In this document: one piece after another, positions 1 through 64,000 of the stretch
How the letters are laid out: each line of letters starts with the position of its first letter
How positions within the stretch are numbered: the first letter of the stretch is position 1
Virus record (IMG/VR): IMGVR_UViG_3300030098_006570
Location: 1-64,000 of that record
DNA: 64,000 nucleotides
Source: a virus
Strand: one strand, 5' to 3'
Made by a program: the position numbers and the translations under genes
Notes under the pieces: model-generated
The model's input: only the letters and a program-made list of their open reading frames with translations
What the model was told of the DNA's origin: nothing
The model's database searches: none

Positions 1-191
1 GAACCACAACCAAATGTCTTAAACTTAGCTTCCGTAATTCGCTCTCCGATTACTTTGATCTGTAGTTTCATCACGTCTCCACACTCCGGGGCACCGACCA
101 TGCCGGTGCCCACGTTTTCTTCGTCCTTATCGAAAGAGCCCATATTCTTTGGGTTCTCAAAGTGATCTAAAACTTTTTTTGAATATGACAT
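1..191 (-). CDS. iscU: Fe-S cluster scaffold protein IscU/NifU-N (partial, runs off window start)
   Basis: Not in ORF track. Manual translation from ATG at 191 gives MSYSKKVLDHFENPKNMGSFDKDEENVGTGMVGAPECGDVMKLQIKV...EAKFKTFGCGS, with the IscU motifs DHFENP, GAPxCGD and FKTFGCG. Confidence 0.93.
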   Translation of the reverse strand, partial: MSYSKKVLDHFENPKNMGSFDKDEENVGTGMVGAPECGDVMKLQIKVIGERITEAKFKTFGCG

Positions 192-193
192 AA

Positions 194-502
194 CTAACTA
201 AATGACATTCCGCAGCCACACGTTGAATTGGCGTCGGGGTTTCTAAACACAAATCCATGTTGTTGTAGTCCAGATTGGTAATCCACCGTCGTATTCTTCA
301 GTATGTCTGCGCTATGTGGATCAATATACACCTTCACGCCGGGAATGTCAAGCTGAATATCATCTTCATCTATTTCCTCCGTAAAAGCTAAAGTATAAGT
401 GAACCCGCTACAGCCACCGCCCACAACAGCAACACGGACGATTTCCTCTTCTTCTACGCCTTCCTTCAGATACTCCTTTGCGCTCGCTGTAAATTCTATC
501 AT
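194..502 (-). CDS. iscA: Fe-S cluster A-type carrier (IscA/SufA/ErpA, HesB family)
   Basis: GGGCSGFTY and C-terminal TCGCGMSFS motifs. Start reassigned to ATG 502 (MIEFTASA), directly after the RNR stop. Confidence 0.92.
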   Translation of the reverse strand: MIEFTASAKEYLKEGVEEEEIVRVAVVGGGCSGFTYTLAFTEEIDEDDIQLDIPGVKVYIDPHSADILKNTTVDYQSGLQQHGFVFRNPDANSTCGCGMSFS

Positions 503-503
503 G

Positions 504-2924
504 TTATCCGCACTTTGCGTACGCGCACACTGTGCAAGTCGCGCAACCCTCAACATAAATTAAACCTTCGGCATCACACTCAGGGCAAGACTTTTCAGTT
601 GCCTCTTGTCCATCGGGAATGTAATTCTTGAGAATACGAGCAATACACTTTGCGAACGAGAACATATCCGAGTCCTTATCCTTTTGGAGTTGCTCGACAA
701 CATACTGAATGTTTGCTCCATGACGTAAGCCAAGCGAAATCATGCGAGTGAAAGCGCTGTGGTTGGGGTTGTCAAACGCCTTGACCAAGTCCTTGATGAT
801 GATTGTATCACCGTTGGTTCCCACTTTCAGATCATAAATGGAGTTTATGGTCTTGCGGGGATGTTTAACCAATATGCCCTCAGCTTTACCCCGAGGGATC
901 TCAATCAAATTGGAAAGGCCACCCATGACCTCATAGGGCTTCCCGTCCAGGAGTCCCACCGTAATAACCCACTTCTCTCCCTGAATGGTGGTGTGGTGGA
1001 TGTTGCACGGCAACTCGATGGGGCGTTTGGGGGCAGTGTGTTGGGGGAAGGCCGCATTCTCTTCGGCGGTCTTGTCGACCAAGACCCCTGTGCGGGATCC
1101 TTCTACATAAACCGTAATGCCCTTGAGACCCATCTTCCACCCCTGCAGATAGAGTTCCCCGACTAACGCAGGGTCGGTACCCTTGGGCAGATTGATGGTG
1201 GAACTAATGCTGTGGTCAATGGACTGCTGGATTACAGATTGAATGGCAACACGCTTGGTCCAGTCGATGCTGTCAGCCTCGACAAAGAAGGCGGGAATGT
1301 CCTCTGTCCCCAGCAAGCTAAGATAGTTAGTGATGTTGTGGTGGAATACCTCATACTCCAGCCAGCGATCTCCCAAATCATCTACAAAGTCAGGCGGGAC
1401 ATTGGTCTCATTGTGTGACAGTTTGCGACGGCGAGTATAGGAATTCCTGAAAACAGGCTCCAATCCGGAACTGGTCTGCGACATAATGGAAACGGATCCT
1501 GTGGGTGCATTTGTCAGAATGGATATGTTGCGGCGCCCGTGCTTCGCAATAAGTTCTTTTAGGTTCTGCGGGAGACGCTTAATAAACTCATTGTTTTCCT
1601 CCAGAGCCCAATTAAAGACCGGGAAGGCGCCGCGTTCCTGTGCCAGATAAACACTCTCCTCGTAGGCGGCATCGCGCAGTGTGCGGTAGATCTTCTCCGT
1701 AACCACCAGAGCCTCGTCGCTGTCGTATGCCAAATTGAGGCAGGCCAGAGCGTCGGCTAGACCATGTGTTCCCAGGCCGGTCCTGCGGCCGCTGGCTGCA
1801 GCGTTATACAGCTTTGTCCAAAGCTCCTTTTCATCAGCCGACTCCGCAACATTGCGAATGTTTTCGAGCTTCTCCAATTCAAGCTCCACCAAATCGTCTG
1901 ACAGGCGCATACCAACTGCCGCTACCTCTCTCAGCTTGTTGAAGTCAAACTCTGCATTTTTTTCAAAAGAATTTTTAACAAGACTTTTTAGATTCAAAGA
2001 GATAAGTCTACAGGAATCATAGGCTGAGAGGGGAATCTCACCGCACGGGTTGGTGGTCTTTGTCTGAAAGCCCGGATAGCTGTGCGCGGGCAGATTCTTT
2101 GTAATGTTGTCCCACATCAGCAAGCCGGGCTCGGCTGTCTTTGTCGCCGATTCAATAATAGTATTCCAGAGGGCGGTAGCGTCAATGGCGGCGGTGTAGT
2201 CCGGTGTCTCTGAGTCTACCGGGAACTGCAGAGTGAACGTGTCTCCGCTCTCGACGGCTCGCATGAAGTCGTCCGTAATCTTGACGGAAACATTGGCTCC
2301 CGTAACCTTGGTCAGATCGTGCTTCATTTTCACAAACTGTTCAATGTCGGGGTGACGCACATCCATGGAAATCATTAGTGCGCCGCGACGGCCATTCTGG
2401 CCAATCATCCGGCAAACATAGGAATAAAAGTCAGCAAAAGACCAAGCACCAGTAGTAGTCCGAGCAGAGTTGTTAACGGGAGCACCCTCGGGACGCAAAT
2501 CAGAAATATCAACACCAACCCCACAGCGCCGCTTAAACAAGTTAGCAAGATCTTTGCCAGCGTCCATAATGGACGAAACACTATCCTGTGGATTATCGAC
2601 AACCACACAGTTTGATAAAGATACATTAAGATAATCATTTCCTATTCCCATCATTGGTGAGCCCTGAGGCACAATATATTTGAAATCTTTGAGGAACGCG
2701 TAGATTCCATCCTCGGTCAAGTGATTTGACTTCCGCGTGATAAACTTATCCTCCATCCTCGCAAACTCCTTTGCGAGGCGCTTGTGCATGTCATCGGGGC
2801 TCTTTTCTACAAAGTTACCCTTCTTGTCACGCAAACAATACTTTGTCATAAAGACATTAGTTGCGAGTTCGTCACCACTAAAATATTCCAGAGTTGCCTC
2901 GCGGACTTCCTTTTCTTCAAACAT
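504..2924 (-). CDS. nrdJ: Class II (adenosylcobalamin-dependent) ribonucleotide reductase
   Basis: SNCVV, TNPCGEIPL and APTGSVS motifs; C-terminal CPEC...CxVC..CG; no beta subunit adjacent. Confidence 0.88.
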   Translation of the reverse strand: MFEEKEVREATLEYFSGDELATNVFMTKYCLRDKKGNFVEKSPDDMHKRLAKEFARMEDKFITRKSNHLTEDGIYAFLKDFKYIVPQGSPMMGIGNDYLNVSLSNCVVVDNPQDSVSSIMDAGKDLANLFKRRCGVGVDISDLRPEGAPVNNSARTTTGAWSFADFYSYVCRMIGQNGRRGALMISMDVRHPDIEQFVKMKHDLTKVTGANVSVKITDDFMRAVESGDTFTLQFPVDSETPDYTAAIDATALWNTIIESATKTAEPGLLMWDNITKNLPAHSYPGFQTKTTNPCGEIPLSAYDSCRLISLNLKSLVKNSFEKNAEFDFNKLREVAAVGMRLSDDLVELELEKLENIRNVAESADEKELWTKLYNAAASGRRTGLGTHGLADALACLNLAYDSDEALVVTEKIYRTLRDAAYEESVYLAQERGAFPVFNWALEENNEFIKRLPQNLKELIAKHGRRNISILTNAPTGSVSIMSQTSSGLEPVFRNSYTRRRKLSHNETNVPPDFVDDLGDRWLEYEVFHHNITNYLSLLGTEDIPAFFVEADSIDWTKRVAIQSVIQQSIDHSISSTINLPKGTDPALVGELYLQGWKMGLKGITVYVEGSRTGVLVDKTAEENAAFPQHTAPKRPIELPCNIHHTTIQGEKWVITVGLLDGKPYEVMGGLSNLIEIPRGKAEGILVKHPRKTINSIYDLKVGTNGDTIIIKDLVKAFDNPNHSAFTRMISLGLRHGANIQYVVEQLQKDKDSDMFSFAKCIARILKNYIPDGQEATEKSCPECDAEGLIYVEGCATCTVCAYAKCG

Positions 2925-2926
2925 CG

Positions 2927-4294
2927 TTAGCCTCCATTATTTTTCTTAAATTTCTTGTATTTCTCAACTAAGTTCTCTTTTTGCTTCTTAACGCTGACCT
3001 CTACAAGCTCATCCTCCTCGGATGGCTCAAGTACCTTGATACAAACGTTTGATGTATCCATAAATAACGGATACACAAGACCATCGGGGCCATTACGGTT
3101 CTTAGCCACAAAGAGTCGACCACTGTTCATGGTCTTATCTTCAATAGTTCGAGAAATGCTAAAAATGAAATCAGCCACAAAGCACTTGTTGAAAGCCTCC
3201 GAGATTGATTCCATTGTGATAACTTCTGCGTTCAAGCCCGACCTGTTGGTTTGTGAAGCTGTCCATACTGGTGCTTCATACTCGGCTGCGATCCCGCGCA
3301 GCTCTTCATAAATAGATTCCAACTCGTTTCTCTTCTCTTTTTGATAGCGCACCGGGCGGAGCAAATCCCCATAGTCGATGATAATCATGTCCACATCAAT
3401 ATTGCGCATGCGCAGCTTTTCCAGGTGGCTGCGAATAGTCTGAGTGCTGGCCGTCTTTGTTGGATACTCCTTTACAATCAGTTTTCCCTCAATACCCAAC
3501 ACCTCTTCGTAAATCTTTTCCTTGAATGACGTGAGGTTCTGCAGTGGGATCTTTGTAAGACACGAATCGTAGCGCGAGGCGACCACTGTATCCTGTAGCT
3601 CCAGAGTATAGTGCACTACTGTCTTTCCTTCGCGCAGGGCCTGGGTGCCCAGATGAACCAGGGCCATGGACTTGCCTGCGCCAGTCGGGGCGATAACAAC
3701 GCCCAGCTCTTTCTGCCCCAAGCCGCCTTTACTAATGTCGTCAATCAGTTCCCAGCCGGTAGTAATAGGGTTGCGGAATCGAGGCTTGAATCTCTCTTCA
3801 AAATCCCTCTTCCAATCATAACCCTCTTCGTTATCAATTCCCAACTTGAGCGAGTCGTTAATAACTTGTGCGATTTCATCGAAGGAGGAACTTTGGAGCA
3901 GACCAATAGACTTCACCATGGCCCCCTTGAGGTTCTGCTTCTTACAGAAGTCCAAAGATGTATCTTTTATATACTCAACGTCTGTGGTGGCGTTCACCTG
4001 ACTGCGCACATAGAACTCCCGCACCTGTTTGGACGTGAGTTCATTCTCGTTGTCAAGCTCCGACCTCAAAATGGTCTTCATGATATCGCGTGAGGGGTGG
4101 ACCCCATACTTCTTGCGATAATCAAAAATCTTGTTCAAAAAGAGCTTGAGATAATTAAGTTCCAAGAAGTTTACATCCAAAACTTCCTCGATCTGATCTG
4201 CGAATGGACGATCGTCCAAGATCACCATGCACAGCTTTTCCTGAAATGACTTTCCATATTTGGAAAAACTGACAGGTTCTCCGTTTATTTTCAT
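2927..4294 (-). CDS. Replicative DNA helicase (DnaB/T4 gp41-like)
   Basis: Walker A APTGAGKS, TLE, IIIDYGDL, ASQTNR and KNRNG motifs. Start at MKINGE (4294) is preceded by GAGGGA; 4309 is the alternative. Confidence 0.9.
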   Translation of the reverse strand: MKINGEPVSFSKYGKSFQEKLCMVILDDRPFADQIEEVLDVNFLELNYLKLFLNKIFDYRKKYGVHPSRDIMKTILRSELDNENELTSKQVREFYVRSQVNATTDVEYIKDTSLDFCKKQNLKGAMVKSIGLLQSSSFDEIAQVINDSLKLGIDNEEGYDWKRDFEERFKPRFRNPITTGWELIDDISKGGLGQKELGVVIAPTGAGKSMALVHLGTQALREGKTVVHYTLELQDTVVASRYDSCLTKIPLQNLTSFKEKIYEEVLGIEGKLIVKEYPTKTASTQTIRSHLEKLRMRNIDVDMIIIDYGDLLRPVRYQKEKRNELESIYEELRGIAAEYEAPVWTASQTNRSGLNAEVITMESISEAFNKCFVADFIFSISRTIEDKTMNSGRLFVAKNRNGPDGLVYPLFMDTSNVCIKVLEPSEEDELVEVSVKKQKENLVEKYKKFKKNNGG

Positions 4295-4310
4295 TGCTTC
4301 CCTCGCCATT

Positions 4311-4339
4311 ATAATACTAGTTCCTCAGTGCTTTGTCAA
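4311..4339 (-). promoter_or_regulatory. sigma70-like promoter for helicase/nrdJ/isc operon
   Basis: Minus strand TTGACA-17nt-TATTAT. Confidence 0.6.
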
Positions 4340-5282
4340 CCACTATTCTGTTCATAATGGCATGCAAGTCGTCCCAGTTAAACACCCCGAACCCATCTTG
4401 GTTCATCATGCGAATAACTTCCGTCTTGTTGTAATCATATTCAAAATTTTCTAGAGCGTAATGCACCTTCTCGCGGCACTGTAAAGAGAGGGCGGGATTG
4501 TAAAGTTGCATCAACTTGTAGTTCTCTATAATTACATCTCTGTGGCCTAAAACGTTGGTGAAAAACTTAGCTTTGGAGTCAGTTTCAAGACAGAAATCAA
4601 AAATCTCCTGCAATGACGCATCCTTATCTTCTCTAAGAAAATTGAAGTTTTTTGCGATACTTTTCAGACCAGCTCGGGGGACGCCTTTCAGGTTGTCCGA
4701 AGGATCTCCGGCAATAGCGCGTGCCATGGCAAAGTTTCGCGGATGGATATCAAAATCCTCCACTACATTCAGCTTTGTGTGTACCTTTTTCTGAATGGGT
4801 CGGAACAGAACCGTTTCATTATCGCACAGTTGGATGAAATCCTTGTCACTAGAAACGATCACCTTCTCCCAGCCATCGAAGTGGGGGAGCCTACTTGCGT
4901 AAGCGATGACGTCATCAGCCTCAACCTCGTCAAAACGCAGCTGAACGACGGGCAGTTCGTTCAAATACTCCATAAGACGCAGCTGCTGCCACGCCATGTT
5001 GGCCCGCTGTTGCTCATCGGTAAGGTCGGTTTGTCGATTAACTCGAATAGGCTTTCGGCCCTCCTTGTAGTTCTTGTTCTGCTGCCGACGCTTGCGGCTT
5101 CCTCCGGGGCCATCCCAGATGATCATCACTGCATCAGGCTTGATGTCGCGACAAAGCTTCTGTAGGATGCCTAGGAAGCCCTTCAGGCCTCCGATGGGCT
5201 GTCCATGGGTAGACAGGCTAGGATTGACGATAAAAGCCCGGAAATAGGCGTTCAGGGCGTCTACGATCATTACTCTTTTCAT
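4317..5282 (-). CDS. 5'-3' exonuclease / flap endonuclease (PolI N-terminal, T4 RNase H-like)
   Basis: IVDALN, WDG, NYKEGR, EADDVIA, SSDKDF and GDPSDNLKGV motifs. ATG 5282 overlaps the upstream stop (ATGA). Confidence 0.9.
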   Translation of the reverse strand: MKRVMIVDALNAYFRAFIVNPSLSTHGQPIGGLKGFLGILQKLCRDIKPDAVMIIWDGPGGSRKRRQQNKNYKEGRKPIRVNRQTDLTDEQQRANMAWQQLRLMEYLNELPVVQLRFDEVEADDVIAYASRLPHFDGWEKVIVSSDKDFIQLCDNETVLFRPIQKKVHTKLNVVEDFDIHPRNFAMARAIAGDPSDNLKGVPRAGLKSIAKNFNFLREDKDASLQEIFDFCLETDSKAKFFTNVLGHRDVIIENYKLMQLYNPALSLQCREKVHYALENFEYDYNKTEVIRMMNQDGFGVFNWDDLHAIMNRIVVDKALRN

Positions 5283-5743
5283 GCTGCTGTCCACCATTGG
5301 GGCACCTCCGATTTCCATGTGGCAAAGGCTGCCTTCTCCCCGTGGTAGTACGCCCGATAGGCAGTCACGGCGCACTCATTCTTGTACTGCTCAGGCATCG
5401 CCTGCGCAAAAGGAGTAAGCCCCTTCTGTGGAAAACCAAGAGGCAGTCGTGCACACCAACGAATAACAGCTTCGCTCTTGTGTTGGCGTCCATAGCGCCG
5501 AGTGTATTCCTCAGCCATCGCTAGACCGTGCGTGATCAGCCACTGCCAGTTCTCGGCGGACTTGCCAGCCCACAAGGTGCATGGGTGCTTTGGGTGTGCC
5601 TTTTTGTACGGCGCATTGAAGCCGTGATTGTGGGCCACAGTGCACAGCATCTGGGCGCTCTCTAGGATCATTTTTACTACGTGTTTGTCGCAGAGTTGCC
5701 GAGCTGCGATCTCGGGATCTTCGTCTACTACGAATATGTTCAT
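5279..5743 (-). CDS. Pyrimidine-dimer DNA glycosylase / endonuclease V-related protein
   Basis: MNIFVVD...CDKHVVKMILESAQML...HPCTLW...AYRAYY pattern of this family. Confidence 0.75.
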   Translation of the reverse strand: MNIFVVDEDPEIAARQLCDKHVVKMILESAQMLCTVAHNHGFNAPYKKAHPKHPCTLWAGKSAENWQWLITHGLAMAEEYTRRYGRQHKSEAVIRWCARLPLGFPQKGLTPFAQAMPEQYKNECAVTAYRAYYHGEKAAFATWKSEVPQWWTAA

Positions 5744-5762
5744 TGTGTTATCCCCTAACGTT

Positions 5763-5804
5763 TGAAGCTCCTATGAGTATATCCCATAGGAGCTTCAGTG
5801 TCAA
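5763..5804 (-). promoter_or_regulatory. sigma70-like promoter embedded in a 13-bp inverted repeat
   Basis: TTGACA(5804-5799)-17nt-TATACT(5781-5776). Arms TGAAGCTCCTATG (5763-5775) and CATAGGAGCTTCA (5785-5797). Confidence 0.75.
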
Positions 5805-5818
5805 GGGTTAGTTTGAGT

Positions 5819-6757
5819 TTATTTTTTAAGCTGCGCCCATTCCTCAGGGGATATCTGTTCGCCAGAGCCCTTTTCTTGCCCGTGCTCTTGACCGCCGCCG
5901 GCGCCGTACGGAGGATTCACATCCACCTCGCCGCCCTTCAGAGCGTTAACCGCAATCTTCAAGGCGCCAGCAACTTTCTCTTGGTCGATGACCGGCATCT
6001 GTGGTCGCTCGGGAGCAAACCCAGGAGCCTGCAAAGTCAGTTGTCCCAGATTGTTGGCTAATTTGTCAGCTGCAGCCTGAACGGCTGCTTTTCCTTCTTG
6101 ACCAGTATATTTTTCAAGAGCGGCAATAACATCTTCAGCACCTAGATTTCCCCACGGATGCCCCTTAGTCGCCATCGCGACGAGTTGCTTCTGGATGTTT
6201 TCAGGCGTAAACTGGTCGAAGCCTCCGGAGGCAGGTTTTCCTTTTTGAATCCCAAGGCGTCCTTTGGTGATCGCATTTAGAACGGCAATTAATTCGGGCG
6301 CTGGGAAGCCGACTTTGTAGCCGCCGATACCCAAACCGGGATCAATCATGCCCGTAGCTATCCACCGGTGATGACCATCCATAATATAGTTATCCTGACT
6401 AATAAAGGCTCCCAAGTCTCCTCCGGGCTTAAGTTTTCCCTGCGGGTGAAGCATCTGTACCACAAACTGCATGGCCTTTTCTATGTTCATGCTGGACTGC
6501 GAGGGCTTGAGCTGTCCCACCGGAATCCCTTTATCCCCAGTCGACACAACGTCGATGACATCATCTTCGGCGCTCTTATCGAGTTTGGGATTGCCACTAC
6601 GCGTATACTTCCTTGCTAGTTTGGTGTTAACACGGTCCAACTCTTTAGGAAAACGGACCGGGTCTAGCTTGTCGGGATCAGCCTTTTCGGTTACAAACTC
6701 GCGCCAGCTCTCCGTTATCAACTGAAGGTCTTTAAAACTACTGTACTTTTTACTCAT
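5819..6757 (-). CDS. ParB/Srx-like domain protein, probably late-expressed
   Basis: LKPSQ...FISQDNYIMDGHHRW motif; N-terminal LQLITESWREF leader; CTAATTA motif upstream. Confidence 0.6.
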   Translation of the reverse strand: MSKKYSSFKDLQLITESWREFVTEKADPDKLDPVRFPKELDRVNTKLARKYTRSGNPKLDKSAEDDVIDVVSTGDKGIPVGQLKPSQSSMNIEKAMQFVVQMLHPQGKLKPGGDLGAFISQDNYIMDGHHRWIATGMIDPGLGIGGYKVGFPAPELIAVLNAITKGRLGIQKGKPASGGFDQFTPENIQKQLVAMATKGHPWGNLGAEDVIAALEKYTGQEGKAAVQAAADKLANNLGQLTLQAPGFAPERPQMPVIDQEKVAGALKIAVNALKGGEVDVNPPYGAGGGQEHGQEKGSGEQISPEEWAQLKK

Positions 6758-6968
6758 CACTACTCTCCTCGGGGGTGTTATAATTAGTCTCCCGTTTCCA
6801 ATCCAGCCAAAAACCTATCGCAACCATCAAGTGCATTATGATGGAAGCCCCGTACTCCCAGGCGTCGTGGTAGGTGACGAAGTGCAAATGCACATGGCCC
6901 AAAACCCAAAAAGGTATAGCCATTTGCTGACTATACCAGATTAGGAAGAACTTTACAAATTCTTTCAA
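6750..6968 (-). CDS. Small putative membrane protein
   Basis: 72 aa with two hydrophobic His-containing segments, tightly packed between neighbours. Confidence 0.5.
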   Translation of the reverse strand: MKEFVKFFLIWYSQQMAIPFWVLGHVHLHFVTYHDAWEYGASIIMHLMVAIGFWLDWKRETNYNTPEESSDE

Positions 6969-6971
6969 GGG

Positions 6972-7580
6972 CTAACCCTTGGCAAATACTCTCTGCCCAG
7001 AGGGAAGTTCCGCGGAGACGCCGGCATGGGGGAGGGTCTCTTCCGGGTCGTGAGCATCAGACGCCTCGGCAATCGCCGCCAAGGCTTGATTCACCTTATC
7101 GGTGGCTTCCTGGATTTCTTCCTCGGATGCTTCTCCGGAATCCATTAACGCTATTAACTCTCCCAGTGCTTTCTCAAGTTTCTGGTCGTCAGAAAGTTCC
7201 TCAATAAAATTCTGGATATCTTCTGCGGTGCCTTCTGGGTCTTCCCCATCTGTGACGGCATCTAACGAGTCGGATACTTCCTCTGCTGCTTCTGGCGCTG
7301 CGCCGGAAAGGCGGCGCCATAGTCCCTTGAGTTTGTCCCCTACACCACCCCGGGCTAGGGCGCCCAGTCCTGCCATGGCTATTAACTCTTTCAGACTAAA
7401 GCTCATTAGAGAAATTCTGGGACCGATGCTGATGCCCTGATGGACATTCGGCGGTCTAAGAACCGTGGTTGCAAACATCGCAATAGCCGCGATGGTCATC
7501 GGATCAATGGCTTCATTAACCTCTTCTTCGGATTCGGAAAACTTTCTCCAGTTTTCCATTATAAGTTTCATATCAGACAT
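6972..7580 (-). CDS. Hypothetical acidic protein with MKLIMENWRKF leader
   Basis: ORF track; AGGAG SD; CTATTTA motif upstream. Confidence 0.7.
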   Translation of the reverse strand: MSDMKLIMENWRKFSESEEEVNEAIDPMTIAAIAMFATTVLRPPNVHQGISIGPRISLMSFSLKELIAMAGLGALARGGVGDKLKGLWRRLSGAAPEAAEEVSDSLDAVTDGEDPEGTAEDIQNFIEELSDDQKLEKALGELIALMDSGEASEEEIQEATDKVNQALAAIAEASDAHDPEETLPHAGVSAELPSGQRVFAKG

Positions 7581-7613
7581 CGCGCAGGTCTCCTAGACGT
7601 ATAATAAATAGTT

Positions 7614-8735
7614 CTATTCTTTATCTACGTCGTAGAAATCTGCGGCACTTCCCTCTCGCACATCAAACTTGCGAATGATCTCTTCATCCATAATCTCGAA
7701 CACTCGGGATCTGAACTTCTCATCTTGGAGTTTAGAAACCCAATGAGCGCTCTGGAACTTCTCTTCCGTGCCATCCTTATGGACAAGCGCAAACCATGCG
7801 CCAGCTTGCTTCACATTATCCGAGCCCTTGACTGCTTCCAGCCAACTCTCTTGATCTTGAATACCCACCTCGTCGGTGCCCCAGAGAATCTTGAAGGCGC
7901 AGTTGCGACCCTGTGTTCCAAAACGCGACTTCTCCAGCTTGACCTTCACTTCGGAGCCGATGCGGAAACCGCTCTCGTCTTCGATAAATGCGGACTTGGC
8001 TTTGCGTCCCGTCAGCCATACCCGGAGAGAATATACATAATGCATAGCCTTTCCGCCTGGGGTGATATAGGGTGTCGTCATTGCGACGATGCGTGCGTTA
8101 GGTCCCTGTGGAATATTGGTCTTTAGCTGGTTGAGAACCAGGAAGGCAGACTTAGTATTGGCAATGGGGATTGTTAGTTTAGACATTCCCTTGGAGAGAA
8201 TGCGTGCCTTCATTGCCATCGTGGATTGGGGATTAAAGTCCCCCTCCACGTCGGACACAGTAGGAGTCAGAGCCAGCGAATCCCAGATAAATAGCGTTCG
8301 TTCTGCCCCGGAAGCCAATACAGCTTCGACGGTTTCGAGAACGTGTTCCACCGATTGGGCCTGGACATAGATCAGTTCATCTAGATTACATCCGGTACGC
8401 TCAAGGAATCCTGGGTCAATCGCTGACTCTGAATCCATATACACCACATTCATACCCATCTTCTGGGCATTGGCGGCGCACTGTGCTGCCATAAAAGATT
8501 TGCCGGTTGATTCCAAACCAGCAATCTCCGTAAACTTGCCGACGGGAATGCCTGCAAGTTGGCCGCGACAAATGATAGAATCCAACCACCGCGACCCGGT
8601 TGGAATCCATTCTGTTACTTCTGTAGGATTCGCTTCCTTCAGGTTGTGGGCGACTTCCACACCCGAAGTTTTGTTGATTAAAGTTCGCAGACCATCAATT
8701 GAAATCTTGCCTGCTTTTGACTTACTTTTTGCCAT
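7614..8735 (-). CDS. recA: RecA/UvsX recombinase
   Basis: IPTGS, Walker A GLESTGKS, DSESAID, WDSL, NQL, TPGGKAM and KSRFG motifs. Confidence 0.92.
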   Translation of the reverse strand: MAKSKSKAGKISIDGLRTLINKTSGVEVAHNLKEANPTEVTEWIPTGSRWLDSIICRGQLAGIPVGKFTEIAGLESTGKSFMAAQCAANAQKMGMNVVYMDSESAIDPGFLERTGCNLDELIYVQAQSVEHVLETVEAVLASGAERTLFIWDSLALTPTVSDVEGDFNPQSTMAMKARILSKGMSKLTIPIANTKSAFLVLNQLKTNIPQGPNARIVAMTTPYITPGGKAMHYVYSLRVWLTGRKAKSAFIEDESGFRIGSEVKVKLEKSRFGTQGRNCAFKILWGTDEVGIQDQESWLEAVKGSDNVKQAGAWFALVHKDGTEEKFQSAHWVSKLQDEKFRSRVFEIMDEEIIRKFDVREGSAADFYDVDKE

Positions 8736-8877
8736 CGAATCTCTCTCCATATCTTTCGTAAATTTCGTCTCTCACATCCTTGTGGAGACTAGCCACATGG
8801 TCGCGGGTTTCCTGTAGTTGGCGCTTTAACTCCAACATATAACAAATTATAATAGCTAGAGCTAGCGCCGTCCACAT
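8722..8877 (-). CDS. Small hypothetical protein with N-terminal hydrophobic segment
   Basis: Manual translation MWTALALAIIICYMLELKRQLQETRDHV...GKK (51 aa); fills the gap between neighbours. Confidence 0.5.
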   Translation of the reverse strand: MWTALALAIIICYMLELKRQLQETRDHVASLHKDVRDEIYERYGERFDGKK

Positions 8878-8880
8878 CTC

Positions 8881-9042
8881 TTACTCCGCCGAGTCGTCGT
8901 CGTCTCCGGCGGAATCATCATCATCCGCGGCAGAGTCGTCGTCGTCGCCATTTGCAGGGCACCCGCTAAAAGTAACAGCCGCGAAGCCCAGAATTAGGGC
9001 CAGCACAGCAACAAGGCTAATTTGGTTAGTTCGTGCAATCAT
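8881..9042 (-). CDS. Small lipoprotein with Asp-rich DDDDSA repeats
   Basis: Manual translation MIARTNQISLVAVLALILGFAAVTFSGCPANGDDDDSAADDDDSAGDDDDSAE; lipobox-like FSGC; AAAGGA SD. Confidence 0.7.
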   Translation of the reverse strand: MIARTNQISLVAVLALILGFAAVTFSGCPANGDDDDSAADDDDSAGDDDDSAE

Positions 9043-9054
9043 TATATATCCTTT

Positions 9055-9279
9055 CTAGATTACGAATTCTTGTTCAGTAATAATCAACGAGCCTTCGTTG
9101 ATCAATCTTTCATAGTGACTATGATACCCTAAAAGGCTCACTGTGTCAACTACTATTTTGCGCATTGCTTCAGATTTTCCGGTAATGATACGAAGGGGCA
9201 GCTCATTGTTGTACACAAAACTATGCACTTGTTGAACCACCCCTTCGTGTCGCATGCCGTGTAAATCCAGCGTTTTCAT
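9055..9279 (-). CDS. Stand-alone Smr (small MutS-related) domain protein
   Basis: TLDLHG...LRIITGKS motifs. Confidence 0.7.
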   Translation of the reverse strand: MKTLDLHGMRHEGVVQQVHSFVYNNELPLRIITGKSEAMRKIVVDTVSLLGYHSHYERLINEGSLIITEQEFVI

Positions 9280-9806
9280 CAATTAAGCGTTAGAGTACCG
9301 TTCTTGGTCTTTACGGAAACAACAAACCCTTTCACCAGCGTGTCGGCGGAGAAGAACGTATAGCGCAAGTCCTTGGATTCCTCAGCAGCCACTAAATCAC
9401 CCACGCGGATCTGAACCTGCGTAGAGATATCGCAGCGGCCACGCTTATAATCGTACTGCTCCGTCGAATACTCTAGAGAATACTCACCCTCATAGATGGT
9501 CTCCTGAAGTTTCTCTGTCAGATACTCATCAAACCACCCCTCGTAATCATAGTCTTCGAGCAGGCCGTTAAACCGCATCTCACTAAGAATATCATTACCC
9601 TGAGCAGGAGAACCCCAGCTGCTATAGACTGGAATTCCAGAGGCCAGCAATCCCGCCAATAGCGAAGCAGTTGAAGTCTCCGCCACACTATCATTGACAT
9701 AACTGTCAGTGCAATGCCATACATCATTGCCCTCAGTGTAACTCAACGTTACATAATCATCGTCCGCTACATTTAGTTCGCGAAGTGTATTCACAAAATC
9801 ACCCAT
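9279..9806 (-). CDS. Hypothetical protein
   Basis: 175 aa ORF with GGGAG SD; its stop overlaps the next start. Confidence 0.7.
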   Translation of the reverse strand: MGDFVNTLRELNVADDDYVTLSYTEGNDVWHCTDSYVNDSVAETSTASLLAGLLASGIPVYSSWGSPAQGNDILSEMRFNGLLEDYDYEGWFDEYLTEKLQETIYEGEYSLEYSTEQYDYKRGRCDISTQVQIRVGDLVAAEESKDLRYTFFSADTLVKGFVVSVKTKNGTLTLN

Positions 9807-9833
9807 TTTAAACTCCCTTTCTGTGTGATAAGT

Positions 9834-9865
9834 TGAGACCCCTGTATCCCCGGGCCTCCCTGCGG
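9834..9865 (-). repeat. Repeated 5'-UTR stem-loop element, copy 1
   Basis: CCGCAGGGAGGCCCGGGGATACAGGGGTCTCA; stem GAGGCCC/GGGTCTC. Confidence 0.75.
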
Positions 9866-9875
9866 ACGGTAGAGT

Positions 9876-10064
9876 CTACCTTGCGTTCTTAGTCTCTTGG
9901 ACCTCAACGCGAAGCTCCTGAGCCAGCGTCTTCACCTCTTGCATAGCCTTACGAACACGGGTTCCCGCAGCGTTGTTACCGCTGGCGAAAAACTTATCAT
10001 GATCCGTACGGGTTTCTTCAAGAAGCGTAATCAGCTGTTCAAGTCGATTCGTTGTAGTAGTCAT
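9876..10064 (-). CDS. Histone H1-like Hc1-family nucleoid protein
   Basis: KFFASGNNAAGTRVRKAMQEVKTLAQELR matches the Hc1-family core. Confidence 0.8.
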   Translation of the reverse strand: MTTTTNRLEQLITLLEETRTDHDKFFASGNNAAGTRVRKAMQEVKTLAQELRVEVQETKNAR

Positions 10065-10081
10065 AACTCTTCCTTTCTATT

Positions 10082-10114
10082 TGAGGCCCCTGATAACCCT
10101 GGGCCTCCCTGTGG
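10082..10114 (-). repeat. Repeated 5'-UTR stem-loop element, copy 2
   Basis: CCACAGGGAGGCCCAGGGTTATCAGGGGCCTCA. Confidence 0.8.
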
Positions 10115-10123
10115 GTCAAAAGT

Positions 10124-10327
10124 TTACTTCTTCTGAACGAAGGCGTAAAGCTTTTCAGCTTCACCAATCACATCTTCAGTCGTATAGGCTGCAACGGAGG
10201 TCCGCTGGTCTTCGGGCTTAAAATGTTCATTCTCAACTTGACGATTCGTACGATCCGCCACAATGCCAATTGCCATTCCTAGCAAATCGGTGCGGAGTTC
10301 GTATCCGCTCTTGTTAGTATCACTCAT
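10124..10327 (-). CDS. Small hypothetical phage protein
   Basis: 67 aa (GYELRTDLL...AEKLYAFV); AGGAG SD. Confidence 0.7.
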   Translation of the reverse strand: MSDTNKSGYELRTDLLGMAIGIVADRTNRQVENEHFKPEDQRTSVAAYTTEDVIGEAEKLYAFVQKK

Positions 10328-10355
10328 AATATTCTCCTTTGTGTGTGTATAAGTG

Positions 10356-10388
10356 TGAGGCCCCTGATAACCCTAGGCCTCCCTGTGG
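10356..10388 (-). repeat. Repeated 5'-UTR stem-loop element, copy 3
   Basis: CCACAGGGAGGCCTAGGGTTATCAGGGGCCTCA. Confidence 0.8.
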
Positions 10389-10508
10389 GGGGGATTTTTT
10401 CCCAGTCTTTTTTGAGCAAGCAGGATCTGCTCTTCAAGGTATCTTATCATTCTACGATAAGACTCAATCTCCTTAGAGAGGAGATCTTTCTCGCCCGATG
10501 ACGGCATC

Positions 10509-11279
10509 CTACAGGGCACCCAACTCTGCAAAGGCTGCATCAACAGCATTAGCATCGTCGCCCTTCTTGCCGTACTTCGTGGTCTCGCTGCTAACCGTTT
10601 CCGGGTCACTGACCTGGGAGTTAACAAAGTTATCAAGGATCGTCTGCACATCGGCAGTCGTCTTGCGCTCGAACAGTCCAGTGAAGTCTGGAATACTTTC
10701 GAGCAGATCGGCACACTTGTCAGGCGTCATGTCCTCGCAGAGGTTGGACGAACGCCGTCGAGGCACCAGCTTGGTCTGCGGGAAGGATGCTCCCGGGGGC
10801 TTGCCGTAGGTCAGCGTCAGGTCGGTGCCAGTCTCGGTATCGGTGATGTCACCGTACTCGGGGTTCAGGACCAGGGTCAGAAGGTTCTCATAAGCCATCT
10901 TGCCGTAGCCCCAGACACGCACACCCTTCTCTTCCTCGCCACGCACCATGACGGGACTGAAGAATCGCTGGCGAACGAAAAGGCTCTTGGCGGTCTTCTT
11001 ACTGTGCTCATCGTTGTTGTCAACGCCTTCGCGCCAAAGCTGCGAAGCAAACTCGCAAACGGGACAGTCGTCACTGTGGTTGCGCTTCGGGCACAAGAAG
11101 CCGCCCTTCTCAAGGTTGTAGTGGAACCACATCTCCTTGAAGGGATCGCCGTCTGGTGTCGGTACGATCCGAATGTCCTGGTCGCCGTCTTCGGGGCGCC
11201 AGAAAGTGTCATTTGAGGAGTTTCCTTCTCCGCGTAGCGACGAGAGCTTTTCCCTCATCTTGTCTAGATTGATACCCAT
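10509..11279 (-). CDS. Single-stranded DNA-binding protein (T4 gp32-like)
   Basis: FWRP, HY..CPK..CPVCE, YGDITD..G.D motifs; acidic C-terminus ending AFAELGAL. Confidence 0.8.
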   Translation of the reverse strand: MGINLDKMREKLSSLRGEGNSSNDTFWRPEDGDQDIRIVPTPDGDPFKEMWFHYNLEKGGFLCPKRNHSDDCPVCEFASQLWREGVDNNDEHSKKTAKSLFVRQRFFSPVMVRGEEEKGVRVWGYGKMAYENLLTLVLNPEYGDITDTETGTDLTLTYGKPPGASFPQTKLVPRRRSSNLCEDMTPDKCADLLESIPDFTGLFERKTTADVQTILDNFVNSQVSDPETVSSETTKYGKKGDDANAVDAAFAELGAL

Positions 11280-11338
11280 TTTTATTTCCTTTCTTGGGTT
11301 AGAGTATGACCGGCTAATCTCCCGATCATCTATATGTT

Positions 11339-11366
11339 ATTATAACAGGCTGTTTCTATATGTCAA
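11339..11366 (-). promoter_or_regulatory. sigma70-like promoter for SSB operon
   Basis: TTGACA-16nt-TATAAT with TG extension; TGTTAT-A-ATAACA palindrome over the -10. Confidence 0.7.
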
Positions 11367-12270
11367 GGACATTTTCGTCCTCATCGTATATAATTCCGGT
11401 CAGCTCTTCGAAGCGAGCGATCGTCTTATCACAGTAATCTTTATCAAATTCGCATCCTGTGAACGATCGTCCCGTATTGGCCGCGGCAATCATTGTGGAG
11501 CCGGAACCGACGAAGCAATCCATTACAACGTCGCCAGGATTAGTGTTGGCTTTGATAATGCGTTCGAGTAAAGCGATAGGCTTCTGCGTAGGGTGCCACC
11601 CCGCGTACTCCTTGGATGTGGTGTGGTTGTTTTTGGTCCACACATCTGTAGGAATCTTCCCTTTGGCAAATGCCACATTCTTCACCTGTTGGGCCACCAG
11701 TTCAGTAGCCAGTTCAGCGTCGGTCTTCTTATCATAACCATACTTATTCCAACTGTGCGTATCTTTGGCACTAAAGGTCGTCTTTGCGGCATGCTTCTTG
11801 AGAAGATTGATCTTGCGCTGGATGTTCATGTTGGTCTTCACAGCCCGGGGTACCCGGACATCATCAGCATTGAACAGAAAGTCTTTGCCCTTAGAGTACA
11901 TCAGAATATCCTCATGCTTGCGGGCAAACGTCTTCTTAGTTCGACCGCCCCAATCATAAGCCCAGATAATCCAGTTCTTATAGTGGGCCCCGTCGATGTT
12001 ATTAAGTACTTCAAGCTTATAGCGGAGCAGCGTGTCTTCTTTGGTGGTTCCCCACACATAGAAGCAACGGCCGGTCTTCAAAACTCGAAAGCACTCCTCG
12101 GTCCATTCTCGGCACCACTCAAGGTAAGCGTCCTGGTCCTTCCATTGGTTGTCCCATGCATCGGTGATGATCTCAAAGTAAGGCGGATCGACGCAAATCA
12201 AATCTACGGATTCGTCCTCCAGAGTCTTCAAATACTCCATGCAATCTTGATGTTTAAGTGTAATCCCCAT
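11356..12270 (-). CDS. Orphan DNA N6-A/N4-C methyltransferase (beta class)
   Basis: DPPY, HPTQKP and DCFVGSGST motifs. ATG 12270 overlaps the upstream TAA. Confidence 0.9.
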   Translation of the reverse strand: MGITLKHQDCMEYLKTLEDESVDLICVDPPYFEIITDAWDNQWKDQDAYLEWCREWTEECFRVLKTGRCFYVWGTTKEDTLLRYKLEVLNNIDGAHYKNWIIWAYDWGGRTKKTFARKHEDILMYSKGKDFLFNADDVRVPRAVKTNMNIQRKINLLKKHAAKTTFSAKDTHSWNKYGYDKKTDAELATELVAQQVKNVAFAKGKIPTDVWTKNNHTTSKEYAGWHPTQKPIALLERIIKANTNPGDVVMDCFVGSGSTMIAAANTGRSFTGCEFDKDYCDKTIARFEELTGIIYDEDENVLDI

Positions 12271-13106
12271 TACTTCTCCATTTCTAATGCTGTCTGAACC
12301 AGCGACGTATATTGAATACAATAACAATATTTTTGTTCGTAGTTAGTCTGAAAGACGCCGTAAGAGACGTTCACTTTTTCCTTAACTTTGGACTTCACAA
12401 ACTGTGTTATTTGCTTGAATAGTGAACCGTCCGTCCTCAAGTCTTCCTCACTAATACCATAGTAGTATACCATGTCCCGCGGCTGTGTCAAGTCATAAAA
12501 CCACTTCTCTTTCTGCTCCTCAAGATTGAGCACTCCAACGGTTGCAATTCGAGCTGTAGGAGCCGTAGCAATAAAGTTTCCTAAGACCGCTGTACTGTTG
12601 CGAAAAACATTGAGCATATGAAAGGTATTTACAATAGCTTGGTTAAGCACCTCAAAATACCCCATAATCGGAACCTCTCCAATTCCTTGCTCCAACATTG
12701 TATTGTCCAGAAGATACAGCATATCCACTCGGCCGCTGCGGGCATATTCCTGTAGCACATGGCGAGTGATACGCTCCTGCATTTGCTGCGTTTCGCTCAG
12801 CAGTTCTACATCGGGCTGGATGTACAAAACGCTGGTTCGGTGACCCCGTATTTGCTCTAAAAGACGCAGGGTTCCTCCCGAAATATCGCCCCCTCCGCAA
12901 AGTACCACATAGACATCCCCGTCTGCTAACGACAGCCGTCGCTTGAGCGACGGGAAGTTCGCATCATACTCCTCGTGAGAGGAGCGACTCTTAATGGTGA
13001 TATCGGCGGAGGAGCACGTATCAATCCCATAAGTGGTATACTGAGGGAACTTGGCAAAGGCCCGTGCAACGTTTACTCCAGCCTGTCCGAGGCCTATAAT
13101 GTTCAT
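12270..13106 (-). CDS. Divergent tubulin/FtsZ-superfamily protein (PhuZ/TubZ-like)
   Basis: N-terminal IIGLGQAGVNVA, GIDT, degenerate signature CGGGDISGG, LLDN...LNQAIV. Confidence 0.6.
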   Translation of the reverse strand: MNIIGLGQAGVNVARAFAKFPQYTTYGIDTCSSADITIKSRSSHEEYDANFPSLKRRLSLADGDVYVVLCGGGDISGGTLRLLEQIRGHRTSVLYIQPDVELLSETQQMQERITRHVLQEYARSGRVDMLYLLDNTMLEQGIGEVPIMGYFEVLNQAIVNTFHMLNVFRNSTAVLGNFIATAPTARIATVGVLNLEEQKEKWFYDLTQPRDMVYYYGISEEDLRTDGSLFKQITQFVKSKVKEKVNVSYGVFQTNYEQKYCYCIQYTSLVQTALEMEK

Positions 13107-13423
13107 TCTTCGTCCACCCACTCCAAAATATAACCCATCTCGAAGCCGCCACGATTGACATACTTCGCAGTTTGGGCGGCCTCCACACTACTCTGGTAGA
13201 TTCCCATACGCTGGCAAATAAAATTCAGGATCTCTATAATATCGGCGGCCTCTTCGGCACAAGGATTTTCAACAAATTCCATAACTTCCTCCTGAAGTTT
13301 TTTCATTGCATAGCCTCGAAGATCCTCAGCGTTGGGCTGAACCACACTGAAGGGTTTGCCGGCCTCTTCGATGACCTCCGGGATTCGATCTCGTACGAGC
13401 TTGTGGTATAAGATTTTTTTCAT
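13103..13423 (-). CDS. MazG-like / phosphoribosyl-ATP pyrophosphohydrolase-family NTP pyrophosphatase
   Basis: YHKLVRDRIPE...KLQEEVMEF...EEAADIIE...RGGF. Confidence 0.8.
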   Translation of the reverse strand: MKKILYHKLVRDRIPEVIEEAGKPFSVVQPNAEDLRGYAMKKLQEEVMEFVENPCAEEAADIIEILNFICQRMGIYQSSVEAAQTAKYVNRGGFEMGYILEWVDEE

Positions 13424-14607
13424 AGCCTCAACTCCTTCATGGCTCCGAGGTTCCTTCCCGCGGAGACATTAACCTTGAACATATCATAGCGGGTTCTCTT
13501 GAAGGTGTCAAGCAAATTTAATATTTCGTACCGATCCTCTTCGGCGAGGTCAATATATACAGCGTCGTGAATAAGAAATGCGATGTGGCTTTTTCTCCCC
13601 TTCAAAAGCTCATAGACTTTGTAAGCCTGCTCGTGCACCATATCAATTGTGGTGCTTTGAATGATGTAGTTGAGCGCTCTATGCTCATCCACATTCTCCA
13701 TTATTCTACCATAATCTGTCTTGATTTTGAAGCCATCCCAATACTTATTTCTAACAAAATTCTTAGTATACAGCTTCTCTAAGTCCTTGTTTTCATTGCT
13801 AGAATAGAGCCACGCAAAAGTCTTGACCTTGGCTTCTTCTCGCGTCAAAGCGCCCCCAAAAACGTTCTTCACATTCCAGTCATGAATGTCATTTTGGGGC
13901 TGTTGTTGGCCCGAGAGCGCCAACAATACTCGCAGCTCTGCCGCATTGAAATCCAGTTCTACAAGCCAGTCATTGTTCGGTTCTACGCAGGAACGAAATT
14001 CTTTACCCATAGTCAAAATCGGAAAACTCTTAGGATTAGCGGCCAAACGTCCCGTGACAGTACCCCAGGGATTATAATCGCATACGTGCCGCACAGTCTG
14101 CAGCCTTCGATGGAAGTTCTGCCCCTTAAGCGAACTTAGGAGATGCTTAATTGGGGCGATTTGCACGTTTAGTTGTCGGGCCCGAATGTCTGTCAGCATT
14201 TCAACTAAATTGTGAACATGTTGATAATTCTCTGGGCGCCCATAGGTATCGAGCACATGTTGGGTGATCCGATTTTTTGCCTCCAGATACTGATACAGGA
14301 AGTACTCGGGCACCAAATCATAGAAGCAGTTTTCTTCCATATTTATGGCTGCCGTGTTGAAGGCTTTGAGGCACGATTTGAGCGTCTTTTTGATCCTCTC
14401 CCAGTCTTCCTTCATATCCTCCGGGCAAACGTCTGTAATCGTTGCTCCGTGGCTGTAAATACGTGCTATCTCGTAGTTCTTGCCGAGCAAGTGGGGGGAA
14501 TAATCCCAAGTACTGCCCTCCAAAGGGAGGGCTCGCTCGGGGTTGATGACATTGTTAGCATAATAACCCACACAATCAGCTTTGGTATCTAAAACCTGAA
14601 AGAGCAT
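13420..14607 (-). CDS. Family A DNA polymerase, minimal polymerase domain only
   Basis: TVTGRL, motif A ELDFNAAELR, motif B REEAKVKTFAWLYS, ALNYIIQST, motif C IHDAVY. Confidence 0.8.
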   Translation of the reverse strand: MLFQVLDTKADCVGYYANNVINPERALPLEGSTWDYSPHLLGKNYEIARIYSHGATITDVCPEDMKEDWERIKKTLKSCLKAFNTAAINMEENCFYDLVPEYFLYQYLEAKNRITQHVLDTYGRPENYQHVHNLVEMLTDIRARQLNVQIAPIKHLLSSLKGQNFHRRLQTVRHVCDYNPWGTVTGRLAANPKSFPILTMGKEFRSCVEPNNDWLVELDFNAAELRVLLALSGQQQPQNDIHDWNVKNVFGGALTREEAKVKTFAWLYSSNENKDLEKLYTKNFVRNKYWDGFKIKTDYGRIMENVDEHRALNYIIQSTTIDMVHEQAYKVYELLKGRKSHIAFLIHDAVYIDLAEEDRYEILNLLDTFKRTRYDMFKVNVSAGRNLGAMKELRL

Positions 14608-14628
14608 GCGCCCTCTTTTCTTATAGTG

Positions 14629-15942
14629 CTAGATATAGCCCTTACGCTTAAGTGCGTCGTCTTCGGCGATGCGCTGCAAATTAGGAAAGGCAGTAAGAAT
14701 GTTCTGAACTGTATAGACATATTGGGAATAGACCTCATCCACATATTGTATCGCGTTTTCCAACGGTGTCAAGGAAGAATCGAGACGCGAGCGATAAAGC
14801 TCATAAGCCCGATGACGGACCGCTGCTTTGCTAACTTCCTCACTTACAATCTCAGTATGCCTGAGATCTATATATAAGTCAAGCATAAATTTATCCGTTA
14901 AGACTGCTGCGCGTTGGGAAGGAGAGTAAGCCGGACGCGAACGAGGGGTCGGTCGGCGCTCACACTCCCTTGCATTGCCCACACCTCCCACACTGAGGCG
15001 CGTCGCCGGCTGGTGTTCATAAAAGGGCTTATGATGAACCAACGTTCTGTAGGCCGCCTCGAAGGCGCCGTATAGGTAGCTTAGATCGCTACGCCAAGTA
15101 TGTGTGTAGAAGGCCTCAAAAAACGTGTCCCGGGTGACAGGCATGTTTGCACCCTCTTCAAAGAAGAATTCTAAATTCATATAAAATGCGGGACTATGGA
15201 CATCAGCCCACAAGATCCAGGGCGCATTGCGATCTACAATAAAACCAAATTTTTTAGCGGCTTTAGTATAAAAATCGTAATTCGGGTCGGAGAGATAGTT
15301 GACATATTTATAATTATCGTCCCCACAGTCCCCATCATCTATGCCAATGGCCATGGCGGTGGAAAAGGGAGTTACGCTGGGTGTCAGCAAAAAATTAGTC
15401 TGCGTGATGGGGTATGTTTGTACTGTTTCGAGCAGATGCTTCCGATAGTCGGCCGCAAAGGAGGCAAAGTCTATGACTTTAGCATCCTGCATAGGCGTAA
15501 AATTAGCATAATACACCTTCCAAATTCCCTCCAAAAATGCTTTATATTGTTGTACGGGGGGGGCATATGCGTGGTGGGCTTTAATATCGTAAAGCTTTGG
15601 ATTCCCGGCATCGCGAGCGACTCCCATGATATTAGCTTTGCGCATATGAGCAACGAATTTCTCAAAGGCGAACACCACGGGGGATAAAGCAAATAAATCG
15701 GAGCTTTGAGCGCTTGAAATGGACGCCAAGTTCGAGGGACTGGTGACAATGGTGCGCTGATTGGGATCTACTTTACCATATAACTGTTTGTTATAATAGA
15801 GGTCAATCGGAACGGCTCCAGAGCGCGGATATAGCCTCTCTTCGTAGAGGGAGCGTTGGTAATACATCGCGTATGACGACAAATTATTTGTGCCCGCGGG
15901 ATTGACTAGTTCATAGTCGGTATAGTCAAAACTTCCAGTCAT
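14629..15942 (-). CDS. Hypothetical protein (end of tail/baseplate operon)
   Basis: 437 aa ORF translationally coupled to the hub gene. Confidence 0.7.
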   Translation of the reverse strand: MTGSFDYTDYELVNPAGTNNLSSYAMYYQRSLYEERLYPRSGAVPIDLYYNKQLYGKVDPNQRTIVTSPSNLASISSAQSSDLFALSPVVFAFEKFVAHMRKANIMGVARDAGNPKLYDIKAHHAYAPPVQQYKAFLEGIWKVYYANFTPMQDAKVIDFASFAADYRKHLLETVQTYPITQTNFLLTPSVTPFSTAMAIGIDDGDCGDDNYKYVNYLSDPNYDFYTKAAKKFGFIVDRNAPWILWADVHSPAFYMNLEFFFEEGANMPVTRDTFFEAFYTHTWRSDLSYLYGAFEAAYRTLVHHKPFYEHQPATRLSVGGVGNARECERRPTPRSRPAYSPSQRAAVLTDKFMLDLYIDLRHTEIVSEEVSKAAVRHRAYELYRSRLDSSLTPLENAIQYVDEVYSQYVYTVQNILTAFPNLQRIAEDDALKRKGYI

Positions 15943-18900
15943 TAGTCGACTTCCCGTAGGTCCTCTAGAGCCTGTTCACCCGCCTGAAGGTCCTCCTTGC
16001 GGTTACTGAACCCCGTCACGGCGTCCTTGACCGCGAAGACAGCCCGGAGGCCGACATTGCGGACGATTCCCGTAGGGGTGACAGGTACACCCTTTACTGT
16101 GAGCCCCGAGGCGCCCTTGAGCAGTGCGCTCCGGACGGGATCGCCGTCGGAATTGAGGAAGCCGGCTTGTGCTTCGGCTACGCCAACTTCCGCTGCGGTC
16201 ATACTCTGTTGTGCTACTTCGTCCGGGGGGATGTCGGGTGCTACATAAAGGGGCGTGTCTTCCAAATCAGTGTCTAGAAGGCTCGGGCTCGTGGCTAATG
16301 TATTATCGCCAAAAGAAATCCCCTCTTGTAGGGCTCTAATATTCACATCATACCCACTATCGCTAATACTATGTTCCACCGATGTAACTAAATAATAACC
16401 ACTCACGCCAAGCAAACGGGCCAGTTTAGGATCCCCCATTACATAGGTAGGGTCGACATAAATATATTGGCCATTGCGATAGAGAGTGTTACCTACCAAA
16501 TCAATACTCACACTATACAGCTCCCTCAACTGCTCAGCCCCTAGGGCGCCCCTCTTTTGAATCTTAGCTTCCCGCAGGTAAGGCTGGTCTTCCCTCTGCA
16601 GCTGTATTTTCTTCACCAGACCACATGCGGACCCTACGTAGTGATGATAGATCCCATCGTCCAGATCAGCGTCAAAGTCTTTTGTACGGGATTTAGGCTT
16701 AGAATCTGTCGAATAGAGAACCATAGCCTCAAGGAGCTTTTTGGGGTTGATGGTGCCTTTCGCGGCCGCCTTCTTGCGTGCCAACGTCGGGAGAGAGACT
16801 GTGCTCCCCGCTTTGAGTCCCCGTTTTTCCACCGTTAGGGGCGCCACATCGAAACGCATGTCAAAGTTCACATCCGACCCAAAACAATCTCCCCGCAACG
16901 CATTGCTAATTAACTGAGCACAAATGTCTTTCACAAAGTGTAATACATAATATGTGTCGCGGCCGGGCTCAATAACATTGTCTTTGAACCAAACCTGAAA
17001 AGCATCCAATGAAATGGGCACATCGCCAATGTTGATAATCTCTTGAATCCGGTTGATGTTTCCGAAACGCAACGGGTCCGATTTGCGTAAGGCATCGATA
17101 AACAGGGCATCCTTGATATTAGAACTACAGAGCACTTCCTGTAGATTAGACATCTGGAATGCCAAGAGGGGATTTAGTAATTCCATTTCGGATAGGAAAA
17201 ACAAAAACGCGTCACCATCTGCATAGCCCGGCAAACCTTCTAGAATCTCGTCTAGGAAGTCTCCTAAATAAAAATAGGGGATAGTTACTGTGTCGGCATC
17301 AATCGCGAATTTATCAAACTTTTCTTTATTTTTTTTAGTCTGAGCCTCTATCGCGGTTTCTTCATCTCCACTTTTACTAGCCTCAGTGACTGCCTCCAAC
17401 AAAGTGGTGTCAAAAGTGGTCCGGTTATCATTGACGCCCGTCGCTAACCACCCCCGCTCAGCTTCGTTGGGTGAGGATCGCCTACGGGCGCGGGATGCAC
17501 GCTGGGAATCAGTCAAATCTTTCCATGGAGGTATGAGTAATTCGGCCGCATTAACATGAATGTTATAAATTTTACCACTGCCATAGAGCTTTTGAAGAAA
17601 CTTCTTATACTTGAACATGCGGCTTTGCACCTTAAGTTGCTCGATTTCAGACAAGAGTTCATCAATTTTTTCTTTTTTCTCCGCCTGAGCTTCCTCCGTA
17701 CCATCATCGGCCTGATTTTGAAGAGTATCAACCTTAGTTTGGTAGGTGCTGATTTCTTGCTCAAAAAACTTCTTATCAGTGGCGAGAATATTAGCCCGTT
17801 TACTAGTCAAAATACCTGATAACGCGGCCTGATAGTCTATCTCTAACTCTATAGACCCATCTTCTTTAAAATTGATCAAGTGGCGTGTTTGCTGGAGAAA
17901 CAAAGAAATTCGCGTGTCCTGCAGAGCATCTAAGAGTACCTCTCCGCGTTGGCGCCGGATTTCCTTACCCTTCTTGTCTACTCCAACTTTTATATATTCT
18001 AAAAAGCCGGGAAAGGCTGTGGCAAACTTCGGTGGCGCGGACCACCCCATTGTCGCTTTAATTCGAAAGCTTGCTCCGTCATAACGTTGTGTCACGTTGT
18101 CGCGCAAGACCGAACAATTTTTGGGGCGTGAATTAATACTATCATCCGTCGTGTTTTGGCTTACCACTTCGGAGGCCGCTGAGGAAATAATAAGATCGAG
18201 TGGTGATGGATCCTTTTGGCCGGCGGCAAGTTGGCCTTGAAAAAGGTCCTGAATGGTTTGGAAGTAAAAAGTAAGATGGGCAGATATATTATTGTCCACC
18301 TCGGCCGGCTGGACACCATCCAGGGACCACTTAAGGGATTTGATTCCATACCCTTGCATACGCCCACCTTGGGCGCCCAGGATGGCGTCAACATCGGTGG
18401 TATCGATAAAATTAGGAATCTTCAGTTCTTGCTGCCGTATTACTTTCGTAGGGTTCTCCTTATCGTAGTCCACCCGATAAATCTTAATATAGGGCGTGAG
18501 GAGCGCGTAGGCCTCGGGGCACAGATTCATCAACTCCCGTACCTGCACAGAGCGCCCCCCATGATTGATGCGCGAGATTGCAGTTCCGGGATTGTTATTC
18601 GTGTTGAGGCGCAAAAGATTTTTATACTTACTATTGCGGTGCTTGGACGACAGTGTGACTATATTTTCTATTAGGAAACATTGGAAATCAAAAGGCGTGA
18701 TGTTGGATATGGGGAAGGCCGGGGTGGGCGGAAGTGGCGAGAGTGCCGCAAGGACCGGGTCTTTCTTTCTCTCCGCAACGTCTACCGGAATATTTGCACA
18801 GAGAGAGTCAACAACGGCCTGATATACTTTTTGAGCTTCTTGTTGGACGAGGGCGTCATCGTAAAAGCCGGCGTTGGTGCAATACTGATACCAATACCAC

Positions 18901-19703
18901 AGCGCAGCCAGGAAGGCTCCCGCGAAGTTGACGTCTCCTGAAGGGTCTTTCAGATAGTTGCTCTCTCTGGGGTCGGCGCGCAGGAACGAAGTCCTTGCCG
19001 TCTGACCCCCGCTTTTCATAGCTTTGATCATGTCCGCAAATATTTGGCCTTTGGCGAAGTAGCCGTCGTGTAGGATGATCATCTGCACCAGATCCTCACG
19101 CCCGGGGATGCCAGCGTCATAACTGGCGTCCCAGCGGAGCTTTTCTAAGTACGCATAAATGTGTTTATTGTCAAAGATAGAGCTGGCATCGAGGCCGTTG
19201 TTGATCTCGCCGCGGATCGATCCGAAAGCGGGCTCGCTTGTGTCTCCGGGGGTTCGGGCGCGAGCCTTCCAAAGTTTTACATTAGCATTGGTGGCGCTCA
19301 CACCAGCAGGGAAAACTGCTGTATCAATGTAATGAGTATAAAGAGTCCAGCCGGCGTCTCTTAGTTTGTTTGGGCTAACCGCCGATGAACGACCTACGAG
19401 GTGGTGGTGTCGTCCAAACAAAATACCTTCCAAATCATTGGAGCGCTTTTTTTGCTTGTCGATCCTCAGGAGAGGAACGCTCATCACCTCCTTAACCCAT
19501 TCTGTGTTCACATCATCATAAAGCGATAACCCGTTGAGATAACCTGTGGTGTTGAGGCAAGTTTCAATATCTGCGGCCAGACCATCACGGCCGCCGGTCT
19601 TTGGGAGGACCACCTCTTCCCAAGCCAACTGATCGACCAGAGTCTGACTCCACTTATCGGCCATGTCCCGAAGGGCCGCCTTGCCTTTTTCAAGATTCGC
19701 CAT
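15942..19703 (-). CDS. Large baseplate hub-like virion protein
   Basis: Follows tape measure, tube initiator and LysM genes. C-terminal SIDLVGN..Y..GQYIYVDP...SGYYLVTSVEHSI resembles gp27/gpD-type hub ends. Confidence 0.55.
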   Translation of the reverse strand: MANLEKGKAALRDMADKWSQTLVDQLAWEEVVLPKTGGRDGLAADIETCLNTTGYLNGLSLYDDVNTEWVKEVMSVPLLRIDKQKKRSNDLEGILFGRHHHLVGRSSAVSPNKLRDAGWTLYTHYIDTAVFPAGVSATNANVKLWKARARTPGDTSEPAFGSIRGEINNGLDASSIFDNKHIYAYLEKLRWDASYDAGIPGREDLVQMIILHDGYFAKGQIFADMIKAMKSGGQTARTSFLRADPRESNYLKDPSGDVNFAGAFLAALWYWYQYCTNAGFYDDALVQQEAQKVYQAVVDSLCANIPVDVAERKKDPVLAALSPLPPTPAFPISNITPFDFQCFLIENIVTLSSKHRNSKYKNLLRLNTNNNPGTAISRINHGGRSVQVRELMNLCPEAYALLTPYIKIYRVDYDKENPTKVIRQQELKIPNFIDTTDVDAILGAQGGRMQGYGIKSLKWSLDGVQPAEVDNNISAHLTFYFQTIQDLFQGQLAAGQKDPSPLDLIISSAASEVVSQNTTDDSINSRPKNCSVLRDNVTQRYDGASFRIKATMGWSAPPKFATAFPGFLEYIKVGVDKKGKEIRRQRGEVLLDALQDTRISLFLQQTRHLINFKEDGSIELEIDYQAALSGILTSKRANILATDKKFFEQEISTYQTKVDTLQNQADDGTEEAQAEKKEKIDELLSEIEQLKVQSRMFKYKKFLQKLYGSGKIYNIHVNAAELLIPPWKDLTDSQRASRARRRSSPNEAERGWLATGVNDNRTTFDTTLLEAVTEASKSGDEETAIEAQTKKNKEKFDKFAIDADTVTIPYFYLGDFLDEILEGLPGYADGDAFLFFLSEMELLNPLLAFQMSNLQEVLCSSNIKDALFIDALRKSDPLRFGNINRIQEIINIGDVPISLDAFQVWFKDNVIEPGRDTYYVLHFVKDICAQLISNALRGDCFGSDVNFDMRFDVAPLTVEKRGLKAGSTVSLPTLARKKAAAKGTINPKKLLEAMVLYSTDSKPKSRTKDFDADLDDGIYHHYVGSACGLVKKIQLQREDQPYLREAKIQKRGALGAEQLRELYSVSIDLVGNTLYRNGQYIYVDPTYVMGDPKLARLLGVSGYYLVTSVEHSISDSGYDVNIRALQEGISFGDNTLATSPSLLDTDLEDTPLYVAPDIPPDEVAQQSMTAAEVGVAEAQAGFLNSDGDPVRSALLKGASGLTVKGVPVTPTGIVRNVGLRAVFAVKDAVTGFSNRKEDLQAGEQALEDLREVD

Positions 19704-19706
19704 ATA

Positions 19707-20045
19707 TTATGTCTCCAAGGCGCGCAGGATCTGCTCCAAAGGAAGAGGAATATAAATAATATCCCCCAATTTTACATCGGCCTCGGTGGGTCGTTGATTA
19801 TAAAAAGCAATAATCCACCAGTGATCGGGGCGCCCATAATACTGGGTGGCCAGCTTATAATAGCGATCGCCGGTGGTCCATATATGCTTGACGCGGGTCA
19901 TCTCTTGAATTTGGGAGATTGTAGGATAAACCATTTCAGCGGTCACGTACTGGCGCATCCGGCGCACTTTGCGTTCGGCCCGGGCTTTGGAGTATAAATC
20001 ATCATCGTTTAAGACGATTCTACGGTTAGAATAGCGTGCACCCAT
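19707..20045 (-). CDS. LysM-like baseplate protein (gp53/gpX-like)
   Basis: HIWTTGDRYYKLATQYYGRPDHWWIIAFYN...GDIIYIP. Confidence 0.75.
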   Translation of the reverse strand: MGARYSNRRIVLNDDDLYSKARAERKVRRMRQYVTAEMVYPTISQIQEMTRVKHIWTTGDRYYKLATQYYGRPDHWWIIAFYNQRPTEADVKLGDIIYIPLPLEQILRALET

Positions 20046-20048
20046 AAT

Positions 20049-20891
20049 TTAGCTCCCCCCCACGTTATTTTGATCAGCTTGCTGATTGGGGTTGGCCGGC
20101 TGTGAAGTGTTTGTGGAGGCACCGTCCGCGGCGGGGGCGCCCTCCGACGGAGAGGAATTAGTGGGGACGCTAGACATATAGGGAAAGAGATGATTTAGCT
20201 CCTCGTTTCCTCCAAACTTACCATCATTCCAGCCCATGAGGTGGGTATGAAGAACAGTAAAAGCAAAATTGAGATTTACCGTTTTAGGTATAAAGACGCT
20301 TGCCACGCTTCGAGTTGTTTCTGCGAGTTCTGCTGCTGCAGGCGTGGATAGAAAAGCACCCAGCTCTATATTCTGCGATTTGGCTATTTTGGTGGCTTGA
20401 TCCCTTAAAGACGGAACCCCGGGATCCGAAAGAAACCCTCCATCGGCCACATTGGGGGCGTATGTCAAGCCCGATGTATAGCCGTACAACATGGTATCAC
20501 TGGCGCCTCCTCCCCGTTGTTTGCTTCCCGCTAAATTGGTCCACTGGAAACCCAACAAGGGGCCGCCCGAAAGGGTATTCTGCAGAGAGCGTGTATTCTC
20601 GGTATAAGTGGGATAAAGAAACTGGACAAGTCTAGAGATGTTTTTCAAGTTATTGCGCGCCTCGACGGCGTTAGCCGCCACCACATCAAATCCTACAGTT
20701 AACTGGCGGCCGGTACGTTGAAATGTGGCCAGCGGGTCCATGCGCCCATAAACGGGTGTTTCATTCCAAGTCGAGTTATACTGGTCCGAAAAACTGGTAA
20801 CCCATCCTTCAAACTGTACTCGTTGCTCTGTAAGAACATGCAAGAACTTGATGATATATTCTTGCTCAGTAATCAATCCTGGAAATTGCAT
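20049..20891 (-). CDS. Baseplate tail-tube initiator (gp48/gp54/gpU-like)
   Basis: FSDQYNSTWNETPVYGRMDP..FQRTGRQL..F; lies directly after the tape measure. Confidence 0.65.
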   Translation of the reverse strand: MQFPGLITEQEYIIKFLHVLTEQRVQFEGWVTSFSDQYNSTWNETPVYGRMDPLATFQRTGRQLTVGFDVVAANAVEARNNLKNISRLVQFLYPTYTENTRSLQNTLSGGPLLGFQWTNLAGSKQRGGGASDTMLYGYTSGLTYAPNVADGGFLSDPGVPSLRDQATKIAKSQNIELGAFLSTPAAAELAETTRSVASVFIPKTVNLNFAFTVLHTHLMGWNDGKFGGNEELNHLFPYMSSVPTNSSPSEGAPAADGASTNTSQPANPNQQADQNNVGGS

Positions 20892-20908
20892 CTTTTTCTA
20901 AACTCCTT

Positions 20909-23035
20909 TTACCTAAACGGCCCCAAGGCTGTGCGCGTCCGTTGTGATTTTAGCGACTTGATCACTAACTCATCAATCTTTTCGCCCGCGATACTTACAG
21001 CCAAATTGATGTTTTCACCTCCGCCTGTTTCCAAACTACCTAGTTTCATACTCACATCTTCGAGCGCCTTTGTAAGACGTTCGGTAGTAGAAGCCGTGGA
21101 AATATTGGCCGCGGTGCCAAATTCTACTAGTTCCGCGCCGTTTTCGCCCGCTACCCCGACACTGGTGGGAGAATTAGGTGTGGCGCTAATATGACGCCCG
21201 CCGCCTGAATAACCCTTGAGGGTGCCGGGAGAGGATACTGCGCTGCGGCCCCCTCCTTCTCCTTTTTCGCCCATGGAGGTCATCGCGCCTACGCCGAGGC
21301 CGCCTAAAATGGCCATGGCCGCGATAGCAAAAGGTGTTCCCACCCCCGTGGCCATCATAAAGCCTGCCATAGCAAGACCGGCAAAAACGGCGGTGGAAGC
21401 GAAGGTTCCCATAGAGTTAATCGCCTCACCCAAAAAGCCCATCAACTTAGCGAAGCCGTCGACCATAGGTACCAGCACATTGGTTATAAAGGGTTCCGCA
21501 TCCAAGTAAAGCTGCTTAAAGGCATTCGTGAGTTTATCAGTAATATTTTGCATGTTCTGGGCTTCTTCAGCCGCTTCCTTCATTGTCATTTGTTGGAGTT
21601 CAAGTTCCTCGTTGCTCTGTGAGAGCATCTTTCGTGTGTCCTCGGCGGAAAGCCCCAACGCATCGGCAAATGCCATAACCTCGGCGCCGCTCAGATTTTC
21701 GGCAGAGACGCCGGCCTGATCAAGGGCAGACTTCATCATCTTGATCCCTTCTACCGGATCTTCCATCGATGCATTGAGCATGTCAATTGAATTCAAGAAA
21801 GGACCACCCATGATAGCGTTAAGACGACCCACCGCTTGTCCCGCTTGATCAAATGTCTTGAACTGGTCTACAAAGCCTAGAAGAGTACCCACCTCGATGC
21901 CGGTGGCCTTCGCTTGTTTTTCCATATCCAAGAATGCCTGGGTTGCATCCTTGCCATACCGCGCTAAAATTTCTCTATTGGCTTCGAAGTCGGCTCCCAT
22001 TGCGTTAATATCTTTGCCCAAAGATCGGGCAGCGCCGGCCATATCAAGCAAAAACTGCTGACTTTCCTTTACGCTCAAACCTAAACTCTTATTGGCAGTT
22101 TGGAAGATCTGCGATTGGGTGTCCATCGAAAAACCCATTTCCCCCAAGAGGGTGGTGGTGCGCAAGATATCCTTCTGAACTTGAGGTTGTAGATAAGTAA
22201 AATCAGTAAAGTTGTTCTTAAAGGCCGTCACTGCTTCGGCCGATTCAGCCAGAGTGACCCCCGCAATTCGGCCGGCTTGCTCGGTTTCTTTTATCATATT
22301 GTTGAATTCAGTACCGGCGCCTGTAGCTTTTCGGAACTCAGAAAACACTCTATCTTGTTCTAGGGCAAAATCAAAACTAGCCTTAGCGAGCTTGAGGATG
22401 CCGGAGCCGGCCATGTTCGCCATATCCGTGGTATCCATCAAGTTGCTCGCAAAACCCTTAAGGCCTGCAGAGCCTCCGGAAAAGGCTTGGACCAGAGCTT
22501 CTGTATTCCCAGAGAGACCAAAAAATTGATCTTTGAGCCCTTCAGCTAGGTCATTGCCCGCTTGCGTGGCGTCATTGAGATCCTGCAGTGCTACTTGGGC
22601 TGCCGCAAGGCGGTCTTTGTTCACCGCTAGGCCATTATTAATATCATCTATAACATCGGCAAACTCACTAGCGATCTCACTATTCTGAGAGAGCGTCTGC
22701 GCAAACGTCTGATTAACCTTGTTAAGGGAAATATTAGCCTCTGTTAGGCGGTCCACAACTCCTTGAAGCTGCTCGGTGACTTCGGCGCCCTCGGCCTGCG
22801 CGTCCTTCAGGCGCTGCTCTTCCACACGCAAGCTTTCGATTTCTGCTTTGAGCTGGCCGCGGGTATTGAGCTGGTCCTTGATGGCCTCGGTGACAGCCGC
22901 GATTTCTTCCGCGAGCTTCTTAGTGCCGGGAATGGTTAGCGCCTCTGTCAGGCTCTCTTGTGTCGAAGCCGCCTGGGCTTCGAGCTGCGCCATCTGTTTA
23001 CGTAACGCTGCTAATTTTTCTTCTTCTGTAGCCAC
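20909..23035 (-). CDS. Tail tape measure protein
   Basis: 708 aa, helical and Ala-rich, with a hydrophobic segment near the C-terminus; follows the chaperones. Confidence 0.8.
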   Translation of the reverse strand: MATEEEKLAALRKQMAQLEAQAASTQESLTEALTIPGTKKLAEEIAAVTEAIKDQLNTRGQLKAEIESLRVEEQRLKDAQAEGAEVTEQLQGVVDRLTEANISLNKVNQTFAQTLSQNSEIASEFADVIDDINNGLAVNKDRLAAAQVALQDLNDATQAGNDLAEGLKDQFFGLSGNTEALVQAFSGGSAGLKGFASNLMDTTDMANMAGSGILKLAKASFDFALEQDRVFSEFRKATGAGTEFNNMIKETEQAGRIAGVTLAESAEAVTAFKNNFTDFTYLQPQVQKDILRTTTLLGEMGFSMDTQSQIFQTANKSLGLSVKESQQFLLDMAGAARSLGKDINAMGADFEANREILARYGKDATQAFLDMEKQAKATGIEVGTLLGFVDQFKTFDQAGQAVGRLNAIMGGPFLNSIDMLNASMEDPVEGIKMMKSALDQAGVSAENLSGAEVMAFADALGLSAEDTRKMLSQSNEELELQQMTMKEAAEEAQNMQNITDKLTNAFKQLYLDAEPFITNVLVPMVDGFAKLMGFLGEAINSMGTFASTAVFAGLAMAGFMMATGVGTPFAIAAMAILGGLGVGAMTSMGEKGEGGGRSAVSSPGTLKGYSGGGRHISATPNSPTSVGVAGENGAELVEFGTAANISTASTTERLTKALEDVSMKLGSLETGGGENINLAVSIAGEKIDELVIKSLKSQRTRTALGPFR

Positions 23036-23048
23036 CGCCTAAGCCTCC

Positions 23049-23378
23049 CTAATTCTTAAAGGGCCACCGCAACCCCGTTTCGTTCTCAAATTTCTTTACT
23101 GCTGCTGATAAGTTAGATCGGGAGGAGATGGTGCGACTGTCGTTGAGTCCATGTTTGATATAGGCATCCATGTACCCTTTCTCCCGCTGCAACGCTTTCA
23201 TAAACGCATCAATTTGGGAGGACGTTCCACTGAGGCTGAGTGGACTGCTCAAAAGGCCGCTAAAATAAAGATCGAGCAGCGCCATTCGCACCTGCCCGGC
23301 GAACTTGCTGTAGACGCGTTCATTTAACTGACCGTCTAGATTATTCAAGTACATCACATCTTTAACAATTTCACTCAT
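23049..23378 (-). CDS. Hypothetical protein
   Basis: 109 aa; GAGGA SD and CTAATTA motif upstream. Confidence 0.7.
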   Translation of the reverse strand: MSEIVKDVMYLNNLDGQLNERVYSKFAGQVRMALLDLYFSGLLSSPLSLSGTSSQIDAFMKALQREKGYMDAYIKHGLNDSRTISSRSNLSAAVKKFENETGLRWPFKN

Positions 23379-23411
23379 AGCGGGTCCTCATTATATAATT
23401 AGTACCAAAAC

Positions 23412-23440
23412 AAAAAGCCGGAACTAAGAGCCCCGACTTG
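23412..23440 (-). terminator. Putative intrinsic terminator
   Basis: Minus strand AAGTCGGGGC-TCTTA-GTTCCGGCTT followed by a T-tract. Confidence 0.55.
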
Positions 23441-23615
23441 CTGCTTGATATGCTTCTTTTTCTTTTTTATATTCATCGATCAAGCGCTGCACAAACCAGC
23501 GCCTTAGGGGGATAGGGAGATTGTAGGCCTCGATAAAGGACCAGCCGCCATAATGCTTCAGAGCAAAAAACTCTTCGTATACTCCCTGTTGATATTCAGG
23601 AGTTAGGCCAAAAAA
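23424..23615 (-). CDS. gp51-like tail assembly chaperone C-part, likely made by frameshift
   Basis: Open +1 frame FFGLTPEYQQGVYEEFFALKHYGGWSFIEAYNLPIPLRRWFVQRLIDE...; no usable start codon; begins at a T7 run. Confidence 0.7.
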   Translation of the reverse strand, partial: FFGLTPEYQQGVYEEFFALKHYGGWSFIEAYNLPIPLRRWFVQRLIDEYKKEKEAYQAASRGS

Positions 23616-24450
23616 ACTGTGCCGTTAGAGGCATCACCACCTTACCGACGTGTGCGCAATGTTGGCACTCAAAATCATATGAAATATCCAAGTCGGGCTT
23701 GATCTTTTCATAGGTGTTGCGTAGGTGCTTGACATCTCGGAGGGGCATCAAGGACACAAACTTATCGATGTCGCTTCGATCAGTATGTTCGTTTAGAGAA
23801 ACGATAACGGCTTTGAGGAGGTCGGTGCTGCGAGTGTCTGGTAGCTTCATCTTCTTTTTCTTTTCGGTGGTCTCGCTCAGAATACGCTCGTCGCGGCTGC
23901 ATAATAGCCGAACTTCCGCTTCCACCTGCGTGGTAGGCAACGTAATGATGAAATTCCCGGTCTCGGTGATCACCACGTCTGCCGGAACTTCTCCGCTTGT
24001 GACATGGCTAATGTCATCCAGATTAAATTCTTGCTCATTGGTCTCATTACACGCAGGACACTTAACGGTCGTCTCATAGAGGGGGCCGAATCCGGTAACC
24101 CGACAAGCGACCAATAAGGCGTTCTTGTCTCCAATCAATAAACTATCTACGATAATATTAGGATCCACAATAACCGACTGCAGCAGTCGATCAATGGCTA
24201 ATCCTTTGCGTACTAATGTTTCGGAAGTCAAGATATCTTCCTCTTTAGCTGTCATATGTCGAATTTCAATGGTATCAACACCAGCTAAGGGATGATCCTC
24301 GGGATAATACTTTCCACCCGAGGGCAACTCCACGAACTCTGTCGGAGTTACAAATGAAAATAATCCATTATCCGTTTTTTTTGCAATAGGGGGGGCGGGG
24401 GCGTTCGGCCGGGGTGCCCCGGTGCGGGTTGAGTTATTCCGTCTTCCCAT
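23596..24450 (-). CDS. Baseplate hub assembly/tail chaperone (T4 gp26-like)
   Basis: VELPSGG..Y, MTAKEEDIL, LLIGDKNALL, CPAC, CQHC motifs; C-terminal QFFWP. Confidence 0.8.
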   Translation of the reverse strand: MGRRNNSTRTGAPRPNAPAPPIAKKTDNGLFSFVTPTEFVELPSGGKYYPEDHPLAGVDTIEIRHMTAKEEDILTSETLVRKGLAIDRLLQSVIVDPNIIVDSLLIGDKNALLVACRVTGFGPLYETTVKCPACNETNEQEFNLDDISHVTSGEVPADVVITETGNFIITLPTTQVEAEVRLLCSRDERILSETTEKKKKMKLPDTRSTDLLKAVIVSLNEHTDRSDIDKFVSLMPLRDVKHLRNTYEKIKPDLDISYDFECQHCAHVGKVVMPLTAQFFWPNS

Positions 24451-24472
24451 TCATCACCTTCTTTCTAGATTA

Positions 24473-25048
24473 TTAGGGCTCCGTGACAGCAGCAACAGCC
24501 TCTCCCACGTCGTACTCTGCCCAATCATACTGTATTGTAAGGGAAATATTAAGCAGATTATCATTTTCGTAGTTAAGATCGCCAAACTTTGCGTCCGTAA
24601 TAAATGCATTCTCAAGGGTCCAAGTGCCCACGAGGCCACCCTGGCCACTAAGCTCCTGAATCACCACATTACCTAGAGCATCCACAGCCATTGCTTTGTT
24701 GACAGTGCCGGGTGCCTGGGATGGGTTATCGAATACTTCACGCTGTGTCGGAGGCTTGAGATAGCCCGACTTGATAAGCGCATCATAAAGGATCTTGTTA
24801 CCATCGGGATTGATGGCGTTAACGATGTTGGCGGTCACGGTGCCCCATGTAACCGTGCCGGGGTAGTAATAGGTGTTACCTAAGAACTTATGAGGAGTAG
24901 AACTAACCTGATAGTTAGGCTTCGTGACGTCTCGTGCAAGGTACGGCTCGTAGGCGAACTCGTTGTCTGCACTAGTCAGTCTAGGGAAATAAAGCAAAAA
25001 GCGATGTGATCGTTTCGGCTCGGATAGGGCGCTTGTCCAAAATGGCAT
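24473..25048 (-). CDS. Tail tube protein
   Basis: EPKR..RF, YYPG..TW, W.LENAFI...FGDLNY...LTIQYDWA; downstream of the sheath. Confidence 0.85.
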   Translation of the reverse strand: MPFWTSALSEPKRSHRFLLYFPRLTSADNEFAYEPYLARDVTKPNYQVSSTPHKFLGNTYYYPGTVTWGTVTANIVNAINPDGNKILYDALIKSGYLKPPTQREVFDNPSQAPGTVNKAMAVDALGNVVIQELSGQGGLVGTWTLENAFITDAKFGDLNYENDNLLNISLTIQYDWAEYDVGEAVAAVTEP

Positions 25049-25087
25049 CTGTCATAGTCTCCTTATATACGTTCTAAAGTTAAGTAG

Positions 25088-25111
25088 TGCGGGAGTTCAA
25101 AACCTCCCGCA
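25088..25111 (-). terminator. Hairpin after sheath gene
   Basis: TGCGGGAG/CTCCCGCA inverted repeat; the U-tract is weak. Confidence 0.4.
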
Positions 25112-25114
25112 TTA

Positions 25115-27985
25115 TTAGTCGTCAAATGCTGCTCCTGTGCGAGTGATGTTGAAGTCAATCGCAATGAACTCGATTGCACGAGCCGGCTTGAGGAAGATGC
25201 GCGCATACAGAATGTTGCGATCAACCAAGTCGGGGGTCGTTGTTGTATCATCAAGGACAACCTTGTAGTCAGTCAAGCCGAAGTTTGTCTGGACATTAGC
25301 CAAGAAGGGATTGACCTGAGAGGTGAAGCGGAGCCATGTCTGCTGCACATTGGGATCAAAAAGCAATCCGGAAGCGATCTGCGAGATGCGCTTCTTGACG
25401 AAGATCATCAGACGACGGACATTGATGCGGTCGAGGGCCGAGGGAGTAACCTGCAGCGTCTTTTGTCCAAAGACCACAATTCCTTCGCTGGGGAACTTCG
25501 CAATCGGGTTAATGTTTGCGGAGTACAGGTCATCACGGTTCTGCCGTGTAAGCTGCTGCGAAACATCGATGATTGGAATACCTGCCGATCCCTCACTCAG
25601 GCCGCCGCGGTTGAAGCCTGCCGGTGCAAACCAAACCTGGGTCTTCCGCTGGGAACTTGAGAAAGTACCGATCGCTGCCACAGAGGGAGGCACCCACAGC
25701 ATCGCACCATTGATGCTATCACGGGCTCGGAGCCACGGATAGAAAGTGCAACCATAAGAGCTGTTGAGGCCGCGGTTACGCAGATTGGTAATAATTGTAT
25801 TCAGTGCGGCCGACGTGTTGTTGCGGGTAATTTGGCGCCCTTCAGCACGCGGGCTAAAGCCGCCGGCGACATCGACCACCGCTAGCGCGTCGCCGCGGTC
25901 CTCACATGTCTGAATGAGGTGAGTGGTGAGGCCGTCGTCCGTAAGGCCCGGGACCGAGGCAAGATTCATCTCCACCACTTCCGGGTCGGCCGTAGCATCA
26001 ATGGCTCGCTTGATGGTGGAACGAGCGTAGTTCAGATCTTCATCGTTGCTATCATCAATAAATGTGTTTCGGAATGGATCCATTTCCACAATATTGAGAC
26101 CATTAAATCCGCCGTAAACAGGAAGGGTAAAGCGGTCATAACCTGCATCCAGAACACCCACAGTCGAGCCGGTGGCAGCAGTGTATGATGTGCCTCCGGA
26201 CCGACCCGTTTGGGACCAGCGCGCAGTGCCAGCGTTGGGGCCGATATCATCAAGCGAGAAAGCTACCGAGCGTTCCGTTTGAGCATTCGGCGGAGTGAAG
26301 GATCCGACAATGCCGCCGCGCGGACGTACAATGTCCACCACTGATGGAGCGAAGCGAGTGCTCGCAAGAGAGACAGTTGTTCGGAAACCAAAATATGCAT
26401 CGGTCTGGTTGCTCAGGCCACCCTCGCTCGCACTAACGCGGAAAGCGGGGGTAGGATAGAGAAGATTGGCCGCGAGGGCTGTAGAGGCACTAAGAAGCGA
26501 GAGAATGGGAAGTGCCGACGAGGCAGTCACGGCTGTAGGGAAGTCGGTTCTGGAGCCAGTAATCCAATTGCCACCGCGGGAGGTGGCCGCGGCCTCTATG
26601 TCTTCATCCCGCCATTTGGTAATCCCGAGGTAACCAAAGGGCAAGTATCGAGCATCGGTTGCGCCCGCATCCACATCGCTGTTCATCTGCACACGAATGT
26701 ACTCGGAAACATTGGGCCAATCACCAAGTGTTCGATATCGTCGCTCGCTCGGAACCCAGCTGGTATACTGGCTTCCAATCTTGCGCGCAACATAGTTGAG
26801 TGAGTTAGGGTTGAGATCACAATCGTTGAACTGTTCAATTACTTCAACTACATTGTCACTATCGCTAAGCCGGCGAACTACTACCGAGAAGGTTCCATAG
26901 GGATTGCTGGTGTTAGTAGATTCCTTAATATCCTGAATGGAAACCTTGATATTACGGTTGCTCCAATCACCCGCTTCATTCAGAGTGACAACCTTGAAGA
27001 GCTGTTGCTGATTGGCAGCCACATAGCTCGCAAAATCATTGCTCAGATCTTGGCCGATCACAAACGCACCTTCGGCACCCACGACCTGGCTCTGGAAGTT
27101 GCTGGCTGCTTGACTGCTTCCACTGTTATAAAGAGGAAGGATGGCACCGAAATACACACCGCTCGCAATGTTGGATTTAAGGTGCTGATCGAAGGTTTCG
27201 CCCAGGAAGTAATTTACTTGCTGGGACGGGCTTGTCACCGTGCCATTGGTCAGCTGCGGATTAGTGTTGAAAATATTGCGAATGTACTTTTCAGAATTGG
27301 TATCAAAGTTAAAAGAACTCGTCAGGTCCGTGGTGCCCGAAACATTAGCAATACAGACCTTGAACTCATAGTTGGCGTTACTGATGGCATGCATAACAGC
27401 GTTGGTGCCTCGGGCGGCCACGGGAGTGGACAGCACCGAGCCCGTACCGCGTTGCACGACAATGTTCCCCGACAGCGAGACTGTAGTACCATTGGCGACA
27501 TACCAGATAGCAGCCAGCGCGCCAGTGAGAGGGGTGCCGCCAGTGGATCCACCACCGGAGCCGGCCGGGAGTGAGCCCGAGTCGAAAATGAACAACCCAT
27601 AGGCGCTAGCGGTGGCGCGCGAAGAAAGCTGCCAGCCAGCCAGGCCTGCTCCGGATGCATTAGGAGACTGCGATCCGAGGAGGCGAATATAAGTCAGAGG
27701 AGAACTGTTGCGGAGATAAGCTTGTGCGGCGTAGGTGCCATACATGGGGGAAACTTGATTCCCTTCGCGCCATACATCTCCACCCGTTCCACCGGGGACA
27801 GGGGCGCCAAATACATTCACAAATTCCGAAAAGGAATTTACTGTAACGGGGCGTAGTGCGGGGCCCTTCTCGGCACGTCCGATAATGACGGGGCCGATGC
27901 CTGCAGGAGAGGCGGGCAGCTGAGAGTTGTCAATTTCATTGACGAAAACCCCCGGCGATACAAATCTATAATTCTTTACTGACAT
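25115..27985 (-). CDS. Tail sheath protein (gp18-like)
   Basis: FVSPGVFVNEID, WFAPAGFNRG, INPIAKF, FGQKTLQ, LDRINVRRL and PARAIEFI motifs. Confidence 0.95.
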   Translation of the reverse strand: MSVKNYRFVSPGVFVNEIDNSQLPASPAGIGPVIIGRAEKGPALRPVTVNSFSEFVNVFGAPVPGGTGGDVWREGNQVSPMYGTYAAQAYLRNSSPLTYIRLLGSQSPNASGAGLAGWQLSSRATASAYGLFIFDSGSLPAGSGGGSTGGTPLTGALAAIWYVANGTTVSLSGNIVVQRGTGSVLSTPVAARGTNAVMHAISNANYEFKVCIANVSGTTDLTSSFNFDTNSEKYIRNIFNTNPQLTNGTVTSPSQQVNYFLGETFDQHLKSNIASGVYFGAILPLYNSGSSQAASNFQSQVVGAEGAFVIGQDLSNDFASYVAANQQQLFKVVTLNEAGDWSNRNIKVSIQDIKESTNTSNPYGTFSVVVRRLSDSDNVVEVIEQFNDCDLNPNSLNYVARKIGSQYTSWVPSERRYRTLGDWPNVSEYIRVQMNSDVDAGATDARYLPFGYLGITKWRDEDIEAAATSRGGNWITGSRTDFPTAVTASSALPILSLLSASTALAANLLYPTPAFRVSASEGGLSNQTDAYFGFRTTVSLASTRFAPSVVDIVRPRGGIVGSFTPPNAQTERSVAFSLDDIGPNAGTARWSQTGRSGGTSYTAATGSTVGVLDAGYDRFTLPVYGGFNGLNIVEMDPFRNTFIDDSNDEDLNYARSTIKRAIDATADPEVVEMNLASVPGLTDDGLTTHLIQTCEDRGDALAVVDVAGGFSPRAEGRQITRNNTSAALNTIITNLRNRGLNSSYGCTFYPWLRARDSINGAMLWVPPSVAAIGTFSSSQRKTQVWFAPAGFNRGGLSEGSAGIPIIDVSQQLTRQNRDDLYSANINPIAKFPSEGIVVFGQKTLQVTPSALDRINVRRLMIFVKKRISQIASGLLFDPNVQQTWLRFTSQVNPFLANVQTNFGLTDYKVVLDDTTTTPDLVDRNILYARIFLKPARAIEFIAIDFNITRTGAAFDD

Positions 27986-28062
27986 AAGACAAGGTCTCCT
28001 AAACCGTAGATATTCTTATTCTAAATAGTACGGAATGCGGGCAAGAGAATAGCGCAAGGATA

Positions 28063-29007
28063 TTATTCTCTATAAAACGCATCCTTCACGGTAGTGGGGA
28101 TATCCCCCAGCATAGTTTTCTCCCGAGAAAATTTGAATTCCACCGCATTTTCGCGTTTCACAATACGGGGACGCTCTTGGTTTTCCCCCAAACCGATAAG
28201 GTACCCGAGCACCTCGACGCTGATATTGGTTTCATAGTTGCGTTCGGCCATTGCGAGGTTCGCTTGGTTCGCATTATTCTGGAAATTGCCATTGATGAAC
28301 ACTTCATAAAAATGCCCCTCTTTGTGAATCCGCCGCGGCATCCGGGAATTCCCAGGAACCGTAACAAACGGCTGAATAAGCTGATTCATTTGTTGCTGAT
28401 ACTCGGTGCGAATAGATATCTGATACTGGACCTTTACCCACGTAGGGAGAGGGATACTCATCGTCTCATAAACGACCCTCTGGGTGGTCATGTCCCGGCT
28501 GGGGCTATTATACATTCGCGATCGCACATCATGGTTGGGCCCATAGCGGCGGTTGGCGGCGGCATTTTGGAATTCTGCCGTCTTTTTTTGATTGATGCGG
28601 CGGGCGACGGTGATCGTTCCGCCTTTGGCATCCGGATAAGGATACATATTGGCAAACACGGTACCCCGAAAATCCTGCTCTTTGGTAACCTCTGTGCGAG
28701 TCAGCGTGAGAAGAGGCAAAATTAGGGTGCCTTCATCATCGCGCAACTCTTTATTGTTCTTAATCTGATAGGCGCGTTCCGCCGTTACCCACAGAGGTGG
28801 GACGCGCCGGAAACCTTCGTTGGTAGTAACAAAAAGATCCAAATCGTGCGTCAAGAAATCTAGCATGGCACCATCAATAGTTTCCAGAGTAGACTCCATG
28901 AATTCTATAACCTGCAATTCACCTTCCACGCCAGGATCGCCCACATGATCAAAGCGCCTGGGGAGTTTTGCTTGTAGTTGTTTTTGACTCTTCTTACTTC
29001 GGGACAT
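28063..29007 (-). CDS. Tail terminator/sheath stabiliser (gp15-like)
   Basis: LRDDEGTLILPLL, P..VKVQY...T.YQQQMNQLI; lies between neck and sheath. Confidence 0.65.
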   Translation of the reverse strand: MSRSKKSQKQLQAKLPRRFDHVGDPGVEGELQVIEFMESTLETIDGAMLDFLTHDLDLFVTTNEGFRRVPPLWVTAERAYQIKNNKELRDDEGTLILPLLTLTRTEVTKEQDFRGTVFANMYPYPDAKGGTITVARRINQKKTAEFQNAAANRRYGPNHDVRSRMYNSPSRDMTTQRVVYETMSIPLPTWVKVQYQISIRTEYQQQMNQLIQPFVTVPGNSRMPRRIHKEGHFYEVFINGNFQNNANQANLAMAERNYETNISVEVLGYLIGLGENQERPRIVKRENAVEFKFSREKTMLGDIPTTVKDAFYRE

Positions 29008-29491
29008 GGAAATTACCCTTACGCGACTTGATGCACTCAGCACTCACTTGAAATATATGCTCTACCTGACCAAAGTAGTAACGCGTGTTATTATAAGTAC
29101 GTACGATTTCATAAAACTCGTCGCCATATTGAACAAAGTCTCCAACGCGAACAAATAAGTCTTGGTCTTCTACCAACCTGCGACGATGAAAGTTAACCGT
29201 GAGCTTGGTCTTGTACTCATAACCATATTTTTCATTAGTCTGCTCGTTGTCCACGATGACGTATGCATACACTCGCACCGCGGGAAGCGTAACTTTGTTG
29301 ATGGCCTCGCCGTATACGTCATGAAAGTTAGTATCTTCCAGGGAAACAGGATAATAGGCAATCGTTTGCCCCAACACCCGTTCAGCTAATTCGTCATTAA
29401 CCTGCTTAACAAGATCGCGCTCCTTCTTCCCAAAGAACATGGGAGGAGGGGGAGCTGCTGGCTGTGTCCACTTGTCTTTAGGGTCCGCCAT
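28994..29491 (-). CDS. Neck/head-closure protein (gp14-like)
   Basis: YYPVS..TNFHDVYGEA...VGDFVQY..EFYEI; position in the operon. Confidence 0.65.
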   Translation of the reverse strand: MADPKDKWTQPAAPPPPMFFGKKERDLVKQVNDELAERVLGQTIAYYPVSLEDTNFHDVYGEAINKVTLPAVRVYAYVIVDNEQTNEKYGYEYKTKLTVNFHRRRLVEDQDLFVRVGDFVQYGDEFYEIVRTYNNTRYYFGQVEHIFQVSAECIKSRKGNFHVPK

Positions 29492-29498
29492 GACTCAA

Positions 29499-30764
29499 TT
29501 ACCCTACAAAGATGCCTTGCGGAATGTTCTCCATAACTTTCTTGGTTGAATCCTGGAGGGTAGCATCCTTCGCTGCAAGCTCTGTATATGTAAGTTCGTC
29601 AAGCGTCGTCTTCAGTTCCGTACGGAGCATTTCTTGCTCTGCCTTAGCCTGGGACAGCAATTCAGCGGCGTTGAGAGTAACACTTTCGCCAGGAATAGGA
29701 ACTGTGGCGAACTTGCCCCGGACCTGTCCCAGCATTTCTTTTGTCAAAGCCAAAGCAAACCTTCGAATCCATTGCTTACCAATCGCATTAATATTCTCGT
29801 AAGGCAGGTTTGTAAAGGGCAGCGTATTCATGTTGTTGATACCCTTGATGCCCGACTTAGGCTCTCCGGCGCCTTCGGACCAGGGATCATATTGGTTTTC
29901 AATAGTAAACTGAATCCAAAACTTATCGGGGCTTGTGCTATCGGGCTGTGGGAATATCCTCAGTTTATTGTTTTTAATCTCATATGAGTAATGAGAGATA
30001 CGAGTATAGATAGCATCTTCATAAGCCATCGCTTGTAGTTTATTCTGCCACACCGGCACAATTTCAAATGTAGAATCATCAGCATACTGGCCGTACGTAC
30101 GCAGGTTCCCCACCACTGAGAAGCCTCCATAGTATCCATAGAATCGCCACATCGCGCGGGGCGTCTTGTAAAATACCTTACGCACTACAATTCGCTTATC
30201 CTGCACCTGACCCGCATAAGGAAGGGTGGCGGTAAGGGCCGACGACGCTGAGATGATGGCTTGCAGGTCATAGTCCTGCTGCAGGGGTACCATATCAAAG
30301 GATCCGGAATAGATCGGCAGGGTTCCTCCCAAACCGGTTTCAGTGGCCGAGCGTTCAGACACTCGACGCGCAAAACCATAATCAAATCGTGGATATGCAA
30401 GCGATGCGCTCGCACCAGAAAGAGCATTGGTGATGATGCCATCATGATCAAAAGTACCCGTGGGGGCACCGAGGAGATCCGATAAAGCATTCTTACTTTG
30501 ATGAATGTTTACCAAATATGAATATTCTAAAACTGCCTCTTCATATGCGGCGTACACATTACCGGGGGCTAGCTCAATATCCAGAACGTCACCTCCCAGC
30601 TTTTTATAGGTAAAAGCTACTTGGTCAGCTGCGCCCGAAACAAAAGACGTAGAACTTGCATAAATTCCAAAAGGCAATGCGGCAGCGACTGCGGAGGTGG
30701 TCCCGGTAACCGGTAAGATATTGGCATTACTGGTAGATGCGGGGTTTAGATTAGGGATGGCCAT
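29499..30764 (-). CDS. Neck/head-tail adaptor protein (gp13-like)
   Basis: KLGGDVLDIEL, WIRRFALALTKEMLGQVRGKF..PIPG..VTLN. Confidence 0.8.
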   Translation of the reverse strand: MAIPNLNPASTSNANILPVTGTTSAVAAALPFGIYASSTSFVSGAADQVAFTYKKLGGDVLDIELAPGNVYAAYEEAVLEYSYLVNIHQSKNALSDLLGAPTGTFDHDGIITNALSGASASLAYPRFDYGFARRVSERSATETGLGGTLPIYSGSFDMVPLQQDYDLQAIISASSALTATLPYAGQVQDKRIVVRKVFYKTPRAMWRFYGYYGGFSVVGNLRTYGQYADDSTFEIVPVWQNKLQAMAYEDAIYTRISHYSYEIKNNKLRIFPQPDSTSPDKFWIQFTIENQYDPWSEGAGEPKSGIKGINNMNTLPFTNLPYENINAIGKQWIRRFALALTKEMLGQVRGKFATVPIPGESVTLNAAELLSQAKAEQEMLRTELKTTLDELTYTELAAKDATLQDSTKKVMENIPQGIFVG

Positions 30765-30795
30765 GTATAATCCTCAATTAGACTATTACTAAATA

Positions 30796-30827
30796 GAAAG
30801 CCCCGCCTCAAAAGAGACGGGGCTTTC
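30796..30827 (-). terminator. Intrinsic terminator after major capsid gene
   Basis: GAAAGCCCCGTCTC-TTTT-GAGGCGGGGCTTTC followed by TATTT. Confidence 0.75.
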
Positions 30828-30855
30828 AGTATTTTGACCTTAAGTCAGGCTAGTA

Positions 30856-32613
30856 CTAGACTAGACCACGCACAATTACGAGTCCATACATATCAGGACG
30901 GACCATCTTCTTGGCGTATCGGGTCATCACGCCCTTACGGGGCACGAAGTCTTCAACACCGAAGATCGTAGGTGTGGTCTGCAGCGGCACATAAGGTGCA
31001 TACACATAGCCGCTCTCAAGGAAGCTACTGCCACGTCGACCCACCAGGAGAACCTGACGGGGGAAGTAAGCATCGACAAAGATGTCGAACTTCTTGGAAA
31101 GCGAACCAACCTTGACAGCACCGGCATCGCCGCGCTCATCATCAGCAGTCACATTGGCACGGAAGCCAGCCGTGAACTCAAGAATGTTGGCAACTTCAGG
31201 TCCGCAGACGACGAAGTTGGCAGCACCACGGAGAGTCTTACGGTGGATTGCAGCCGAAACCTCGTTGATTGTCTCAACAAGAGTCTCATACCACTCACTC
31301 ACGTTACCCGTGAAGTCAGCCGTACCAGCGGCCAGAGGCGTACCAGTGTCACGGTTGACAAACTGGCCGGGGTTCCGGCTCCAGTACTTCACACCAGCCC
31401 GAGCACCGATACGAAGGTCCTCAAGGATCTCCTGATCGATTTCAAGAGCGATCTGCTCAGAAAGAATCTGAGTCAGCTCGACTTCGGCGTCAAGGTTGTG
31501 GTAGGCGTTAAGATCCTGTCCTAACTCCGGGGTCCACTTGGCCTTGAGCTTCTTGGTGATCGCCGTGACAGACACGGAATCGACCTTGATGTCGATCTCG
31601 GGAATGTCAGCACTACCTTCGAGTCCCCATGTGGAAGTCGGGAGAACCGCACCAACGGGGGCACCAGCACCAGCAAAGTTGTCGGTGATAGTGAAGTAGA
31701 AGGCGTTACGGCCTGTACCAGCACCAGCAACAGTCGGAACCAGCGAGGACGACAGCTGACCGGGGTTTTGGCCACCAGCATAGTCGACAAGAGTCACAAG
31801 CAGGGTGGTGTTCGGAGCATTCGGATCGCGGCGGGTAAGGCTACGGCGAATGGCTGCCGCGGGAGCACCCGCAATGGCACCCGTGGGAGCCAGCGTAATC
31901 AGATCGTCCGTGTTGAGCTGGGCGTTGACAAGCTGAGCCAAAGGCACAGTAGCAACAGCGAACGTGGTACCACTGGGGAGATCCGCATCGAACTCAAGCA
32001 GGCTCTGCTCAGTCCGCAGAGCAGCTGCGCCGCGGAAGTTCAGAATGCTAGACGTCGAGACAGTACCCGAAGCAACAATCGTAATTCCTGTGCACAGCAG
32101 CGACGAGGTCGGAGACGAGTAGCCGTTGTTGAGAGCATAAGGACCGTCCTCAGAGAACGCACCGGTAAGGTTGACACCACCAGTAAGCTGGGCACCCACC
32201 ACGTTGCCTCCGTAAATGGACGAACCACTGGGGTAGCCATCATCGAAGACACCACGAGCACGACCACCGATCTGACCAGAGATCGTGAAGTCGAGGAAGA
32301 AGATGAGGCCTGAGGGCAGGCTCATCGGCTGGACGCTAACGAGATCGTTGGCGATCAGGTTGCCGAAGACTCGGCGAACGAGGGGGAATGCAACAGCTGC
32401 AAAACCCTCAACGTCACCAGCACTCATGCTGGAAGACTCACGGAGAAGCTCCTTTGCCTGGTTCTCAAGCAATCGGGCCATTCCGTTCCGAAGACCATCA
32501 TCGCTAATTCCCTCAAGCAGTCCGGTGTTCTCCCACTTAGAAATGAGAGCGGCACCTTCGGCCGAGAGGTCACGGTTGACGATTCCTTCGGTTAATTTCT
32601 GTACAATAGACAT
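30856..32613 (-). CDS. Major capsid protein (T4 gp23-like)
   Basis: FPLVRRVF, VSVQPMSLPSGLIF, KLKAKWTPELGQDL, YAPYVPL and GVMTRY motifs; strong AGGAGG SD. Confidence 0.95.
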   Translation of the reverse strand: MSIVQKLTEGIVNRDLSAEGAALISKWENTGLLEGISDDGLRNGMARLLENQAKELLRESSSMSAGDVEGFAAVAFPLVRRVFGNLIANDLVSVQPMSLPSGLIFFLDFTISGQIGGRARGVFDDGYPSGSSIYGGNVVGAQLTGGVNLTGAFSEDGPYALNNGYSSPTSSLLCTGITIVASGTVSTSSILNFRGAAALRTEQSLLEFDADLPSGTTFAVATVPLAQLVNAQLNTDDLITLAPTGAIAGAPAAAIRRSLTRRDPNAPNTTLLVTLVDYAGGQNPGQLSSSLVPTVAGAGTGRNAFYFTITDNFAGAGAPVGAVLPTSTWGLEGSADIPEIDIKVDSVSVTAITKKLKAKWTPELGQDLNAYHNLDAEVELTQILSEQIALEIDQEILEDLRIGARAGVKYWSRNPGQFVNRDTGTPLAAGTADFTGNVSEWYETLVETINEVSAAIHRKTLRGAANFVVCGPEVANILEFTAGFRANVTADDERGDAGAVKVGSLSKKFDIFVDAYFPRQVLLVGRRGSSFLESGYVYAPYVPLQTTPTIFGVEDFVPRKGVMTRYAKKMVRPDMYGLVIVRGLV

Positions 32614-32640
32614 TTTATAACCTCCTATAATTGTTGAATG

Positions 32641-33735
32641 TCATTTATTATTCAAACCTGCTAAACGCAGCATGCGATCCATCTTAGAATCGCGAGTTGC
32701 CGTGTTGTTTTTCTTAGAATTGATCAAAAGCGACGTTGGTCTTGTAACAGCTTCACGAAGTGTTTGTGGACGTGTTCTCTGATCAGGAGTGTTCCCCACT
32801 GCGTTTTGAATTGTTTCATAGATCATCGCTGCTTCTTCAACAGAATTGGCAGTCTGAACAGCTTCGGCAATTTGATTCTTTTGCCGCTCATTCAAGGAGG
32901 TGCTATTCAAAGCCTTGTTTTGATAAACAAGCTTGGCGTTTGCCAAGTTCAACTTATTAAGCTGAGCCTTGGCCTCCATAATGAGAGCACGTAGCTCTCG
33001 GTTGGATTCTTTGAGTTCGGAAATCTTGGCCTCATAAAGGCCGGCGTCGCTCACGACGTCAGGGGCCGTATCGACTTCCTCTTCGATATCTTCTTCTTCC
33101 AGGTGAGCAGCCTGGGCAGCGGCCATGGCATCGTTGTTGGCCTGCTCGACACTGTTGTACGCAGAGTTGACAGAGGACCAGCCCTGGGGGCGCGGGGTCA
33201 TATCTACAACCAACTCTTCAATCAGGTCGGCCAAGAGTTCCTCACTTAAAGGAATCTCTTGGTCTTCTTCTAAGTCCACTCGCGCAGAGGATCCGGCGAG
33301 TTCGGCGGAGTCCTCTTCCGCATCGTTGTCTAGCATTGTGTCAGTAATCTCTTCGGCTAGCTCAAGCGAATCATTGAGATCAGCAGCGCTGGCCTCAACC
33401 CCGGCGGCCTCCTCCTCGGCGATACGAGTCTTCAGGGCATCAAAATCAATTTCAACCAACTCGTCAGCCGCGGGGGCATCCAACTGTTCGCTCTGGAAGC
33501 CGTAAGGCACATCTTCCATAAAAGTTGTGGAAGGGGCAGCTGCGACGCCGTCGTCTTCCTCAAGGCCTCCAAGGCCCATGGCGGCATCGTCGCCCATTTC
33601 CTGTTCTAGCAGGGTGTTGACTGCTGTACGTACCTCGTCCGCATACCGTTCGAGGACGGCCGACTCTGCATTTTTGAGTGCGGCCTCCTTGAGGGCGCCA
33701 GCATCTACGATTGCTTCTTCTAATAAGGAAGACAT
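32641..33735 (-). CDS. Prohead core scaffolding protein
   Basis: Acidic coiled-coil protein immediately upstream of the capsid gene; NAKLVYQNK; ends RMLRLAGL. Confidence 0.8.
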   Translation of the reverse strand: MSSLLEEAIVDAGALKEAALKNAESAVLERYADEVRTAVNTLLEQEMGDDAAMGLGGLEEDDGVAAAPSTTFMEDVPYGFQSEQLDAPAADELVEIDFDALKTRIAEEEAAGVEASAADLNDSLELAEEITDTMLDNDAEEDSAELAGSSARVDLEEDQEIPLSEELLADLIEELVVDMTPRPQGWSSVNSAYNSVEQANNDAMAAAQAAHLEEEDIEEEVDTAPDVVSDAGLYEAKISELKESNRELRALIMEAKAQLNKLNLANAKLVYQNKALNSTSLNERQKNQIAEAVQTANSVEEAAMIYETIQNAVGNTPDQRTRPQTLREAVTRPTSLLINSKKNNTATRDSKMDRMLRLAGLNNK

Positions 33736-33811
33736 AAACTAACTCCAATAGCTAAAATTCCACTAATAACTAGTGATTAGGTTTTCGAAATGCCCGAGGA
33801 GGATGAATTTC

Positions 33812-34780
33812 TTAGTCCCGGACAGCCCTAAGAGTGCTTAGTAATTGATCCAGCTCTTTTTTACTATTTCGAATAACGCTTTTATAATCCTTCTCTGCTT
33901 GATTCATTTCTTCTAAAGTTGATGTGATTTGTGCTTCCAGGGCTGATACTGTACTTAGTTGCGCAGCGGTTCGTTGTGTTGAAAGTGAAACTATTTCATC
34001 CAATAATTGTTGCTGTTGCTTTTTCGTTTCCTCTAGTGCCAGGTCCTTGATTCCGATATGAATATGATTCTCATCCTCTCTAATAAGGAAGTTATCATCA
34101 AACACTAGAGTTTTGAATTGTAGGTGTTGATTACGTCCCTTGGTAACCTTACCCTTGTAAAGGGAAACGCCAGAACCTAAGCTATCACCGCCATTGACCA
34201 CATTCAAGACTTGGCTATTCATGGCGGCAATGTGCCCCATTAAAGAAGTAATTGAAAGGCGGCCGACGCCGCTACGTTGTGAGTTAACTAAAATATGATC
34301 AAACTTGCTGGCATCCGGTAGAGCGGGTGTATCAGAAAAACTTACTGAAAGTCCTGTATCACTCATTCGAAGCAGCGAAGAGGGATCTAGCTTGAGTGAT
34401 AGCTTTTCGTCTACTATTTCAAAGCACGCATTGTTGTGGGCCAGCTGCTCTAAAGGGAGGGCGCCCGAGATGGCGCTAGAGGGGATATTGGTGAGCTTGC
34501 TCCCATCTCCACTAAAGCCGGGTGCCGTCACCTCTTTGGCAACAACAACCGTATCTTTAGCAAGAAGAATGTCTGTAGTGGTATCCAACTTGGCATTGCC
34601 GCCTCCTACCACTAGGCGATTGACCACATTGCTTTTCATTACCTCGATGGCGGGCGGCTTAAGTTCGGTTCCATCCAGAAGCTCAAACTTGTTTGCTGCA
34701 ACACCATCGGTAAAAGTTTTCCGGGCTGTGATGGTTTGCTCAGTGTTGTGGGTGCAAAGATTTTTAGGTGTTGATGCCAT
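33812..34780 (-). CDS. Hypothetical fibre-associated protein
   Basis: FSGDGSKLTNI fibre-like motif; C-terminal coiled coil. Confidence 0.55.
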   Translation of the reverse strand: MASTPKNLCTHNTEQTITARKTFTDGVAANKFELLDGTELKPPAIEVMKSNVVNRLVVGGGNAKLDTTTDILLAKDTVVVAKEVTAPGFSGDGSKLTNIPSSAISGALPLEQLAHNNACFEIVDEKLSLKLDPSSLLRMSDTGLSVSFSDTPALPDASKFDHILVNSQRSGVGRLSITSLMGHIAAMNSQVLNVVNGGDSLGSGVSLYKGKVTKGRNQHLQFKTLVFDDNFLIREDENHIHIGIKDLALEETKKQQQQLLDEIVSLSTQRTAAQLSTVSALEAQITSTLEEMNQAEKDYKSVIRNSKKELDQLLSTLRAVRD

Positions 34781-34818
34781 ATCAGGTGCCTCTCCTTAGG
34801 ACTCTTAGGTTAGTCATC

Positions 34819-37374
34819 TCAGGCCAGCTCCACGTAAGTAGAGCCGGGATTGAAATATATAACCTTAGGTGTAGTGGTGGCATAGCCAATCACTCGCACA
34901 TAATTATTTGAGGCGGTGGGGGCAACACTTTTGAACTTTGCGCTGGAAGTGGACACATAGACGGCACTGCCGGTCTTGTAGTTTCCGACGAAATAAGTCT
35001 CGGCATCCACAAAACCCCGAATTAGCATACCATCACTTGAGGGGTTGCTTCCCAAGGAAATAGCCAAGAGTTGACTCTCTCCCCCACCGCTCGTGGGACT
35101 GCTTCCCGTTTGGGCAGCCGAGGCGGAAGCCCATCCACCCTGATCGTTAAGATAATAGAGGGCCCCCGTTTGTAGGCCGCTGGCTGAGCTAGTGCCAAAA
35201 TAAACCACTTCGCCGGCACCCGTATTGTTTGGAAGTACCGACGGGGCTTTAGATCCGGTATAATGAACCTCTAAGGCAATTTTTGGTTTTTGGCTTTTAC
35301 CAAAAGAGGCGCCGCCATCTATAAGGGTCACATTGGAGACATAAAGGCCTGAGCCCGAAATATTGGCAGAGGCCGACAAGCTCGCATAAACATCTACATT
35401 GCCGTTAGTATTGACCCGGAGCATCGGGGAGCCACTGTTATCCTGGAAGTCATAGCCAGTGAAGTTGGGCTGAGTACCCTTAAATTGGAGAAGGCCGCCG
35501 GCATTGCGTCCCATCTTATAATGATAAGTTCCTCCACTTCCCACCCGCAACTGATCTCCGGCGGCCGAACCCAGCACACTCAATGCTGCAGCCGAGCTGG
35601 CTGTATTTACCGTGATGGCGCTTGAGGCACTCACATGGGTAACAGTGAGTGCAGCGCCCGAGATAATCCCGTCATGGCCGAGGTAGGCAAGAAGACCGTC
35701 CTCAGCTGCATTAAGGACCGAAATGGAAGCGGTCTTCGCCATAATACCGGTGAAGTTGTTGCCGGCGGGGCCTTTAGTCCGCACCTGCAGGAAACTCCCG
35801 CCGCCTAGGCCGTCGTCGTTATATGTAAAGTCGGCCGATGACGTCAGTTGTCCGTTACCGTCCAGATCGGCGAACACGATGCCACTGCTGGTTAGGCTCG
35901 ACACATAAGCAGTAGAGCCATAAAAAGCAGAGGCCGAAATATTATGAGACGCAGTGAGACTTCCGGAGACAATCGCTAGGCCTTTGCTAACTCCATCGAT
36001 GGTAGAACCAGTGGGATCGAGAATGAAAGACTTGTGTATAACTCCCATGGAGCCGGCCGTTGTAAGCATCGTAACGCCCAACAGGCCTTCGGGATAAATA
36101 TCAATAGCTGTCTTCCCATTATAACTACTGCTCCGGAAATAGGCATAACTGCTCCCTCGGTTGCGCAGATTGATTCCGCCGACGCCCCCAACGTCCGAGC
36201 CATCGAGGATAATTTTACCAGCAGGACTCAAAGTAAAGTCCGCCGAACTACTCAAAATGGACGAGGAGATATAGGTGGGATAACTCCTCGACGCGTTGGA
36301 TCCCAACTTAACAAAGGGAAGCTGGGCGCCTGACATTATCAATTGACCGGATCCTGAAATAGACCCGCTCATCATAACTTTATCGCCCAGGAAGCTGAAA
36401 TTGCCGGAGCCGCTGAAGGCGCCCGCATTGTTAAACTGAATGTTCGTGTTCGAGCCGCCGGGTGTACCGCCGCCTCCCACGTTCTTCAAATACTGGCCGT
36501 CGCCATAAAAAGCAGAGGCTGATACATGGCCAGAAGCGGTGATATGAGAAGAGGCCGAAATAGTGCCGTCATGACCTAGGTATACCAGCAGCCCAGTTTC
36601 AGCAGCATTGAGAACGGAAATAGAAGCGGTCTTCGCCATAATACCTGTAAAGTTATTAGCTCCTGGGCCTTTTGTACGAACCTGTAGGAACTTACCGCCA
36701 CCTATACCATCATCACTGTACGTAAATTCGGCCGAGGAAGTAAGTTTTCCGTTGGGGCCTGCAGCGACGACCCCGCTGCTGGTGAGACTTGACACATAAG
36801 CGTTGGAACCATAAAAAGCAGAGGCCGAAAGATTGGCCGAGGCAGAAACTTGAGTGTTAGCATTCAAGATTATGTTGTCGCCATTGATATCGAGATTAGT
36901 GCCGTTATTTGTAATTTTGTAAGTTTTGGCCGCATCAAAGAAAATAGAATTTCCAGAGGGCACGAACACATTAGATGCTGTAAGATTAGCTGATGCGGAT
37001 AGGGCCCCGCTCACTATCATCTTGGAGCCGGTCCATTTAAGACTATTGGTGCCTCCGAGGGTACCTCCATTATTAAACTGGATATTAGTGGTGGCCCCGG
37101 CGGCAGAACTAGTCGCGATGCCGTGGAGGTATTGACCATCGCCATAGAAAGCTGAAGCCGAGACATGGCCAGATGCTGTGATATTAGAAGAGGCAGAGAT
37201 CTGCCCTAAAACTTGAACCAGCGTATCCGAGGCGGAAACGTTGAGTACTTTAACTCCACCTACACCAAAGGAAATAAAGTCATTTCCCCAGTCTATGTAT
37301 GTATCCTGATTAGGATCGTCCTCGGCGTAAATATCGCCTCTAAATATTCTACCTTTTGCTGAACCGTATGCCAT
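34819..37374 (-). CDS. Ser/Gly-rich fibre/decoration protein with internal duplication
   Basis: Repeated ISAS..SASAFYGDG and TNIQFNN motifs; a ~95-aa block is duplicated. Confidence 0.7.
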   Translation of the reverse strand: MAYGSAKGRIFRGDIYAEDDPNQDTYIDWGNDFISFGVGGVKVLNVSASDTLVQVLGQISASSNITASGHVSASAFYGDGQYLHGIATSSAAGATTNIQFNNGGTLGGTNSLKWTGSKMIVSGALSASANLTASNVFVPSGNSIFFDAAKTYKITNNGTNLDINGDNIILNANTQVSASANLSASAFYGSNAYVSSLTSSGVVAAGPNGKLTSSAEFTYSDDGIGGGKFLQVRTKGPGANNFTGIMAKTASISVLNAAETGLLVYLGHDGTISASSHITASGHVSASAFYGDGQYLKNVGGGGTPGGSNTNIQFNNAGAFSGSGNFSFLGDKVMMSGSISGSGQLIMSGAQLPFVKLGSNASRSYPTYISSSILSSSADFTLSPAGKIILDGSDVGGVGGINLRNRGSSYAYFRSSSYNGKTAIDIYPEGLLGVTMLTTAGSMGVIHKSFILDPTGSTIDGVSKGLAIVSGSLTASHNISASAFYGSTAYVSSLTSSGIVFADLDGNGQLTSSADFTYNDDGLGGGSFLQVRTKGPAGNNFTGIMAKTASISVLNAAEDGLLAYLGHDGIISGAALTVTHVSASSAITVNTASSAAALSVLGSAAGDQLRVGSGGTYHYKMGRNAGGLLQFKGTQPNFTGYDFQDNSGSPMLRVNTNGNVDVYASLSASANISGSGLYVSNVTLIDGGASFGKSQKPKIALEVHYTGSKAPSVLPNNTGAGEVVYFGTSSASGLQTGALYYLNDQGGWASASAAQTGSSPTSGGGESQLLAISLGSNPSSDGMLIRGFVDAETYFVGNYKTGSAVYVSTSSAKFKSVAPTASNNYVRVIGYATTTPKVIYFNPGSTYVELA

Positions 37375-37431
37375 TGATTATTCTCCGGGTATAATAAATA
37401 GTATCCAATCTAATCTATGAATGTTTAAAGT

Positions 37432-37466
37432 AAAAAGGGCGGGTACCCCGAAAGATACCCACCCTT
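37432..37466 (-). terminator. Intrinsic terminator
   Basis: AAGGGTGGGTATC-TTTCGG-GGTACCCGCCCTT followed by TTT. Confidence 0.7.
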
Positions 37467-37511
37467 AATATTTATCATCACCAAGGTGATGTCTCCGAAG
37501 AGACCTCTATC

Positions 37512-39374
37512 CTAGTAGATGCTCCACTTATCGGAAGCGACATACATCAAGTTGACCGCACCGTCATCGGAGACAATATCCACGGAATCTTCGCCGTCGA
37601 TAGTCTGCGTTCCAGCATGATCAACCACGATCTTGAAGCCACCAAGGCTACTCGGAGCCTTCACGTTAACAACCTGACCAATGGTCGGGCTGGCTGGAAG
37701 GGTCCATGTGCGATTAGCAGTAAGCGTGGTAGTACCATAGTTGAAACCAACCTGGAGAGTACCCGCCGCATCGCCGATGCCCTGGACGTTGGCGACAATG
37801 TCACCAGTCACAGTACCGTAAATGTTAGCAGCCTGAATATCGATCAGGTTGCCCGACTCATCACGAGCAACAAAAATGTCACCAGATGCGGATGCATCAC
37901 CAGTACCGTTCGTCAGGTATACCCACTCGAAATAGTCGGAGTTATCAGCAGCGTAAGGCATGCGGATGGCAGAGCCAGCAGCGTTTGCCTTGCTGCTTGA
38001 ACCGGAGCCGATTGTTACAGTCTTGTCTTTAATCACCAATTCATCGGTGTTGACCGAAGTGATGGTTCCAGCAACGTAGAAGTTACCACTAGCACTCATG
38101 TTTCCGTTGATAGTCAGACCAGCAAAAGTCGGGCTGTCACTGGTACCGAGACCAAGACTCGTACGAGCAGTGGCGCCGCTCTCATAAGCAAAGGCGCCTG
38201 CGCCAGTAGCAACAATGAATTCACCATCAGCAGAAGGAGCGCCGAGAGTGTCAAGATCTTCGAGGACCCCGTCAACAGCAACAGTGACCGAACCACCAAG
38301 GGACACAGCACCCAGAGCAGCCATACCAGCACCCTGTGTGAGAGTGATGGAGCTGTTAGCAAGCTTGGCGTTAGCGATCGAACCAGCGAGGTTATCGTTG
38401 GTGATTGAGTTATCAGGCAAGAAAACGTTACCAGAAACATTCAAGCGCGCGCTCGAACCCACACGGAGTTCTCCGGTAGTGTCCAAATAAAAATTCGAAC
38501 CAGAGATCGACCCCTCCCGAGTAATCGAGGCGGACGCGGCCGTCGAGCCGCCGGACTCATAAAACGACATATCAGTACCCCATACAGTGAAACCCTGGTA
38601 GTCGTCAGCCACATCGTGAGAATGAATCTCAATACCCGCCGAAGCAGAGATAAGCAACGGCGTAGCGTCGGATCCGCCTTGGCCACTGTTCAACATTGCA
38701 TAATACGTATCACCATGGTCGGTCTCGAAGTAACCCAGGGACATGTGGTCAGAAATAACTACATCCTTACCTGCCTTCGAGTTAGAGCCGGAGATGTGAG
38801 CCTCTTTAATGCTCTTGGCCGCACTACCGAGTGAGGTCTGACCGTCAGCATCAGGGATAATATCGGAGCCGACGCCGGGGACGATATTGCCCGCGACAGA
38901 CAGAGCACCAGAGCCCGAAAGGGTGGTGAACTTACCAGCAGCCTGTGAGCTGGCTCCAACAGTAGTTCCATCAATTGCACCACTGTCAACATTAATGTTG
39001 GTGATGGCCTGGCTGTTAGCATCAAGTGCTGCACCAAGCTGATCAGCCTGAAGGCTGTCAATGTATGCTACACCGTCAATGTACAGATCCTTGAACTCAG
39101 CGCCAGAAGCACCAAGGTCAGTGCCAGCATCTGATTGCGGCTTGAGTGCCGTACCGTTGACGACCTGATTAGCGCCCATAAGGACAAGATCGTTGCTGCC
39201 GTTGGAGCTAATCTTTACTGAGCCACCGTCTCCGTTAAAATAGACAACACCGTCGTTGTTAAGAACAACATCGTTGGCTACCTCAACATCAGCCGAGCCA
39301 GAAAGGTCGGCGCCGCCGACTAGTTTAATATCACCTGGGGACTGGAATGTTCCCAATTGAAATTTATATGCCAT
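37512..39374 (-). CDS. Fibre/decoration protein
   Basis: Gly/Ser/Ala-rich; C-terminal TLPASP..GQ..VK...TIDG...W domain; AGGAGG SD. Confidence 0.7.
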   Translation of the reverse strand: MAYKFQLGTFQSPGDIKLVGGADLSGSADVEVANDVVLNNDGVVYFNGDGGSVKISSNGSNDLVLMGANQVVNGTALKPQSDAGTDLGASGAEFKDLYIDGVAYIDSLQADQLGAALDANSQAITNINVDSGAIDGTTVGASSQAAGKFTTLSGSGALSVAGNIVPGVGSDIIPDADGQTSLGSAAKSIKEAHISGSNSKAGKDVVISDHMSLGYFETDHGDTYYAMLNSGQGGSDATPLLISASAGIEIHSHDVADDYQGFTVWGTDMSFYESGGSTAASASITREGSISGSNFYLDTTGELRVGSSARLNVSGNVFLPDNSITNDNLAGSIANAKLANSSITLTQGAGMAALGAVSLGGSVTVAVDGVLEDLDTLGAPSADGEFIVATGAGAFAYESGATARTSLGLGTSDSPTFAGLTINGNMSASGNFYVAGTITSVNTDELVIKDKTVTIGSGSSSKANAAGSAIRMPYAADNSDYFEWVYLTNGTGDASASGDIFVARDESGNLIDIQAANIYGTVTGDIVANVQGIGDAAGTLQVGFNYGTTTLTANRTWTLPASPTIGQVVNVKAPSSLGGFKIVVDHAGTQTIDGEDSVDIVSDDGAVNLMYVASDKWSIY

Positions 39375-39532
39375 TATAAAATCCTCCTATAGATTATGGC
39401 GAAACGTGTAAGAAATTAGAAGAAAGTTACGAAGTGGGCGCATCGAGGCGCAATGGACCATAATATATCCACATTCGTTTCTGATACAATTAGACGTGCG
39501 GAGAGAGAAAAGCTTTTAATATTTTTTATTTT

Positions 39533-40300
39533 TTAGTAGACGTACCAATTACTACCATCGGTATACATATGAATCGCGCCATAAGGCGATTGAATAGTGA
39601 GACTGGATGTATTATCAATTAGCTGGCTGGCTGATGCTTTAAGGGTGATGGGAGTTGTAGGGTCGGCACTTCCCACTTCGTCCTTTACTACATATGTCTG
39701 ACCTCCCACGCATTTTGTAGCATCAAATAAAATCTCAAGGGATGCCGCTCTTACCCCTAAATAATACTCATTGGCGGCAGCCGTATGATTTGTAGTAATG
39801 GGGGTCCTAGCATGGACCAGTCCAGCTTTGATCTGCATTGCTTTATTTGTAAAATCATAAAGCACCAGAGCGCTTCCCGAGATCCCCCCCGAGCCTGTTT
39901 GAAACTGAAGAGCACCCACGGGGCCCTGGGCGCTGGCGGAGCCTCCTCCCCCACTGGCCGTAATCCCAGTAAGATAGCGACCGTCGCCATAGAAAAAGGC
40001 AGCGGAAATATTATTGCTCGCTGATATAAGACCAGTGTTGTCAAGGAGAACCTTGGTGATTCCCCCATTGAGAATGGAAAGGTTAGCCCCATCAAAAGTG
40101 AGATCAGCCTCACCTCGCAGAGTCTTTCCGGTGGTATTAGTAAAGGTTATTAAACGATTGTCGTCAGGGGTGACGACATATTCGGGAATTTGAGAAGTAG
40201 GGAAGGCGAGTTCGGACCCATCTCCCGAAAAAGTGCCCGTGAGAGCAAGGCTGGCGGAGTGGAGTTGCTTGATTGTTCCTGATAATGCATTGTACGCCAT
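39533..40300 (-). CDS. Fibre/decoration protein (paralog)
   Basis: SAQGP.GALQF motif; same C-terminal domain as 37512. Confidence 0.65.
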   Translation of the reverse strand: MAYNALSGTIKQLHSASLALTGTFSGDGSELAFPTSQIPEYVVTPDDNRLITFTNTTGKTLRGEADLTFDGANLSILNGGITKVLLDNTGLISASNNISAAFFYGDGRYLTGITASGGGGSASAQGPVGALQFQTGSGGISGSALVLYDFTNKAMQIKAGLVHARTPITTNHTAAANEYYLGVRAASLEILFDATKCVGGQTYVVKDEVGSADPTTPITLKASASQLIDNTSSLTIQSPYGAIHMYTDGSNWYVY

Positions 40301-40317
40301 CTCGTCTCATAACTCGT

Positions 40318-41073
40318 CTAGATAATCCACCAAGCACTGGTGCCGTCACAAACATAGGTTTCAGATGCATGGTCCGATAAGAGCTTTTGCCACGGGTCTC
40401 CATCGATCGTATCGCCTCCAGAGGCGCTCACCGTTAAATCGGGAGCGGCAGTTCCGGCTTTCACCACCACTACCCGGCCGATTCCGGCGGTTGTAGCTGC
40501 AGGCAACGTGACAGTTGTTGTGGATGCCACGCTCACTACCACAAAATAATCATCAGATGAAATGCTCGTGTCGGTATTGGTGGTACGGTAATTTACCGCC
40601 TGAGATCCACTAACTGTGAGAGCTGCGTACGGATTGGTAACTCCAATTCCCAGTCGCGGCATAGAGGCTGCATCGCCCGGAGGCCCGGAGGATGTAAGAG
40701 TAAATGCATTAGCCGTAACGCCTATTCTTTTAACAGCGAGGCTTCCAGTAAATGTATGCCAGTCTTCATTGGTATCGCCAAATTTAGAATCCCCACTGGA
40801 GGATAAGAAAGTAATGGTATGATTGATAACATCAAAATTACGGGCAACAATATTTCCACTAACTAGAAGATTGCCAGTGAGGATAAGCTGCGATGAGGCA
40901 GTTAGGTATAAGAGTTGCGAAGACCCACTAATACCACTTCCACCAGGGACCGAGGATCCTGAATGGAACTGTAAAGACCCTGTTGGCCCCTGGGCACTAG
41001 CTGTCCCGGGGTGAGAATGACTCCCCCCCGAAGAGCAACTAACATAAGCCCATCCGTTGTATTGTAGCGGCAC
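40318..41073 (-). CDS. Fibre/decoration protein (paralog)
   Basis: SAQGPTGSLQF and SSGDSKFGD..D.HTFTGS motifs; same C-terminal domain. Confidence 0.65.
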   Translation of the reverse strand: MPLQYNGWAYVSCSSGGSHSHPGTASAQGPTGSLQFHSGSSVPGGSGISGSSQLLYLTASSQLILTGNLLVSGNIVARNFDVINHTITFLSSSGDSKFGDTNEDWHTFTGSLAVKRIGVTANAFTLTSSGPPGDAASMPRLGIGVTNPYAALTVSGSQAVNYRTTNTDTSISSDDYFVVVSVASTTTVTLPAATTAGIGRVVVVKAGTAAPDLTVSASGGDTIDGDPWQKLLSDHASETYVCDGTSAWWII

Positions 41074-41091
41074 CGCGCGTAACCCTCCTTG

Positions 41092-41526
41092 TTAGCCGAC
41101 GCCTGCTGAACCGGACCAGTTGGGACCTTGAATTCCTGCACCACCTAACTGTACCACACTACCAGACGCATAATCCAGCTGCTCTACAGGAATGGAGGTG
41201 AGCCCAGCGGCGACGAAAAGACTTTTCGGGTCTTGTCTGGATCCACTAACATAAAGGCGCGTAAGCTTCAGATCTACCGGACCAAAGGTGCCCGAAACTG
41301 CATCGAGGGGCCAACCGTGTGATTCCAACAGGATTCCGGCTTCGGAAAAACCCACGATAGCCAGACTTCCACCCATGTTTCTTACTGAGACCCAGCTGGT
41401 TACAGCCGGGAATTTAATCTCAACAACCCCATCGATAGGGCTTATGCTTGCAGATACCCACGGCTTCCCAGATACTTGGTATGAGGCCGCGCTTCCTAGT
41501 CCCGGGGTATAATTATATGTCGACAT
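41092..41526 (-). CDS. Hypothetical virion protein
   Basis: PGLGSAASYQVSGKPW; late motif upstream. Confidence 0.6.
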   Translation of the reverse strand: MSTYNYTPGLGSAASYQVSGKPWVSASISPIDGVVEIKFPAVTSWVSVRNMGGSLAIVGFSEAGILLESHGWPLDAVSGTFGPVDLKLTRLYVSGSRQDPKSLFVAAGLTSIPVEQLDYASGSVVQLGGAGIQGPNWSGSAGVG

Positions 41527-41567
41527 ATTCTAATCTCCGTCTTATTAAGTAGCATCGAACTTGATGT

Positions 41568-41789
41568 TTATCTAAACATTTTCCTTTGTCGCTTTCTTTC
41601 CAGCTTAAGGCGCTCGCGTTGGGCTTTCTGGCTTTTCAGTTTTTTCTTGACAGAGGGCTTTACGTAATGATCCGTTCGGGCTCGATAAGTTTCTATCACT
41701 CGATCACGTTTACATTTTTTGATAAACCGTCGTATGAGTCGTTCCGAACTCTCTCCGCGACGTAAATCTACTCTCACATTAGTTGCCAC
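41568..41789 (-). CDS. rpsU: Ribosomal protein bS21 homolog
   Basis: VDLRRGESSERLIRRFIKKCKR..VIE..R....YVKPSVKKK; 73 aa and basic. Confidence 0.85.
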   Translation of the reverse strand: MATNVRVDLRRGESSERLIRRFIKKCKRDRVIETYRARTDHYVKPSVKKKLKSQKAQRERLKLERKRQRKMFR

Positions 41790-41796
41790 AATTCAC

Positions 41797-42246
41797 CTAC
41801 TTTCTCTCTTTTACTTCGTTCATGTGGGCACTCCAATTGCGCCCCACGGAACCAAATAAATTGCTAATATCCACACCAGCATCGTCAGGCGCGTGGCCCG
41901 CCATAGGGTTGGCTTGCTGTTGCGGTGACCCTTGGGCAGGGGCCGGGGTTGTCCCTTCAAAGAGATCGACCCCATTAAAAGCGCCGCCGCCAATGGCGGC
42001 CATCAACTTCTTCTTATGTTGTTTTAGCTTGTTACCCTGCTCCTCGCTAAACGCATTTCGTCGCATGCGCTCTTTTACGGGATCAGCCTTAGGCGCGGCT
42101 TGACGCTCTACAATGGGCTGGGGGGTGTTCATTCCTTTGACGACCTCAGCTATAATACCCGAGATAAGTCCGTCTTCCATGAGGGATTCTTTAATGCACT
42201 CATTAACCAGAGGCTTGAGGATTTTCTTTAGTTCTGACTTTTTCAT
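41797..42246 (-). CDS. Hypothetical protein (MKKSELKKILK leader)
   Basis: 149 aa, coupled to the upstream gene. Confidence 0.7.
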   Translation of the reverse strand: MKKSELKKILKPLVNECIKESLMEDGLISGIIAEVVKGMNTPQPIVERQAAPKADPVKERMRRNAFSEEQGNKLKQHKKKLMAAIGGGAFNGVDLFEGTTPAPAQGSPQQQANPMAGHAPDDAGVDISNLFGSVGRNWSAHMNEVKERK

Positions 42247-43856
42247 TTTATACCTGCTAATACTTTCATTCTATCAAGTTCTTTATGTTCGGCTAGAGCT
42301 GGATTCATTTTTTCAGCTTTGGCGGCACTCACCACCTCTTGCCAGGCACGTTGGAGGTTTTCCACTTTGTTCCCCAGTCCCGGAACTTTGCCCAACTGTG
42401 CAATCATCCATGGGATCATGGGTTCACCCTCATCAGTCTTTTCGTTGATGAGTTTTTTCAATAAATCATCTGGGATAAGTTCCACGATCCCTGCGGCTCC
42501 TTGTTCGAGAACAGTCGCGGCTCGCGCATTTTTTAGGTACTTTGAGGCTGTTCGAGCTTTTCCGGCATGGCCGGCCTTGACCAACTTTCGCAGAGTTCCA
42601 AACTTCTTGGCACGGGCGGCCGCGACGGCGCCTTTGGCACCCTTACCAAGCTTACCAGCTTTCATGGCCTCCCCGACTATAGGAGTAAGAGAAACCAAAT
42701 CAAATAATGCCCACCCATACATGCCTCGACTCGTATTTAAAATAAGGCTGGCAATCGTAGCCGGCTTACTTACTGCCATGGCAGGAGGCCAAAGCCCCAC
42801 GGCACCTAAGACGTCCAGGCCGGCCTGAACTTTGTCGAGAGCAGCGTCCCATTTGCTATCTTCCTTTGCCAATATGTCCTTGGCGAGGGCTATCATTTTC
42901 TGCTGAGCTTTCTGCGCGAGGCGGGCTACCTCGTTGGGGTGTATTCCGTATTCGTCCGGACCGCGGGCGGCGGCGTTCTGATCATCGAGCAGTTCCTCGC
43001 GAGCCTCATAAGCATCTTTGGGGCTCAGCCCGAAGATGTCGGCACGCTTGTCAAGGAGCTGATTGAAGGTTTCGATGTCAATTCTTATGGTCCCCCACTT
43101 AAAGTCGTTCGGCTCAACGGAAGAGAAAAATTCCTCTAGAGTCTCGTCGTCCAAGGATAAGAAAAACTCACCAAAGTCGACTGCTTCTTCTTCAGGATCT
43201 GCTACAGTGAGGATTGAAGGGATGTCTTCCTCTTCATCTTCAAGGTCTGGAGCAGCAACTGGTTCCGTTACAATGGTGTCTGTCTGGTCTTCTTGATCCG
43301 GATCCGGGCCCCGGACTGGTTCTGCTACAATGGTGTCTGTTTGGTCTTCTTCATCTGGAGCAGCCACTGGTTCTGCTACAATGGTGTCTGTCTGGTCTTC
43401 GTCTGGTTCGGGATCAGCCACAGTGAGGATCGAGGGAATGTTATCAGCTATACTTTTAACGACCGGACTAATATCCAAGGCGCTACGATTAAACACTGCC
43501 AACAACTGTTTAAAAACTTTGGGGTTCTTTTGGGCTATGGTATCTAAAAATACTTTGAGCTTGGGAGCATTTTGGTGTGTAACCACCACATCTTCCTCAC
43601 CGGTGAAAAGGCGCTCATTTTCTTTAACAACAAAGCCTTCGTCTTCAAGAACGCCAGTAAGTTCATCTACAATAGCTTCGCGTTGTGAGGGTGTGAGCTT
43701 TGCTCCGGACATTTTAGACGCATCGTTCAGTCCCTTAATGATGGTCACTAGTTCGGATGCCGGGTATTCTTTGGTTGCCTCTTTCTTGCCGAAACCAAAG
43801 ATTTCATTAATCTCTGCCTCGATCAGACGATCCAATTCAGCCCGGGAAATTCTCAT
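42243..43856 (-). CDS. Hypothetical protein with acidic repeats, toxin-linker-like hydrophobic hairpin and scaffold-like C-terminus
   Basis: DQTDTIV[AT]EPV x3, IPSILTVADPE x2, GLDVLGAVG...LVSLTPIVG; ends RMKVLAGIK. Confidence 0.7.
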   Translation of the reverse strand: MRISRAELDRLIEAEINEIFGFGKKEATKEYPASELVTIIKGLNDASKMSGAKLTPSQREAIVDELTGVLEDEGFVVKENERLFTGEEDVVVTHQNAPKLKVFLDTIAQKNPKVFKQLLAVFNRSALDISPVVKSIADNIPSILTVADPEPDEDQTDTIVAEPVAAPDEEDQTDTIVAEPVRGPDPDQEDQTDTIVTEPVAAPDLEDEEEDIPSILTVADPEEEAVDFGEFFLSLDDETLEEFFSSVEPNDFKWGTIRIDIETFNQLLDKRADIFGLSPKDAYEAREELLDDQNAAARGPDEYGIHPNEVARLAQKAQQKMIALAKDILAKEDSKWDAALDKVQAGLDVLGAVGLWPPAMAVSKPATIASLILNTSRGMYGWALFDLVSLTPIVGEAMKAGKLGKGAKGAVAAARAKKFGTLRKLVKAGHAGKARTASKYLKNARAATVLEQGAAGIVELIPDDLLKKLINEKTDEGEPMIPWMIAQLGKVPGLGNKVENLQRAWQEVVSAAKAEKMNPALAEHKELDRMKVLAGIK

Positions 43857-43858
43857 TA

Positions 43859-44458
43859 TTAACCCTCTAAAATACTATCCATCAAGTTGATGATTTTGTT
43901 AGTCTTGGCTACATGTTCATTCATGAGCTTATTTTCAGAAAGGGCCATAAAGGCGTTGGGGGTTGACGGCTCGGATACAATGTCAAAACAGATAAGCTGA
44001 AAGTCATCCTCGACAATCGTCTTGCCCATACGCTCGGTAACCGATCCCATCCCCCGCGAGGAGATACCGATCTTCACTCCCGACTCCACCAAGGCGCGCA
44101 AGATTTGGCCAGAGGGAGTCTTGAGAACTTTGCACTTACCCATTACGGAGGCACCATCCATCCATACCTCAGTTACCATGTGGGAAACGTTGGCAAGATT
44201 GATGATGGAAGAATCAGGGTGGTCTAACTCGCCGAGAGCACGGTTATCTTCAACAATCTGCTTGTACCTTTTTACTTCGCGCTCCATGATTCCTCTAGGA
44301 TACACTCGTCCATTTCCGTTCTGGACATCTGCTTCCTGCAGCTTGCCAGTTAACATCATACCACCATTACGCACAAAGGTCTTCTCGGCTTCCGTCAGTA
44401 AATCTTGACAGACGCCGCCTTCGCATAGTTCATAGAATTCTCGTAATAGTTTAGCCAT
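43859..44458 (-). CDS. Prohead core protease (T4 gp21-like)
   Basis: NGNGRVYP, ALGELDHP, VSH, GISSRGMGS and DIVSEPSTPNA motifs. Confidence 0.93.
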   Translation of the reverse strand: MAKLLREFYELCEGGVCQDLLTEAEKTFVRNGGMMLTGKLQEADVQNGNGRVYPRGIMEREVKRYKQIVEDNRALGELDHPDSSIINLANVSHMVTEVWMDGASVMGKCKVLKTPSGQILRALVESGVKIGISSRGMGSVTERMGKTIVEDDFQLICFDIVSEPSTPNAFMALSENKLMNEHVAKTNKIINLMDSILEG

Positions 44459-44461
44459 TGT

Positions 44462-45310
44462 TTATTTCTTCTTTTTCTCTTCCAGCTGATGTGAGAAATC
44501 AAACACATCGGTCCAAGATCCTGTGCCTCCAGACTTTCTTTCGCGCTCTTTACGAGCGGCGGCTGCGGCCCTGACCCGGTCTTTCTGGTCGCGGTCGGCT
44601 TGGATTTCAGCATCCCTTCGCGCTTTGTCGCGCCCTTCAGGAGAATTTCGATAAGCCTCTCGTTCGGCTTCTTCTCGATCTTTACGCCGTTGCTGCTTGG
44701 CGCGCTCTTCCGCGTCTCTCTCGCGCTGCTTTTTTCGCTCGTAAGCGTCGTTCGACTTCTTAGCGCTGCGCTGCTTTGACTTAACAACAGTTCTGAGATA
44801 GTCATCCCAAGCGCGACCTAGACCCTCATATGAGGCGTCATATTTGTCGCCGTCCTCGAAAAAAGACCGGAAGTCCCAGTTGGTTGCCGATGGAGTGTCG
44901 TCAATCTTCTTCTCGTATCGGCTTTTGCCTTTCTTTCTCCAGAAAACATTCTTCTTTGCTTTCCCTCCAGCAAGACCAGTTCGCGATACCATATCGCCAA
45001 TAGCGGAGAAAACATCCTCCTCTAGCCCGTGACCGGCTTCCTCTATTTCGCCCCACTCTTGATTGCGGGTGCGGGATCTGTTCTTCCACTTATCCGCTGC
45101 GATATCATCCTTAACTTTCTGCCGGCGGCGAGCTATGTCATCTCTCTGGCGCCTATCGTAGCGGTCCTGGGCGGCTTGTCGCCTCGAAGGGTCCGGTGGC
45201 GGGATCTTTCGCCAATCTACCTCTTCAGCAACGGTTTCTTCCCCACGATTCACCGTCTCGTTCAAGAAGTACCTTGGGTCTATTCGTTTTGTATTCTTTC
45301 TGCGCGCCAT
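44462..45310 (-). CDS. Hypothetical highly charged protein
   Basis: 282 aa, Arg/Lys/Glu-rich, with multiple [LI]xE sites. Confidence 0.65.
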   Translation of the reverse strand: MARRKNTKRIDPRYFLNETVNRGEETVAEEVDWRKIPPPDPSRRQAAQDRYDRRQRDDIARRRQKVKDDIAADKWKNRSRTRNQEWGEIEEAGHGLEEDVFSAIGDMVSRTGLAGGKAKKNVFWRKKGKSRYEKKIDDTPSATNWDFRSFFEDGDKYDASYEGLGRAWDDYLRTVVKSKQRSAKKSNDAYERKKQRERDAEERAKQQRRKDREEAEREAYRNSPEGRDKARRDAEIQADRDQKDRVRAAAAARKERERKSGGTGSWTDVFDFSHQLEEKKKK

Positions 45311-45420
45311 TGTTTTAATTCCTCTGATGTTTTTAAGTTTAACGTGGGGCCTTTCGACCCCACATAAAGTATGCTACCGGAGCAGCACCTGCGAACTGGT
45401 TGGATCATCCACTTTGTCAT
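45280..45420 (-). CDS. Small peptide with RRCC motif
   Basis: MTKWMIQPVRRCCSGSILYV...; AGGAGG SD; ATGA overlap with the upstream stop. Confidence 0.5.
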   Translation of the reverse strand: MTKWMIQPVRRCCSGSILYVGSKGPTLNLKTSEELKQWRAERIQNE

Positions 45421-45737
45421 GACTTCTCACCTCCTTTGTGGATCAATCTGATCCCGTAATCCTCGACCAACATACTTAAAAAGTATGAGGTTCCAGCACT
45501 AATGCAACCGCACATGAACGCTGTCATGGGCTGATTGCTAAAACTAAATAGTTCTGTATAGGGACTAATGCCCCACAGAAAGACACCAACCCAGAATCCC
45601 ATGCACAAATGGCAGTGGAATAAACGACCAAATCCCCACATTGACTTGCAAGGTGGGCGGATCTTATTAAAGATATGTCCGTGAATAATAATAAATGTCA
45701 TGCCGTAAGCGGCAAGCACAAAATGTAATAGTTCCAT
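45417..45737 (-). CDS. Membrane protein with CxxC (DUF1360-like)
   Basis: GHIF..IR...LFHCHLCMGFWVG; three hydrophobic segments. Confidence 0.6.
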   Translation of the reverse strand: MELLHFVLAAYGMTFIIIHGHIFNKIRPPCKSMWGFGRLFHCHLCMGFWVGVFLWGISPYTELFSFSNQPMTAFMCGCISAGTSYFLSMLVEDYGIRLIHKGGEKS

Positions 45738-45740
45738 GTT

Positions 45741-46247
45741 CTAATAACGATTGCGGAGCGGATAGTAGTAGTAACCCGGTCGCATCGCGCCCTTCTCCGC
45801 ATACTGCGGCACTTCGCCGTACTCTGTGGAGTTACGGTCAGACGGGTGTGTGTACATGTCTTCGAGTTCTTTCTCGTATTCATCGGCAATTTTATCGCTG
45901 CCGGCTTCACTTACCAAAAACTCGGTAATAACATACACAGCAGCCTGTAGTGAGTTGACTTGCTCATTGGTGTAAATTTCGGCCTCCAAAGAACGAAAGA
46001 CGTTTCCCCCCTGAATGCTGGACCGATCGATGATACCCTTATCTGCTAGCATCTCCAGCAAGCGATTCTGATGGTCGTAGACATCTTCGGTTGCCGTAGT
46101 TTTGGGAAAAATAATAACCTTCATTTTTTCCGGGACAACAGCAATATCAATCTTGCGATGATCCATAATCAGAAGAGAACCATCTAAGGCCCGTCGCGCG
46201 TTGAGCGCTACCGAGGCCTGTGGGCCTCCGATTTGAATCTTAATCAT
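45741..46247 (-). CDS. Hypothetical protein
   Basis: ORF within the head operon. Confidence 0.7.
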   Translation of the reverse strand: MIKIQIGGPQASVALNARRALDGSLLIMDHRKIDIAVVPEKMKVIIFPKTTATEDVYDHQNRLLEMLADKGIIDRSSIQGGNVFRSLEAEIYTNEQVNSLQAAVYVITEFLVSEAGSDKIADEYEKELEDMYTHPSDRNSTEYGEVPQYAEKGAMRPGYYYYPLRNRY

Positions 46248-47049
46248 GACCAAGTAGCTCCTTGCTGAGATCCTGAACCTTCAGGACCTTGCCTAAATCT
46301 TTCTCTTCGAACTCCCGCTTGCGGAAGCTATCTAGATACTCCACCACTCCCTCGATCTTTTCTTTGATGAGTCCTTCCTCTTGTGTTTCCAAATTCTCGG
46401 TAAGGACGGACTTGAGGCGCCCCAATTCTTCATTGAGATAAAGCTTCATCTCGAACCCCTGATCGGCAAAGCTAGTAATGTAGTGCGTCAGAAGCGTCTT
46501 CTGTTCGTGAAGAAGGTTGTCGTACTTTTGATTGAATTTCTTGATAAAAGAATGATAAGTAAGATTGTCGATGGGCTGCAATGTTTCTTGGGGAGAATCG
46601 ATCTTCTCTGCCATTCGGTCTACAAGAGCTTGCTCAAAAAGAACTCTTTTCTTCAGCGCTGTTTTGGAGCTAAAGATCCCCTTGACAGAGGCCAATGACT
46701 TAAAATTGGGCACAAAGGTTGCCCAAACTTCTGTTCCCAGCTGCTTGTTAATGACTGCAATAAGACGAGATTGCGCATCAAACAATGCACTCTCATCCAG
46801 CTTTTTGTGGGCCTCCTTGGTTTCAGTCATCAGACGGCTCGCGACCTTCTCTTGGATATTGCGAGTTTCTAGAAGGGTCCGATATAGGCGCAACTCCTCT
46901 CCCAAAACAGTATTTGGACCCAGATGCTCTTGTAAGATCTTGAGGATAAGAGCCTTTCGTTCGGCATCATTATCCACAATGGCTTTGGTAAGAGTGCGAG
47001 TGAGGGTCTCGTAAACAAATGCAATATTTCTTTTCTTATTATGCTTCAT
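46240..47049 (-). CDS. Hypothetical head-operon protein
   Basis: MKHNKKRN...; overlaps the end of the portal gene. Confidence 0.75.
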   Translation of the reverse strand: MKHNKKRNIAFVYETLTRTLTKAIVDNDAERKALILKILQEHLGPNTVLGEELRLYRTLLETRNIQEKVASRLMTETKEAHKKLDESALFDAQSRLIAVINKQLGTEVWATFVPNFKSLASVKGIFSSKTALKKRVLFEQALVDRMAEKIDSPQETLQPIDNLTYHSFIKKFNQKYDNLLHEQKTLLTHYITSFADQGFEMKLYLNEELGRLKSVLTENLETQEEGLIKEKIEGVVEYLDSFRKREFEEKDLGKVLKVQDLSKELLGHD

Positions 47050-49048
47050 GTGTTTCTGCCTCTTTCGTTTCTAACTGCTCCACTAATCGGCGTACCTTCC
47101 TAGTGTCTTCAATTAAAGTAGTTTCTGCACTAGTATAAATAGAAGCTTTTTGCTCTTCGAGGCCAACTAAAGATTTGAACTCTAGTTTGCCAATGCCCAA
47201 ATCTTTGACATTAGTCTTGCCCGGTGCGCGAGAGCGCGCGGTTCCAAGGCGGGGGGCTTCCGGCAAAGCTGTATTTTTAATATGACGACTGGTAGGACCT
47301 GAACGCTCCCGTCGGCGCCGGTCACCGCCGCGCCTCTGAACTGTCTTATAGGAACTCTTTTCATAGTGATGTACGTCGTCACCCTCTGTCATATCTTCAC
47401 GGCGTCCCGGTGTTGTCAAAAGAACGTCGTCTTCGCCCCCAGGCTCTCCGCCAGCTGGTTCGGCGCCTGCGTCGCCACCAAGGTCACCGCCTCCGAGGTC
47501 ACCACCCAAGTCTCCACCAAGGTCACCGCCTCCCAGATCGCCGCCCAAGTCGCCGCCCAAGTCTCCGCCGGCCAACGCCTCCTCAGCTCCCTGCTCAGTA
47601 ACAGCCTCAAGTGCCTGCTGATACTTACGATCATGAAAAGTTTCTCGCTGATTGCGGAGATACTCATCATCGGAAAGTCCCAGAATATTTTGGGCCACCC
47701 AGCGCTTGCTGAACGTACCTTCCGGAACCGCATTGGCTGTGTCAAATTTGGTGCGCAGATATTCTAGCTGCTGCAGCTCTGCAAGACGCGAAGGGTTGTT
47801 GAGAGTAAGGTCAAAACTCAATAAGTCTTCGCCCCGGAAACCTAGGGTGTATAAATGAACCACGGCGATCTTCTCTAGCTCGCTAATGAATGAGCGCTGA
47901 AGTCTCTGAATCGTGCGTGCGAACCGAATATCTTTTTGAGCCAAAGTAGTCTTGTCCTCGGTATCTCCCTCTAGGTTGGTAAGATACGACTGTGGGACCT
48001 TAATTGCTGCGAACATCTTGTCGCGCATATACTTTACATCCTCAATGTCGTCCAAAGACTTGGCGCCTGGGAGAGACGTAATATCTGAACCAACTCCTCC
48101 CCGCATTGGAATAAAGTAATCCTCTTCAAGTGATAGTGGATTGTAGCGAAGATCCACACGACCAGTTGTAGCATCCACTAACTGGTTTCTCTTCATCTCC
48201 GTTTTTACTTTTTCCATATACTGAGCGACTTCTTGCGGAGGGATATTTCCTACATCAATCTTGAAGATCCGTCGTTCGGGCGCACGAACCACACGATAAG
48301 CAATCATTGCATCTTCAAGTAAAGTAACTTGGCGCCAAATTCTGCGGGCTGGGTCAAGGACTGAGGTACCGTAGGGAGCATGACGATCATTGCCCAAAAT
48401 TCTGAAGTGTGCAATCTGCCAATTCTCGAAGGTCATACCAGCTGCGTTCCACTGATACTGAACATAGTTAGGATTCGTTGAGTCTTGCCCCTCAAGGCGC
48501 TCAACTTCATTGTTCGGAAGGCCAATTACTGATGTAACCCCCATCTGCTCGTCAACATCCAAATAGAGGAACAAGTCTCCATACTTACACATGGAGCGGG
48601 CCCAACCAAAAGCATTGAAATCCAAATTGAGAACCTCATAGAAAAGAGAATTTAGAATAGTCTTGATTTCAAGGTTCAAGCAAGAAATATTGAGCATCTT
48701 ATCATACTCATTAGATGTCGTCATTTCATCGGCATAGATATCTAACGCCGATGCGATCTCAGGCATATACTCCATCTGTTCAAAATCTACATAGCGTTCG
48801 GCGCGGTTCTGATTACGGAAGGCAGCAGAAGTAAACAGATTATAGTTCTGCGACATGTTGTTGTCGGCACGACGGAACTCTTGGCCGCTCATGGAACGGA
48901 ACCGATAACGATACTTATCTAAATCAGCGCGGCGCTCCTGGCGAGCTTGCTGGGCGCGGAAGTTAACAATAGGTCCCGATAAAAGACGAGTTAGGCGCTT
49001 GAATAGCGGCGCGGCTGGGTTGCGAGTGTTGCGAGTGTTATTGGCCAT
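47039..49048 (-). CDS. Portal protein (T4 gp20-like)
   Basis: ALDIYADE, RAPERRIFKIDVGN, EDYFIP.RGG and TLAQKDIRFART motifs. Confidence 0.93.
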   Translation of the reverse strand: MANNTRNTRNPAAPLFKRLTRLLSGPIVNFRAQQARQERRADLDKYRYRFRSMSGQEFRRADNNMSQNYNLFTSAAFRNQNRAERYVDFEQMEYMPEIASALDIYADEMTTSNEYDKMLNISCLNLEIKTILNSLFYEVLNLDFNAFGWARSMCKYGDLFLYLDVDEQMGVTSVIGLPNNEVERLEGQDSTNPNYVQYQWNAAGMTFENWQIAHFRILGNDRHAPYGTSVLDPARRIWRQVTLLEDAMIAYRVVRAPERRIFKIDVGNIPPQEVAQYMEKVKTEMKRNQLVDATTGRVDLRYNPLSLEEDYFIPMRGGVGSDITSLPGAKSLDDIEDVKYMRDKMFAAIKVPQSYLTNLEGDTEDKTTLAQKDIRFARTIQRLQRSFISELEKIAVVHLYTLGFRGEDLLSFDLTLNNPSRLAELQQLEYLRTKFDTANAVPEGTFSKRWVAQNILGLSDDEYLRNQRETFHDRKYQQALEAVTEQGAEEALAGGDLGGDLGGDLGGGDLGGDLGGDLGGGDLGGDAGAEPAGGEPGGEDDVLLTTPGRREDMTEGDDVHHYEKSSYKTVQRRGGDRRRRERSGPTSRHIKNTALPEAPRLGTARSRAPGKTNVKDLGIGKLEFKSLVGLEEQKASIYTSAETTLIEDTRKVRRLVEQLETKEAETHEA
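47471..47575 (-). repeat. Tandem GGDL(G) coding repeats in portal C-terminus
   Basis: GGDLGGDLGGDLGGGDLGGDLGGDLGGGDLGGD. Confidence 0.85.
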
Positions 49049-49051
49049 AAT

Positions 49052-50638
49052 TTATCCTTTTAGCAAAGCGAAATATTCCTGGTTATATTTTTCTGCTTCC
49101 GTTGTTCTTTGAGTTTCTTGCGTTGATTTGTGCCCGTGCATCCCCCGAATGGTGGTGGAAAGTCCAGTATTATGTGTAGAGATTGCTGACAGAAACTGCT
49201 TGTTATACTCTACTTCTTTTTGGCTCTCAACAATCACTGTATCCCTCACCCAGCATCCGATCGCAAACGACATAACTAAGTCATCATTATAACTTCGCAT
49301 CGCCTGAGGTCTTCCGCCCTTCCAAATAAATGTTTTCATTTCAGAAAGCAACCGGTTGGAATTTATTTTAATTAGTTTATTCCTCATAAACTCTTCCATC
49401 TTGGCTACAATCAAAGGCCTTGTCTTTGATGATGTCGTAAAACCCGGCACCACATTAGTCCGCCATTGGGCTGTGACAGGATCCACATATTGGTGGTCGC
49501 CTTTACTAGAGTAGTAGAGATTAGGATACCCGTTATCTTGAAGCTTTTTAAGTACAGCAAAGCCTATATTGTTATTTTCAATGACCAACATGGGGTTGCC
49601 GTATTCCGCACCAACATTCCTGAGAATATCAGCAAAGTCATCAGGGGTAGGCTTTCCGACGTATTCTGCCACTACTTCCATTGTTTCTAGCTCAAAGATA
49701 TGAAAAGCACTATTATCCTTACCATCGCCGCGGGCGACGTCAGCAACAATCAGATGGGGCTTTTCAGGATTATGCCGTTTCCAAATCCAGTAGTTACGAT
49801 CGAAGCCCGTGCGATATTCGGGCGTGGTAATGCGCTCTAGGTACCACTGAATGTCGTCGGGGTGGATGACTGTCTCGCCAGAAACGTTGAAGTTGCATTC
49901 AAGCTCCTGGGCGATCTGGCGCTTGGACATGTTTTTGGTTTCTTTTTCAAACCACTTTTTGTCTCGATCCGGATGGACGTCCCACATTAACGTCGTCATG
50001 TGGAAAGCGTTTGTTCCTGCTTCAGCCTCTACGCAGTTCTGATGGAACCAGTTACCCACACCGTTGGGTGTGGATAATGCAATGCAGCGACCACCTGTGG
50101 ACAACGTCGGATACAGAGCAGTCCAGAGGTCGTCTAACTTCTCAACGTGGGCGGCCTCATCAATCACCAACAAAGACAGGGCTTCAGAACGGCCGGCATC
50201 GCCCGAGGTGGAGGAGCCTTTAATCTGTGACCCATTCTTTAACTCGAAAGACGTGCGGTTATCAATCTCAATGTCCGAGATCCTCATCCAGTCCGGAAGA
50301 TTCTTGATGATTGCCTTGACTTTTTTAACAAGGTTGGTGGCTGTTTGCAGCTTCGTAGCCACAACTAGAATATTTTTATCGCGATGAAAAAGCATAAGCC
50401 ACGCGATATAAGCTGCCGTAATGGTAGAGATTCCCAGCTGTCGAGCTTTGAGAATTATATTGAAACGATAGTCCTCAAAATCTTTCAGCAGCTCTTGCTG
50501 ATAGTCATAGGCTTTAAAGGGAATTAGCCCTTTTTGGGGGTGAGAGATACGACAGTAATTGGTAGTAAAGTAAACCGGATCTTTGCCGGCTTTTACAATC
50601 TCCTTTAATATCTCTTGCTTAGTGAGCCCACTTCCCAT
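49052..50638 (-). CDS. Terminase large subunit (gp17-like)
   Basis: KARQLGIST, LVIDEAA, STPNG, QELEC, DVARGDG.D and DDLVM motifs. Confidence 0.95.
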   Translation of the reverse strand: MGSGLTKQEILKEIVKAGKDPVYFTTNYCRISHPQKGLIPFKAYDYQQELLKDFEDYRFNIILKARQLGISTITAAYIAWLMLFHRDKNILVVATKLQTATNLVKKVKAIIKNLPDWMRISDIEIDNRTSFELKNGSQIKGSSTSGDAGRSEALSLLVIDEAAHVEKLDDLWTALYPTLSTGGRCIALSTPNGVGNWFHQNCVEAEAGTNAFHMTTLMWDVHPDRDKKWFEKETKNMSKRQIAQELECNFNVSGETVIHPDDIQWYLERITTPEYRTGFDRNYWIWKRHNPEKPHLIVADVARGDGKDNSAFHIFELETMEVVAEYVGKPTPDDFADILRNVGAEYGNPMLVIENNNIGFAVLKKLQDNGYPNLYYSSKGDHQYVDPVTAQWRTNVVPGFTTSSKTRPLIVAKMEEFMRNKLIKINSNRLLSEMKTFIWKGGRPQAMRSYNDDLVMSFAIGCWVRDTVIVESQKEVEYNKQFLSAISTHNTGLSTTIRGMHGHKSTQETQRTTEAEKYNQEYFALLKG

Positions 50639-50649
50639 GGCATCTCTTG

Positions 50650-51195
50650 CTAGCCTTTACGCGTATCGTTCTTGGGGCGCTTCTTGGGACCCTGAGATAG
50701 CCAATCTCGGACGGCCTTGTCGAGCCGATCCTTGCTTGAGCCCTCGTTTACATCAACTACGCCGTCTAGACCACCAATACGATAATCACAGTGGGCCTGG
50801 ACATCGGTACGATAGTTAGACATACGCTGAACAAGAATATGAGAATCCCCTTCCTTCGTGAGGGTCAGGGTGTCACCAGTGATGGCTTTATACTCTTTCT
50901 TGAGAAACTTGACAATTTCTGCAATCTGTCCCTCAATCTCGTTCTCAAAGTTAGAGTCTTTAACTTCCTTGATTCTGCAGTCTGCCTGATACGTAACTCG
51001 TAGAACGGGTCCGTGAAACTTCACGCCGAACCCATCCATAACACGTCGATCATTGATAAAGTGGCCGTCGGCCCGCTTCAAACCTGCATCACGGGCCTTC
51101 CCGTCAGCAGCTAGATCGGCGGAGTGGGCGCCGTCCCATGCCCCGTTGGCGGCAGCCTGGGCGATTCCTTGAATGATTTCTAATACTGTTGCCAT
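50650..51195 (-). CDS. Hypothetical protein
   Basis: Start reassigned to MATVLE at 51195, after AAGGA. Confidence 0.7.
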   Translation of the reverse strand: MATVLEIIQGIAQAAANGAWDGAHSADLAADGKARDAGLKRADGHFINDRRVMDGFGVKFHGPVLRVTYQADCRIKEVKDSNFENEIEGQIAEIVKFLKKEYKAITGDTLTLTKEGDSHILVQRMSNYRTDVQAHCDYRIGGLDGVVDVNEGSSKDRLDKAVRDWLSQGPKKRPKNDTRKG

Positions 51196-51196
51196 G

Positions 51197-51583
51197 TTAC
51201 GCTTCCTTGTTTGGTCTCCAACCGTTGATCCATCTTTCTTCTCGTCCCTCGATGTGCCGAGTAAAACATTTGTAACATGCCTCAAACTTATTCATGTACA
51301 AATCATCCCGCGGATGAAAAGAATATTTTTCACAAACAGGACAAGTCCTATTTTGGTCTCTACTAAGTAGTTTTTTATTTATGAAAAATCCGTCTTGTTC
51401 TACTTTGTCCTCGACGTCGGTCAATTTAGCAAATTTTTGACGCGCCTTGACCGACTGCGCTATGTAGTCCTTTTCTTTGACGTCGTCCCATTGGGACTGT
51501 GGGTTAAGGGTAGCCGTGTCCCCATACTTCTGAGATATGGCTTTCTCTATTTTAGCGATGTAGTTGGGATCTTTAGTGGTCAT
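51197..51583 (-). CDS. Hypothetical protein with C4 zinc-finger-like motif
   Basis: CPVC...CYKC...IEGREERW..GWRP. Confidence 0.7.
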   Translation of the reverse strand: MTTKDPNYIAKIEKAISQKYGDTATLNPQSQWDDVKEKDYIAQSVKARQKFAKLTDVEDKVEQDGFFINKKLLSRDQNRTCPVCEKYSFHPRDDLYMNKFEACYKCFTRHIEGREERWINGWRPNKEA

Positions 51584-51585
51584 GA

Positions 51586-52071
51586 CTAATCCGTAGAGCT
51601 AACTATCCGTAAGAGCGCAACATGATTCTCGGTGGTAATACCGGCTGCACCGTGGGCCAAATTAACTACCAGTAAATCTCCAGGTACAAAGTTATATACC
51701 CCGGCGGCATAGGTCGCATCAGTGCCGAAGTCGCCAATTCCCGTCACTTCAACAGATGCATTGAAGGAAAGATTAGAACCATTTTTTCGAGCTATAACTT
51801 GAAATTCGGTGTTGGACGTGTGCGCTGTGCAATCAAACTGACAAGAAATTCCGACAATGGAGCCAGATGTCATCATGCGATAGCCCGCGTAGGTTGGGCC
51901 GTTGTCAATACTATCGACCGTAAGGCCTCGCTTACCCCCAAAGGGAAAACTCATGGAGGCTGCATAACCAAAAGGAAGCAAAGAGGGGGCCTGCCATTTG
52001 GCATTAAGAGTGGCAAAAAACTTTTTCAAAAACGCTATTAGGCGTCCCCTAGAACTTATCTCGGGTATCAT
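51586..52071 (-). CDS. Hypothetical protein
   Basis: 161 aa and beta-rich. Confidence 0.6.
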   Translation of the reverse strand: MIPEISSRGRLIAFLKKFFATLNAKWQAPSLLPFGYAASMSFPFGGKRGLTVDSIDNGPTYAGYRMMTSGSIVGISCQFDCTAHTSNTEFQVIARKNGSNLSFNASVEVTGIGDFGTDATYAAGVYNFVPGDLLVVNLAHGAAGITTENHVALLRIVSSTD

Positions 52072-52535
52072 TGGTTTACAATCTCCGTAGAGAGCGCAAA
52101 AATTCCCAACGAGGTCAGTGTTCCAATTCCAAAACCCAAAGCGACCAAAAAAGGACCACTTGAAGGCTTCTGCTTAGTAACCAGTTCTGTCAGGCGATCG
52201 TTCTCGGCTGTCTTAAGAATCATCATAGATTCATACTTATCCTTCCAAGAATGAATCTCGATATCCTTATAATCTAGCCGCAACTCATAAGTGCTTTTTT
52301 GAACCTGAAGTTCGTATTCCACTCTGAGGTCACACTCGGCATCCTCAAATCTTTTTTCTGTCAATACTTTTGCCGCGGCATCCAATGACAGTAATACCCC
52401 ATCAAAAGGTACGACATCTCCAGCCTCCACCGGTAGAACCACATAATCCGGTGTGGGCTGTTCATCGGCAATTGCTATTGTGGGTGTTAGTAATATTGAC
52501 AGAGCCACGAAGGCAGATAGTAATTTCTTAACCAT
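52068..52535 (-). CDS. Exported coiled-coil protein with C-terminal TM (possible spanin partner)
   Basis: Signal peptide ending AIA-DE, coiled coil, hydrophobic C-terminus. Confidence 0.5.
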   Translation of the reverse strand: MVKKLLSAFVALSILLTPTIAIADEQPTPDYVVLPVEAGDVVPFDGVLLSLDAAAKVLTEKRFEDAECDLRVEYELQVQKSTYELRLDYKDIEIHSWKDKYESMMILKTAENDRLTELVTKQKPSSGPFLVALGFGIGTLTSLGIFALSTEIVNQ

Positions 52536-52935
52536 TTTCTAATCCAAAAGCTTCGGCAATCTGTTTTGCCAATTTCTCTGGATCATTATAGCCTTCATCA
52601 ACAAGCTTTTTAAGTTCTGCCTCTTTTTGCCTATCGAGACGTTTGCCCTCTTTTTTATACTGCTCTTTAAGCTGTTTAGATATGGCTAGGTGCTGCTCTA
52701 GTCTAAGGTTCTTTTCCGCAACTTCGGTATTGTGAATATGCGAAAGAGTTTCCATTTCCTGATCATGCTGGTTCCTCTTAGCCTCAAGCAGATCCATTAC
52801 CCGAGCTAGTAGCACACCGTTGCGCATAAGAGCGGAGGCGAGAGCGGCTCCAATAAACAACAAAACCACAACAATTAGCCACCAAAACTTTTTGGCCCAA
52901 AGCCAAGCTTGTTTTGCAAATAATTTAAGTTTCAT
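52528..52935 (-). CDS. i-spanin-like membrane protein
   Basis: N-terminal TM followed by a coiled coil. Confidence 0.5.
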   Translation of the reverse strand: MKLKLFAKQAWLWAKKFWWLIVVVLLFIGAALASALMRNGVLLARVMDLLEAKRNQHDQEMETLSHIHNTEVAEKNLRLEQHLAISKQLKEQYKKEGKRLDRQKEAELKKLVDEGYNDPEKLAKQIAEAFGLENG

Positions 52936-53150
52936 CGATCACCGAATCCTTTGAGTTTGGCGACAGCATCAATAATTGTCTGTCCCCCAATATAGACGGT
53001 TGTAATTATTACCCAATCGGAAGACTGTAAGTCGGAAAACAATAGCAAACATGTTGCCGTGGACCAAGCCAGCAGTTTCCTTGATACAATCTTATCTAGC
53101 CCTTTATCTATTATGTGTCTCATACGCGGAGGCTTCTTTTCGTTGCTCAT
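52932..53150 (-). CDS. Holin-like small membrane protein
   Basis: SRKLL followed by two TM segments and a charged C-terminus. Confidence 0.55.
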   Translation of the reverse strand: MSNEKKPPRMRHIIDKGLDKIVSRKLLAWSTATCLLLFSDLQSSDWVIITTVYIGGQTIIDAVAKLKGFGDR

Positions 53151-53167
53151 CACATACTCCTTTGTAT

Positions 53168-53177
53168 ACTAATTAGC
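53168..53177. promoter_or_regulatory. Palindromic late-promoter motif CTAATTAG between divergent genes
   Basis: Matches CTAnTTA on both strands, 15-20 nt from both start codons. Confidence 0.55.
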
Positions 53178-53192
53178 GTAGTAACCTCATCT

Positions 53193-53915
53193 ATGTCCAA
53201 ACAACTAAAATATCAACTCAAAAAAACTATCAAAGAGGCCGAGTTTGTGCATGCCGATTTAGAATATCATGAAGAAGTCGGAGCCGAGGCTGCGGTGGCT
53301 TTCAAGGAAAGGATTCATGAACTTTTCTCTGCGCTTCCGAGAGACGTAAGAGATAGACTGGAGCATTCTCATCTCATGAGGGTGACTGCAGAGGCGGCTG
53401 CTCGCAAAGACCTTGATGAGAGTGAGGATGACGAGGCGATGTCAGGCGCCGTAGAAGGCTCCACAGATTTGATCCCTACCGATATAGAACCAGAAGAACC
53501 CACCGAAGAAGAAAAAGAGATTGACGAAATTAAAATGAAAGGCTCGGAACTCAAGAAGCTTTTTCGCCGAATTGCGGCCATCTCCCACCCTGACAAGGTG
53601 GCTGCTTCGGGAGCCTCGAAAGGGGAAGTAGAAAAAATGGAAAAAATCTTCAAACGCGCGCGGGCAGCGTTTGATCGGGAAAACTGGTTTATTTTATACA
53701 CTCTAGCTGTAGAGTTAGGTATGGACCTCGATGAAGAGAGTGAGCGCCATATTCACTGGATCCAACAAGACATCAAAAATACCTTGCGTATTATTCAAGG
53801 CTTGGCTGATCGGACCTACTGGCATTGGTTTATGGCAGAGACCGAAGAAAGCAAAAATGGCGCTCTTCGTCATTACTTCCTGCAGATTTATAATTTCGAG
53901 TACCCGGGGCTCTAA
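53193..53915 (+). CDS. J-domain (DnaJ-like) protein
   Basis: ELKKLFRRIAAISHPDKV...FKRARAAFD; the only credible plus-strand gene. Confidence 0.75.
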   Translation: MSKQLKYQLKKTIKEAEFVHADLEYHEEVGAEAAVAFKERIHELFSALPRDVRDRLEHSHLMRVTAEAAARKDLDESEDDEAMSGAVEGSTDLIPTDIEPEEPTEEEKEIDEIKMKGSELKKLFRRIAAISHPDKVAASGASKGEVEKMEKIFKRARAAFDRENWFILYTLAVELGMDLDEESERHIHWIQQDIKNTLRIIQGLADRTYWHWFMAETEESKNGALRHYFLQIYNFEYPGL

Positions 53916-53964
53916 TTCTTTTTCTTAAACACTAAGCCCGCTAGAAGTGCTTCCCAAAAATCTT

Positions 53965-56900
53965 TCATTGATTTACCCTCGCAAAGCCATCTTTCTTATC
54001 GATCGTAATTTCTAGATCCACAATGTCTTTTAGTGAATCCACGTGAGAAATAAGGATGACGGTTTTGAAATACATCTTAATTAGCTGAAGGATTCGAATA
54101 AATCCTTCCATATTCTCAGCATCTAGCGCGGTGCCGGGCTCATCAAGAATAAAGATATTACCCTTCGGTAGTGAAGACACCGAGAGCAAAGCCAAGCGAA
54201 TAGCCATAGCTGCCACTGTCTTCTCTGCTCCTGAGCCCATCTCGATAGGTCTCGGTTCGTGTTTGGGATGCTTGATCAGGATATCTAGCTTGCGACCGTC
54301 CTCCTGAAAGAAAACATCAAAGTCTACAATATTAGAGAGAACCTTTGCTACCTCTCCGTTAATAACTGGCAAGCGCTTCTTGATAATATCATAAGCAATA
54401 CCATTAGAGTGAGTACATCGCATAAACAAATCATAAGCCGCATATTCCTCTCGTATCTCGTCAAGCTCTTGCTTCTTTTCTTTTAGGTCTTCAACCTTCT
54501 GTTCCATAGAGCCAAGCTGCCTATTATGAAGGTTGATAGAATTTTCAGTCTCCGCTATCTCAGTCTGAAGGTCTGCCACCTTCTTGTCGACCCTTGTGCG
54601 GGAGTTGATAAGCTTCTCAATATTCTTGATCAAATCCTTCTTCTCTTCATACAGCTCGATCTTTTCTTTAGTGGAGCGGAGATTGTCTCTGTATCCCTTT
54701 ATCTTCGCATAGAGTTTTTCAATAGAAACTTTGTTGTCTCGCTTCTCAATCTCAATATTATTCTTTTGAATTATGGTGTTGTTATAGTTTTCAATCAAGC
54801 TGATCATTTCGGCGGAGTTTACAGAAACAACCTTCGTCTTATAATCTTTGGCTTGTTCGATCCTCTCAATAATCTCCGCCTCTAAAGAGGGTAGCTCCAC
54901 TGCAGCTAAATGAGCATCGCTGATAAATTGGCAGGTAGGGAAGCTGTTCCCGCAGGGAACTTCATCCAGCAGATGTAGCTTCTTGGTCATAGCTTTATAG
55001 TCGTTATCCATAAGGCGAGCTTTGTTGACTGTATCCTCATACTTCTGCTTAAAATCATCATAACTTTGTTTCTGCGCCAATAAGTCCTCGATATCGATCG
55101 TCGTCAAGAAGTCATCGTATTCCTGAAGCTTTTCTTCGTAGTCTTTATTCTCTTGCTTCAGTTCTACAATATTGATATCTGTATCTTCAATCTTCTTTTC
55201 AAGGGCTGCGCGCGTCTCTAGTAAATTCTTGATGTCTAAACGCTCCGCGGGGATCGAGTCGATCTGTGTTGTCAGGCTGGCTTGTTTCTCTATGGCCGTG
55301 GCCAGACTTGTTCTTAAACTCTCACAGCTGGCTACCTCGCCGAGGAGCGCTTTTTTCACTTCGTCATGCTGCACCTCCGCAATTGCGATGTCAGTATTAT
55401 AATCCGTATCGCCTACGCGTCGAATTACGGCCTTTAGATCGGCACTATCCTCGTGGGCCAGCTTAAACTTTTTCTCAAAGATATCTAAATCCAAGAACTT
55501 AGCTAGGATTTCCTTGCGACGAGTAGAGCCCTCTTTAATAAAGGATAAACTATCGAGTTGACTCGACATGGATGTCAACAAAAAATCCTCTACTGTGCCG
55601 AATCGTTTTCGAATATGGGCGTCTGTCTCGTTGCGGGTGGTGCCGTTGAGGCTAGTTTCCTCTCCCACCATGGGATCTAAGCCGCTAAATTCCAAGAATG
55701 TGCGTGCCTCATTGGTTACCTCACCCTTTAGTTTCCTTACATACTTCTCAGACTGGCGCTCGATCGTGTAGGTCTTGTCGCCTACTTGGAGTTCCAGACG
55801 CCCCATACAATCTTTTCGATTTTGATTGATGATATTGTAGTTCTTGCGCTCGTTCTTTGATGTGGTATTGAACATGGTATATAGGAGGCCGTCAATAATG
55901 CTGGACTTACCTGAATAGTTCTTACCGAAAATTCCGACGATGCCATTGAGGTTGCTAAAATCAACGCTATTACCCTCTCCATAGTTGAACAGATTATCCC
56001 ACTCAAACTTATTGAGATTCCAATTTACATTTCGGGCGACCTCTTCGGTCTCTTCAATCTTGGAATTGTACTTGCGGTTGAGTTCGAACACACGTTCCAA
56101 CATTTGCTCAGTGGGCTGGTATTCCACTAGGTACTCTCGAATGAGATCTTCCTGCACGCCTTTGTCCCGGAGGTTCTCCACTTTGAAGCCGGTACCGACC
56201 TCAACCGTTCCCCGCTCGCCAGCGGCACGATTTAGGAAGGTAATACTCTCAGGCTTGAAACGGTGCTTGGCAACCTCCACAGCCTTACGCATAACGTCAA
56301 GGGGAAGATTATTGTTGCTCACGAGACGCAAGCGTGAAGTCGGGGGAATCTTGGTGCCCTTTGGCATTCGGCCCTTGGGTGTGAGTTCGATTGTTACGAA
56401 TGGTTTAGGGTTGAGCAAAACATGATGCTTGACCGTGAATGTATTCTTGTCTTCAATTTCCCAAATAAGAAATCCCTTGTCATTTGTCTCACCGTGATTC
56501 TGCTGAACGGTGCTACCGCAATAGCGCACTCGACCTTCTGTATCAAGAATCTGGTTTGTCTTATGAATATCACCAAGCATTGCGAAGTCGTGACCGGCAA
56601 ACACTCCAATGTCGTGATCCCCATGATCCATAACCCATCCGACGTCAGTAGACACTCCGCCGATTGCGCCGTGATACAAAGCAATATTAATACGCGACTG
56701 GTCGCTTGGCGCAACCCAATTCTCCTCATCAAACACAGATAGCACGTTGAGCGCGAGATCGGGCTCTACGACGGTTTCACCGGCATTCTTGAGCAGATGG
56801 AGGTTAGGAAGATTCAAAGCGCTTACAATGGGCGACAGCGCGTCCTGACGAGTACTGTTCTTCAGGTTGCCGTCGTGGTTGCCCAAGATGATGTAGGTTG

Positions 56901-57117
56901 GCGCGATCGATGCCAGATTCATGAAGAAGTCGGAGCATAGCTCAACGAACTCTGGTGAGATCTGGGTCTTGGTGTGGGCGATGTCGCCGCAGTGAACAAT
57001 GTAGTCCACGTTCTCTTTACGAAGCGTCTCATAAAGCTGTTCGAATACTTTCTTGTATTCGTAATGATATTTTAAATTTTTTATATGCGTGTCCGCAATG
57101 TGAGCAATTCTATACAC
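53965..57117 (-). CDS. SbcD-SbcC (Mre11-Rad50; gp47-gp46) fusion nuclease/ATPase
   Basis: Phosphoesterase motifs DTH, GD, GNHD, GDIH; Walker A GKNYSGKS; coiled coil; GSGAEK; LDEP; ISH. Confidence 0.9.
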   Translation of the reverse strand: MYRIAHIADTHIKNLKYHYEYKKVFEQLYETLRKENVDYIVHCGDIAHTKTQISPEFVELCSDFFMNLASIAPTYIILGNHDGNLKNSTRQDALSPIVSALNLPNLHLLKNAGETVVEPDLALNVLSVFDEENWVAPSDQSRINIALYHGAIGGVSTDVGWVMDHGDHDIGVFAGHDFAMLGDIHKTNQILDTEGRVRYCGSTVQQNHGETNDKGFLIWEIEDKNTFTVKHHVLLNPKPFVTIELTPKGRMPKGTKIPPTSRLRLVSNNNLPLDVMRKAVEVAKHRFKPESITFLNRAAGERGTVEVGTGFKVENLRDKGVQEDLIREYLVEYQPTEQMLERVFELNRKYNSKIEETEEVARNVNWNLNKFEWDNLFNYGEGNSVDFSNLNGIVGIFGKNYSGKSSIIDGLLYTMFNTTSKNERKNYNIINQNRKDCMGRLELQVGDKTYTIERQSEKYVRKLKGEVTNEARTFLEFSGLDPMVGEETSLNGTTRNETDAHIRKRFGTVEDFLLTSMSSQLDSLSFIKEGSTRRKEILAKFLDLDIFEKKFKLAHEDSADLKAVIRRVGDTDYNTDIAIAEVQHDEVKKALLGEVASCESLRTSLATAIEKQASLTTQIDSIPAERLDIKNLLETRAALEKKIEDTDINIVELKQENKDYEEKLQEYDDFLTTIDIEDLLAQKQSYDDFKQKYEDTVNKARLMDNDYKAMTKKLHLLDEVPCGNSFPTCQFISDAHLAAVELPSLEAEIIERIEQAKDYKTKVVSVNSAEMISLIENYNNTIIQKNNIEIEKRDNKVSIEKLYAKIKGYRDNLRSTKEKIELYEEKKDLIKNIEKLINSRTRVDKKVADLQTEIAETENSINLHNRQLGSMEQKVEDLKEKKQELDEIREEYAAYDLFMRCTHSNGIAYDIIKKRLPVINGEVAKVLSNIVDFDVFFQEDGRKLDILIKHPKHEPRPIEMGSGAEKTVAAMAIRLALLSVSSLPKGNIFILDEPGTALDAENMEGFIRILQLIKMYFKTVILISHVDSLKDIVDLEITIDKKDGFARVNQ

Positions 57118-57136
57118 GTTATCCCCTAAAACAAAA

Positions 57137-57174
57137 CTCTATCACCAGTATACACCAGTGATAGAGCCTGTCAA
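57137..57174 (-). promoter_or_regulatory. sigma70-like promoter inside an inverted repeat / terminator hairpin
   Basis: TTGACA-16nt-TATACT; arms CTCTATCAC(TGG) and (CTG)GTGATAGAG, followed by TTTTGTTTT. Confidence 0.7.
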
Positions 57175-57208
57175 GTGTTATTTTTAATTTTTATTGGTAG
57201 CCGAAGTC

Positions 57209-57658
57209 TTAAAAGTTTCTTGGATAATCGCGCTTAATGGCGTGAACACGTTCGCCCTTGGCTAGCCGGCCTTTGATCCTATCTACATCACCCTGATGGA
57301 GGCGACCTTTTGACTTTTCAAATTCTGCTTTCCGAATAAGATCCTGAGCCTCAGCGTTGCTCTCCTCCATCGGAGCGTACATCGGGTTGGCCAGGATGTG
57401 ACGAAGCGAAGCAACCATGTCGGCGTCCAAACTCATACTGAGATCTTCCAACTCATCGCGGGTCATCTTGCCCAGGGCCTCTCTAGCCTTTATGAGAATG
57501 AGAAGCCGCTCTTCGGGGGATGTGAAGGCCCGGTCGCGAGTCTCCTCATCCTCCGGTTCGGCGATATCTTCAATGCCAGCACCGGGGCGGTCGGCGCCGC
57601 GCATGGCATCCATCTCTTCCTTGATAATCTTTTTAAGTCTTTGTTTCGTGATTTTCAT
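57209..57658 (-). CDS. Hypothetical protein, MKITKQRLKKIIKEE leader
   Basis: ORF track; paralogous leader. Confidence 0.75.
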   Translation of the reverse strand: MKITKQRLKKIIKEEMDAMRGADRPGAGIEDIAEPEDEETRDRAFTSPEERLLILIKAREALGKMTRDELEDLSMSLDADMVASLRHILANPMYAPMEESNAEAQDLIRKAEFEKSKGRLHQGDVDRIKGRLAKGERVHAIKRDYPRNF

Positions 57659-57987
57659 GGCTTCTTGAACCTCTCCTTGTCGGATCTATAATCTCCAGCA
57701 GAACGCTTGCGCCCGATCCTTTTCAGTCCCTGCCGCATTCTTTTGATCTTCTCTGGTGTAATTTGTGGTAATTCTAGGGTTGCTTCTTCGTCCTCTTTCT
57801 CGGACTCTTCCTTCATGGGGCCGCTGCACATCTCTTCGGCCTCTGCTTTGGACAGTCCCTCAGGACGGTCGGCATCTTCGTCAGCCATGGCGCACATGTA
57901 GTTACGCTGCTTTTCGGAGTGAACTTCAACCACCGAAGCAATCTCTTCTTTGATAATCTGGTGTAATCTTGTTTTACTAATCTTCAT
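57655..57987 (-). CDS. Hypothetical protein, MKISKTRLHQIIKEE leader
   Basis: ORF track; ATGA coupling. Confidence 0.75.
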   Translation of the reverse strand: MKISKTRLHQIIKEEIASVVEVHSEKQRNYMCAMADEDADRPEGLSKAEAEEMCSGPMKEESEKEDEEATLELPQITPEKIKRMRQGLKRIGRKRSAGDYRSDKERFKKP

Positions 57988-58109
57988 TTCTTGGTCTCCA
58001 TTGTACCTAAGAGGTCTTCGCCCATGTATCGAATCTCATAAACCATTACTGCTCTCAAATAGAGTATTTCTTGAATCATGTTTGTTAGGTGGGCTCCTGA
58101 TATCTTCAT
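57984..58109 (-). CDS. Small hypothetical protein, degenerate leader MKISGAHLTNMIQE
   Basis: Manual translation (41 aa); coupled by ATGA to the next gene. Confidence 0.5.
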   Translation of the reverse strand: MKISGAHLTNMIQEILYLRAVMVYEIRYMGEDLLGTMETKK

Positions 58110-58110
58110 T

Positions 58111-58344
58111 TTATAGAATATTTTTTAGCGCGTCGTTCAGGAAGTCTCGGAGATTCTCTATAGCTACATACTGCACTGCTTCCCGAATAGCACCATCAAG
58201 CTCTTCAAGAACACCTATTTCGGTTTGGCTTTTGCCGTATCTTTCGGCAGGAGTTCGCATATCGGGCTCTTCCTCTTCTGTTACGGCACCGAGTCCTATC
58301 TCTTCCTTGATGATTTCTCGTAATCTTTGTTTGGTGATTTTCAT
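58111..58344 (-). CDS. Hypothetical protein, MKITKQRLREIIKEE leader
   Basis: Start reassigned to 58344 after AGGAG; late motif at 58378-58387. Confidence 0.75.
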   Translation of the reverse strand: MKITKQRLREIIKEEIGLGAVTEEEEPDMRTPAERYGKSQTEIGVLEELDGAIREAVQYVAIENLRDFLNDALKNIL

Positions 58345-58352
58345 GACTTCTC

Positions 58353-59288
58353 CTACAGCGACATGGCAATTGTCAACAATAAATAGTTGTCCGGAGTGAT
58401 AAGAGTCGCATTTTCCAGGCATTTCTGGAATTGTCCCTTATTCATAGACCCGACGTCTTCGTTATCACCGATATCAACCTTCCAAACCTCGATATCAAAA
58501 TCCAGCAAAGTTTTGATAATTTCAAGCTCTTTCTTCTTTGCGTCAGGGTCTAGCGCCACATAAACTCCCGCGTCTTCTTTCACGATCCTACGGAGCAAAA
58601 CAGAGTTCTGATTTAATGTAGACCCCAGAATGGGGACTGCGTTCCTGCCCGCTGTAATGGCATCAAACACACCCTCTACCAGAATGATATCGGAACTCCA
58701 GTCCACAAATAAATCGTTGAAGACAATATTCTTGCTGACCGGAGGATTCTTGTACTTAGGATAGAACTTCTTGTCGTAGGAGCGAGACACAAAATATGTC
58801 AGATCGCCCTCTTCGTCAAACGACGGAATAATGATACGACCTTCGTACTCGCCACTGGCGCAGTAGCCCATCTTCCACCACATGATATCTTTCTTATCGA
58901 TACCGCGCTTGCGTAGATAGTTACGGGCCGCGAACCCTGTGGGTGGAACATCTTTGCTGGCCAGAGAAACAAAGCCCTCGGGCATCTCAACTACTTGCTT
59001 TTCTTCAATTGTCTCTGCGAAAAGATCTTCGAGCTTGTCATATTCAACAGCGTCAGTAAACTCTCGCCAAGCTGCCTTATCAGAGTGATTGCCGAAGCGG
59101 CGAATAACACGATAGATATTTTTACCACGCGTGTCGCATATCCAGCATTTGTAGTAGCCCTTAGCCACATTGACAGAAAACTTACGCTTATGATGATTAC
59201 AATAGGGACAAGCAAATAGATACTCATTGTTGGATCTGTACGCTGGCCCGAGGACGTTAGTTAGAATCTTGAGTTTCTTGGCTTTCAC
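58353..59288 (-). CDS. DNA primase (zinc finger + TOPRIM)
   Basis: CPYC..H...CWIC, RIIIP, KYKNP, EGVFDA and LDPDA motifs; start position uncertain. Confidence 0.88.
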   Translation of the reverse strand: MKAKKLKILTNVLGPAYRSNNEYLFACPYCNHHKRKFSVNVAKGYYKCWICDTRGKNIYRVIRRFGNHSDKAAWREFTDAVEYDKLEDLFAETIEEKQVVEMPEGFVSLASKDVPPTGFAARNYLRKRGIDKKDIMWWKMGYCASGEYEGRIIIPSFDEEGDLTYFVSRSYDKKFYPKYKNPPVSKNIVFNDLFVDWSSDIILVEGVFDAITAGRNAVPILGSTLNQNSVLLRRIVKEDAGVYVALDPDAKKKELEIIKTLLDFDIEVWKVDIGDNEDVGSMNKGQFQKCLENATLITPDNYLLLTIAMSL

Positions 59289-59790
59289 GTATCCATCCCG
59301 CCTTTGCAATCACATAGCTATCCGAACGGTCGGCGTAGCCAGCCTTTGGATTACCATGTCTTGTGTATTCTATATCAAAGGAGGGTACGTTGTCAAGCAC
59401 AAACTGAAGCGCGACGGCTTTTGCCTTATGGCCCTTGGGAACCTTGATGCCACAACTTTTTCTAGCCGACGTAGCAGCGATATATTCGGGCTCGATTCCA
59501 AAAAGATTATAACATATCCATGAAACAATGCCATTTATTTTTGACAATAAAGATAATGTCTGTGCTGATGAAAATCCAGAGCGGAAAGACTGAAGGGACT
59601 GTTCCACATAAATGTGCTCAATAAAGTAATCATTTCGTATTGCCGCTAGCCGACCCTCAACCGCAGAACACTTCTGAAAGAAGTTCTTTTCTTTACGAAG
59701 ATCTATATGGTCGCAGACGACGATATTGCCGCTATTATCCAATATGGTGTAGCCAGTAATACTGGTTGAGATGTCAAGTCCTAAAATCAC
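59257..59790 (-). CDS. RuvC-like Holliday junction resolvase
   Basis: MILGLDISTSITG, IYVEQ and DRSDSYVIA motifs. Confidence 0.8.
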   Translation of the reverse strand: MILGLDISTSITGYTILDNSGNIVVCDHIDLRKEKNFFQKCSAVEGRLAAIRNDYFIEHIYVEQSLQSFRSGFSSAQTLSLLSKINGIVSWICYNLFGIEPEYIAATSARKSCGIKVPKGHKAKAVALQFVLDNVPSFDIEYTRHGNPKAGYADRSDSYVIAKAGWIRESQETQDSN

Positions 59791-61032
59791 TTAGATATCT
59801 AACTTAAGTTTGAAAGTAAAATCCCGTTGAGCGGTCTTCTTCACCGGGGTCGCAGGCTTCGCAATAGCGATAAGGTTTTGGTTCTTATCATAAATGCCAA
59901 TCTTGGAGATATAAGTAGTTTTCTCAAATGACCCAGTAGGATCATTATACGCGGAGCTAACCACATTTTTAATGCCTCGCTGGGGATTTTCCACATAGCC
60001 TTGAGGACTGAGAGAAAACTGGCTTCCGGATCCGGCATCCACAAAAGATGGATTATTAGAGTGATTGAGTTCTCCCTTCGGTGCAGTAGCAAAAAGGGTC
60101 ATGTTTTGAATCTTGCTTGTCCCGCTCATATGAAGTAAAAAGGCGCTGTTAGGAGCCCGGCTGCCGCTAGCTCCAACGGTTCCCTCAATAGACTGGGCAA
60201 AGTATCTCCAACGAGGACGATCTCCTCCCGTAACGTATAAATCTGTGAAAAGAGCGCTCTTGAGGGCGACCGAGCTGGTGAGTACAATAAACCCTTCATT
60301 GTACAAGACAAAACCAATAGCGCTTCCGCTAGCTGGAGATCCAGTATAGTTGTCGTAGAGCACGCCATCCCGATTAGTATCCTGGGCGCGGGCAAAAAGC
60401 GATCCGGTCCAATAATATTGAAGGTTAACGGAGCCGGGCTTGATCTGTGAGCCATAAAAGATTGAGGGAACACTAATGAGGCCGGTTGCTGTGTCATTGA
60501 GATCGCGGCGGAGCACAGAAGAAGAGTAAGCAATATAGGGGCTTACATAGGTATAATAATCTATAGTGTTTTTAAGCGCATGAAGATGAGAGACCGACCC
60601 ACTAGAGACAACGCCCTCCGGATATGTGACGCTGCTAGCTGTGAGAGCCGGGGTCACGTAACGGGGTGTCGTAGCCGTGTAATATTCTTTGGTAATCGAT
60701 GAGGTCTCAGGATAGGATCCCGAAATAATGTCGCCCACCTGGTAGTTACTCGCGTAATTTGCATTGGTGGTGGTACGAAACCCTATTCGAGTCCCGTCTT
60801 TGATAACGAATGGTGTGATGAGACCAGTTTTGGTAACGTCCCTATCAATGTTCATCTCAAACAAAGATATATGGCCCGGTGTGGTCATACGAATAGACCC
60901 AGTAAACGAACCAGAGATATTAGGAGTATTGTTAAAAGATGAAGTAAGGTTGTAAACGAAAAGTTTTACTTCCGGATACGTCTTTATCGTATTGATGTAA
61001 ACATCATTACTCGCAAACTTGTACAGTGGCAT
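59791..61032 (-). CDS. Virion (baseplate/fibre-attachment) protein
   Basis: C-terminal ISKIGIYD...LIAIAK...FKLKLDI; paralogous to 61041. Confidence 0.6.
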   Translation of the reverse strand: MPLYKFASNDVYINTIKTYPEVKLFVYNLTSSFNNTPNISGSFTGSIRMTTPGHISLFEMNIDRDVTKTGLITPFVIKDGTRIGFRTTTNANYASNYQVGDIISGSYPETSSITKEYYTATTPRYVTPALTASSVTYPEGVVSSGSVSHLHALKNTIDYYTYVSPYIAYSSSVLRRDLNDTATGLISVPSIFYGSQIKPGSVNLQYYWTGSLFARAQDTNRDGVLYDNYTGSPASGSAIGFVLYNEGFIVLTSSVALKSALFTDLYVTGGDRPRWRYFAQSIEGTVGASGSRAPNSAFLLHMSGTSKIQNMTLFATAPKGELNHSNNPSFVDAGSGSQFSLSPQGYVENPQRGIKNVVSSAYNDPTGSFEKTTYISKIGIYDKNQNLIAIAKPATPVKKTAQRDFTFKLKLDI

Positions 61033-61040
61033 TGCTCATC

Positions 61041-62138
61041 CTAGTAATCCAGCCGCACTCTAAGGGTAAATTCGTTGGTAGGATCTTTCTTGAGGGGCTC
61101 GGAAAGCTTAGCCACCGCCATCAGTTCATTGTCGGGCGAGTAAAGACCCACAGCGGTGGGATAGGCCACCGGGTTATCTTGAGAGTTGTTCTTCACTACC
61201 AGGCGACTGGAACTAAGATAGGTCTTGTTCGAGGAGTAATTGAATTCATTGTGGTTGGCCCGACAGAAGTAAACCGTGGAGTTCAGCTCCGTCGTATTGT
61301 TGAACTGAATATTGGCTACTCGGTGGCGCAAGAAGTTGCAGTTTCCGGAAATAGATGCCGAAACCATGCTGTTGCGAATGGGCTGGTCTTGAGAGCCAGT
61401 AGCTGCGTAATCCCAAACCACCATACCGCCGCCACTAGAACCAGATACCAACCCGCCGGCCTGGAAAACAGAAGCTGTGAGGACGGCAATCCCGGCCTGA
61501 TAATAAACAAGGCCAGCCAAAGAGCCCGTAGGATTCTTCGTGCCGATGCCAGCGCCACCACTCAGATAGAGAATGCCATATTCTCCAGCAGGGGAGTTGA
61601 CCTTATATACATTTTCGGCGTTGTAATCTCGCACCAATACTGTGGCTGTCATGGAAGAGGAAATACCAGCTGCTACGCCCAAAGTAAGATTGAAGCTCCC
61701 TTTCTTGATCTCATCTTTGGCGAGAAGACGAGTGAAGTTAATAAACACGGCCTCGTTAATCTTCTGGCCGCCCGTAAGATCCCCATCTTTATCAAAACGT
61801 CGTAGTTTTCCATTTTCATCAAAACCAACCAAGACCTGGGCCATTTCATTGTAAATGTTGATCTTTTTGGCGTTCTGAATAGCCGTAGACGATGAAAGAC
61901 TCGATGTGGCGGCATAACCAAAAGTAAGATCAAAAATATGGTTTGCGGAAGAACTCAAGTAAGGATAATCGTATACCGACTGGAACATTCCATGTGCATA
62001 GTTTTTGATGTTATTACCATTGGGGTACGTACCATAGGTACCCGAGATTATCGTACCCGTGATTGGAATAGACTCATGGAGGAGGTTGCGTGTTGAAACG
62101 ACATCGTTTGCGGTCAGTGTTTTGAATGAAGTTGCCAT
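61041..62138 (-). CDS. Virion (baseplate/fibre-attachment) protein
   Basis: YFCRA...FNYSSN...VGLYSPDNELMAVAKLSEPLKKD...VRLDY. Confidence 0.6.
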   Translation of the reverse strand: MATSFKTLTANDVVSTRNLLHESIPITGTIISGTYGTYPNGNNIKNYAHGMFQSVYDYPYLSSSANHIFDLTFGYAATSSLSSSTAIQNAKKINIYNEMAQVLVGFDENGKLRRFDKDGDLTGGQKINEAVFINFTRLLAKDEIKKGSFNLTLGVAAGISSSMTATVLVRDYNAENVYKVNSPAGEYGILYLSGGAGIGTKNPTGSLAGLVYYQAGIAVLTASVFQAGGLVSGSSGGGMVVWDYAATGSQDQPIRNSMVSASISGNCNFLRHRVANIQFNNTTELNSTVYFCRANHNEFNYSSNKTYLSSSRLVVKNNSQDNPVAYPTAVGLYSPDNELMAVAKLSEPLKKDPTNEFTLRVRLDY

Positions 62139-62150
62139 ATTTCCTTACCT

Positions 62151-63131
62151 TTAGCTCGTAGATTTCACAAATCGTACGGGAATATCAATACTATATCCGG
62201 TATTGATGCCGGAGATTCGAATGGTGGAGTCAATGAAGCGATATGTGCCGGCATTGAGATTCTTTCCGCCATCTGCCGTCGCGTCATTAGTAATGTTGGC
62301 GCTTCCCAAGCTGCCGAGGGTCGTGAAAAGATAATCACTAGTGCGCAACTCTAGGCTTGATCCAATCCGCATTCCAAGCATTGTCCCCTTTGGGCCAGCG
62401 ATGGCCGAATCAATTGCAATGCTCGGGATGTTCTGCACAAAACCATTCGTGGTGTTTGCTGTAAAATAATAGTTAGCAATAGAATCATCGTCAATAAAAG
62501 ACGGCGTCGCCGGAGCTAACTGGACATTACTCGCTGCATTCGCTGTGGCAGTGCCTCCAGCGCCTGGGGGCGGGAAGATCTGACCCAGTCGATTGTCAAT
62601 CTGCACAATATACTGAGTCTCTACTAGGTCGTCCGAAAGGGGCTCTTCGGCCGATAGCTGATTCGTGTTGAGGCCCTGGTCCAGACGGATCTTTGAGGTA
62701 TCCGATCCTGGCCGGTATCCATTCAAAATTCCAGTTCCCAGAACTTTACCAAAATTATTGACAGTTGTTTCGTCAACGGGCACAATAAAAGTATTAGCAG
62801 CGTTCATTGCCACGCCAATACCAACGCGCTCATTGAGAACAATCTCAGGTAAATAGAGGATATCATTTCGGCCAATAGTGATAAGACGAGATTTCATACT
62901 AGAGATGTTGTTAGTAAAAGCTTCCAAAACAGGAGTCTGCAAAATCTGCAAATCGTAATAGGCCGATCCGCTGACATTATTCTTGTCATACAGGCCATAA
63001 TCGATCTCATCGTCGGCCAGTGCAAATTTGGAAATTTTAAAGCTACCGTCGCCCTTAGCCAAACGCATGCGGCCGGTATCTGTGAGTACAGCGTCCAAAA
63101 TAATGTCGCCCGAATTATCTAGAAATCCCAT
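62151..63131 (-). CDS. Virion structural protein
   Basis: MGFLDNSGDIILDAVLTDTGR...FALADDEIDY; late motif upstream. Confidence 0.6.
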   Translation of the reverse strand: MGFLDNSGDIILDAVLTDTGRMRLAKGDGSFKISKFALADDEIDYGLYDKNNVSGSAYYDLQILQTPVLEAFTNNISSMKSRLITIGRNDILYLPEIVLNERVGIGVAMNAANTFIVPVDETTVNNFGKVLGTGILNGYRPGSDTSKIRLDQGLNTNQLSAEEPLSDDLVETQYIVQIDNRLGQIFPPPGAGGTATANAASNVQLAPATPSFIDDDSIANYYFTANTTNGFVQNIPSIAIDSAIAGPKGTMLGMRIGSSLELRTSDYLFTTLGSLGSANITNDATADGGKNLNAGTYRFIDSTIRISGINTGYSIDIPVRFVKSTS

Positions 63132-63181
63132 TGTCTATTCACCTCTCGTAATATAAATAGTTATCACTTTAACTAATGTCT

Positions 63182-64000
63182 CTATGGATTTGTAACCCCA
63201 CTATTTTTGAACGTGATGTTCAAATCCAATTTTTTGCCTGTTTTTCTACTGATCAGGCGAACCTTGAACTTTTTATCCCACACTGCATCTGCAGCTGCAC
63301 CAATTTCATTATTGGGGGGTGCGGTTCCCAGAACTGCTGAGCCGGCGGCAATATTGGTGTTGGCCATCTCAAACACTTGCTGCAGTTGCGCGGGCTCAAT
63401 CGCAAGGAGGCGCCTTACTGCCACACTCTTTTTCTGAGGTTCGGTTTCAAATGTAAATAGTTTTTTGCGCAGAAACAACTGGCCGGCATTATCCACTAGT
63501 TCAATTTCAAAAACAAATGTGGGATTAGAGATATTCTGATGTCGATCGATGGAACGGGCGCAATAATAATAGCGCACGTTCGGTTCTATAAAGTCTAAGT
63601 GCGAAGCCCCAGTAGAAAACTTGTTAGGAGACAACTGCTCCTCTACTCGTGCAATTTCTTGATTTACAAAGTCACTATACGACGTTGGCTTGCGATTTAC
63701 TCGAAACACCTCATATGTGCGTACAGGATCATCTGAGGCATATTCGAGGGGTATTGTGAGGGTTCCGATCTGGTCTGGCGTAATAGTAATCCCTTTCTGG
63801 GAGTAGTATTCATCTACGATAAAGGTCTCGTCAGAAGCCTCTAACCGAATGGGGATAGTTGTGCGGCGGCCTATATTGGGAGCCAGCAAAATAAGAATCT
63901 TGTCATTCTCTCCCCTATAGGGGACAAATCGTATGTCGGGAGGTACTGGCGGCTTGTCGCTAATAAGACTTGTTACGGTAGCGTGTGGCAACAGTAAGGG
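63182..64000 (-). CDS. Hypothetical virion protein with FN3-like beta segment (partial)
   Basis: YEVFR...EPNVRYYYCARSID...SNP; the frame appears open to the window edge. Confidence 0.55.
   Translation of the reverse strand, partial: PLLLPHATVTSLISDKPPVPPDIRFVPYRGENDKILILLAPNIGRRTTIPIRLEASDETFIVDEYYSQKGITITPDQIGTLTIPLEYASDDPVRTYEVFRVNRKPTSYSDFVNQEIARVEEQLSPNKFSTGASHLDFIEPNVRYYYCARSIDRHQNISNPTFVFEIELVDNAGQLFLRKKLFTFETEPQKKSVAVRRLLAIEPAQLQQVFEMANTNIAAGSAVLGTAPPNNEIGAAADAVWDKKFKVRLISRKTGKKLDLNITFKNSGVTNP

Follow-up and report, generated by a model that had tools for sequence, protein, structure and literature searches.

A candidate family of intercistronic RNA hairpins at the 3′ end of gp32-type SSB genes in uncultured marine T4-like phages

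The element described here, referred to as E, is a real structured RNA that has been selected as the folded sense strand. It represents an uncatalogued RNA family, well supported by covariation, of the known kind of intercistronic, cis-acting hairpins, and is situated at the 3′ end of gp32-type SSB genes. The window, meaning the whole stretch of DNA analysed, comprises the first 64 kb of a 148,084-bp IMG/VR record that is estimated to be 82% complete, and it holds three copies of E on its minus strand. E is fixed at one place within the replication and recombination gene block of abundant uncultured marine T4-like phages, where it marks the site at which these phages parted the SSB gene from the recombinase gene, two genes that cultured relatives keep abutting. 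The same site is the point of insertion of accessory genes, among them Hc1, FKBP-like genes, methyltransferases and tRNAs. E provides a short diagnostic marker of this phage clade in metagenomes.

The three copies and their operon

The features of the window that concern E are as follows, in the order in which they would be transcribed.

11339..11366, minus strand: consensus sigma70-type promoter of the SSB operon (TTGACA, 16-nt spacer, TG-TATAAT)
10509..11279, minus strand: gp32-like SSB gene, the cistron anchoring E in all relatives (PF08804, E=8.5e-14; phrog_1192)
10356..10393, minus strand: E1, with a C-run lead containing CC-A-CAGG, loop AGGGUUAUCAG and a 3′ A (covariance model, 66.9 bits)
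10124..10327, minus strand: orf67, an accessory gene between E1 and E2 that is missing from many relatives
10082..10115, minus strand: E2, with lead CCC-A-CAGG and loop AGGGUUAUCAG (covariance model, 62.5 bits)
9876..10064, minus strand: Hc1 histone-like gene between E2 and E3 (PF07432, E=3.5e-21)
9834..9866, minus strand: E3, with lead UCC-G-CAGG and loop GGGGAUACAG (covariance model, 56.3 bits)
9279..9806, minus strand: orf175, the gene 3′ of E3, with no E of its own after it
7614..8750, minus strand: UvsX/RecA recombinase, directly 3′ of E in the commonest (base) architecture of relatives

The minus strand thus carries the promoter, SSB, a possible 44-codon ORF, E1, orf67, E2, Hc1, E3 and orf175, followed by a weak Smr-like ORF, two small ORFs and UvsX/RecA. 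The gene names assigned in the original prediction were upheld for the gp32 family (PF08804) and for Hc1 (PF07432), the Smr match being weak. Because a promoter scan predicted no strong minus-strand promoter downstream of that of SSB before position 9149, E1 to E3 would be internal to one polycistronic early transcript, and the SSB-to-UvsX block is predicted to form one early operon. Two more near-consensus sigma70-type promoters were found on the minus strand, each with 11 of 12 matches. One (12464-12491) precedes a 283-aa gene (13121-12270) that has no Pfam or PHROG match, and the other (9121-9149) lies inside the Smr-like ORF, upstream of the small ORFs preceding UvsX.

All three copies of the ~33-nt element that had been predicted were located on the minus strand. 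E1 consists of a lead (10393-10382), a 7-bp stem (10381-10375 with 10363-10357) and an 11-nt loop, with U-G at pair 7. E2 is composed of a lead (10115-10108), a 7-bp stem (10107-10101 with 10089-10083) and a loop of the same length, while E3, the variant found after Hc1 in relatives, has a lead (9866-9859), a 7-bp stem (9858-9852 with 9841-9835) and a 10-nt loop, with G-U at pair 4. Their consensus is a lead CC-R-CAGG, a stem GAGGCCY/RGGYCUC enclosing the loop, and a terminal A. From the end of the stem to the next ATG there are 29 nt for E1 and orf67, 18 nt for E2 and Hc1, and 28 nt for E3 and orf175. The lead starts 8-10 nt past the upstream stop codon for E2 after orf67 (8 nt) and for E3 after Hc1; E1 lies 120 nt past the SSB stop.

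A chance origin of these copies is excluded. A 30-nt degenerate pattern matched twice against 0.00 expected, and a gapped stem pattern matched all three sites against 0.12 expected. Across the whole 148,084-bp record, pattern searches returned exactly three copies (none in the reversed control) and the covariance model found only E1 to E3. As had been noted, the stem differences pair as G-U on the minus strand alone, and in E1 and E3 the opposite strand would have C-A mismatches. The reported lack of a U-tract also holds for each copy and, with no T-run after E1-E3 and no minus-strand terminator listed by a terminator scan at E, the element is not a plain terminator. Although the hairpin appears in minimum-energy folds, the single-sequence z-scores (0.5, -1.8 and -1.9) are unremarkable, and for this reason the case for structure rests on relatives.

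The 44-codon ORF (10373-10507, minus strand) takes up the 120 nt from the SSB stop to E1, and its TAG stop falls within the E1 stem. By tblastn this ORF was found at the same position in ~5 relatives, giving the order SSB, ORF, E. Most relatives do not have it, and E there is 6-9 nt past the SSB stop.

The 5′ UTR of SSB (11329-11294, minus strand) contains a conserved hairpin of its own, with an 8-bp stem (11329-11322 with 11313-11306) that occurs at the same position in loci L004-L197. Its stem covaries richly by eye, as in ACGAUCAG/CUGAUCGU, AAAGUGA/UCACUUU and AAACUCGG/CCGAGUUU. The loop is GAWAUUNG, followed by a single-stranded tract (ACUNUAACCC...AAGGAG) that reaches to the AUG. By analogy, this hairpin looks like a counterpart of the autoregulatory leader of T4 gene 32. 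Kissing between the E loop (GGGUUA) and the UAACCC of this UTR was considered and rejected, as the two are complementary in the window's clade but do not covary in distant clades.

Structure of E across its relatives

Two approaches were used to collect relatives. In IMG/VR, a scan guided by the SSB protein identified 207 related loci, from which 80 (82-93% identity) were retained, and a DNA-pattern scan for E gave at least 119 stretches, a set biased towards conserved copies. A covariance model picked up weaker copies that the patterns had missed; a loose hairpin pattern returned hundreds of false positives. Three alignments were drawn up, namely A1 (150 distinct copies), A2 (78 diverse copies) and a third set, A3. 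The conservation in viromes that had been proposed as a check was in this way confirmed, the element being present in relatives.

Over more than 200 copies in A1 to A3, the 7-bp stem is paired in 99.6-100% of cells. In A1 this figure is 99.9%, and no shuffle or slid register came near it, even though the pairs themselves vary: pair 6 is A:U in 90 copies and C:G in 59, pair 4 is G:C in 77 and G:U in 73, and pair 7 is C:G in 134 and U:G in 16 (n=150 in each case). In the more diverse A2, 99.6% of cells are paired and double compensatory changes occur at four of the seven pairs, these being pair 1 (G:C to A:U), pair 2 (A:U to G:C), pair 7 (C:G to U:A) and pair 6. RNAalifold predicted the same stem independently on A2, and in A3 the stem is 100% paired. 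That the element acts as a structured RNA, as the original prediction had argued from wobbles in the window, is supported at the level of structure, because wobbles that suit the sense strand only are joined by compensatory changes in relatives.

Outside the stem, the sequence itself is preserved. The loop, described at the outset as conserved, is near-invariant across relatives: it is 9-11 nt long, of the form (R)GGG..A(U)CAG, with GGG kept on the 5′ side and A(U)CAG on the 3′ side. The lead (CC-R-C-A/G-GG) does not change, not even among the copies that diverge most. Steric considerations would allow a short pseudoknot in which the lead CC(C) pairs with the loop GG(G); among the 150 copies, the two pairs between the lead CC and loop GG never vary, and the third would be C:G in 111, U:G in 15, A:U in one and another combination in 23. 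A longer pseudoknot joining lead positions -4 and -5 with two loop U residues was rejected, as these are paired in only 42 and 30 of the 150 copies; compensatory cases, such as AGCCC with GGGCU in L193, are isolated and anecdotal. The lead purine is also linked to the first base of the loop (A with A in 91 copies, G with G in ~90, A with G in five and G with A in none). Both classes occur together in the window, and the linked purines may reflect a tertiary contact or two sub-types.

The stretch that varies least in E is AGGGAGG, a near-perfect Shine-Dalgarno (SD) sequence that has no start codon 5-9 nt downstream and is half enclosed by the stem. Variants with weaker anti-SD pairing are compensated within the stem, and thus it is the hairpin, and not ribosome pairing, that seems to be constrained.

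A few copies depart from the usual layout. One, at L202:1152-1210 on a 10.5-kb contig that holds four copies, has a loop grown to ~23 nt by insertion, with stem and lead intact. Two loci with SSB ~57-60% identical (L156 and L130) each carry two copies ~10 nt apart with no gene between, and the stems of these tandem copies have the variant AGGGCAU/AUGUCCU.

Position, gene content and distribution

Although the original prediction had taken E for a 5′-UTR element of three genes, its constant feature across ~250 loci is one copy just after the SSB stop. Among about 203-207 unique contexts, the gene upstream of E is SSB in 129, Hc1 in 28 and orf67 in 14, and the lead begins 6-9 nt past the upstream stop in 152 of 203. 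The downstream gene is far more varied (Hc1 in 66, UvsX in 34, orf175 in 32, orf67 in 17, an FKBP-like gene in eight, and many singletons, of 207 contexts), with the next start codon 18-34 nt from E in 161 of 193 contexts, or about 80%. The commonest architecture is SSB-E-UvsX (32 loci). Arrays reach four copies, as in SSB-E-Hc1-E-orf175-UvsX or the SSB-E-orf67-E-Hc1-E-orf175 series of the window, and all copies are confined to the SSB-UvsX interval. E is in this sense a single-locus element, with one to four copies per phage. Near-complete relatives of 165 and 204 kb have one copy each, after SSB, and a 194-kb relative has a strong copy after SSB and a weak second one after Hc1.

Since the pattern scan is biased towards conserved copies, an additional sample was drawn blind to E, through the SSB of a clade 42% identical to that of the window. 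In this sample, exactly one copy was present directly past the SSB stop in all 53 loci with downstream sequence. E is ~83-92% identical while the SSB protein drops to 42-66%, a comparison that carries an ascertainment bias and for which the E-blind clade is the unbiased check; overall, the values are ~80-90% for E against ~42-60% for the adjoining protein. Taken together, the comparisons indicate a base state of a single E, 6-9 nt past the SSB stop, as SSB-E-UvsX.

Several loci show what may follow E. In L187, E is succeeded after 10 nt by a canonical 8-bp hairpin with a T-run, a promoter (TTTACG-17-TATAAT) and then UvsX; a terminator and promoter are also present in its relative L085 and in L086, where the hairpin 3′ of E is GC-rich and carries seven T's. 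Three further loci (L123, L132 and L134) have a tRNA gene that begins 6-40 nt past E. Accordingly, E needs no downstream cistron, be it replaced by a terminator and promoter or by tRNA genes. The converse arrangement, promoter-E-gene with no upstream cistron, was not found in 207 contexts. When UvsX gains its own promoter, E remains at the 3′ end of SSB, and such contexts favour a function linked to where the upstream cistron ends.

The triplication in the window is a local by-product of accessory genes inserted between SSB and UvsX. It had been suggested that E coordinates abundant DNA-binding proteins; this does not hold, as the downstream genes in other phages include FKBP-like, methyltransferase-like and lipoprotein-like ones. 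The 5′ flanks of E travel with the upstream gene and the 3′ flanks with the downstream gene. In the window's clade, the loop variant GGGGAUACAG follows Hc1 in 25 of 27 cases regardless of the next gene, and where orf175 has another gene upstream the loop is GGGGUUACAG in four of four cases. These small numbers suggest that the heritable unit is a gene with its 3′ copy of E. The conditional entropy of the loop variant, at 1.15 bits given the upstream gene and 1.22 bits given the downstream gene, does not discriminate, and only the Hc1-specific AUA variant is informative for linkage to the upstream gene.

With respect to novelty, the Infernal search against Rfam that had been proposed as a check matched no family. 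Rfam 15 gave no match at gathering score in the 64-kb window, and at an E-value threshold the best hit in 9780-10520 was SorX, on the wrong strand and at 18.1 bits against the 46.6 needed. A blastn search of the locus against GenBank phages likewise gave no match. In a protein search, the closest SSBs of cultured phages reach at most 36% identity, and no E is present at their loci, the gap between SSB and recombinase being 8 nt in Microcystis phage Mel-JY01 and 2 nt in a Flavobacterium phage. Because these nearest cultured relatives share the synteny and not the element, E is regarded as an innovation of an uncultured marine clade. Among 185,579 prokaryote genomes (one per species), true copies occur only on phage-like MAG pieces with SSB, UvsX, orf67 or Hc1, and E is therefore not a host repeat. 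A REP or RAYT-type repeat was also ruled out, with one to four copies per phage, all at one locus. One such piece is L204 (CP070664.1, 'candidate division WOR-3 bacterium bin77 chromosome', 2248001-2256000), a phage-type SSB-E-UvsX block within a 2.85-Mb MAG, with SSB 61% and UvsX 72% identical to those of the window. Binning or scaffolding probably brought this phage sequence into the MAG, a prophage-like insert being less likely.

Function and comparison with known systems

The original prediction listed a protein-binding operator, a processing site or a stabiliser as possible functions. Of these, the processing site or stabiliser remains the best reading, and the operator becomes its main rival. 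It is tentatively proposed that E is a 3′-boundary and stability module of the SSB message that also offers shared homology for cassette swapping. Under this proposal, E would be cis-acting and transcribed within the early SSB operon, where it would mark the 3′ boundary of the SSB cistron. The message would first be cleaved, undergo RNase P processing if a tRNA is next, or terminate at a more distal point; the hairpin, perhaps locked by the short contact between lead CC and loop GG, by a bound protein or by both, would then halt 3′-to-5′ exonucleases. The SSB segment would in this way outlive the distal segment, so that one promoter could yield more SSB than UvsX or accessory proteins. As a second role, ~33 nt present in every phage of the clade would form a patch of shared homology at which accessory genes, each with its own 3′ copy, could be inserted or exchanged, giving the three copies of the window.

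Precedents exist for such an arrangement. The intercistronic hairpins of the puf and malEFG operons shield the proximal segment of their messages. In T4, the most stable message is that of gene 32, in which a conserved site for RNase E adjoins the stop codon (PMC3014915). A simple exonuclease barrier would not need the near-invariant loop and lead of E, and a specific partner or tertiary fold is therefore implied. Also counting against the stability reading are the spacing of E before the next start, which in ~80% of contexts corresponds to an operator distance; a UCUCC after E in a distant clade that is able to pair with the next SD (GGAGA); the unremarkable single-sequence z-scores; and the cultured relatives, which manage without E. 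Two low-depth contigs from RNA libraries in Logan match the window exactly (10146-10347 and 10336-10526) and are silent on RNA ends, strand and level; the second covers both the 3′ end of SSB and E1, and neither shows nor excludes an RNA end.

The main rival, considered unlikely, is that E serves as a translational operator for the next cistron in the style of the T4 gene 32 leader. Here E, folded as a hairpin or pseudoknot, would act as the nucleation site, and the 18-34 nt of unstructured RNA after it would contain the SD and AUG; a phage RNA-binding protein, be it free SSB or another, would bind E and either spread over the downstream ribosome-binding site or stabilise its occlusion, so that UvsX and the accessory genes would be tuned to the level of free SSB. 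The spacing in 161 of the 193 contexts fits this arrangement, as do spacers that are A/C-rich and, in most contexts though not all, unstructured. A conserved loop and lead also suit sequence-specific binding, the SSB 5′ UTR is similarly laid out with its hairpin and unstructured tract, and T4 gp32, gp43 and RegA all act as repressors that bind RNA operators (PMC3014915). In the L124 clade the 3′ flank of E is able to pair with the next SD. Within the SSB clade of L124, loci L209-L262 have UCUCC, CCUCC or UUUCC after the E stem, complementary to the SD GGAGA of a recombinase-like gene 4-6 nt further, and a small SD-occluding hairpin would thereby abut E. In the window, the 3′ strand of E has no complementarity to the local SDs. 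Gene context tells against the operator: the UvsX genes with their own promoter (L187/L085) lack E, which stays with SSB upstream of the terminator, and tRNA genes can follow E. Both types of context argue against an operator as the sole function. Additionally, no promoter-E-gene unit free of an upstream cistron is present among the 207 contexts, and the loop variant tracks the upstream gene, in the few informative cases. A search for RegA and RegB homologues in the 82%-complete phage record found none, and control genomes were equally silent. The stability and operator roles are not mutually exclusive.

A bolder form of these ideas, which we consider improbable, would make E a compact, sequence-specific RNA module, possibly pseudoknotted between the CC lead and GGG loop, of a new family that is read by a conserved factor, be it gp32-type SSB, the host ribosome or an RNase. 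It would set the SSB:UvsX ratio post-transcriptionally and double as a universal, integron-like adapter, free of integrase, through which the clade would capture and swap promoter-less cassettes.

Quite improbable is the view that E is mainly a DNA-level, evolutionary module, a portable homology block akin to PeSL or attC for the capture and exchange of cassettes with little or no role in expression. Extra copies are found solely in the variable SSB-UvsX interval, where they bracket accessory genes, and the flanks switch with neighbouring genes, as expected of crossovers inside E; the higher identity of E relative to SSB points the same way, subject to the ascertainment bias and its unbiased check. 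A precedent is given by PeSL (PMC4122927). However, insert-free genomes keep a single copy, which would have nothing to recombine with within the genome, and the compensatory stem changes and strand-specific G-U pairs denote selection on the folded strand of sense polarity. Nor is any integrase or HUH-type enzyme implied.

A role in transcription, whether as a factor-dependent attenuator or terminator with no U-tract or as a put- or nut-like antiterminator RNA, is very unlikely. The stem is GC-rich, lower-GC relatives often have a U-run starting 4-6 nt after it, and the position of E just upstream of canonical terminators (L187, L085 and L086) would be plausible for an antiterminator. In the window, however, the stem adjoins no U-tract, and the same phages terminate with canonical hairpin-plus-U7 terminators; because relatives place these ordinary terminators after E when terminating, E is not itself the terminator. 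One copy ~850 nt from the promoter is unlike the placement of nut or put, and the RNA-library contigs run through E1, a weak argument. A stimulator of stop-codon read-through or frameshifting was dropped, since the stop spacing of 6, 7, 8 or 9 nt covers all three phases and leaves no reading frame conserved across E.

The CsrA/Rsm-type site that had been suggested is scarcely credible. Such sites expose GGA in a short hairpin's loop and are usually joined by another at the SD. Although AGGGA is found at the lead/stem junction of E and the E3-type loop has a GGA, the GGA that never varies is base-paired at the foot of the stem, the commonest loops (AGGGUUAUCAG and GGGGUUACAG) have GGG and lack GGA, and no second site overlaps the SD.

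Among known systems, the cis-elements of T4 gene 32 are close in setting. An operator of this type is an H-type pseudoknot followed by an unstructured A/U-rich tract that reaches the AUG. In the T4 message, a 5′ pseudoknot operator is accompanied by a conserved RNase E site, which lies at +831 and adjoins the stop codon (PMC3014915). Like E, these elements accompany a gp32-type SSB gene in T4-like phages and place structured RNA beside unstructured RNA, the level of the T4 message being controlled post-transcriptionally, and in both cases a conserved element is found near the SSB stop codon. In contrast, E shares no sequence or Rfam similarity with them and is 3′ of the gene and not in its leader. 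The hairpin of E is proven, whereas its pseudoknot, SSB binding and RNase E cleavage are putative, and the separate SSB 5′-UTR hairpin of its clade is the likelier counterpart of the T4 operator. Should the partner of E be SSB or an RNase, the post-transcriptional paradigm of T4 gene 32 would extend to a new element and a new position.

The PeSL of T4-like phages consists of a sigma70-type promoter next to a stem-loop, with the SD and start codon after it, and is present in many copies across hyperplastic regions (PMC4122927). Both PeSL and E are repeated, intergenic stem-loop elements among small accessory genes that provide, or in the case of E may provide, homology for the insertion, deletion and swapping of ORFs (PMC4122927). 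Unlike PeSL, E has no -35 or -10 boxes, with no promoter-like site in the three spacers, and it is found at one locus only, where a single copy is kept even in the absence of inserts. Its copies are associated with gene insertions, yet these occupy one interval per genome, in contrast to the multi-copy distribution of PeSL. Membership of PeSL was rejected on the lack of sigma70-type boxes beside E.

The STAB-SD and polypurine 5′ stabilisers of Bacillus and phage SP82 offer a third comparison. As in E, with its AGGGAGG, an SD-like stretch occurs with no start codon 5-9 nt downstream; that of E differs in being half buried in a stem, where weakening variants are compensated.

The proposed function of E resembles that of the intercistronic, mRNA-stabilising hairpins of the Rhodobacter puf operon, the malEFG REP of E. 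coli and pap. These are, like E, stable hairpins free of a U-tract that lie between cistrons after a highly expressed proximal gene, and the effect proposed for E is the same, in that the proximal segment is spared from 3′ exonucleases. They are kept mainly as structure or as genome-wide repeats, whereas E, across phages with SSB proteins diverged to 42% identity, belongs to a single locus and retains a near-invariant loop and lead.

Follow-up and report, generated by a model that had tools for sequence, protein, structure and literature searches.

A C-terminal peptide common to the scaffolding protein and to unrelated accessory proteins of a T4-like head module, a putative prohead-docking tag

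The stretch of DNA analysed here (the window) comprises the first 64 kb of a single contig of 148,084 bp from a marine, T4-related phage. Its head genes lie on the minus strand throughout and follow a T4-like order, running from the large terminase (TerL; 49052-50638) through a gp20-like portal protein (47039..49048; Pfam PF07230, 5.2e-81) and four small ORFs to a gp21-like prohead serine protease (Peptidase_S77; 43859..44458; Pfam PF03420, 3.6e-32; PHROG 207, 1.6e-55). The protease gene is situated 2 nt upstream of the gene for a 537-aa accessory head-module protein (P0001; 42243..43856), the stop codon of which overlaps the ATG of a 149-aa gene (41797..42246) in the sequence ATGA. In many relatives it is this 149-aa gene that lies directly 3' of the protease gene. 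A bS21 gene and approximately 8 kb of beta-rich paralogues come next, after which the module is completed by a gp22-like scaffolding protein (P0002; 32641..33735) and, immediately downstream, a gp23-like major capsid protein (30856..32613; Pfam PF07068, 8.1e-71; PHROG 138). The scaffold was assigned from its position, its acidic coiled-coil composition and the presence of 22 [LI]xE sites. Scaffold and capsid genes share one reading frame, with a TGA and eight codons between them. The nearest cultured capsid proteins, at 35-48% identity, are those of Microcystis phage Mel-JY01, Flavobacterium phage immuto and Rhodothermus phage RM378; capsid proteins of two huge uncultured phages fall within the same range.

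The 537-aa protein begins with an N-terminal leader and a conserved N domain of ~130 aa; acidic tandem repeats follow, then a helical body that varies and includes a hydrophobic stretch, and lastly a short tail. The leader, which had been claimed in the initial annotation and is confirmed here, occupies residues 1-18 (43803..43856, minus strand), is conserved family-wide and carries LIE and INE sites at its end. Related leaders occur on a cassette of small ORFs on the same strand (57209..58344), where the shared sequence is MKI[TS]K.RL..IIKEE, a candidate for a second address tag of this phage. The family to which the 537-aa protein belongs consists of 42 clusters, mostly from marine metagenomes. 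In its members the leader, the N domain and the nine C-terminal residues are retained, whereas the stretch between them differs in content and in length (330 to 599 aa). Across 39 members with differing middles, no variation is seen at tail residues R529, K531, L533, A534 and G535, and very little at M530. No Pfam family (up to E = 5) and no PHROG family was matched by the 537-aa protein, and a tblastn search of the cultured phage collection yielded no match. An AF2 model built from the 39 sequences was entirely helical with a mean pLDDT of 61; it returned no match in the PDB at E <= 0.001 using Foldseek and nothing usable from the Atlas. The sole sign of a polymorphic-toxin pre-toxin domain (PT-TG, PF14449) in the body was an Atlas feature score of 0.80, under the lead level, and no Pfam match to this domain was obtained up to E = 5. 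Comparison of 10 cargo bodies with Pfam and PHROGs gave no recognisable effector domains, the only matches being stray ones to CBM_14 and WW.

The scaffold terminates in ..KMDRMLRLAGLNNK and the 537-aa protein in ..ELDRMKVLAGIK, both exactly as quoted in the initial annotation, which had drawn attention to positions 42243-42290, that is, the stop codon and final 15 codons of the 537-aa gene. The corresponding tails are R354-K364 of the scaffold (RMLRLAGLNNK; 32644..32676, minus strand) and R529-K537 of the 537-aa protein (RMKVLAGIK; 42246..42272, minus strand). The two genes are separate, 9.6 kb apart, and their products are otherwise unrelated, as had been proposed: alignment by hhalign of the profile of 17 scaffolds with identity down to 31% (alignment A3) with that of the cargo family (alignment A2) paired 13 tail columns alone (E 0.021), and no homology was detected past the tail. 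In six-frame translations of both the window and the whole genome, R[MLIV]..LAG[ILVM] was matched exactly twice, each time at a C-terminus, one residue before the stop in the 537-aa protein and three residues before it in the scaffold. When the 12,720 pairs of C-terminal 15-mers in this genome were scored, the scaffold and 537-aa tails reached a joint top score of 30, the 99.9th percentile being 27. Because three further pairs also scored 30, the match within this single genome is suggestive and not decisive; it is accepted as real because of its conservation across relatives, which confirms the shared tail. Recent gene conversion between the two tails was considered and rejected, the codons being different apart from TTAGCAGGT. 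As sharing at the DNA level is confined to TTAGCAGGT, copying of the tail would be old, or the likeness convergent.

Across tail-bearing proteins the consensus is h-x-R-[MW]-x-x-L-A-G-[ILV], a hydrophobic residue being kept two places before the arginine. Of the DRMxxLAG termini anticipated in relatives, the R-[MW]-x-x-LAG core proved to be conserved, whereas the leading aspartate varies (G, N, K or D). Relatives of the scaffold numbered 1608 at 90% clustering, and a profile search recovered 4165 representatives at 50% clustering, of which the best 150 carry the tip R-x-x-x-LAG-[IL] in all but one case. Together with the invariant tail of the cargo family, this bears out the conservation on which the earlier claim had been made to depend. 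The tip is likewise invariant in 120 of 121 close scaffolds, the single exception being a truncated entry, and the precise form seen on cargo, RWKVLAGI or RMKVLAGL, closes some of the scaffold representatives. The R-x-x-x-LAG-[IL] tip is also encoded by the scaffold gene that precedes the capsid gene in Mel-JY01, immuto and RM378; the scaffold tips of the two huge phages are weaker variants, and in gp22 of T4 and of cyanophage S-SKS1 the LAG tip is absent. This conservation over scaffold representatives and cultured phages indicates that the tip is ancient and under strong selection in one large lineage of gp23-type myoviruses, to which T4 itself does not belong. Within genomes, no pattern of co-variation between scaffold and cargo tails was discerned by eye in six pairs. 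A PDB sequence search with the scaffold tip gave no match, and no published description of the motif was found in literature searches.

To survey the position occupied by the 537-aa gene, 80 related loci were fetched via the protease, 64 of them with a complete gene after it. The gene directly 3' of the protease gene varied from genome to genome. The tail was present on its product in 25 of the 64 complete loci, accompanied in seven of these by an N leader; a further 15 loci encoded a protein with the N leader only, 12 held genes of other kinds, and in 12 the slot was empty, the 149-aa family following the protease. With their tails removed, the tail-bearing slot proteins (142-891 aa) fell into at least eight groups unrelated by BLAST. 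The terminal position of the motif was strict. Among 7,902 ORFs of the related loci the core motif occurred 153 times, 149 of these within eight residues of the C-terminus, two near an N-terminus and two internally, and 117 of 119 matches in IMG/VR to a DNA pattern for R-M-K-x-L-A-G-I-K lay six codons or fewer from a stop. These distributions support a description of the tail as a conserved, portable and terminus-bound module that is common to the scaffold and to variable accessory proteins encoded beside the protease gene.

In T4 the protease gp21 cuts according to the rule L/I-x-E (PMC9026906). The 537-aa protein has a candidate site of this kind, L521-A522-E523 (42288..42296, minus strand; cut after E), about 4-5 residues before the tail (LAE, then HK). 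Among 64 non-redundant tail-bearing proteins, 62 have [LIMVF]xE 0-6 residues before the arginine of the tail, and the association is seen in every one of the unrelated groups; the figure at the corresponding position is 19% for 902 ORFs without the tail. The scaffold is enriched threefold in [LI]xE, with 22 sites against 7.1 ± 2.3 in shuffled sequences, which suggests that the homologous protease keeps the L/I-x-E rule and shreds the scaffold. The 537-aa protein has six such sites, where 8.3 would be expected; the N leader contains two of them and the region just before the tail one, the other three lying elsewhere. Enrichment in the scaffold and not in the cargo would fit a scaffold that is degraded and a cargo that is trimmed. 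No L-x-E was found in the scaffold as close to its tail as in the cargo proteins. A candidate cut, L326-x-E328 followed by A329 (32752..32760, minus strand), is present 26 residues upstream of the tip, L, E and A being invariant in the 17 aligned scaffolds, and cleavage there would free the last 36 residues. Where the motif is N-terminal the order is reversed: the small immuto proteins immuto26A_41 and immuto26A_188 have I-T-E immediately after the motif, and a 532-aa ORF of one related locus (L119) has L-T-E after it. At either end of the protein, the predicted cut would part the tag from the body.

The reading preferred here, whose likelihood we put at slightly better than even, is that the peptide originated as a copy of the scaffold tip and acts as a portable tag for docking in the prohead, to be cleaved away at maturation. 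The sequence h-x-R-[MW]-x-x-L-A-G-[ILV] at the end of a protein would serve for incorporation into the prohead. Unrelated accessory proteins encoded in the post-protease slot, the 537-aa protein among them, would have acquired copies of the scaffold tip; by imitating that tip, a tagged protein would dock to the partner that the tip itself engages during head assembly. The inner face or N-arm of the major capsid protein is the likeliest candidate. Once the head is assembled, cleavage by the gp21-like protease at L-x-E upstream of the tail and in the N leader would free the body inside the head, and the tag would be discarded. The second packaging signal mimicking the scaffold that the initial annotation had envisaged is partly supported by the sequence comparisons. 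We favour the major capsid protein as the probable partner of the tail since none of the numerous scaffold copies lacks the tip. Binding of the scaffold C-terminus to coat protein is known from P22, phi29 and the herpesviruses, and the preference rests as well on the scaffold of 80alpha, the C-terminus of which binds coat protein (PMC5644958). In AF2 models of the 537-aa protein and of a scaffold-capsid fusion the terminal helix stops at the leucine before A-G, leaving a short hook, at a pLDDT of <60 in this region; the fusion, a table-4 read-through folded from 12 paired rows (alignment A5), had a mean pLDDT of 42.6.

The choice of partner is complicated by TerL of the Drexlerviridae (T1-like phages), the C-terminus of which, DDP-x-x-RM[KL]RLAG[ILM], is near the scaffold tip with the preceding D-P included. 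Terminases with this end, from ESP2949-1, K50PH164C1, Sfin-3, KLPN1 and 2862IV, are 49-100% identical to one another; a PDB sequence search with that of ESP2949-1 yielded no match. Since T1-like TerL has the same peptide yet stays outside the head, the tag may have a partner other than the capsid protein; the peptide would represent either a convergent general-purpose docking helix or a ligand of the portal. In the latter case the same docking label would be read by the portal or another core part, for example the protease, and tagged proteins would be present in low copy at the portal vertex. The terminases of five Drexlerviridae lineages, ending almost as the scaffold does, speak for this, as does the binding of TerL C-terminal tails to the portal in lambda, T3 and P22. 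T4 scaffolds also nucleate on the portal (PMC9546572). However, hundreds of scaffold copies per head all keep the tip, whereas a portal offers 12 sites, and TerL docks outside the head while the scaffold sits inside it. The T1-like (PF06381) and T4-like (PF07230) portals belong to different families, TerL of the present phage is without such a tail, and the protease-scaffold protein of ESP2949-1 is without the motif at its end. A portal or other core partner is regarded as rather unlikely. A broader possibility, also rather doubtful, is that a single conserved feature of tailed-phage proheads recognises the LAG peptide as a docking label of general use, whatever its position in the protein, a role that would encompass T4-related scaffolds, cargo bearing the label at either terminus with a release site, and TerL of the unrelated T1-like siphoviruses.

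The remaining alternatives concern the nature of the tagged protein and of the peptide itself. The 537-aa protein might itself be structural, a further component of the core or scaffold akin to gp67 or gp68 of T4, that co-assembles through its tail and is then degraded; its gene takes the T4 gene-22 position directly after the protease gene, and the protein is acidic and helical with disordered repeats. Such a role is difficult to reconcile with the absence of the gene from many close relatives, in which the 149-aa gene adjoins the protease gene, with the occupation of the slot by unrelated bodies, with cutting sites that are not enriched as they are in the scaffold, or with the confinement of scaffold likeness to the tail, and it is judged quite improbable. 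We infer instead that the 537-aa protein is cargo, because its gene is absent from many relatives and internal cutting sites are few. If the peptide were recognised by the host, by a DnaK-type chaperone or an AAA+ protease adaptor for instance, instead of by a component of the phage, its appearance on proteins with destinations as different as those of scaffold, cargo and TerL would be explained, and a basic-flanked hydrophobic stretch ending in glycine does loosely resemble DnaK model peptides. Chaperone sites are degenerate, whereas here R, L, A and G scarcely vary and the motif is strictly terminal, and coupling to a phage-protease site points to a role inside the head, so that a host handle appears very unlikely. 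That the likeness is a chance match or a functionless remnant might be argued from a pair that merely ties for the best score in one genome; with thousands of homologues conserving the tail, and at the terminus, this explanation deserves hardly any weight.

How the scaffold holds on to the shell in T4-type heads, and by what route extra proteins enter, is structurally unresolved (PMC9546572). A scaffold tip this short and invariant supplies a well-defined peptide whose site on the capsid protein or the portal can be sought, and, if the general docking label holds true, would point to the scaffold contact site of such heads that has long escaped resolution. Its reuse on fast-changing accessory proteins would define a large pool of candidate head-packaged, and probably injected, proteins in abundant ocean phages, most of them without known function. 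The pairing of tag and L-x-E site suggests that these two elements together could form a compact cassette with which to load proteins into phage heads; were the label general, a tag of 10-12 residues could load or dock arbitrary proteins. That T1-like terminases carry the identical peptide is an unexpected connection, testable in phages of E. coli.

Several known systems share part of this arrangement. In the cargo-loading peptides of encapsulins and the C-terminal targeting tail of the HK97 protease, a short C-terminal peptide is enough to load an HK97-fold shell. These tags do not imitate a scaffold, have no coupled release site and differ in sequence from the LAG tail. The herpesvirus scaffold (UL26.5) and protease (UL26) possess a common C-terminal capsid-binding tail that is cut at the M site. 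There, too, a second protein enters the procapsid on the scaffold tail and is released by a maturation cut just upstream; however, the herpesvirus tail is shared through nested in-frame genes, whereas separate and unrelated genes are involved here.

A closer parallel in the sharing of an end is offered by the scaffold of Staphylococcus phage 80alpha and CpmB of SaPI1 (RIIK motif; PDB 6B0X and 6B23), two otherwise different proteins with the same end of ~16 residues, the second imitating the scaffold tip; this common end, a short amphipathic helix followed by a hook, attaches to a single site of the capsid protein beside the N-arm (PMC5644958). A motif common to the extreme C-terminus of the scaffold and of an unrelated protein is likewise found in the present phage. 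CpmB, in contrast, is a single family, the alternative, capsid-resizing scaffold of a satellite, whereas the LAG tail belongs to numerous unrelated accessory proteins encoded by the phage, has a protease site beside it and differs in sequence (R-[MW]-x-x-LAG-h), its binding being proposed by analogy.

The release step recalls T4, for which a capsid targeting sequence (CTS) and cleavage at L/I-x-E have been described, Alt and gp21 being processed at the C-terminus as well (PMC9026906). The T4 CTS, on IPI-III and Alt, is similarly a short terminal peptide on diverse proteins; gp21 removes it, and the body is freed in the head (PMC9026906). The gp21-like protease, gp22-like scaffold and gp23-like capsid protein of phages with a CTS are all present here, tag and body are parted by an L/I-x-E site at the level of sequence, and the 537-aa protein additionally has an N-terminal leader in the style of the CTS. 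The two differ in that the CTS occupies the ~10 N-terminal residues, whereas 149 of the 153 LAG instances are at the C-terminus, and in that the CTS is no copy of a scaffold tip, being thought to bind the core (PMC9026906), T4 gp22 itself having no LAG tail. What would be new in the present system, a proposal that the data support in part, is the combination of scaffold-tip mimicry, as in 80alpha and SaPI1, with a protease-released targeting tag, as in T4.

The LAG tail (h-x-R-[MW]-x-x-L-A-G-[ILV]), carried at the C-terminus by both the gp22-like scaffold and the 537-aa accessory head-module protein, was also found on proteins encoded away from the prohead protease gene. A 563-aa protein (L109:8303-9994) and a 439-aa protein (L163:10865-12184) from two other loci each end ..RMKHLAGIKPA. 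Downstream of both genes are further genes, including large ORFs (about 890-930 aa), and neither gene is in a recognisable head module; adjacency to the protease gene is not required for a tagged gene. The motif can likewise be located N-terminally, at residues ~10-18, directly followed by [LI]xE, the cutting rule of the T4 gp21-type protease. This arrangement was observed in immuto26A_41 (L227:2062-2457) and immuto26A_188 (L228:2176-2640) of Flavobacterium phage immuto and in an ORF of locus L119 (L119:6907-8505). The two immuto genes lie outside the head module and are neighboured by genes of nucleotide metabolism.

Within the body of the 537-aa protein, window positions 43170-43440 (minus strand) encode three acidic tandem repeats, DQTDTIV[AT]EPV.., together with two copies of IPSILTVADPE, and relatives in the family differ in the copy number of these repeats. 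Three distant family members, P0042, P0040 and P0033, possess a FliG C-terminal domain, which in P0042 was detected at 3e-10, above the Pfam cut-off; its place is taken in the window protein by a diverged helical module.

The scaffold and capsid genes of the window are separated solely by a TGA and eight sense codons (32614-32643, minus strand), and the reading frame is identical. The same in-frame layout was present in 12 related loci, with one kind of stop codon between the genes. No sign of read-through from scaffold to capsid was evident. The immuto protein immuto26A_204 (L003:10725-11966) is annotated as a 'DNA polymerase phi-like protein'; its position, N-terminus and LAG tip identify it as the gp22-like scaffold of that phage.

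A gene for ribosomal protein bS21 (41568-41789, minus strand; Pfam PF01165, 1.7e-12) is located within the head operon of the window, and Microcystis phage Mel-JY01 also has a bS21 gene at the matching relative position. The scaffold is separated from the protease region by an insertion of ~8 kb (33812-41526, minus strand) with ORFs of 144-851 aa, a block that is missing from immuto and far shorter in Mel-JY01. Three of its ORFs (251, 255 and 620 aa) appear to be paralogous, judging from their similar aromatic-rich C-terminal endings. The 251- and 255-aa ORFs gave weak PHROG matches, one of them to a 'baseplate protein' family.

In the huge phage LR756508, six small ORFs in a row (L086:511-2832) each carry an N-terminal leader that fits the pattern M-x-x-x-x-x-L-[KR]-x-[IL]-[IV]-x-E-E. 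These leaders resemble those of the small-ORF cassette found at positions 57209-58344 of the window, so that the window phage and huge phages have the N-leader system in common. T4 gp21 (L001:449-1087) ends ..LAE followed by AMKKAL, an end with a slight likeness to the LAG tail, and the L-x-E six residues from its C-terminus is consistent with the reported C-terminal processing of gp21 (PMC9026906). The LAG motif was also noted at the end of the large terminases (TerL) of Drexlerviridae, T1-like siphoviruses of enterobacteria. In all five lineages compared (phage ESP2949-1, L208:9046-10614, and loci L207, L209, L210 and L211), TerL terminates in DDP-x-x-RM[KL]RLAG[ILM] plus 1-5 residues, the motif being retained and the sequence directly upstream divergent. 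The scaffold of the marine myovirus represented by the window has an almost identical tip.

Follow-up and report, generated by a model that had tools for sequence, protein, structure and literature searches.

A sigma70-like promoter overlapping a terminator-like hairpin heads the SbcDC nuclease gene of a T4-type phage

The promoter in front of the SbcDC nuclease gene of a T4-type phage overlaps a hairpin: its -10 box lies at the loop of a stable stem, which is followed by a U-tract, a Shine-Dalgarno motif and the start codon. We consider it probable that this element (copy B; a second element of the same layout is called copy A) is a composite terminator/promoter cassette of the promoter-early stem-loop (PeSL) type, which would stop transcripts from a variable gene island, restart transcription for SbcDC and so uncouple the nuclease gene from its changeable neighbours. 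The window, that is, the whole stretch of DNA analysed, comprises 64,000 nucleotides (positions 1 to 64,000 of the IMG/VR record IMGVR_UViG_3300030098_006570).

PeSLs are known from the T4-type phages RB49/phi1, PST/T4 and nt-1/KVP40 (Arbiol 2010, PMC2839356; Comeau 2014, PMC4122927). In the parts of these papers on which we draw, a PeSL is an intergenic cassette composed of an AT-rich stretch with an upstream stop codon, a near-consensus sigma70 promoter with -35 and -10 boxes about 17 nt apart, a stem-loop, a Shine-Dalgarno sequence and a start codon (PMC2839356; PMC4122927). The stem-loop, which includes G-T pairs, most often lies between the boxes or overlaps the -10 box, these being the two commonest layouts (PMC2839356), and in a lacZ assay it lowered read-through like a strong terminator (PMC2839356; PMC4122927). 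The same sections place PeSLs by preference in variable (hyperplastic) regions, where they mark points at which genes are gained, lost or exchanged (PMC2839356; PMC4122927). Copy B combines a sigma70-like promoter, an AT-rich region with a stop codon, a stem-loop enclosing the -10 box, and a Shine-Dalgarno sequence with a start codon. It marks replacement sites, the 300 nt on its 5' side being unrelated in eight of nine relatives in which cassette and gene are conserved, and it is carried by a T4-type myovirus. By its sequence, copy B belongs to the described PeSL class, with terminator activity predicted from the hairpin and the U-tract. The initial annotation of this DNA was largely right but incomplete, membership of the PeSL class not having been recognised.

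The contig that carries the window measures 148,084 bp (IMG/VR completeness estimate 82%) and encodes a Gp23 capsid protein (PF07068, 8e-71), a T4-like Gp20 portal protein (PF07230, 5e-81), a T4-type terminase and a tail sheath. A megablast search against GenBank phages gave no nucleotide match; Microcystis phage Mel-JY01 is the nearest isolate, its proteins being 35-42% identical, and the DNA runs that match the window are marine metagenomes. T4-type core genes, a distant nearest isolate and marine runs together indicate a deep-branching, uncultured marine relative of the T4 group. The gene headed by copy B joins an SbcD/Mre11-type phosphoesterase and an SbcC/Rad50-type ATPase in one frame. 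T4 has two separate genes, 47 and 46, for these SbcD/SbcC-type functions. The fusion is retained in related contigs, at about 1046-1078 aa.

Copy B lies on the minus strand, like nearly all genes of the contig, in a 91-nt spacer between the last gene of the island and the SbcDC gene. Its parts are, in the direction of transcription:

57211-57209, minus strand: TAA stop codon of the last island gene (149 aa, 57209-57658)
57197-57175, minus strand: AT-rich stretch directly 5' of the -35 box, 19 of 23 positions A/T
57174-57169, minus strand: -35 hexamer TTGACA, with a 16-nt spacer to the -10 box
57166-57155, minus strand: hairpin 5' arm CTCTATCACTGG, within the promoter spacer
57154-57149, minus strand: hairpin loop TGTATA
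57152-57147, minus strand: -10 hexamer TATACT, four bases in the loop and two in the 3' arm
57148-57137, minus strand: hairpin 3' arm CTGGTGATAGAG
57136-57128, minus strand: U-tract TTTTGTTTT directly after the stem, 8 of 9 positions U
57129-57118, minus strand: 12-mer leader TTAGGGGATAAC, read as an AGGGG ribosome site plus spacer
57117, minus strand: GTG start codon of the SbcDC gene
53965-57117, minus strand: fused SbcD-SbcC gene, 1050 aa, GTG start, T4 gp47/gp46-like, of the Mre11-Rad50 type

The stretch 57175-57197 is 83% A/T, against 52% for the genome. In a consensus scan of 52-64 kb, TTGACA-16-TATACT matched 11 of 12 promoter positions, among the best promoter matches there, and copy B was the first-listed terminator-like site with the longest stem, at 16 pairs. 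The stem as delimited here has 12 bp (57166-57137), made up of nine Watson-Crick pairs followed by U.G, G.U and G-C; it is AU-rich, with only five G-C pairs. The hairpin has a predicted energy of -19.2 kcal/mol (z -6.0), and none of 200 shuffles was as stable. AGGGG stands 5 nt from the GTG. A search of 56900-57400 against Rfam, with E up to 1, gave only two chance-level matches, one to a snoRNA model and one to a miRNA model. The initial annotation had described TTGACA-16-TATACT with its -10 box at the loop of a hairpin, and every detail of that description proved correct, on the minus strand; the 12-bp repeat with G-U pairs and a following U-tract is likewise present in copy B, and the 12-mer that it called identical between the copies does stand at 57129-57118, just 5' of the GTG at 57117.

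Copy A heads a pyrimidine-dimer-glycosylase-like gene and is laid out as follows:

5804-5741, minus strand: copy A element
5804-5799, minus strand: -35 hexamer TTGACA, with a 17-nt spacer to the -10 box
5796-5785 and 5775-5764, minus strand: hairpin arms GAAGCTCCTATG and CATAGGAGCTTC
5781-5776, minus strand: -10 hexamer TATACT
5758-5747, minus strand: 12-mer
5743, minus strand: ATG of the pyrimidine-dimer-glycosylase-like gene

An AT-rich region and a stop codon lie 5' of the -35 box, similar to copy B, and AGGGG is 8 nt from the ATG. The hairpin (5796-5764) reaches -24.8 kcal/mol (z -9.5); its arms are unrelated in sequence to those of copy B, and a U-tract is absent. The claim that the two copies have the same architecture consequently stands for the layout, with unrelated arms, but not for the U-tract, which copy A lacks. 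On the 3' side of the glycosylase-like gene are genes for a 5'-3' exonuclease (FEN), a DnaB-type helicase and ribonucleotide reductase; the glycosylase-like and FEN genes overlap by ATGA in the window (5279-5290).

The region upstream of copy B is a variable island between the primase gene (58353-59309) and the cassette:

57209-58344, minus strand: variable island of four small MKI[TS]... genes, with starts at 58344, 58109, 57987 and 57658
58386-58380, minus strand: late-promoter-like motif CTATTTA, its start 42 nt from the ATG of the first island gene
58380-58386, 37395-37401, 30790-30796, 28022-28028, 63154-63160 and 7605-7611, minus strand: copies of CTATTTA, which also occurs elsewhere in the contig

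The four island genes have in common only an N-terminal leader of 14-15 residues (MKITKQRL type or a variant), and the 45-nt gene head varies in copy number from about one to at least four in the equivalent region of relatives. One metatranscriptome contig matches 57209-57369 almost perfectly and then carries, exactly after the stop codon, an MKISK gene and no cassette. This is a further gene-content variant and is silent on transcription. The coding strand of the contig has 23 copies of CTATTTA and the other strand none, with about 10 expected per strand. Many copies lie 25-46 nt 5' of structural gene starts, for example that of the sheath gene, and the copy at 7611 is at the head of two genes upstream of copy A. 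The motif, which differs from the T4 late motif TATAAATA, is a plausible candidate for a late promoter. The initial annotation had placed copy B where a late leader-gene island meets an early gene. The position between island and SbcDC gene is as claimed, with CTATTTA at the island head; the assignment to late and early classes, taken from motifs only, is plausible because of the strand bias of CTATTTA and its position before structural genes.

Searching IMG/VR by protein similarity brought up 134 related SbcDC loci, and 80 of them were kept for comparison of the upstream sequences. Among these 80, the closer relatives carry one of two cassette alleles. Type 1 has the hairpin and the T-run, as in the window; indeed, at least four T follow immediately after the stem in all hairpin-type relatives that were retrieved by protein similarity rather than by pattern. 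Type 2 (loci L004, L005, L009-L013, L015-L018, L020, L022, L024 and L054) possesses the AT-rich stretch, the -35 and -10 boxes and the TAGGGGATAAC leader of type 1, together with a C-rich spacer, and lacks both hairpin and T-run. Its AGGGG is 8 nt from the start codon, and the whole cassette hardly differs among contigs that share no more than 72-80% coding identity with the window. The occurrence of this hairpin-free allele in many close relatives implies that the hairpin is dispensable. A hairpin hiding the ribosome site of type 2, which RNAfold proposed between the C-rich spacer and GGGGAT of the leader, was rejected (z of 0.15, -0.78, -1.00 and 0.09 against shuffles).

Conservation changes abruptly along the locus. 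The 80-nt cassette is 91-94% identical in the closest relatives, compared with 82-85% for the first 900 coding nucleotides, and over the 300 nt 5' of the cassette identity is down to about 55-58% in eight of nine loci. Homology with relatives in blastn resumes at 57184-57199. From this pattern of identity, the cassette appears to be the border at which neighbouring genes are swapped between related phages.

The structure of the hairpin was followed in a scan of IMG/VR with a pattern in which 8+8 stem positions could vary; the promoter boxes, TTTT and the four outer pairs of the stem were fixed. The pattern matched 14 loci with eight stem variants. The possibility that the hairpin is a mobile element present at many genes was rejected, since all 14 matches lie directly before an SbcDC orthologue; this hairpin is therefore orthologous, not dispersed. 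In the 14-locus alignment 99.3% of cells pair, versus 30-57% with the partners slid by one to three columns. A check for covariation in related phages, proposed in the initial annotation, was positive: both partners are changed in four of the eight free pairs (13 cells), and the covariation score was reached by none of 500 shuffles. The annotation had also suggested that structure rather than sequence is conserved, a view that agrees both with these compensatory changes in relatives and with the different arms of copies A and B. At a more distant locus (L076, 64% protein identity) the -10 box is again inside a hairpin whose arms are quite different. Moreover, a U.G intermediate (L173) and two constant wobble pairs beside the loop allow pairing in the coding sense only. 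These coding-sense pairs and the compensatory changes argue that the hairpin structure is under selection, most simply as coding-sense RNA.

The same data bear on two readings in which the inverted repeat acts as DNA. It has to be considered that the repeat might form a cruciform or single-strand hairpin exposing the -10 box, as a supercoiling-sensitive promoter, or might be a hot spot of recombination that promotes gene shuffling. Both copies have the -10 box in the loop, the flanks are replaced exactly at the cassette, and PeSL crossovers in RB49/phi1 were mapped in or beside the stem-loop, according to the relevant section of PMC2839356. However, the G.U pairs, two of them beside the loop and others at several variant positions, are A.C mismatches on the other strand, where about 83% of cells are Watson-Crick, against 99.3% in the coding sense, and a DNA structure leaves the conserved U-tract without a role. 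We regard action in DNA as quite improbable. The palindrome could alternatively be an operator at which a dimeric repressor covers the -10 box and shuts off the nuclease gene at a set time. Many promoters under repressor control likewise have an inverted repeat centred on the -10 box, and the half-sites here contain TATCAC/GTGATA, which may recall lambdoid operator half-sites. Against an operator, the arms of copies A and B have no common sequence, the stems of orthologues change freely with complementarity kept, in part by wobble pairs, an asymmetry at the DNA level, 12 bp separate the half-sites, and the hairpin-free allele retains the promoter. A repressor site is the least probable of the explanations considered here.

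Pairing in the sense RNA also fits the variation of copy A. Its cassette exists in six distinct versions on eight other contigs, none of them with a U-tract. Five versions are intact; they share one 3' arm, and all differences in their 5' arm are A-to-G opposite U, as would be expected for sense-strand RNA pairing, which is kept with no double changes; the version in L227 is degraded, with changes in both arms. The first gene behind the cassette is glycosylase-like in the window and in L084, L135, L198 and L220, deaminase-like in L085 and L227, and directly FEN in L212. The lack of a U-tract throughout this family indicates that the architecture is not always that of a canonical intrinsic terminator. 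The hairpin might thus act on RNA without being mainly a terminator, through 3'-end protection or processing of the island mRNAs or through pausing or attenuation, its overlap with the promoter being a by-product of the short spacer. Changes compatible with G.U favour RNA pairing and are silent on what the pairing does, and the hairpin of copy A and its relatives is very stable (-24.8 kcal/mol in the window) in spite of the missing U-tract. In copy B and in every hairpin-type orthologue, however, the T-run follows the stem at once, which is the defining feature of intrinsic terminators, and PeSL stem-loops cut read-through like a strong terminator in the reporter assay described in the part of PMC2839356 used here. 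We therefore consider a role other than termination unlikely for copy B and retain the terminator/promoter cassette as the preferred reading.

Promoters of the form TTGAC-N-TAnAnT number 18 on the coding strand of the 148-kb contig and two on the other. About five of the 18 have a hairpin around the -10 box, four of them with z below -4. Two TTGACA promoters on the minus strand, at contig positions ~139700-139770 and 138090-138147, likewise place the -10 box within a stable hairpin (z -6.4 and -4.35), and the 3' arm of the promoters near 139762 and 138139 contains the ribosome site (GGAGGAAGGGG and GAGGG). By analogy with T4 e/soc, this site would be hidden in read-through RNA and exposed in RNA started at the promoter. 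Three further early-region promoters on the minus strand, at contig ~147030, 144700 and 144090, have a common downstream box, ATGAGCGAA, a few bases 3' of the -10 box and preceded by ACACG or ACAGA; they may represent a second leader family or very short-leadered genes. Elsewhere, three GAGGCCC...GGGGCCTC hairpins occupy consecutive intergenic spacers of the window (9807-10508, minus strand).

The 12-mer leader is confined to a few sites. A genome-wide count, which the initial annotation had proposed in connection with early genes, yielded two exact copies of TTAGGGGATAAC in the window and the same two in the whole 148,084-bp contig, so that the motif is not genome-wide. Both stand just 5' of start codons, 15-20 nt after a TTGACA/TATACT promoter. 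In IMG/VR, TATACT-N(4-30)-TAGGGGATAAC occurs at 66 loci, 33 of which have a TTGAC -35 box at the right distance. Four genes of this phage group account for 29 of these 33 loci (SbcDC 22, glycosylase-like 3, FEN 3 and deaminase-like 1). As the last three belong to one locus with a variable first gene, in effect two loci have the leader. More distant SbcDC orthologues, among the 80 of 134 loci compared, present an ordinary Shine-Dalgarno sequence (GGAG, GGGAG or AAGGA) at the position of the 12-mer, and the five bases of AGGGG can pair with the anti-Shine-Dalgarno sequence. For both reasons the 12-mer is best taken for a ribosome site, AGGGG, followed by a spacer, within the shared cassette. The suggestion of the initial annotation that it might be an atypical ribosome site is therefore favoured. 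Its other suggestion, a translational operator, is putative only: nothing points to such a role. A RegA-type operator would be found at many early ribosome sites; the 12-mer has two copies, and distant orthologues have an ordinary Shine-Dalgarno sequence. No match to PF01818 (RegA) was found in the contig, which is weak evidence as control genomes gave none either.

A more elaborate proposal would make TAGGGGATAAC, which lies some 10-20 nt into the message of the SbcDC unit and of the deaminase/glycosylase/FEN-helicase unit, the only two units that have it, more than a ribosome site, namely the site of a putative phage RNA-binding regulator that co-ordinates their translation; separately, selection would have kept the hairpin, with the -10 box in its loop, as a temporal insulator that divides late capsid-cargo islands from early genes. 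We consider this proposal decidedly doubtful, a shade more so than a hairpin whose role in RNA is other than termination.

The sequence elements, the stability of the fold, the covariation, the position and the replaced flanks of copy B are compatible with the following sequence of events. A polymerase arriving from upstream, probably on a late transcript started at the CTATTTA before the island, would transcribe both arms and the U-tract and would then terminate or be strongly attenuated. As the stem is AU-rich with few G-C pairs, this termination may be partial. In the same DNA, a host sigma70-type polymerase would bind TTGACA-16-TATACT; the use of sigma70 is suggested by the consensus. From the usual distance of 6-8 nt to the -10 box, transcription is expected to start ~7 nt after that box, at about 57141-57139, inside the 3' arm. 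The promoter's own RNA would consequently be without the 5' arm and could not form the terminator. It would begin with a short unstructured leader of ~22-25 nt, in which AGGGG within TAGGGGATAAC provides the ribosome site. In addition, the conserved sequence of the cassette would mark the border of exchange between phages. RNA libraries touch the region lightly: two metatranscriptome runs matched small shares of the window, and four RNA runs gave three short contigs, from which RNA ends are not readable:

55904-55938: matching RNA-library contig
57209-57369: matching RNA-library contig
57732-57882: matching RNA-library contig

Several known systems join a promoter to a hairpin. The early promoters of phage N4 are DNA hairpins with stems of 5-7 bp and 3-nt loops, used by the virion RNA polymerase, and are without -35 and -10 boxes. 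Copy B resembles them in combining a promoter with an inverted repeat and differs in its canonical sigma70 boxes. At the T4 genes e, soc and I-TevI, the promoter within the hairpin is a late one. Its short transcripts are translatable, and the long ones that read through from upstream stay silent; the ribosome site is concealed by the hairpin. Here too, RNA from the promoter would be without the 5' arm, and upstream and promoter RNAs would behave differently. However, the ribosome site of copy B is outside the stem, the hairpin is terminator-like and the promoter is of the early type. Intrinsic (Rho-independent) terminators share with copy B a stable hairpin followed by a U-run (8 of 9 U), but copy B has few G-C pairs and a complete promoter in the same bases, and copy A is without a U-tract.

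No new kind of mechanism is revealed by the cassette, and it is the covariation and the context of a late/early boundary that are worth keeping. With it, the range of promoter/stem-loop cassettes grows beyond cultured T4-type coliphages and vibriophages to include a deep-branching, abundant and uncultured marine group related to T4, and annotators of marine phages gain a recognisable boundary between transcription units. The cassette also represents a compact part of 60 nt that is predicted to stop incoming transcription and that would start it again.

PeSLs remain the closest parallel. As they are portrayed in the available parts of the two papers, they have the same layout, the same proposed role as terminators, a place at the border of variable regions and T4-type core genes around them (PMC2839356; PMC4122927). 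The phage studied here is very distant, uncultured and marine, and has a handful of cassettes that are less similar to one another, compared with the dozens reported for RB49/phi1; the stem is AU-rich with a clear U-tract, in contrast to the G(n)-loop-C(n) form, and the transcripts to be stopped are probably late. The parts of Arbiol 2010 and Comeau 2014 (PMC2839356, PMC4122927) at our disposal hold no mention of an orthologous PeSL stem kept by compensatory changes. Copy B, unlike the PeSLs portrayed there, heads a conserved core gene, SbcDC, and has been inherited at that place with compensatory changes in its stem; such changes across natural variants argue for selection on the structure itself, and not only for a site of recombination.
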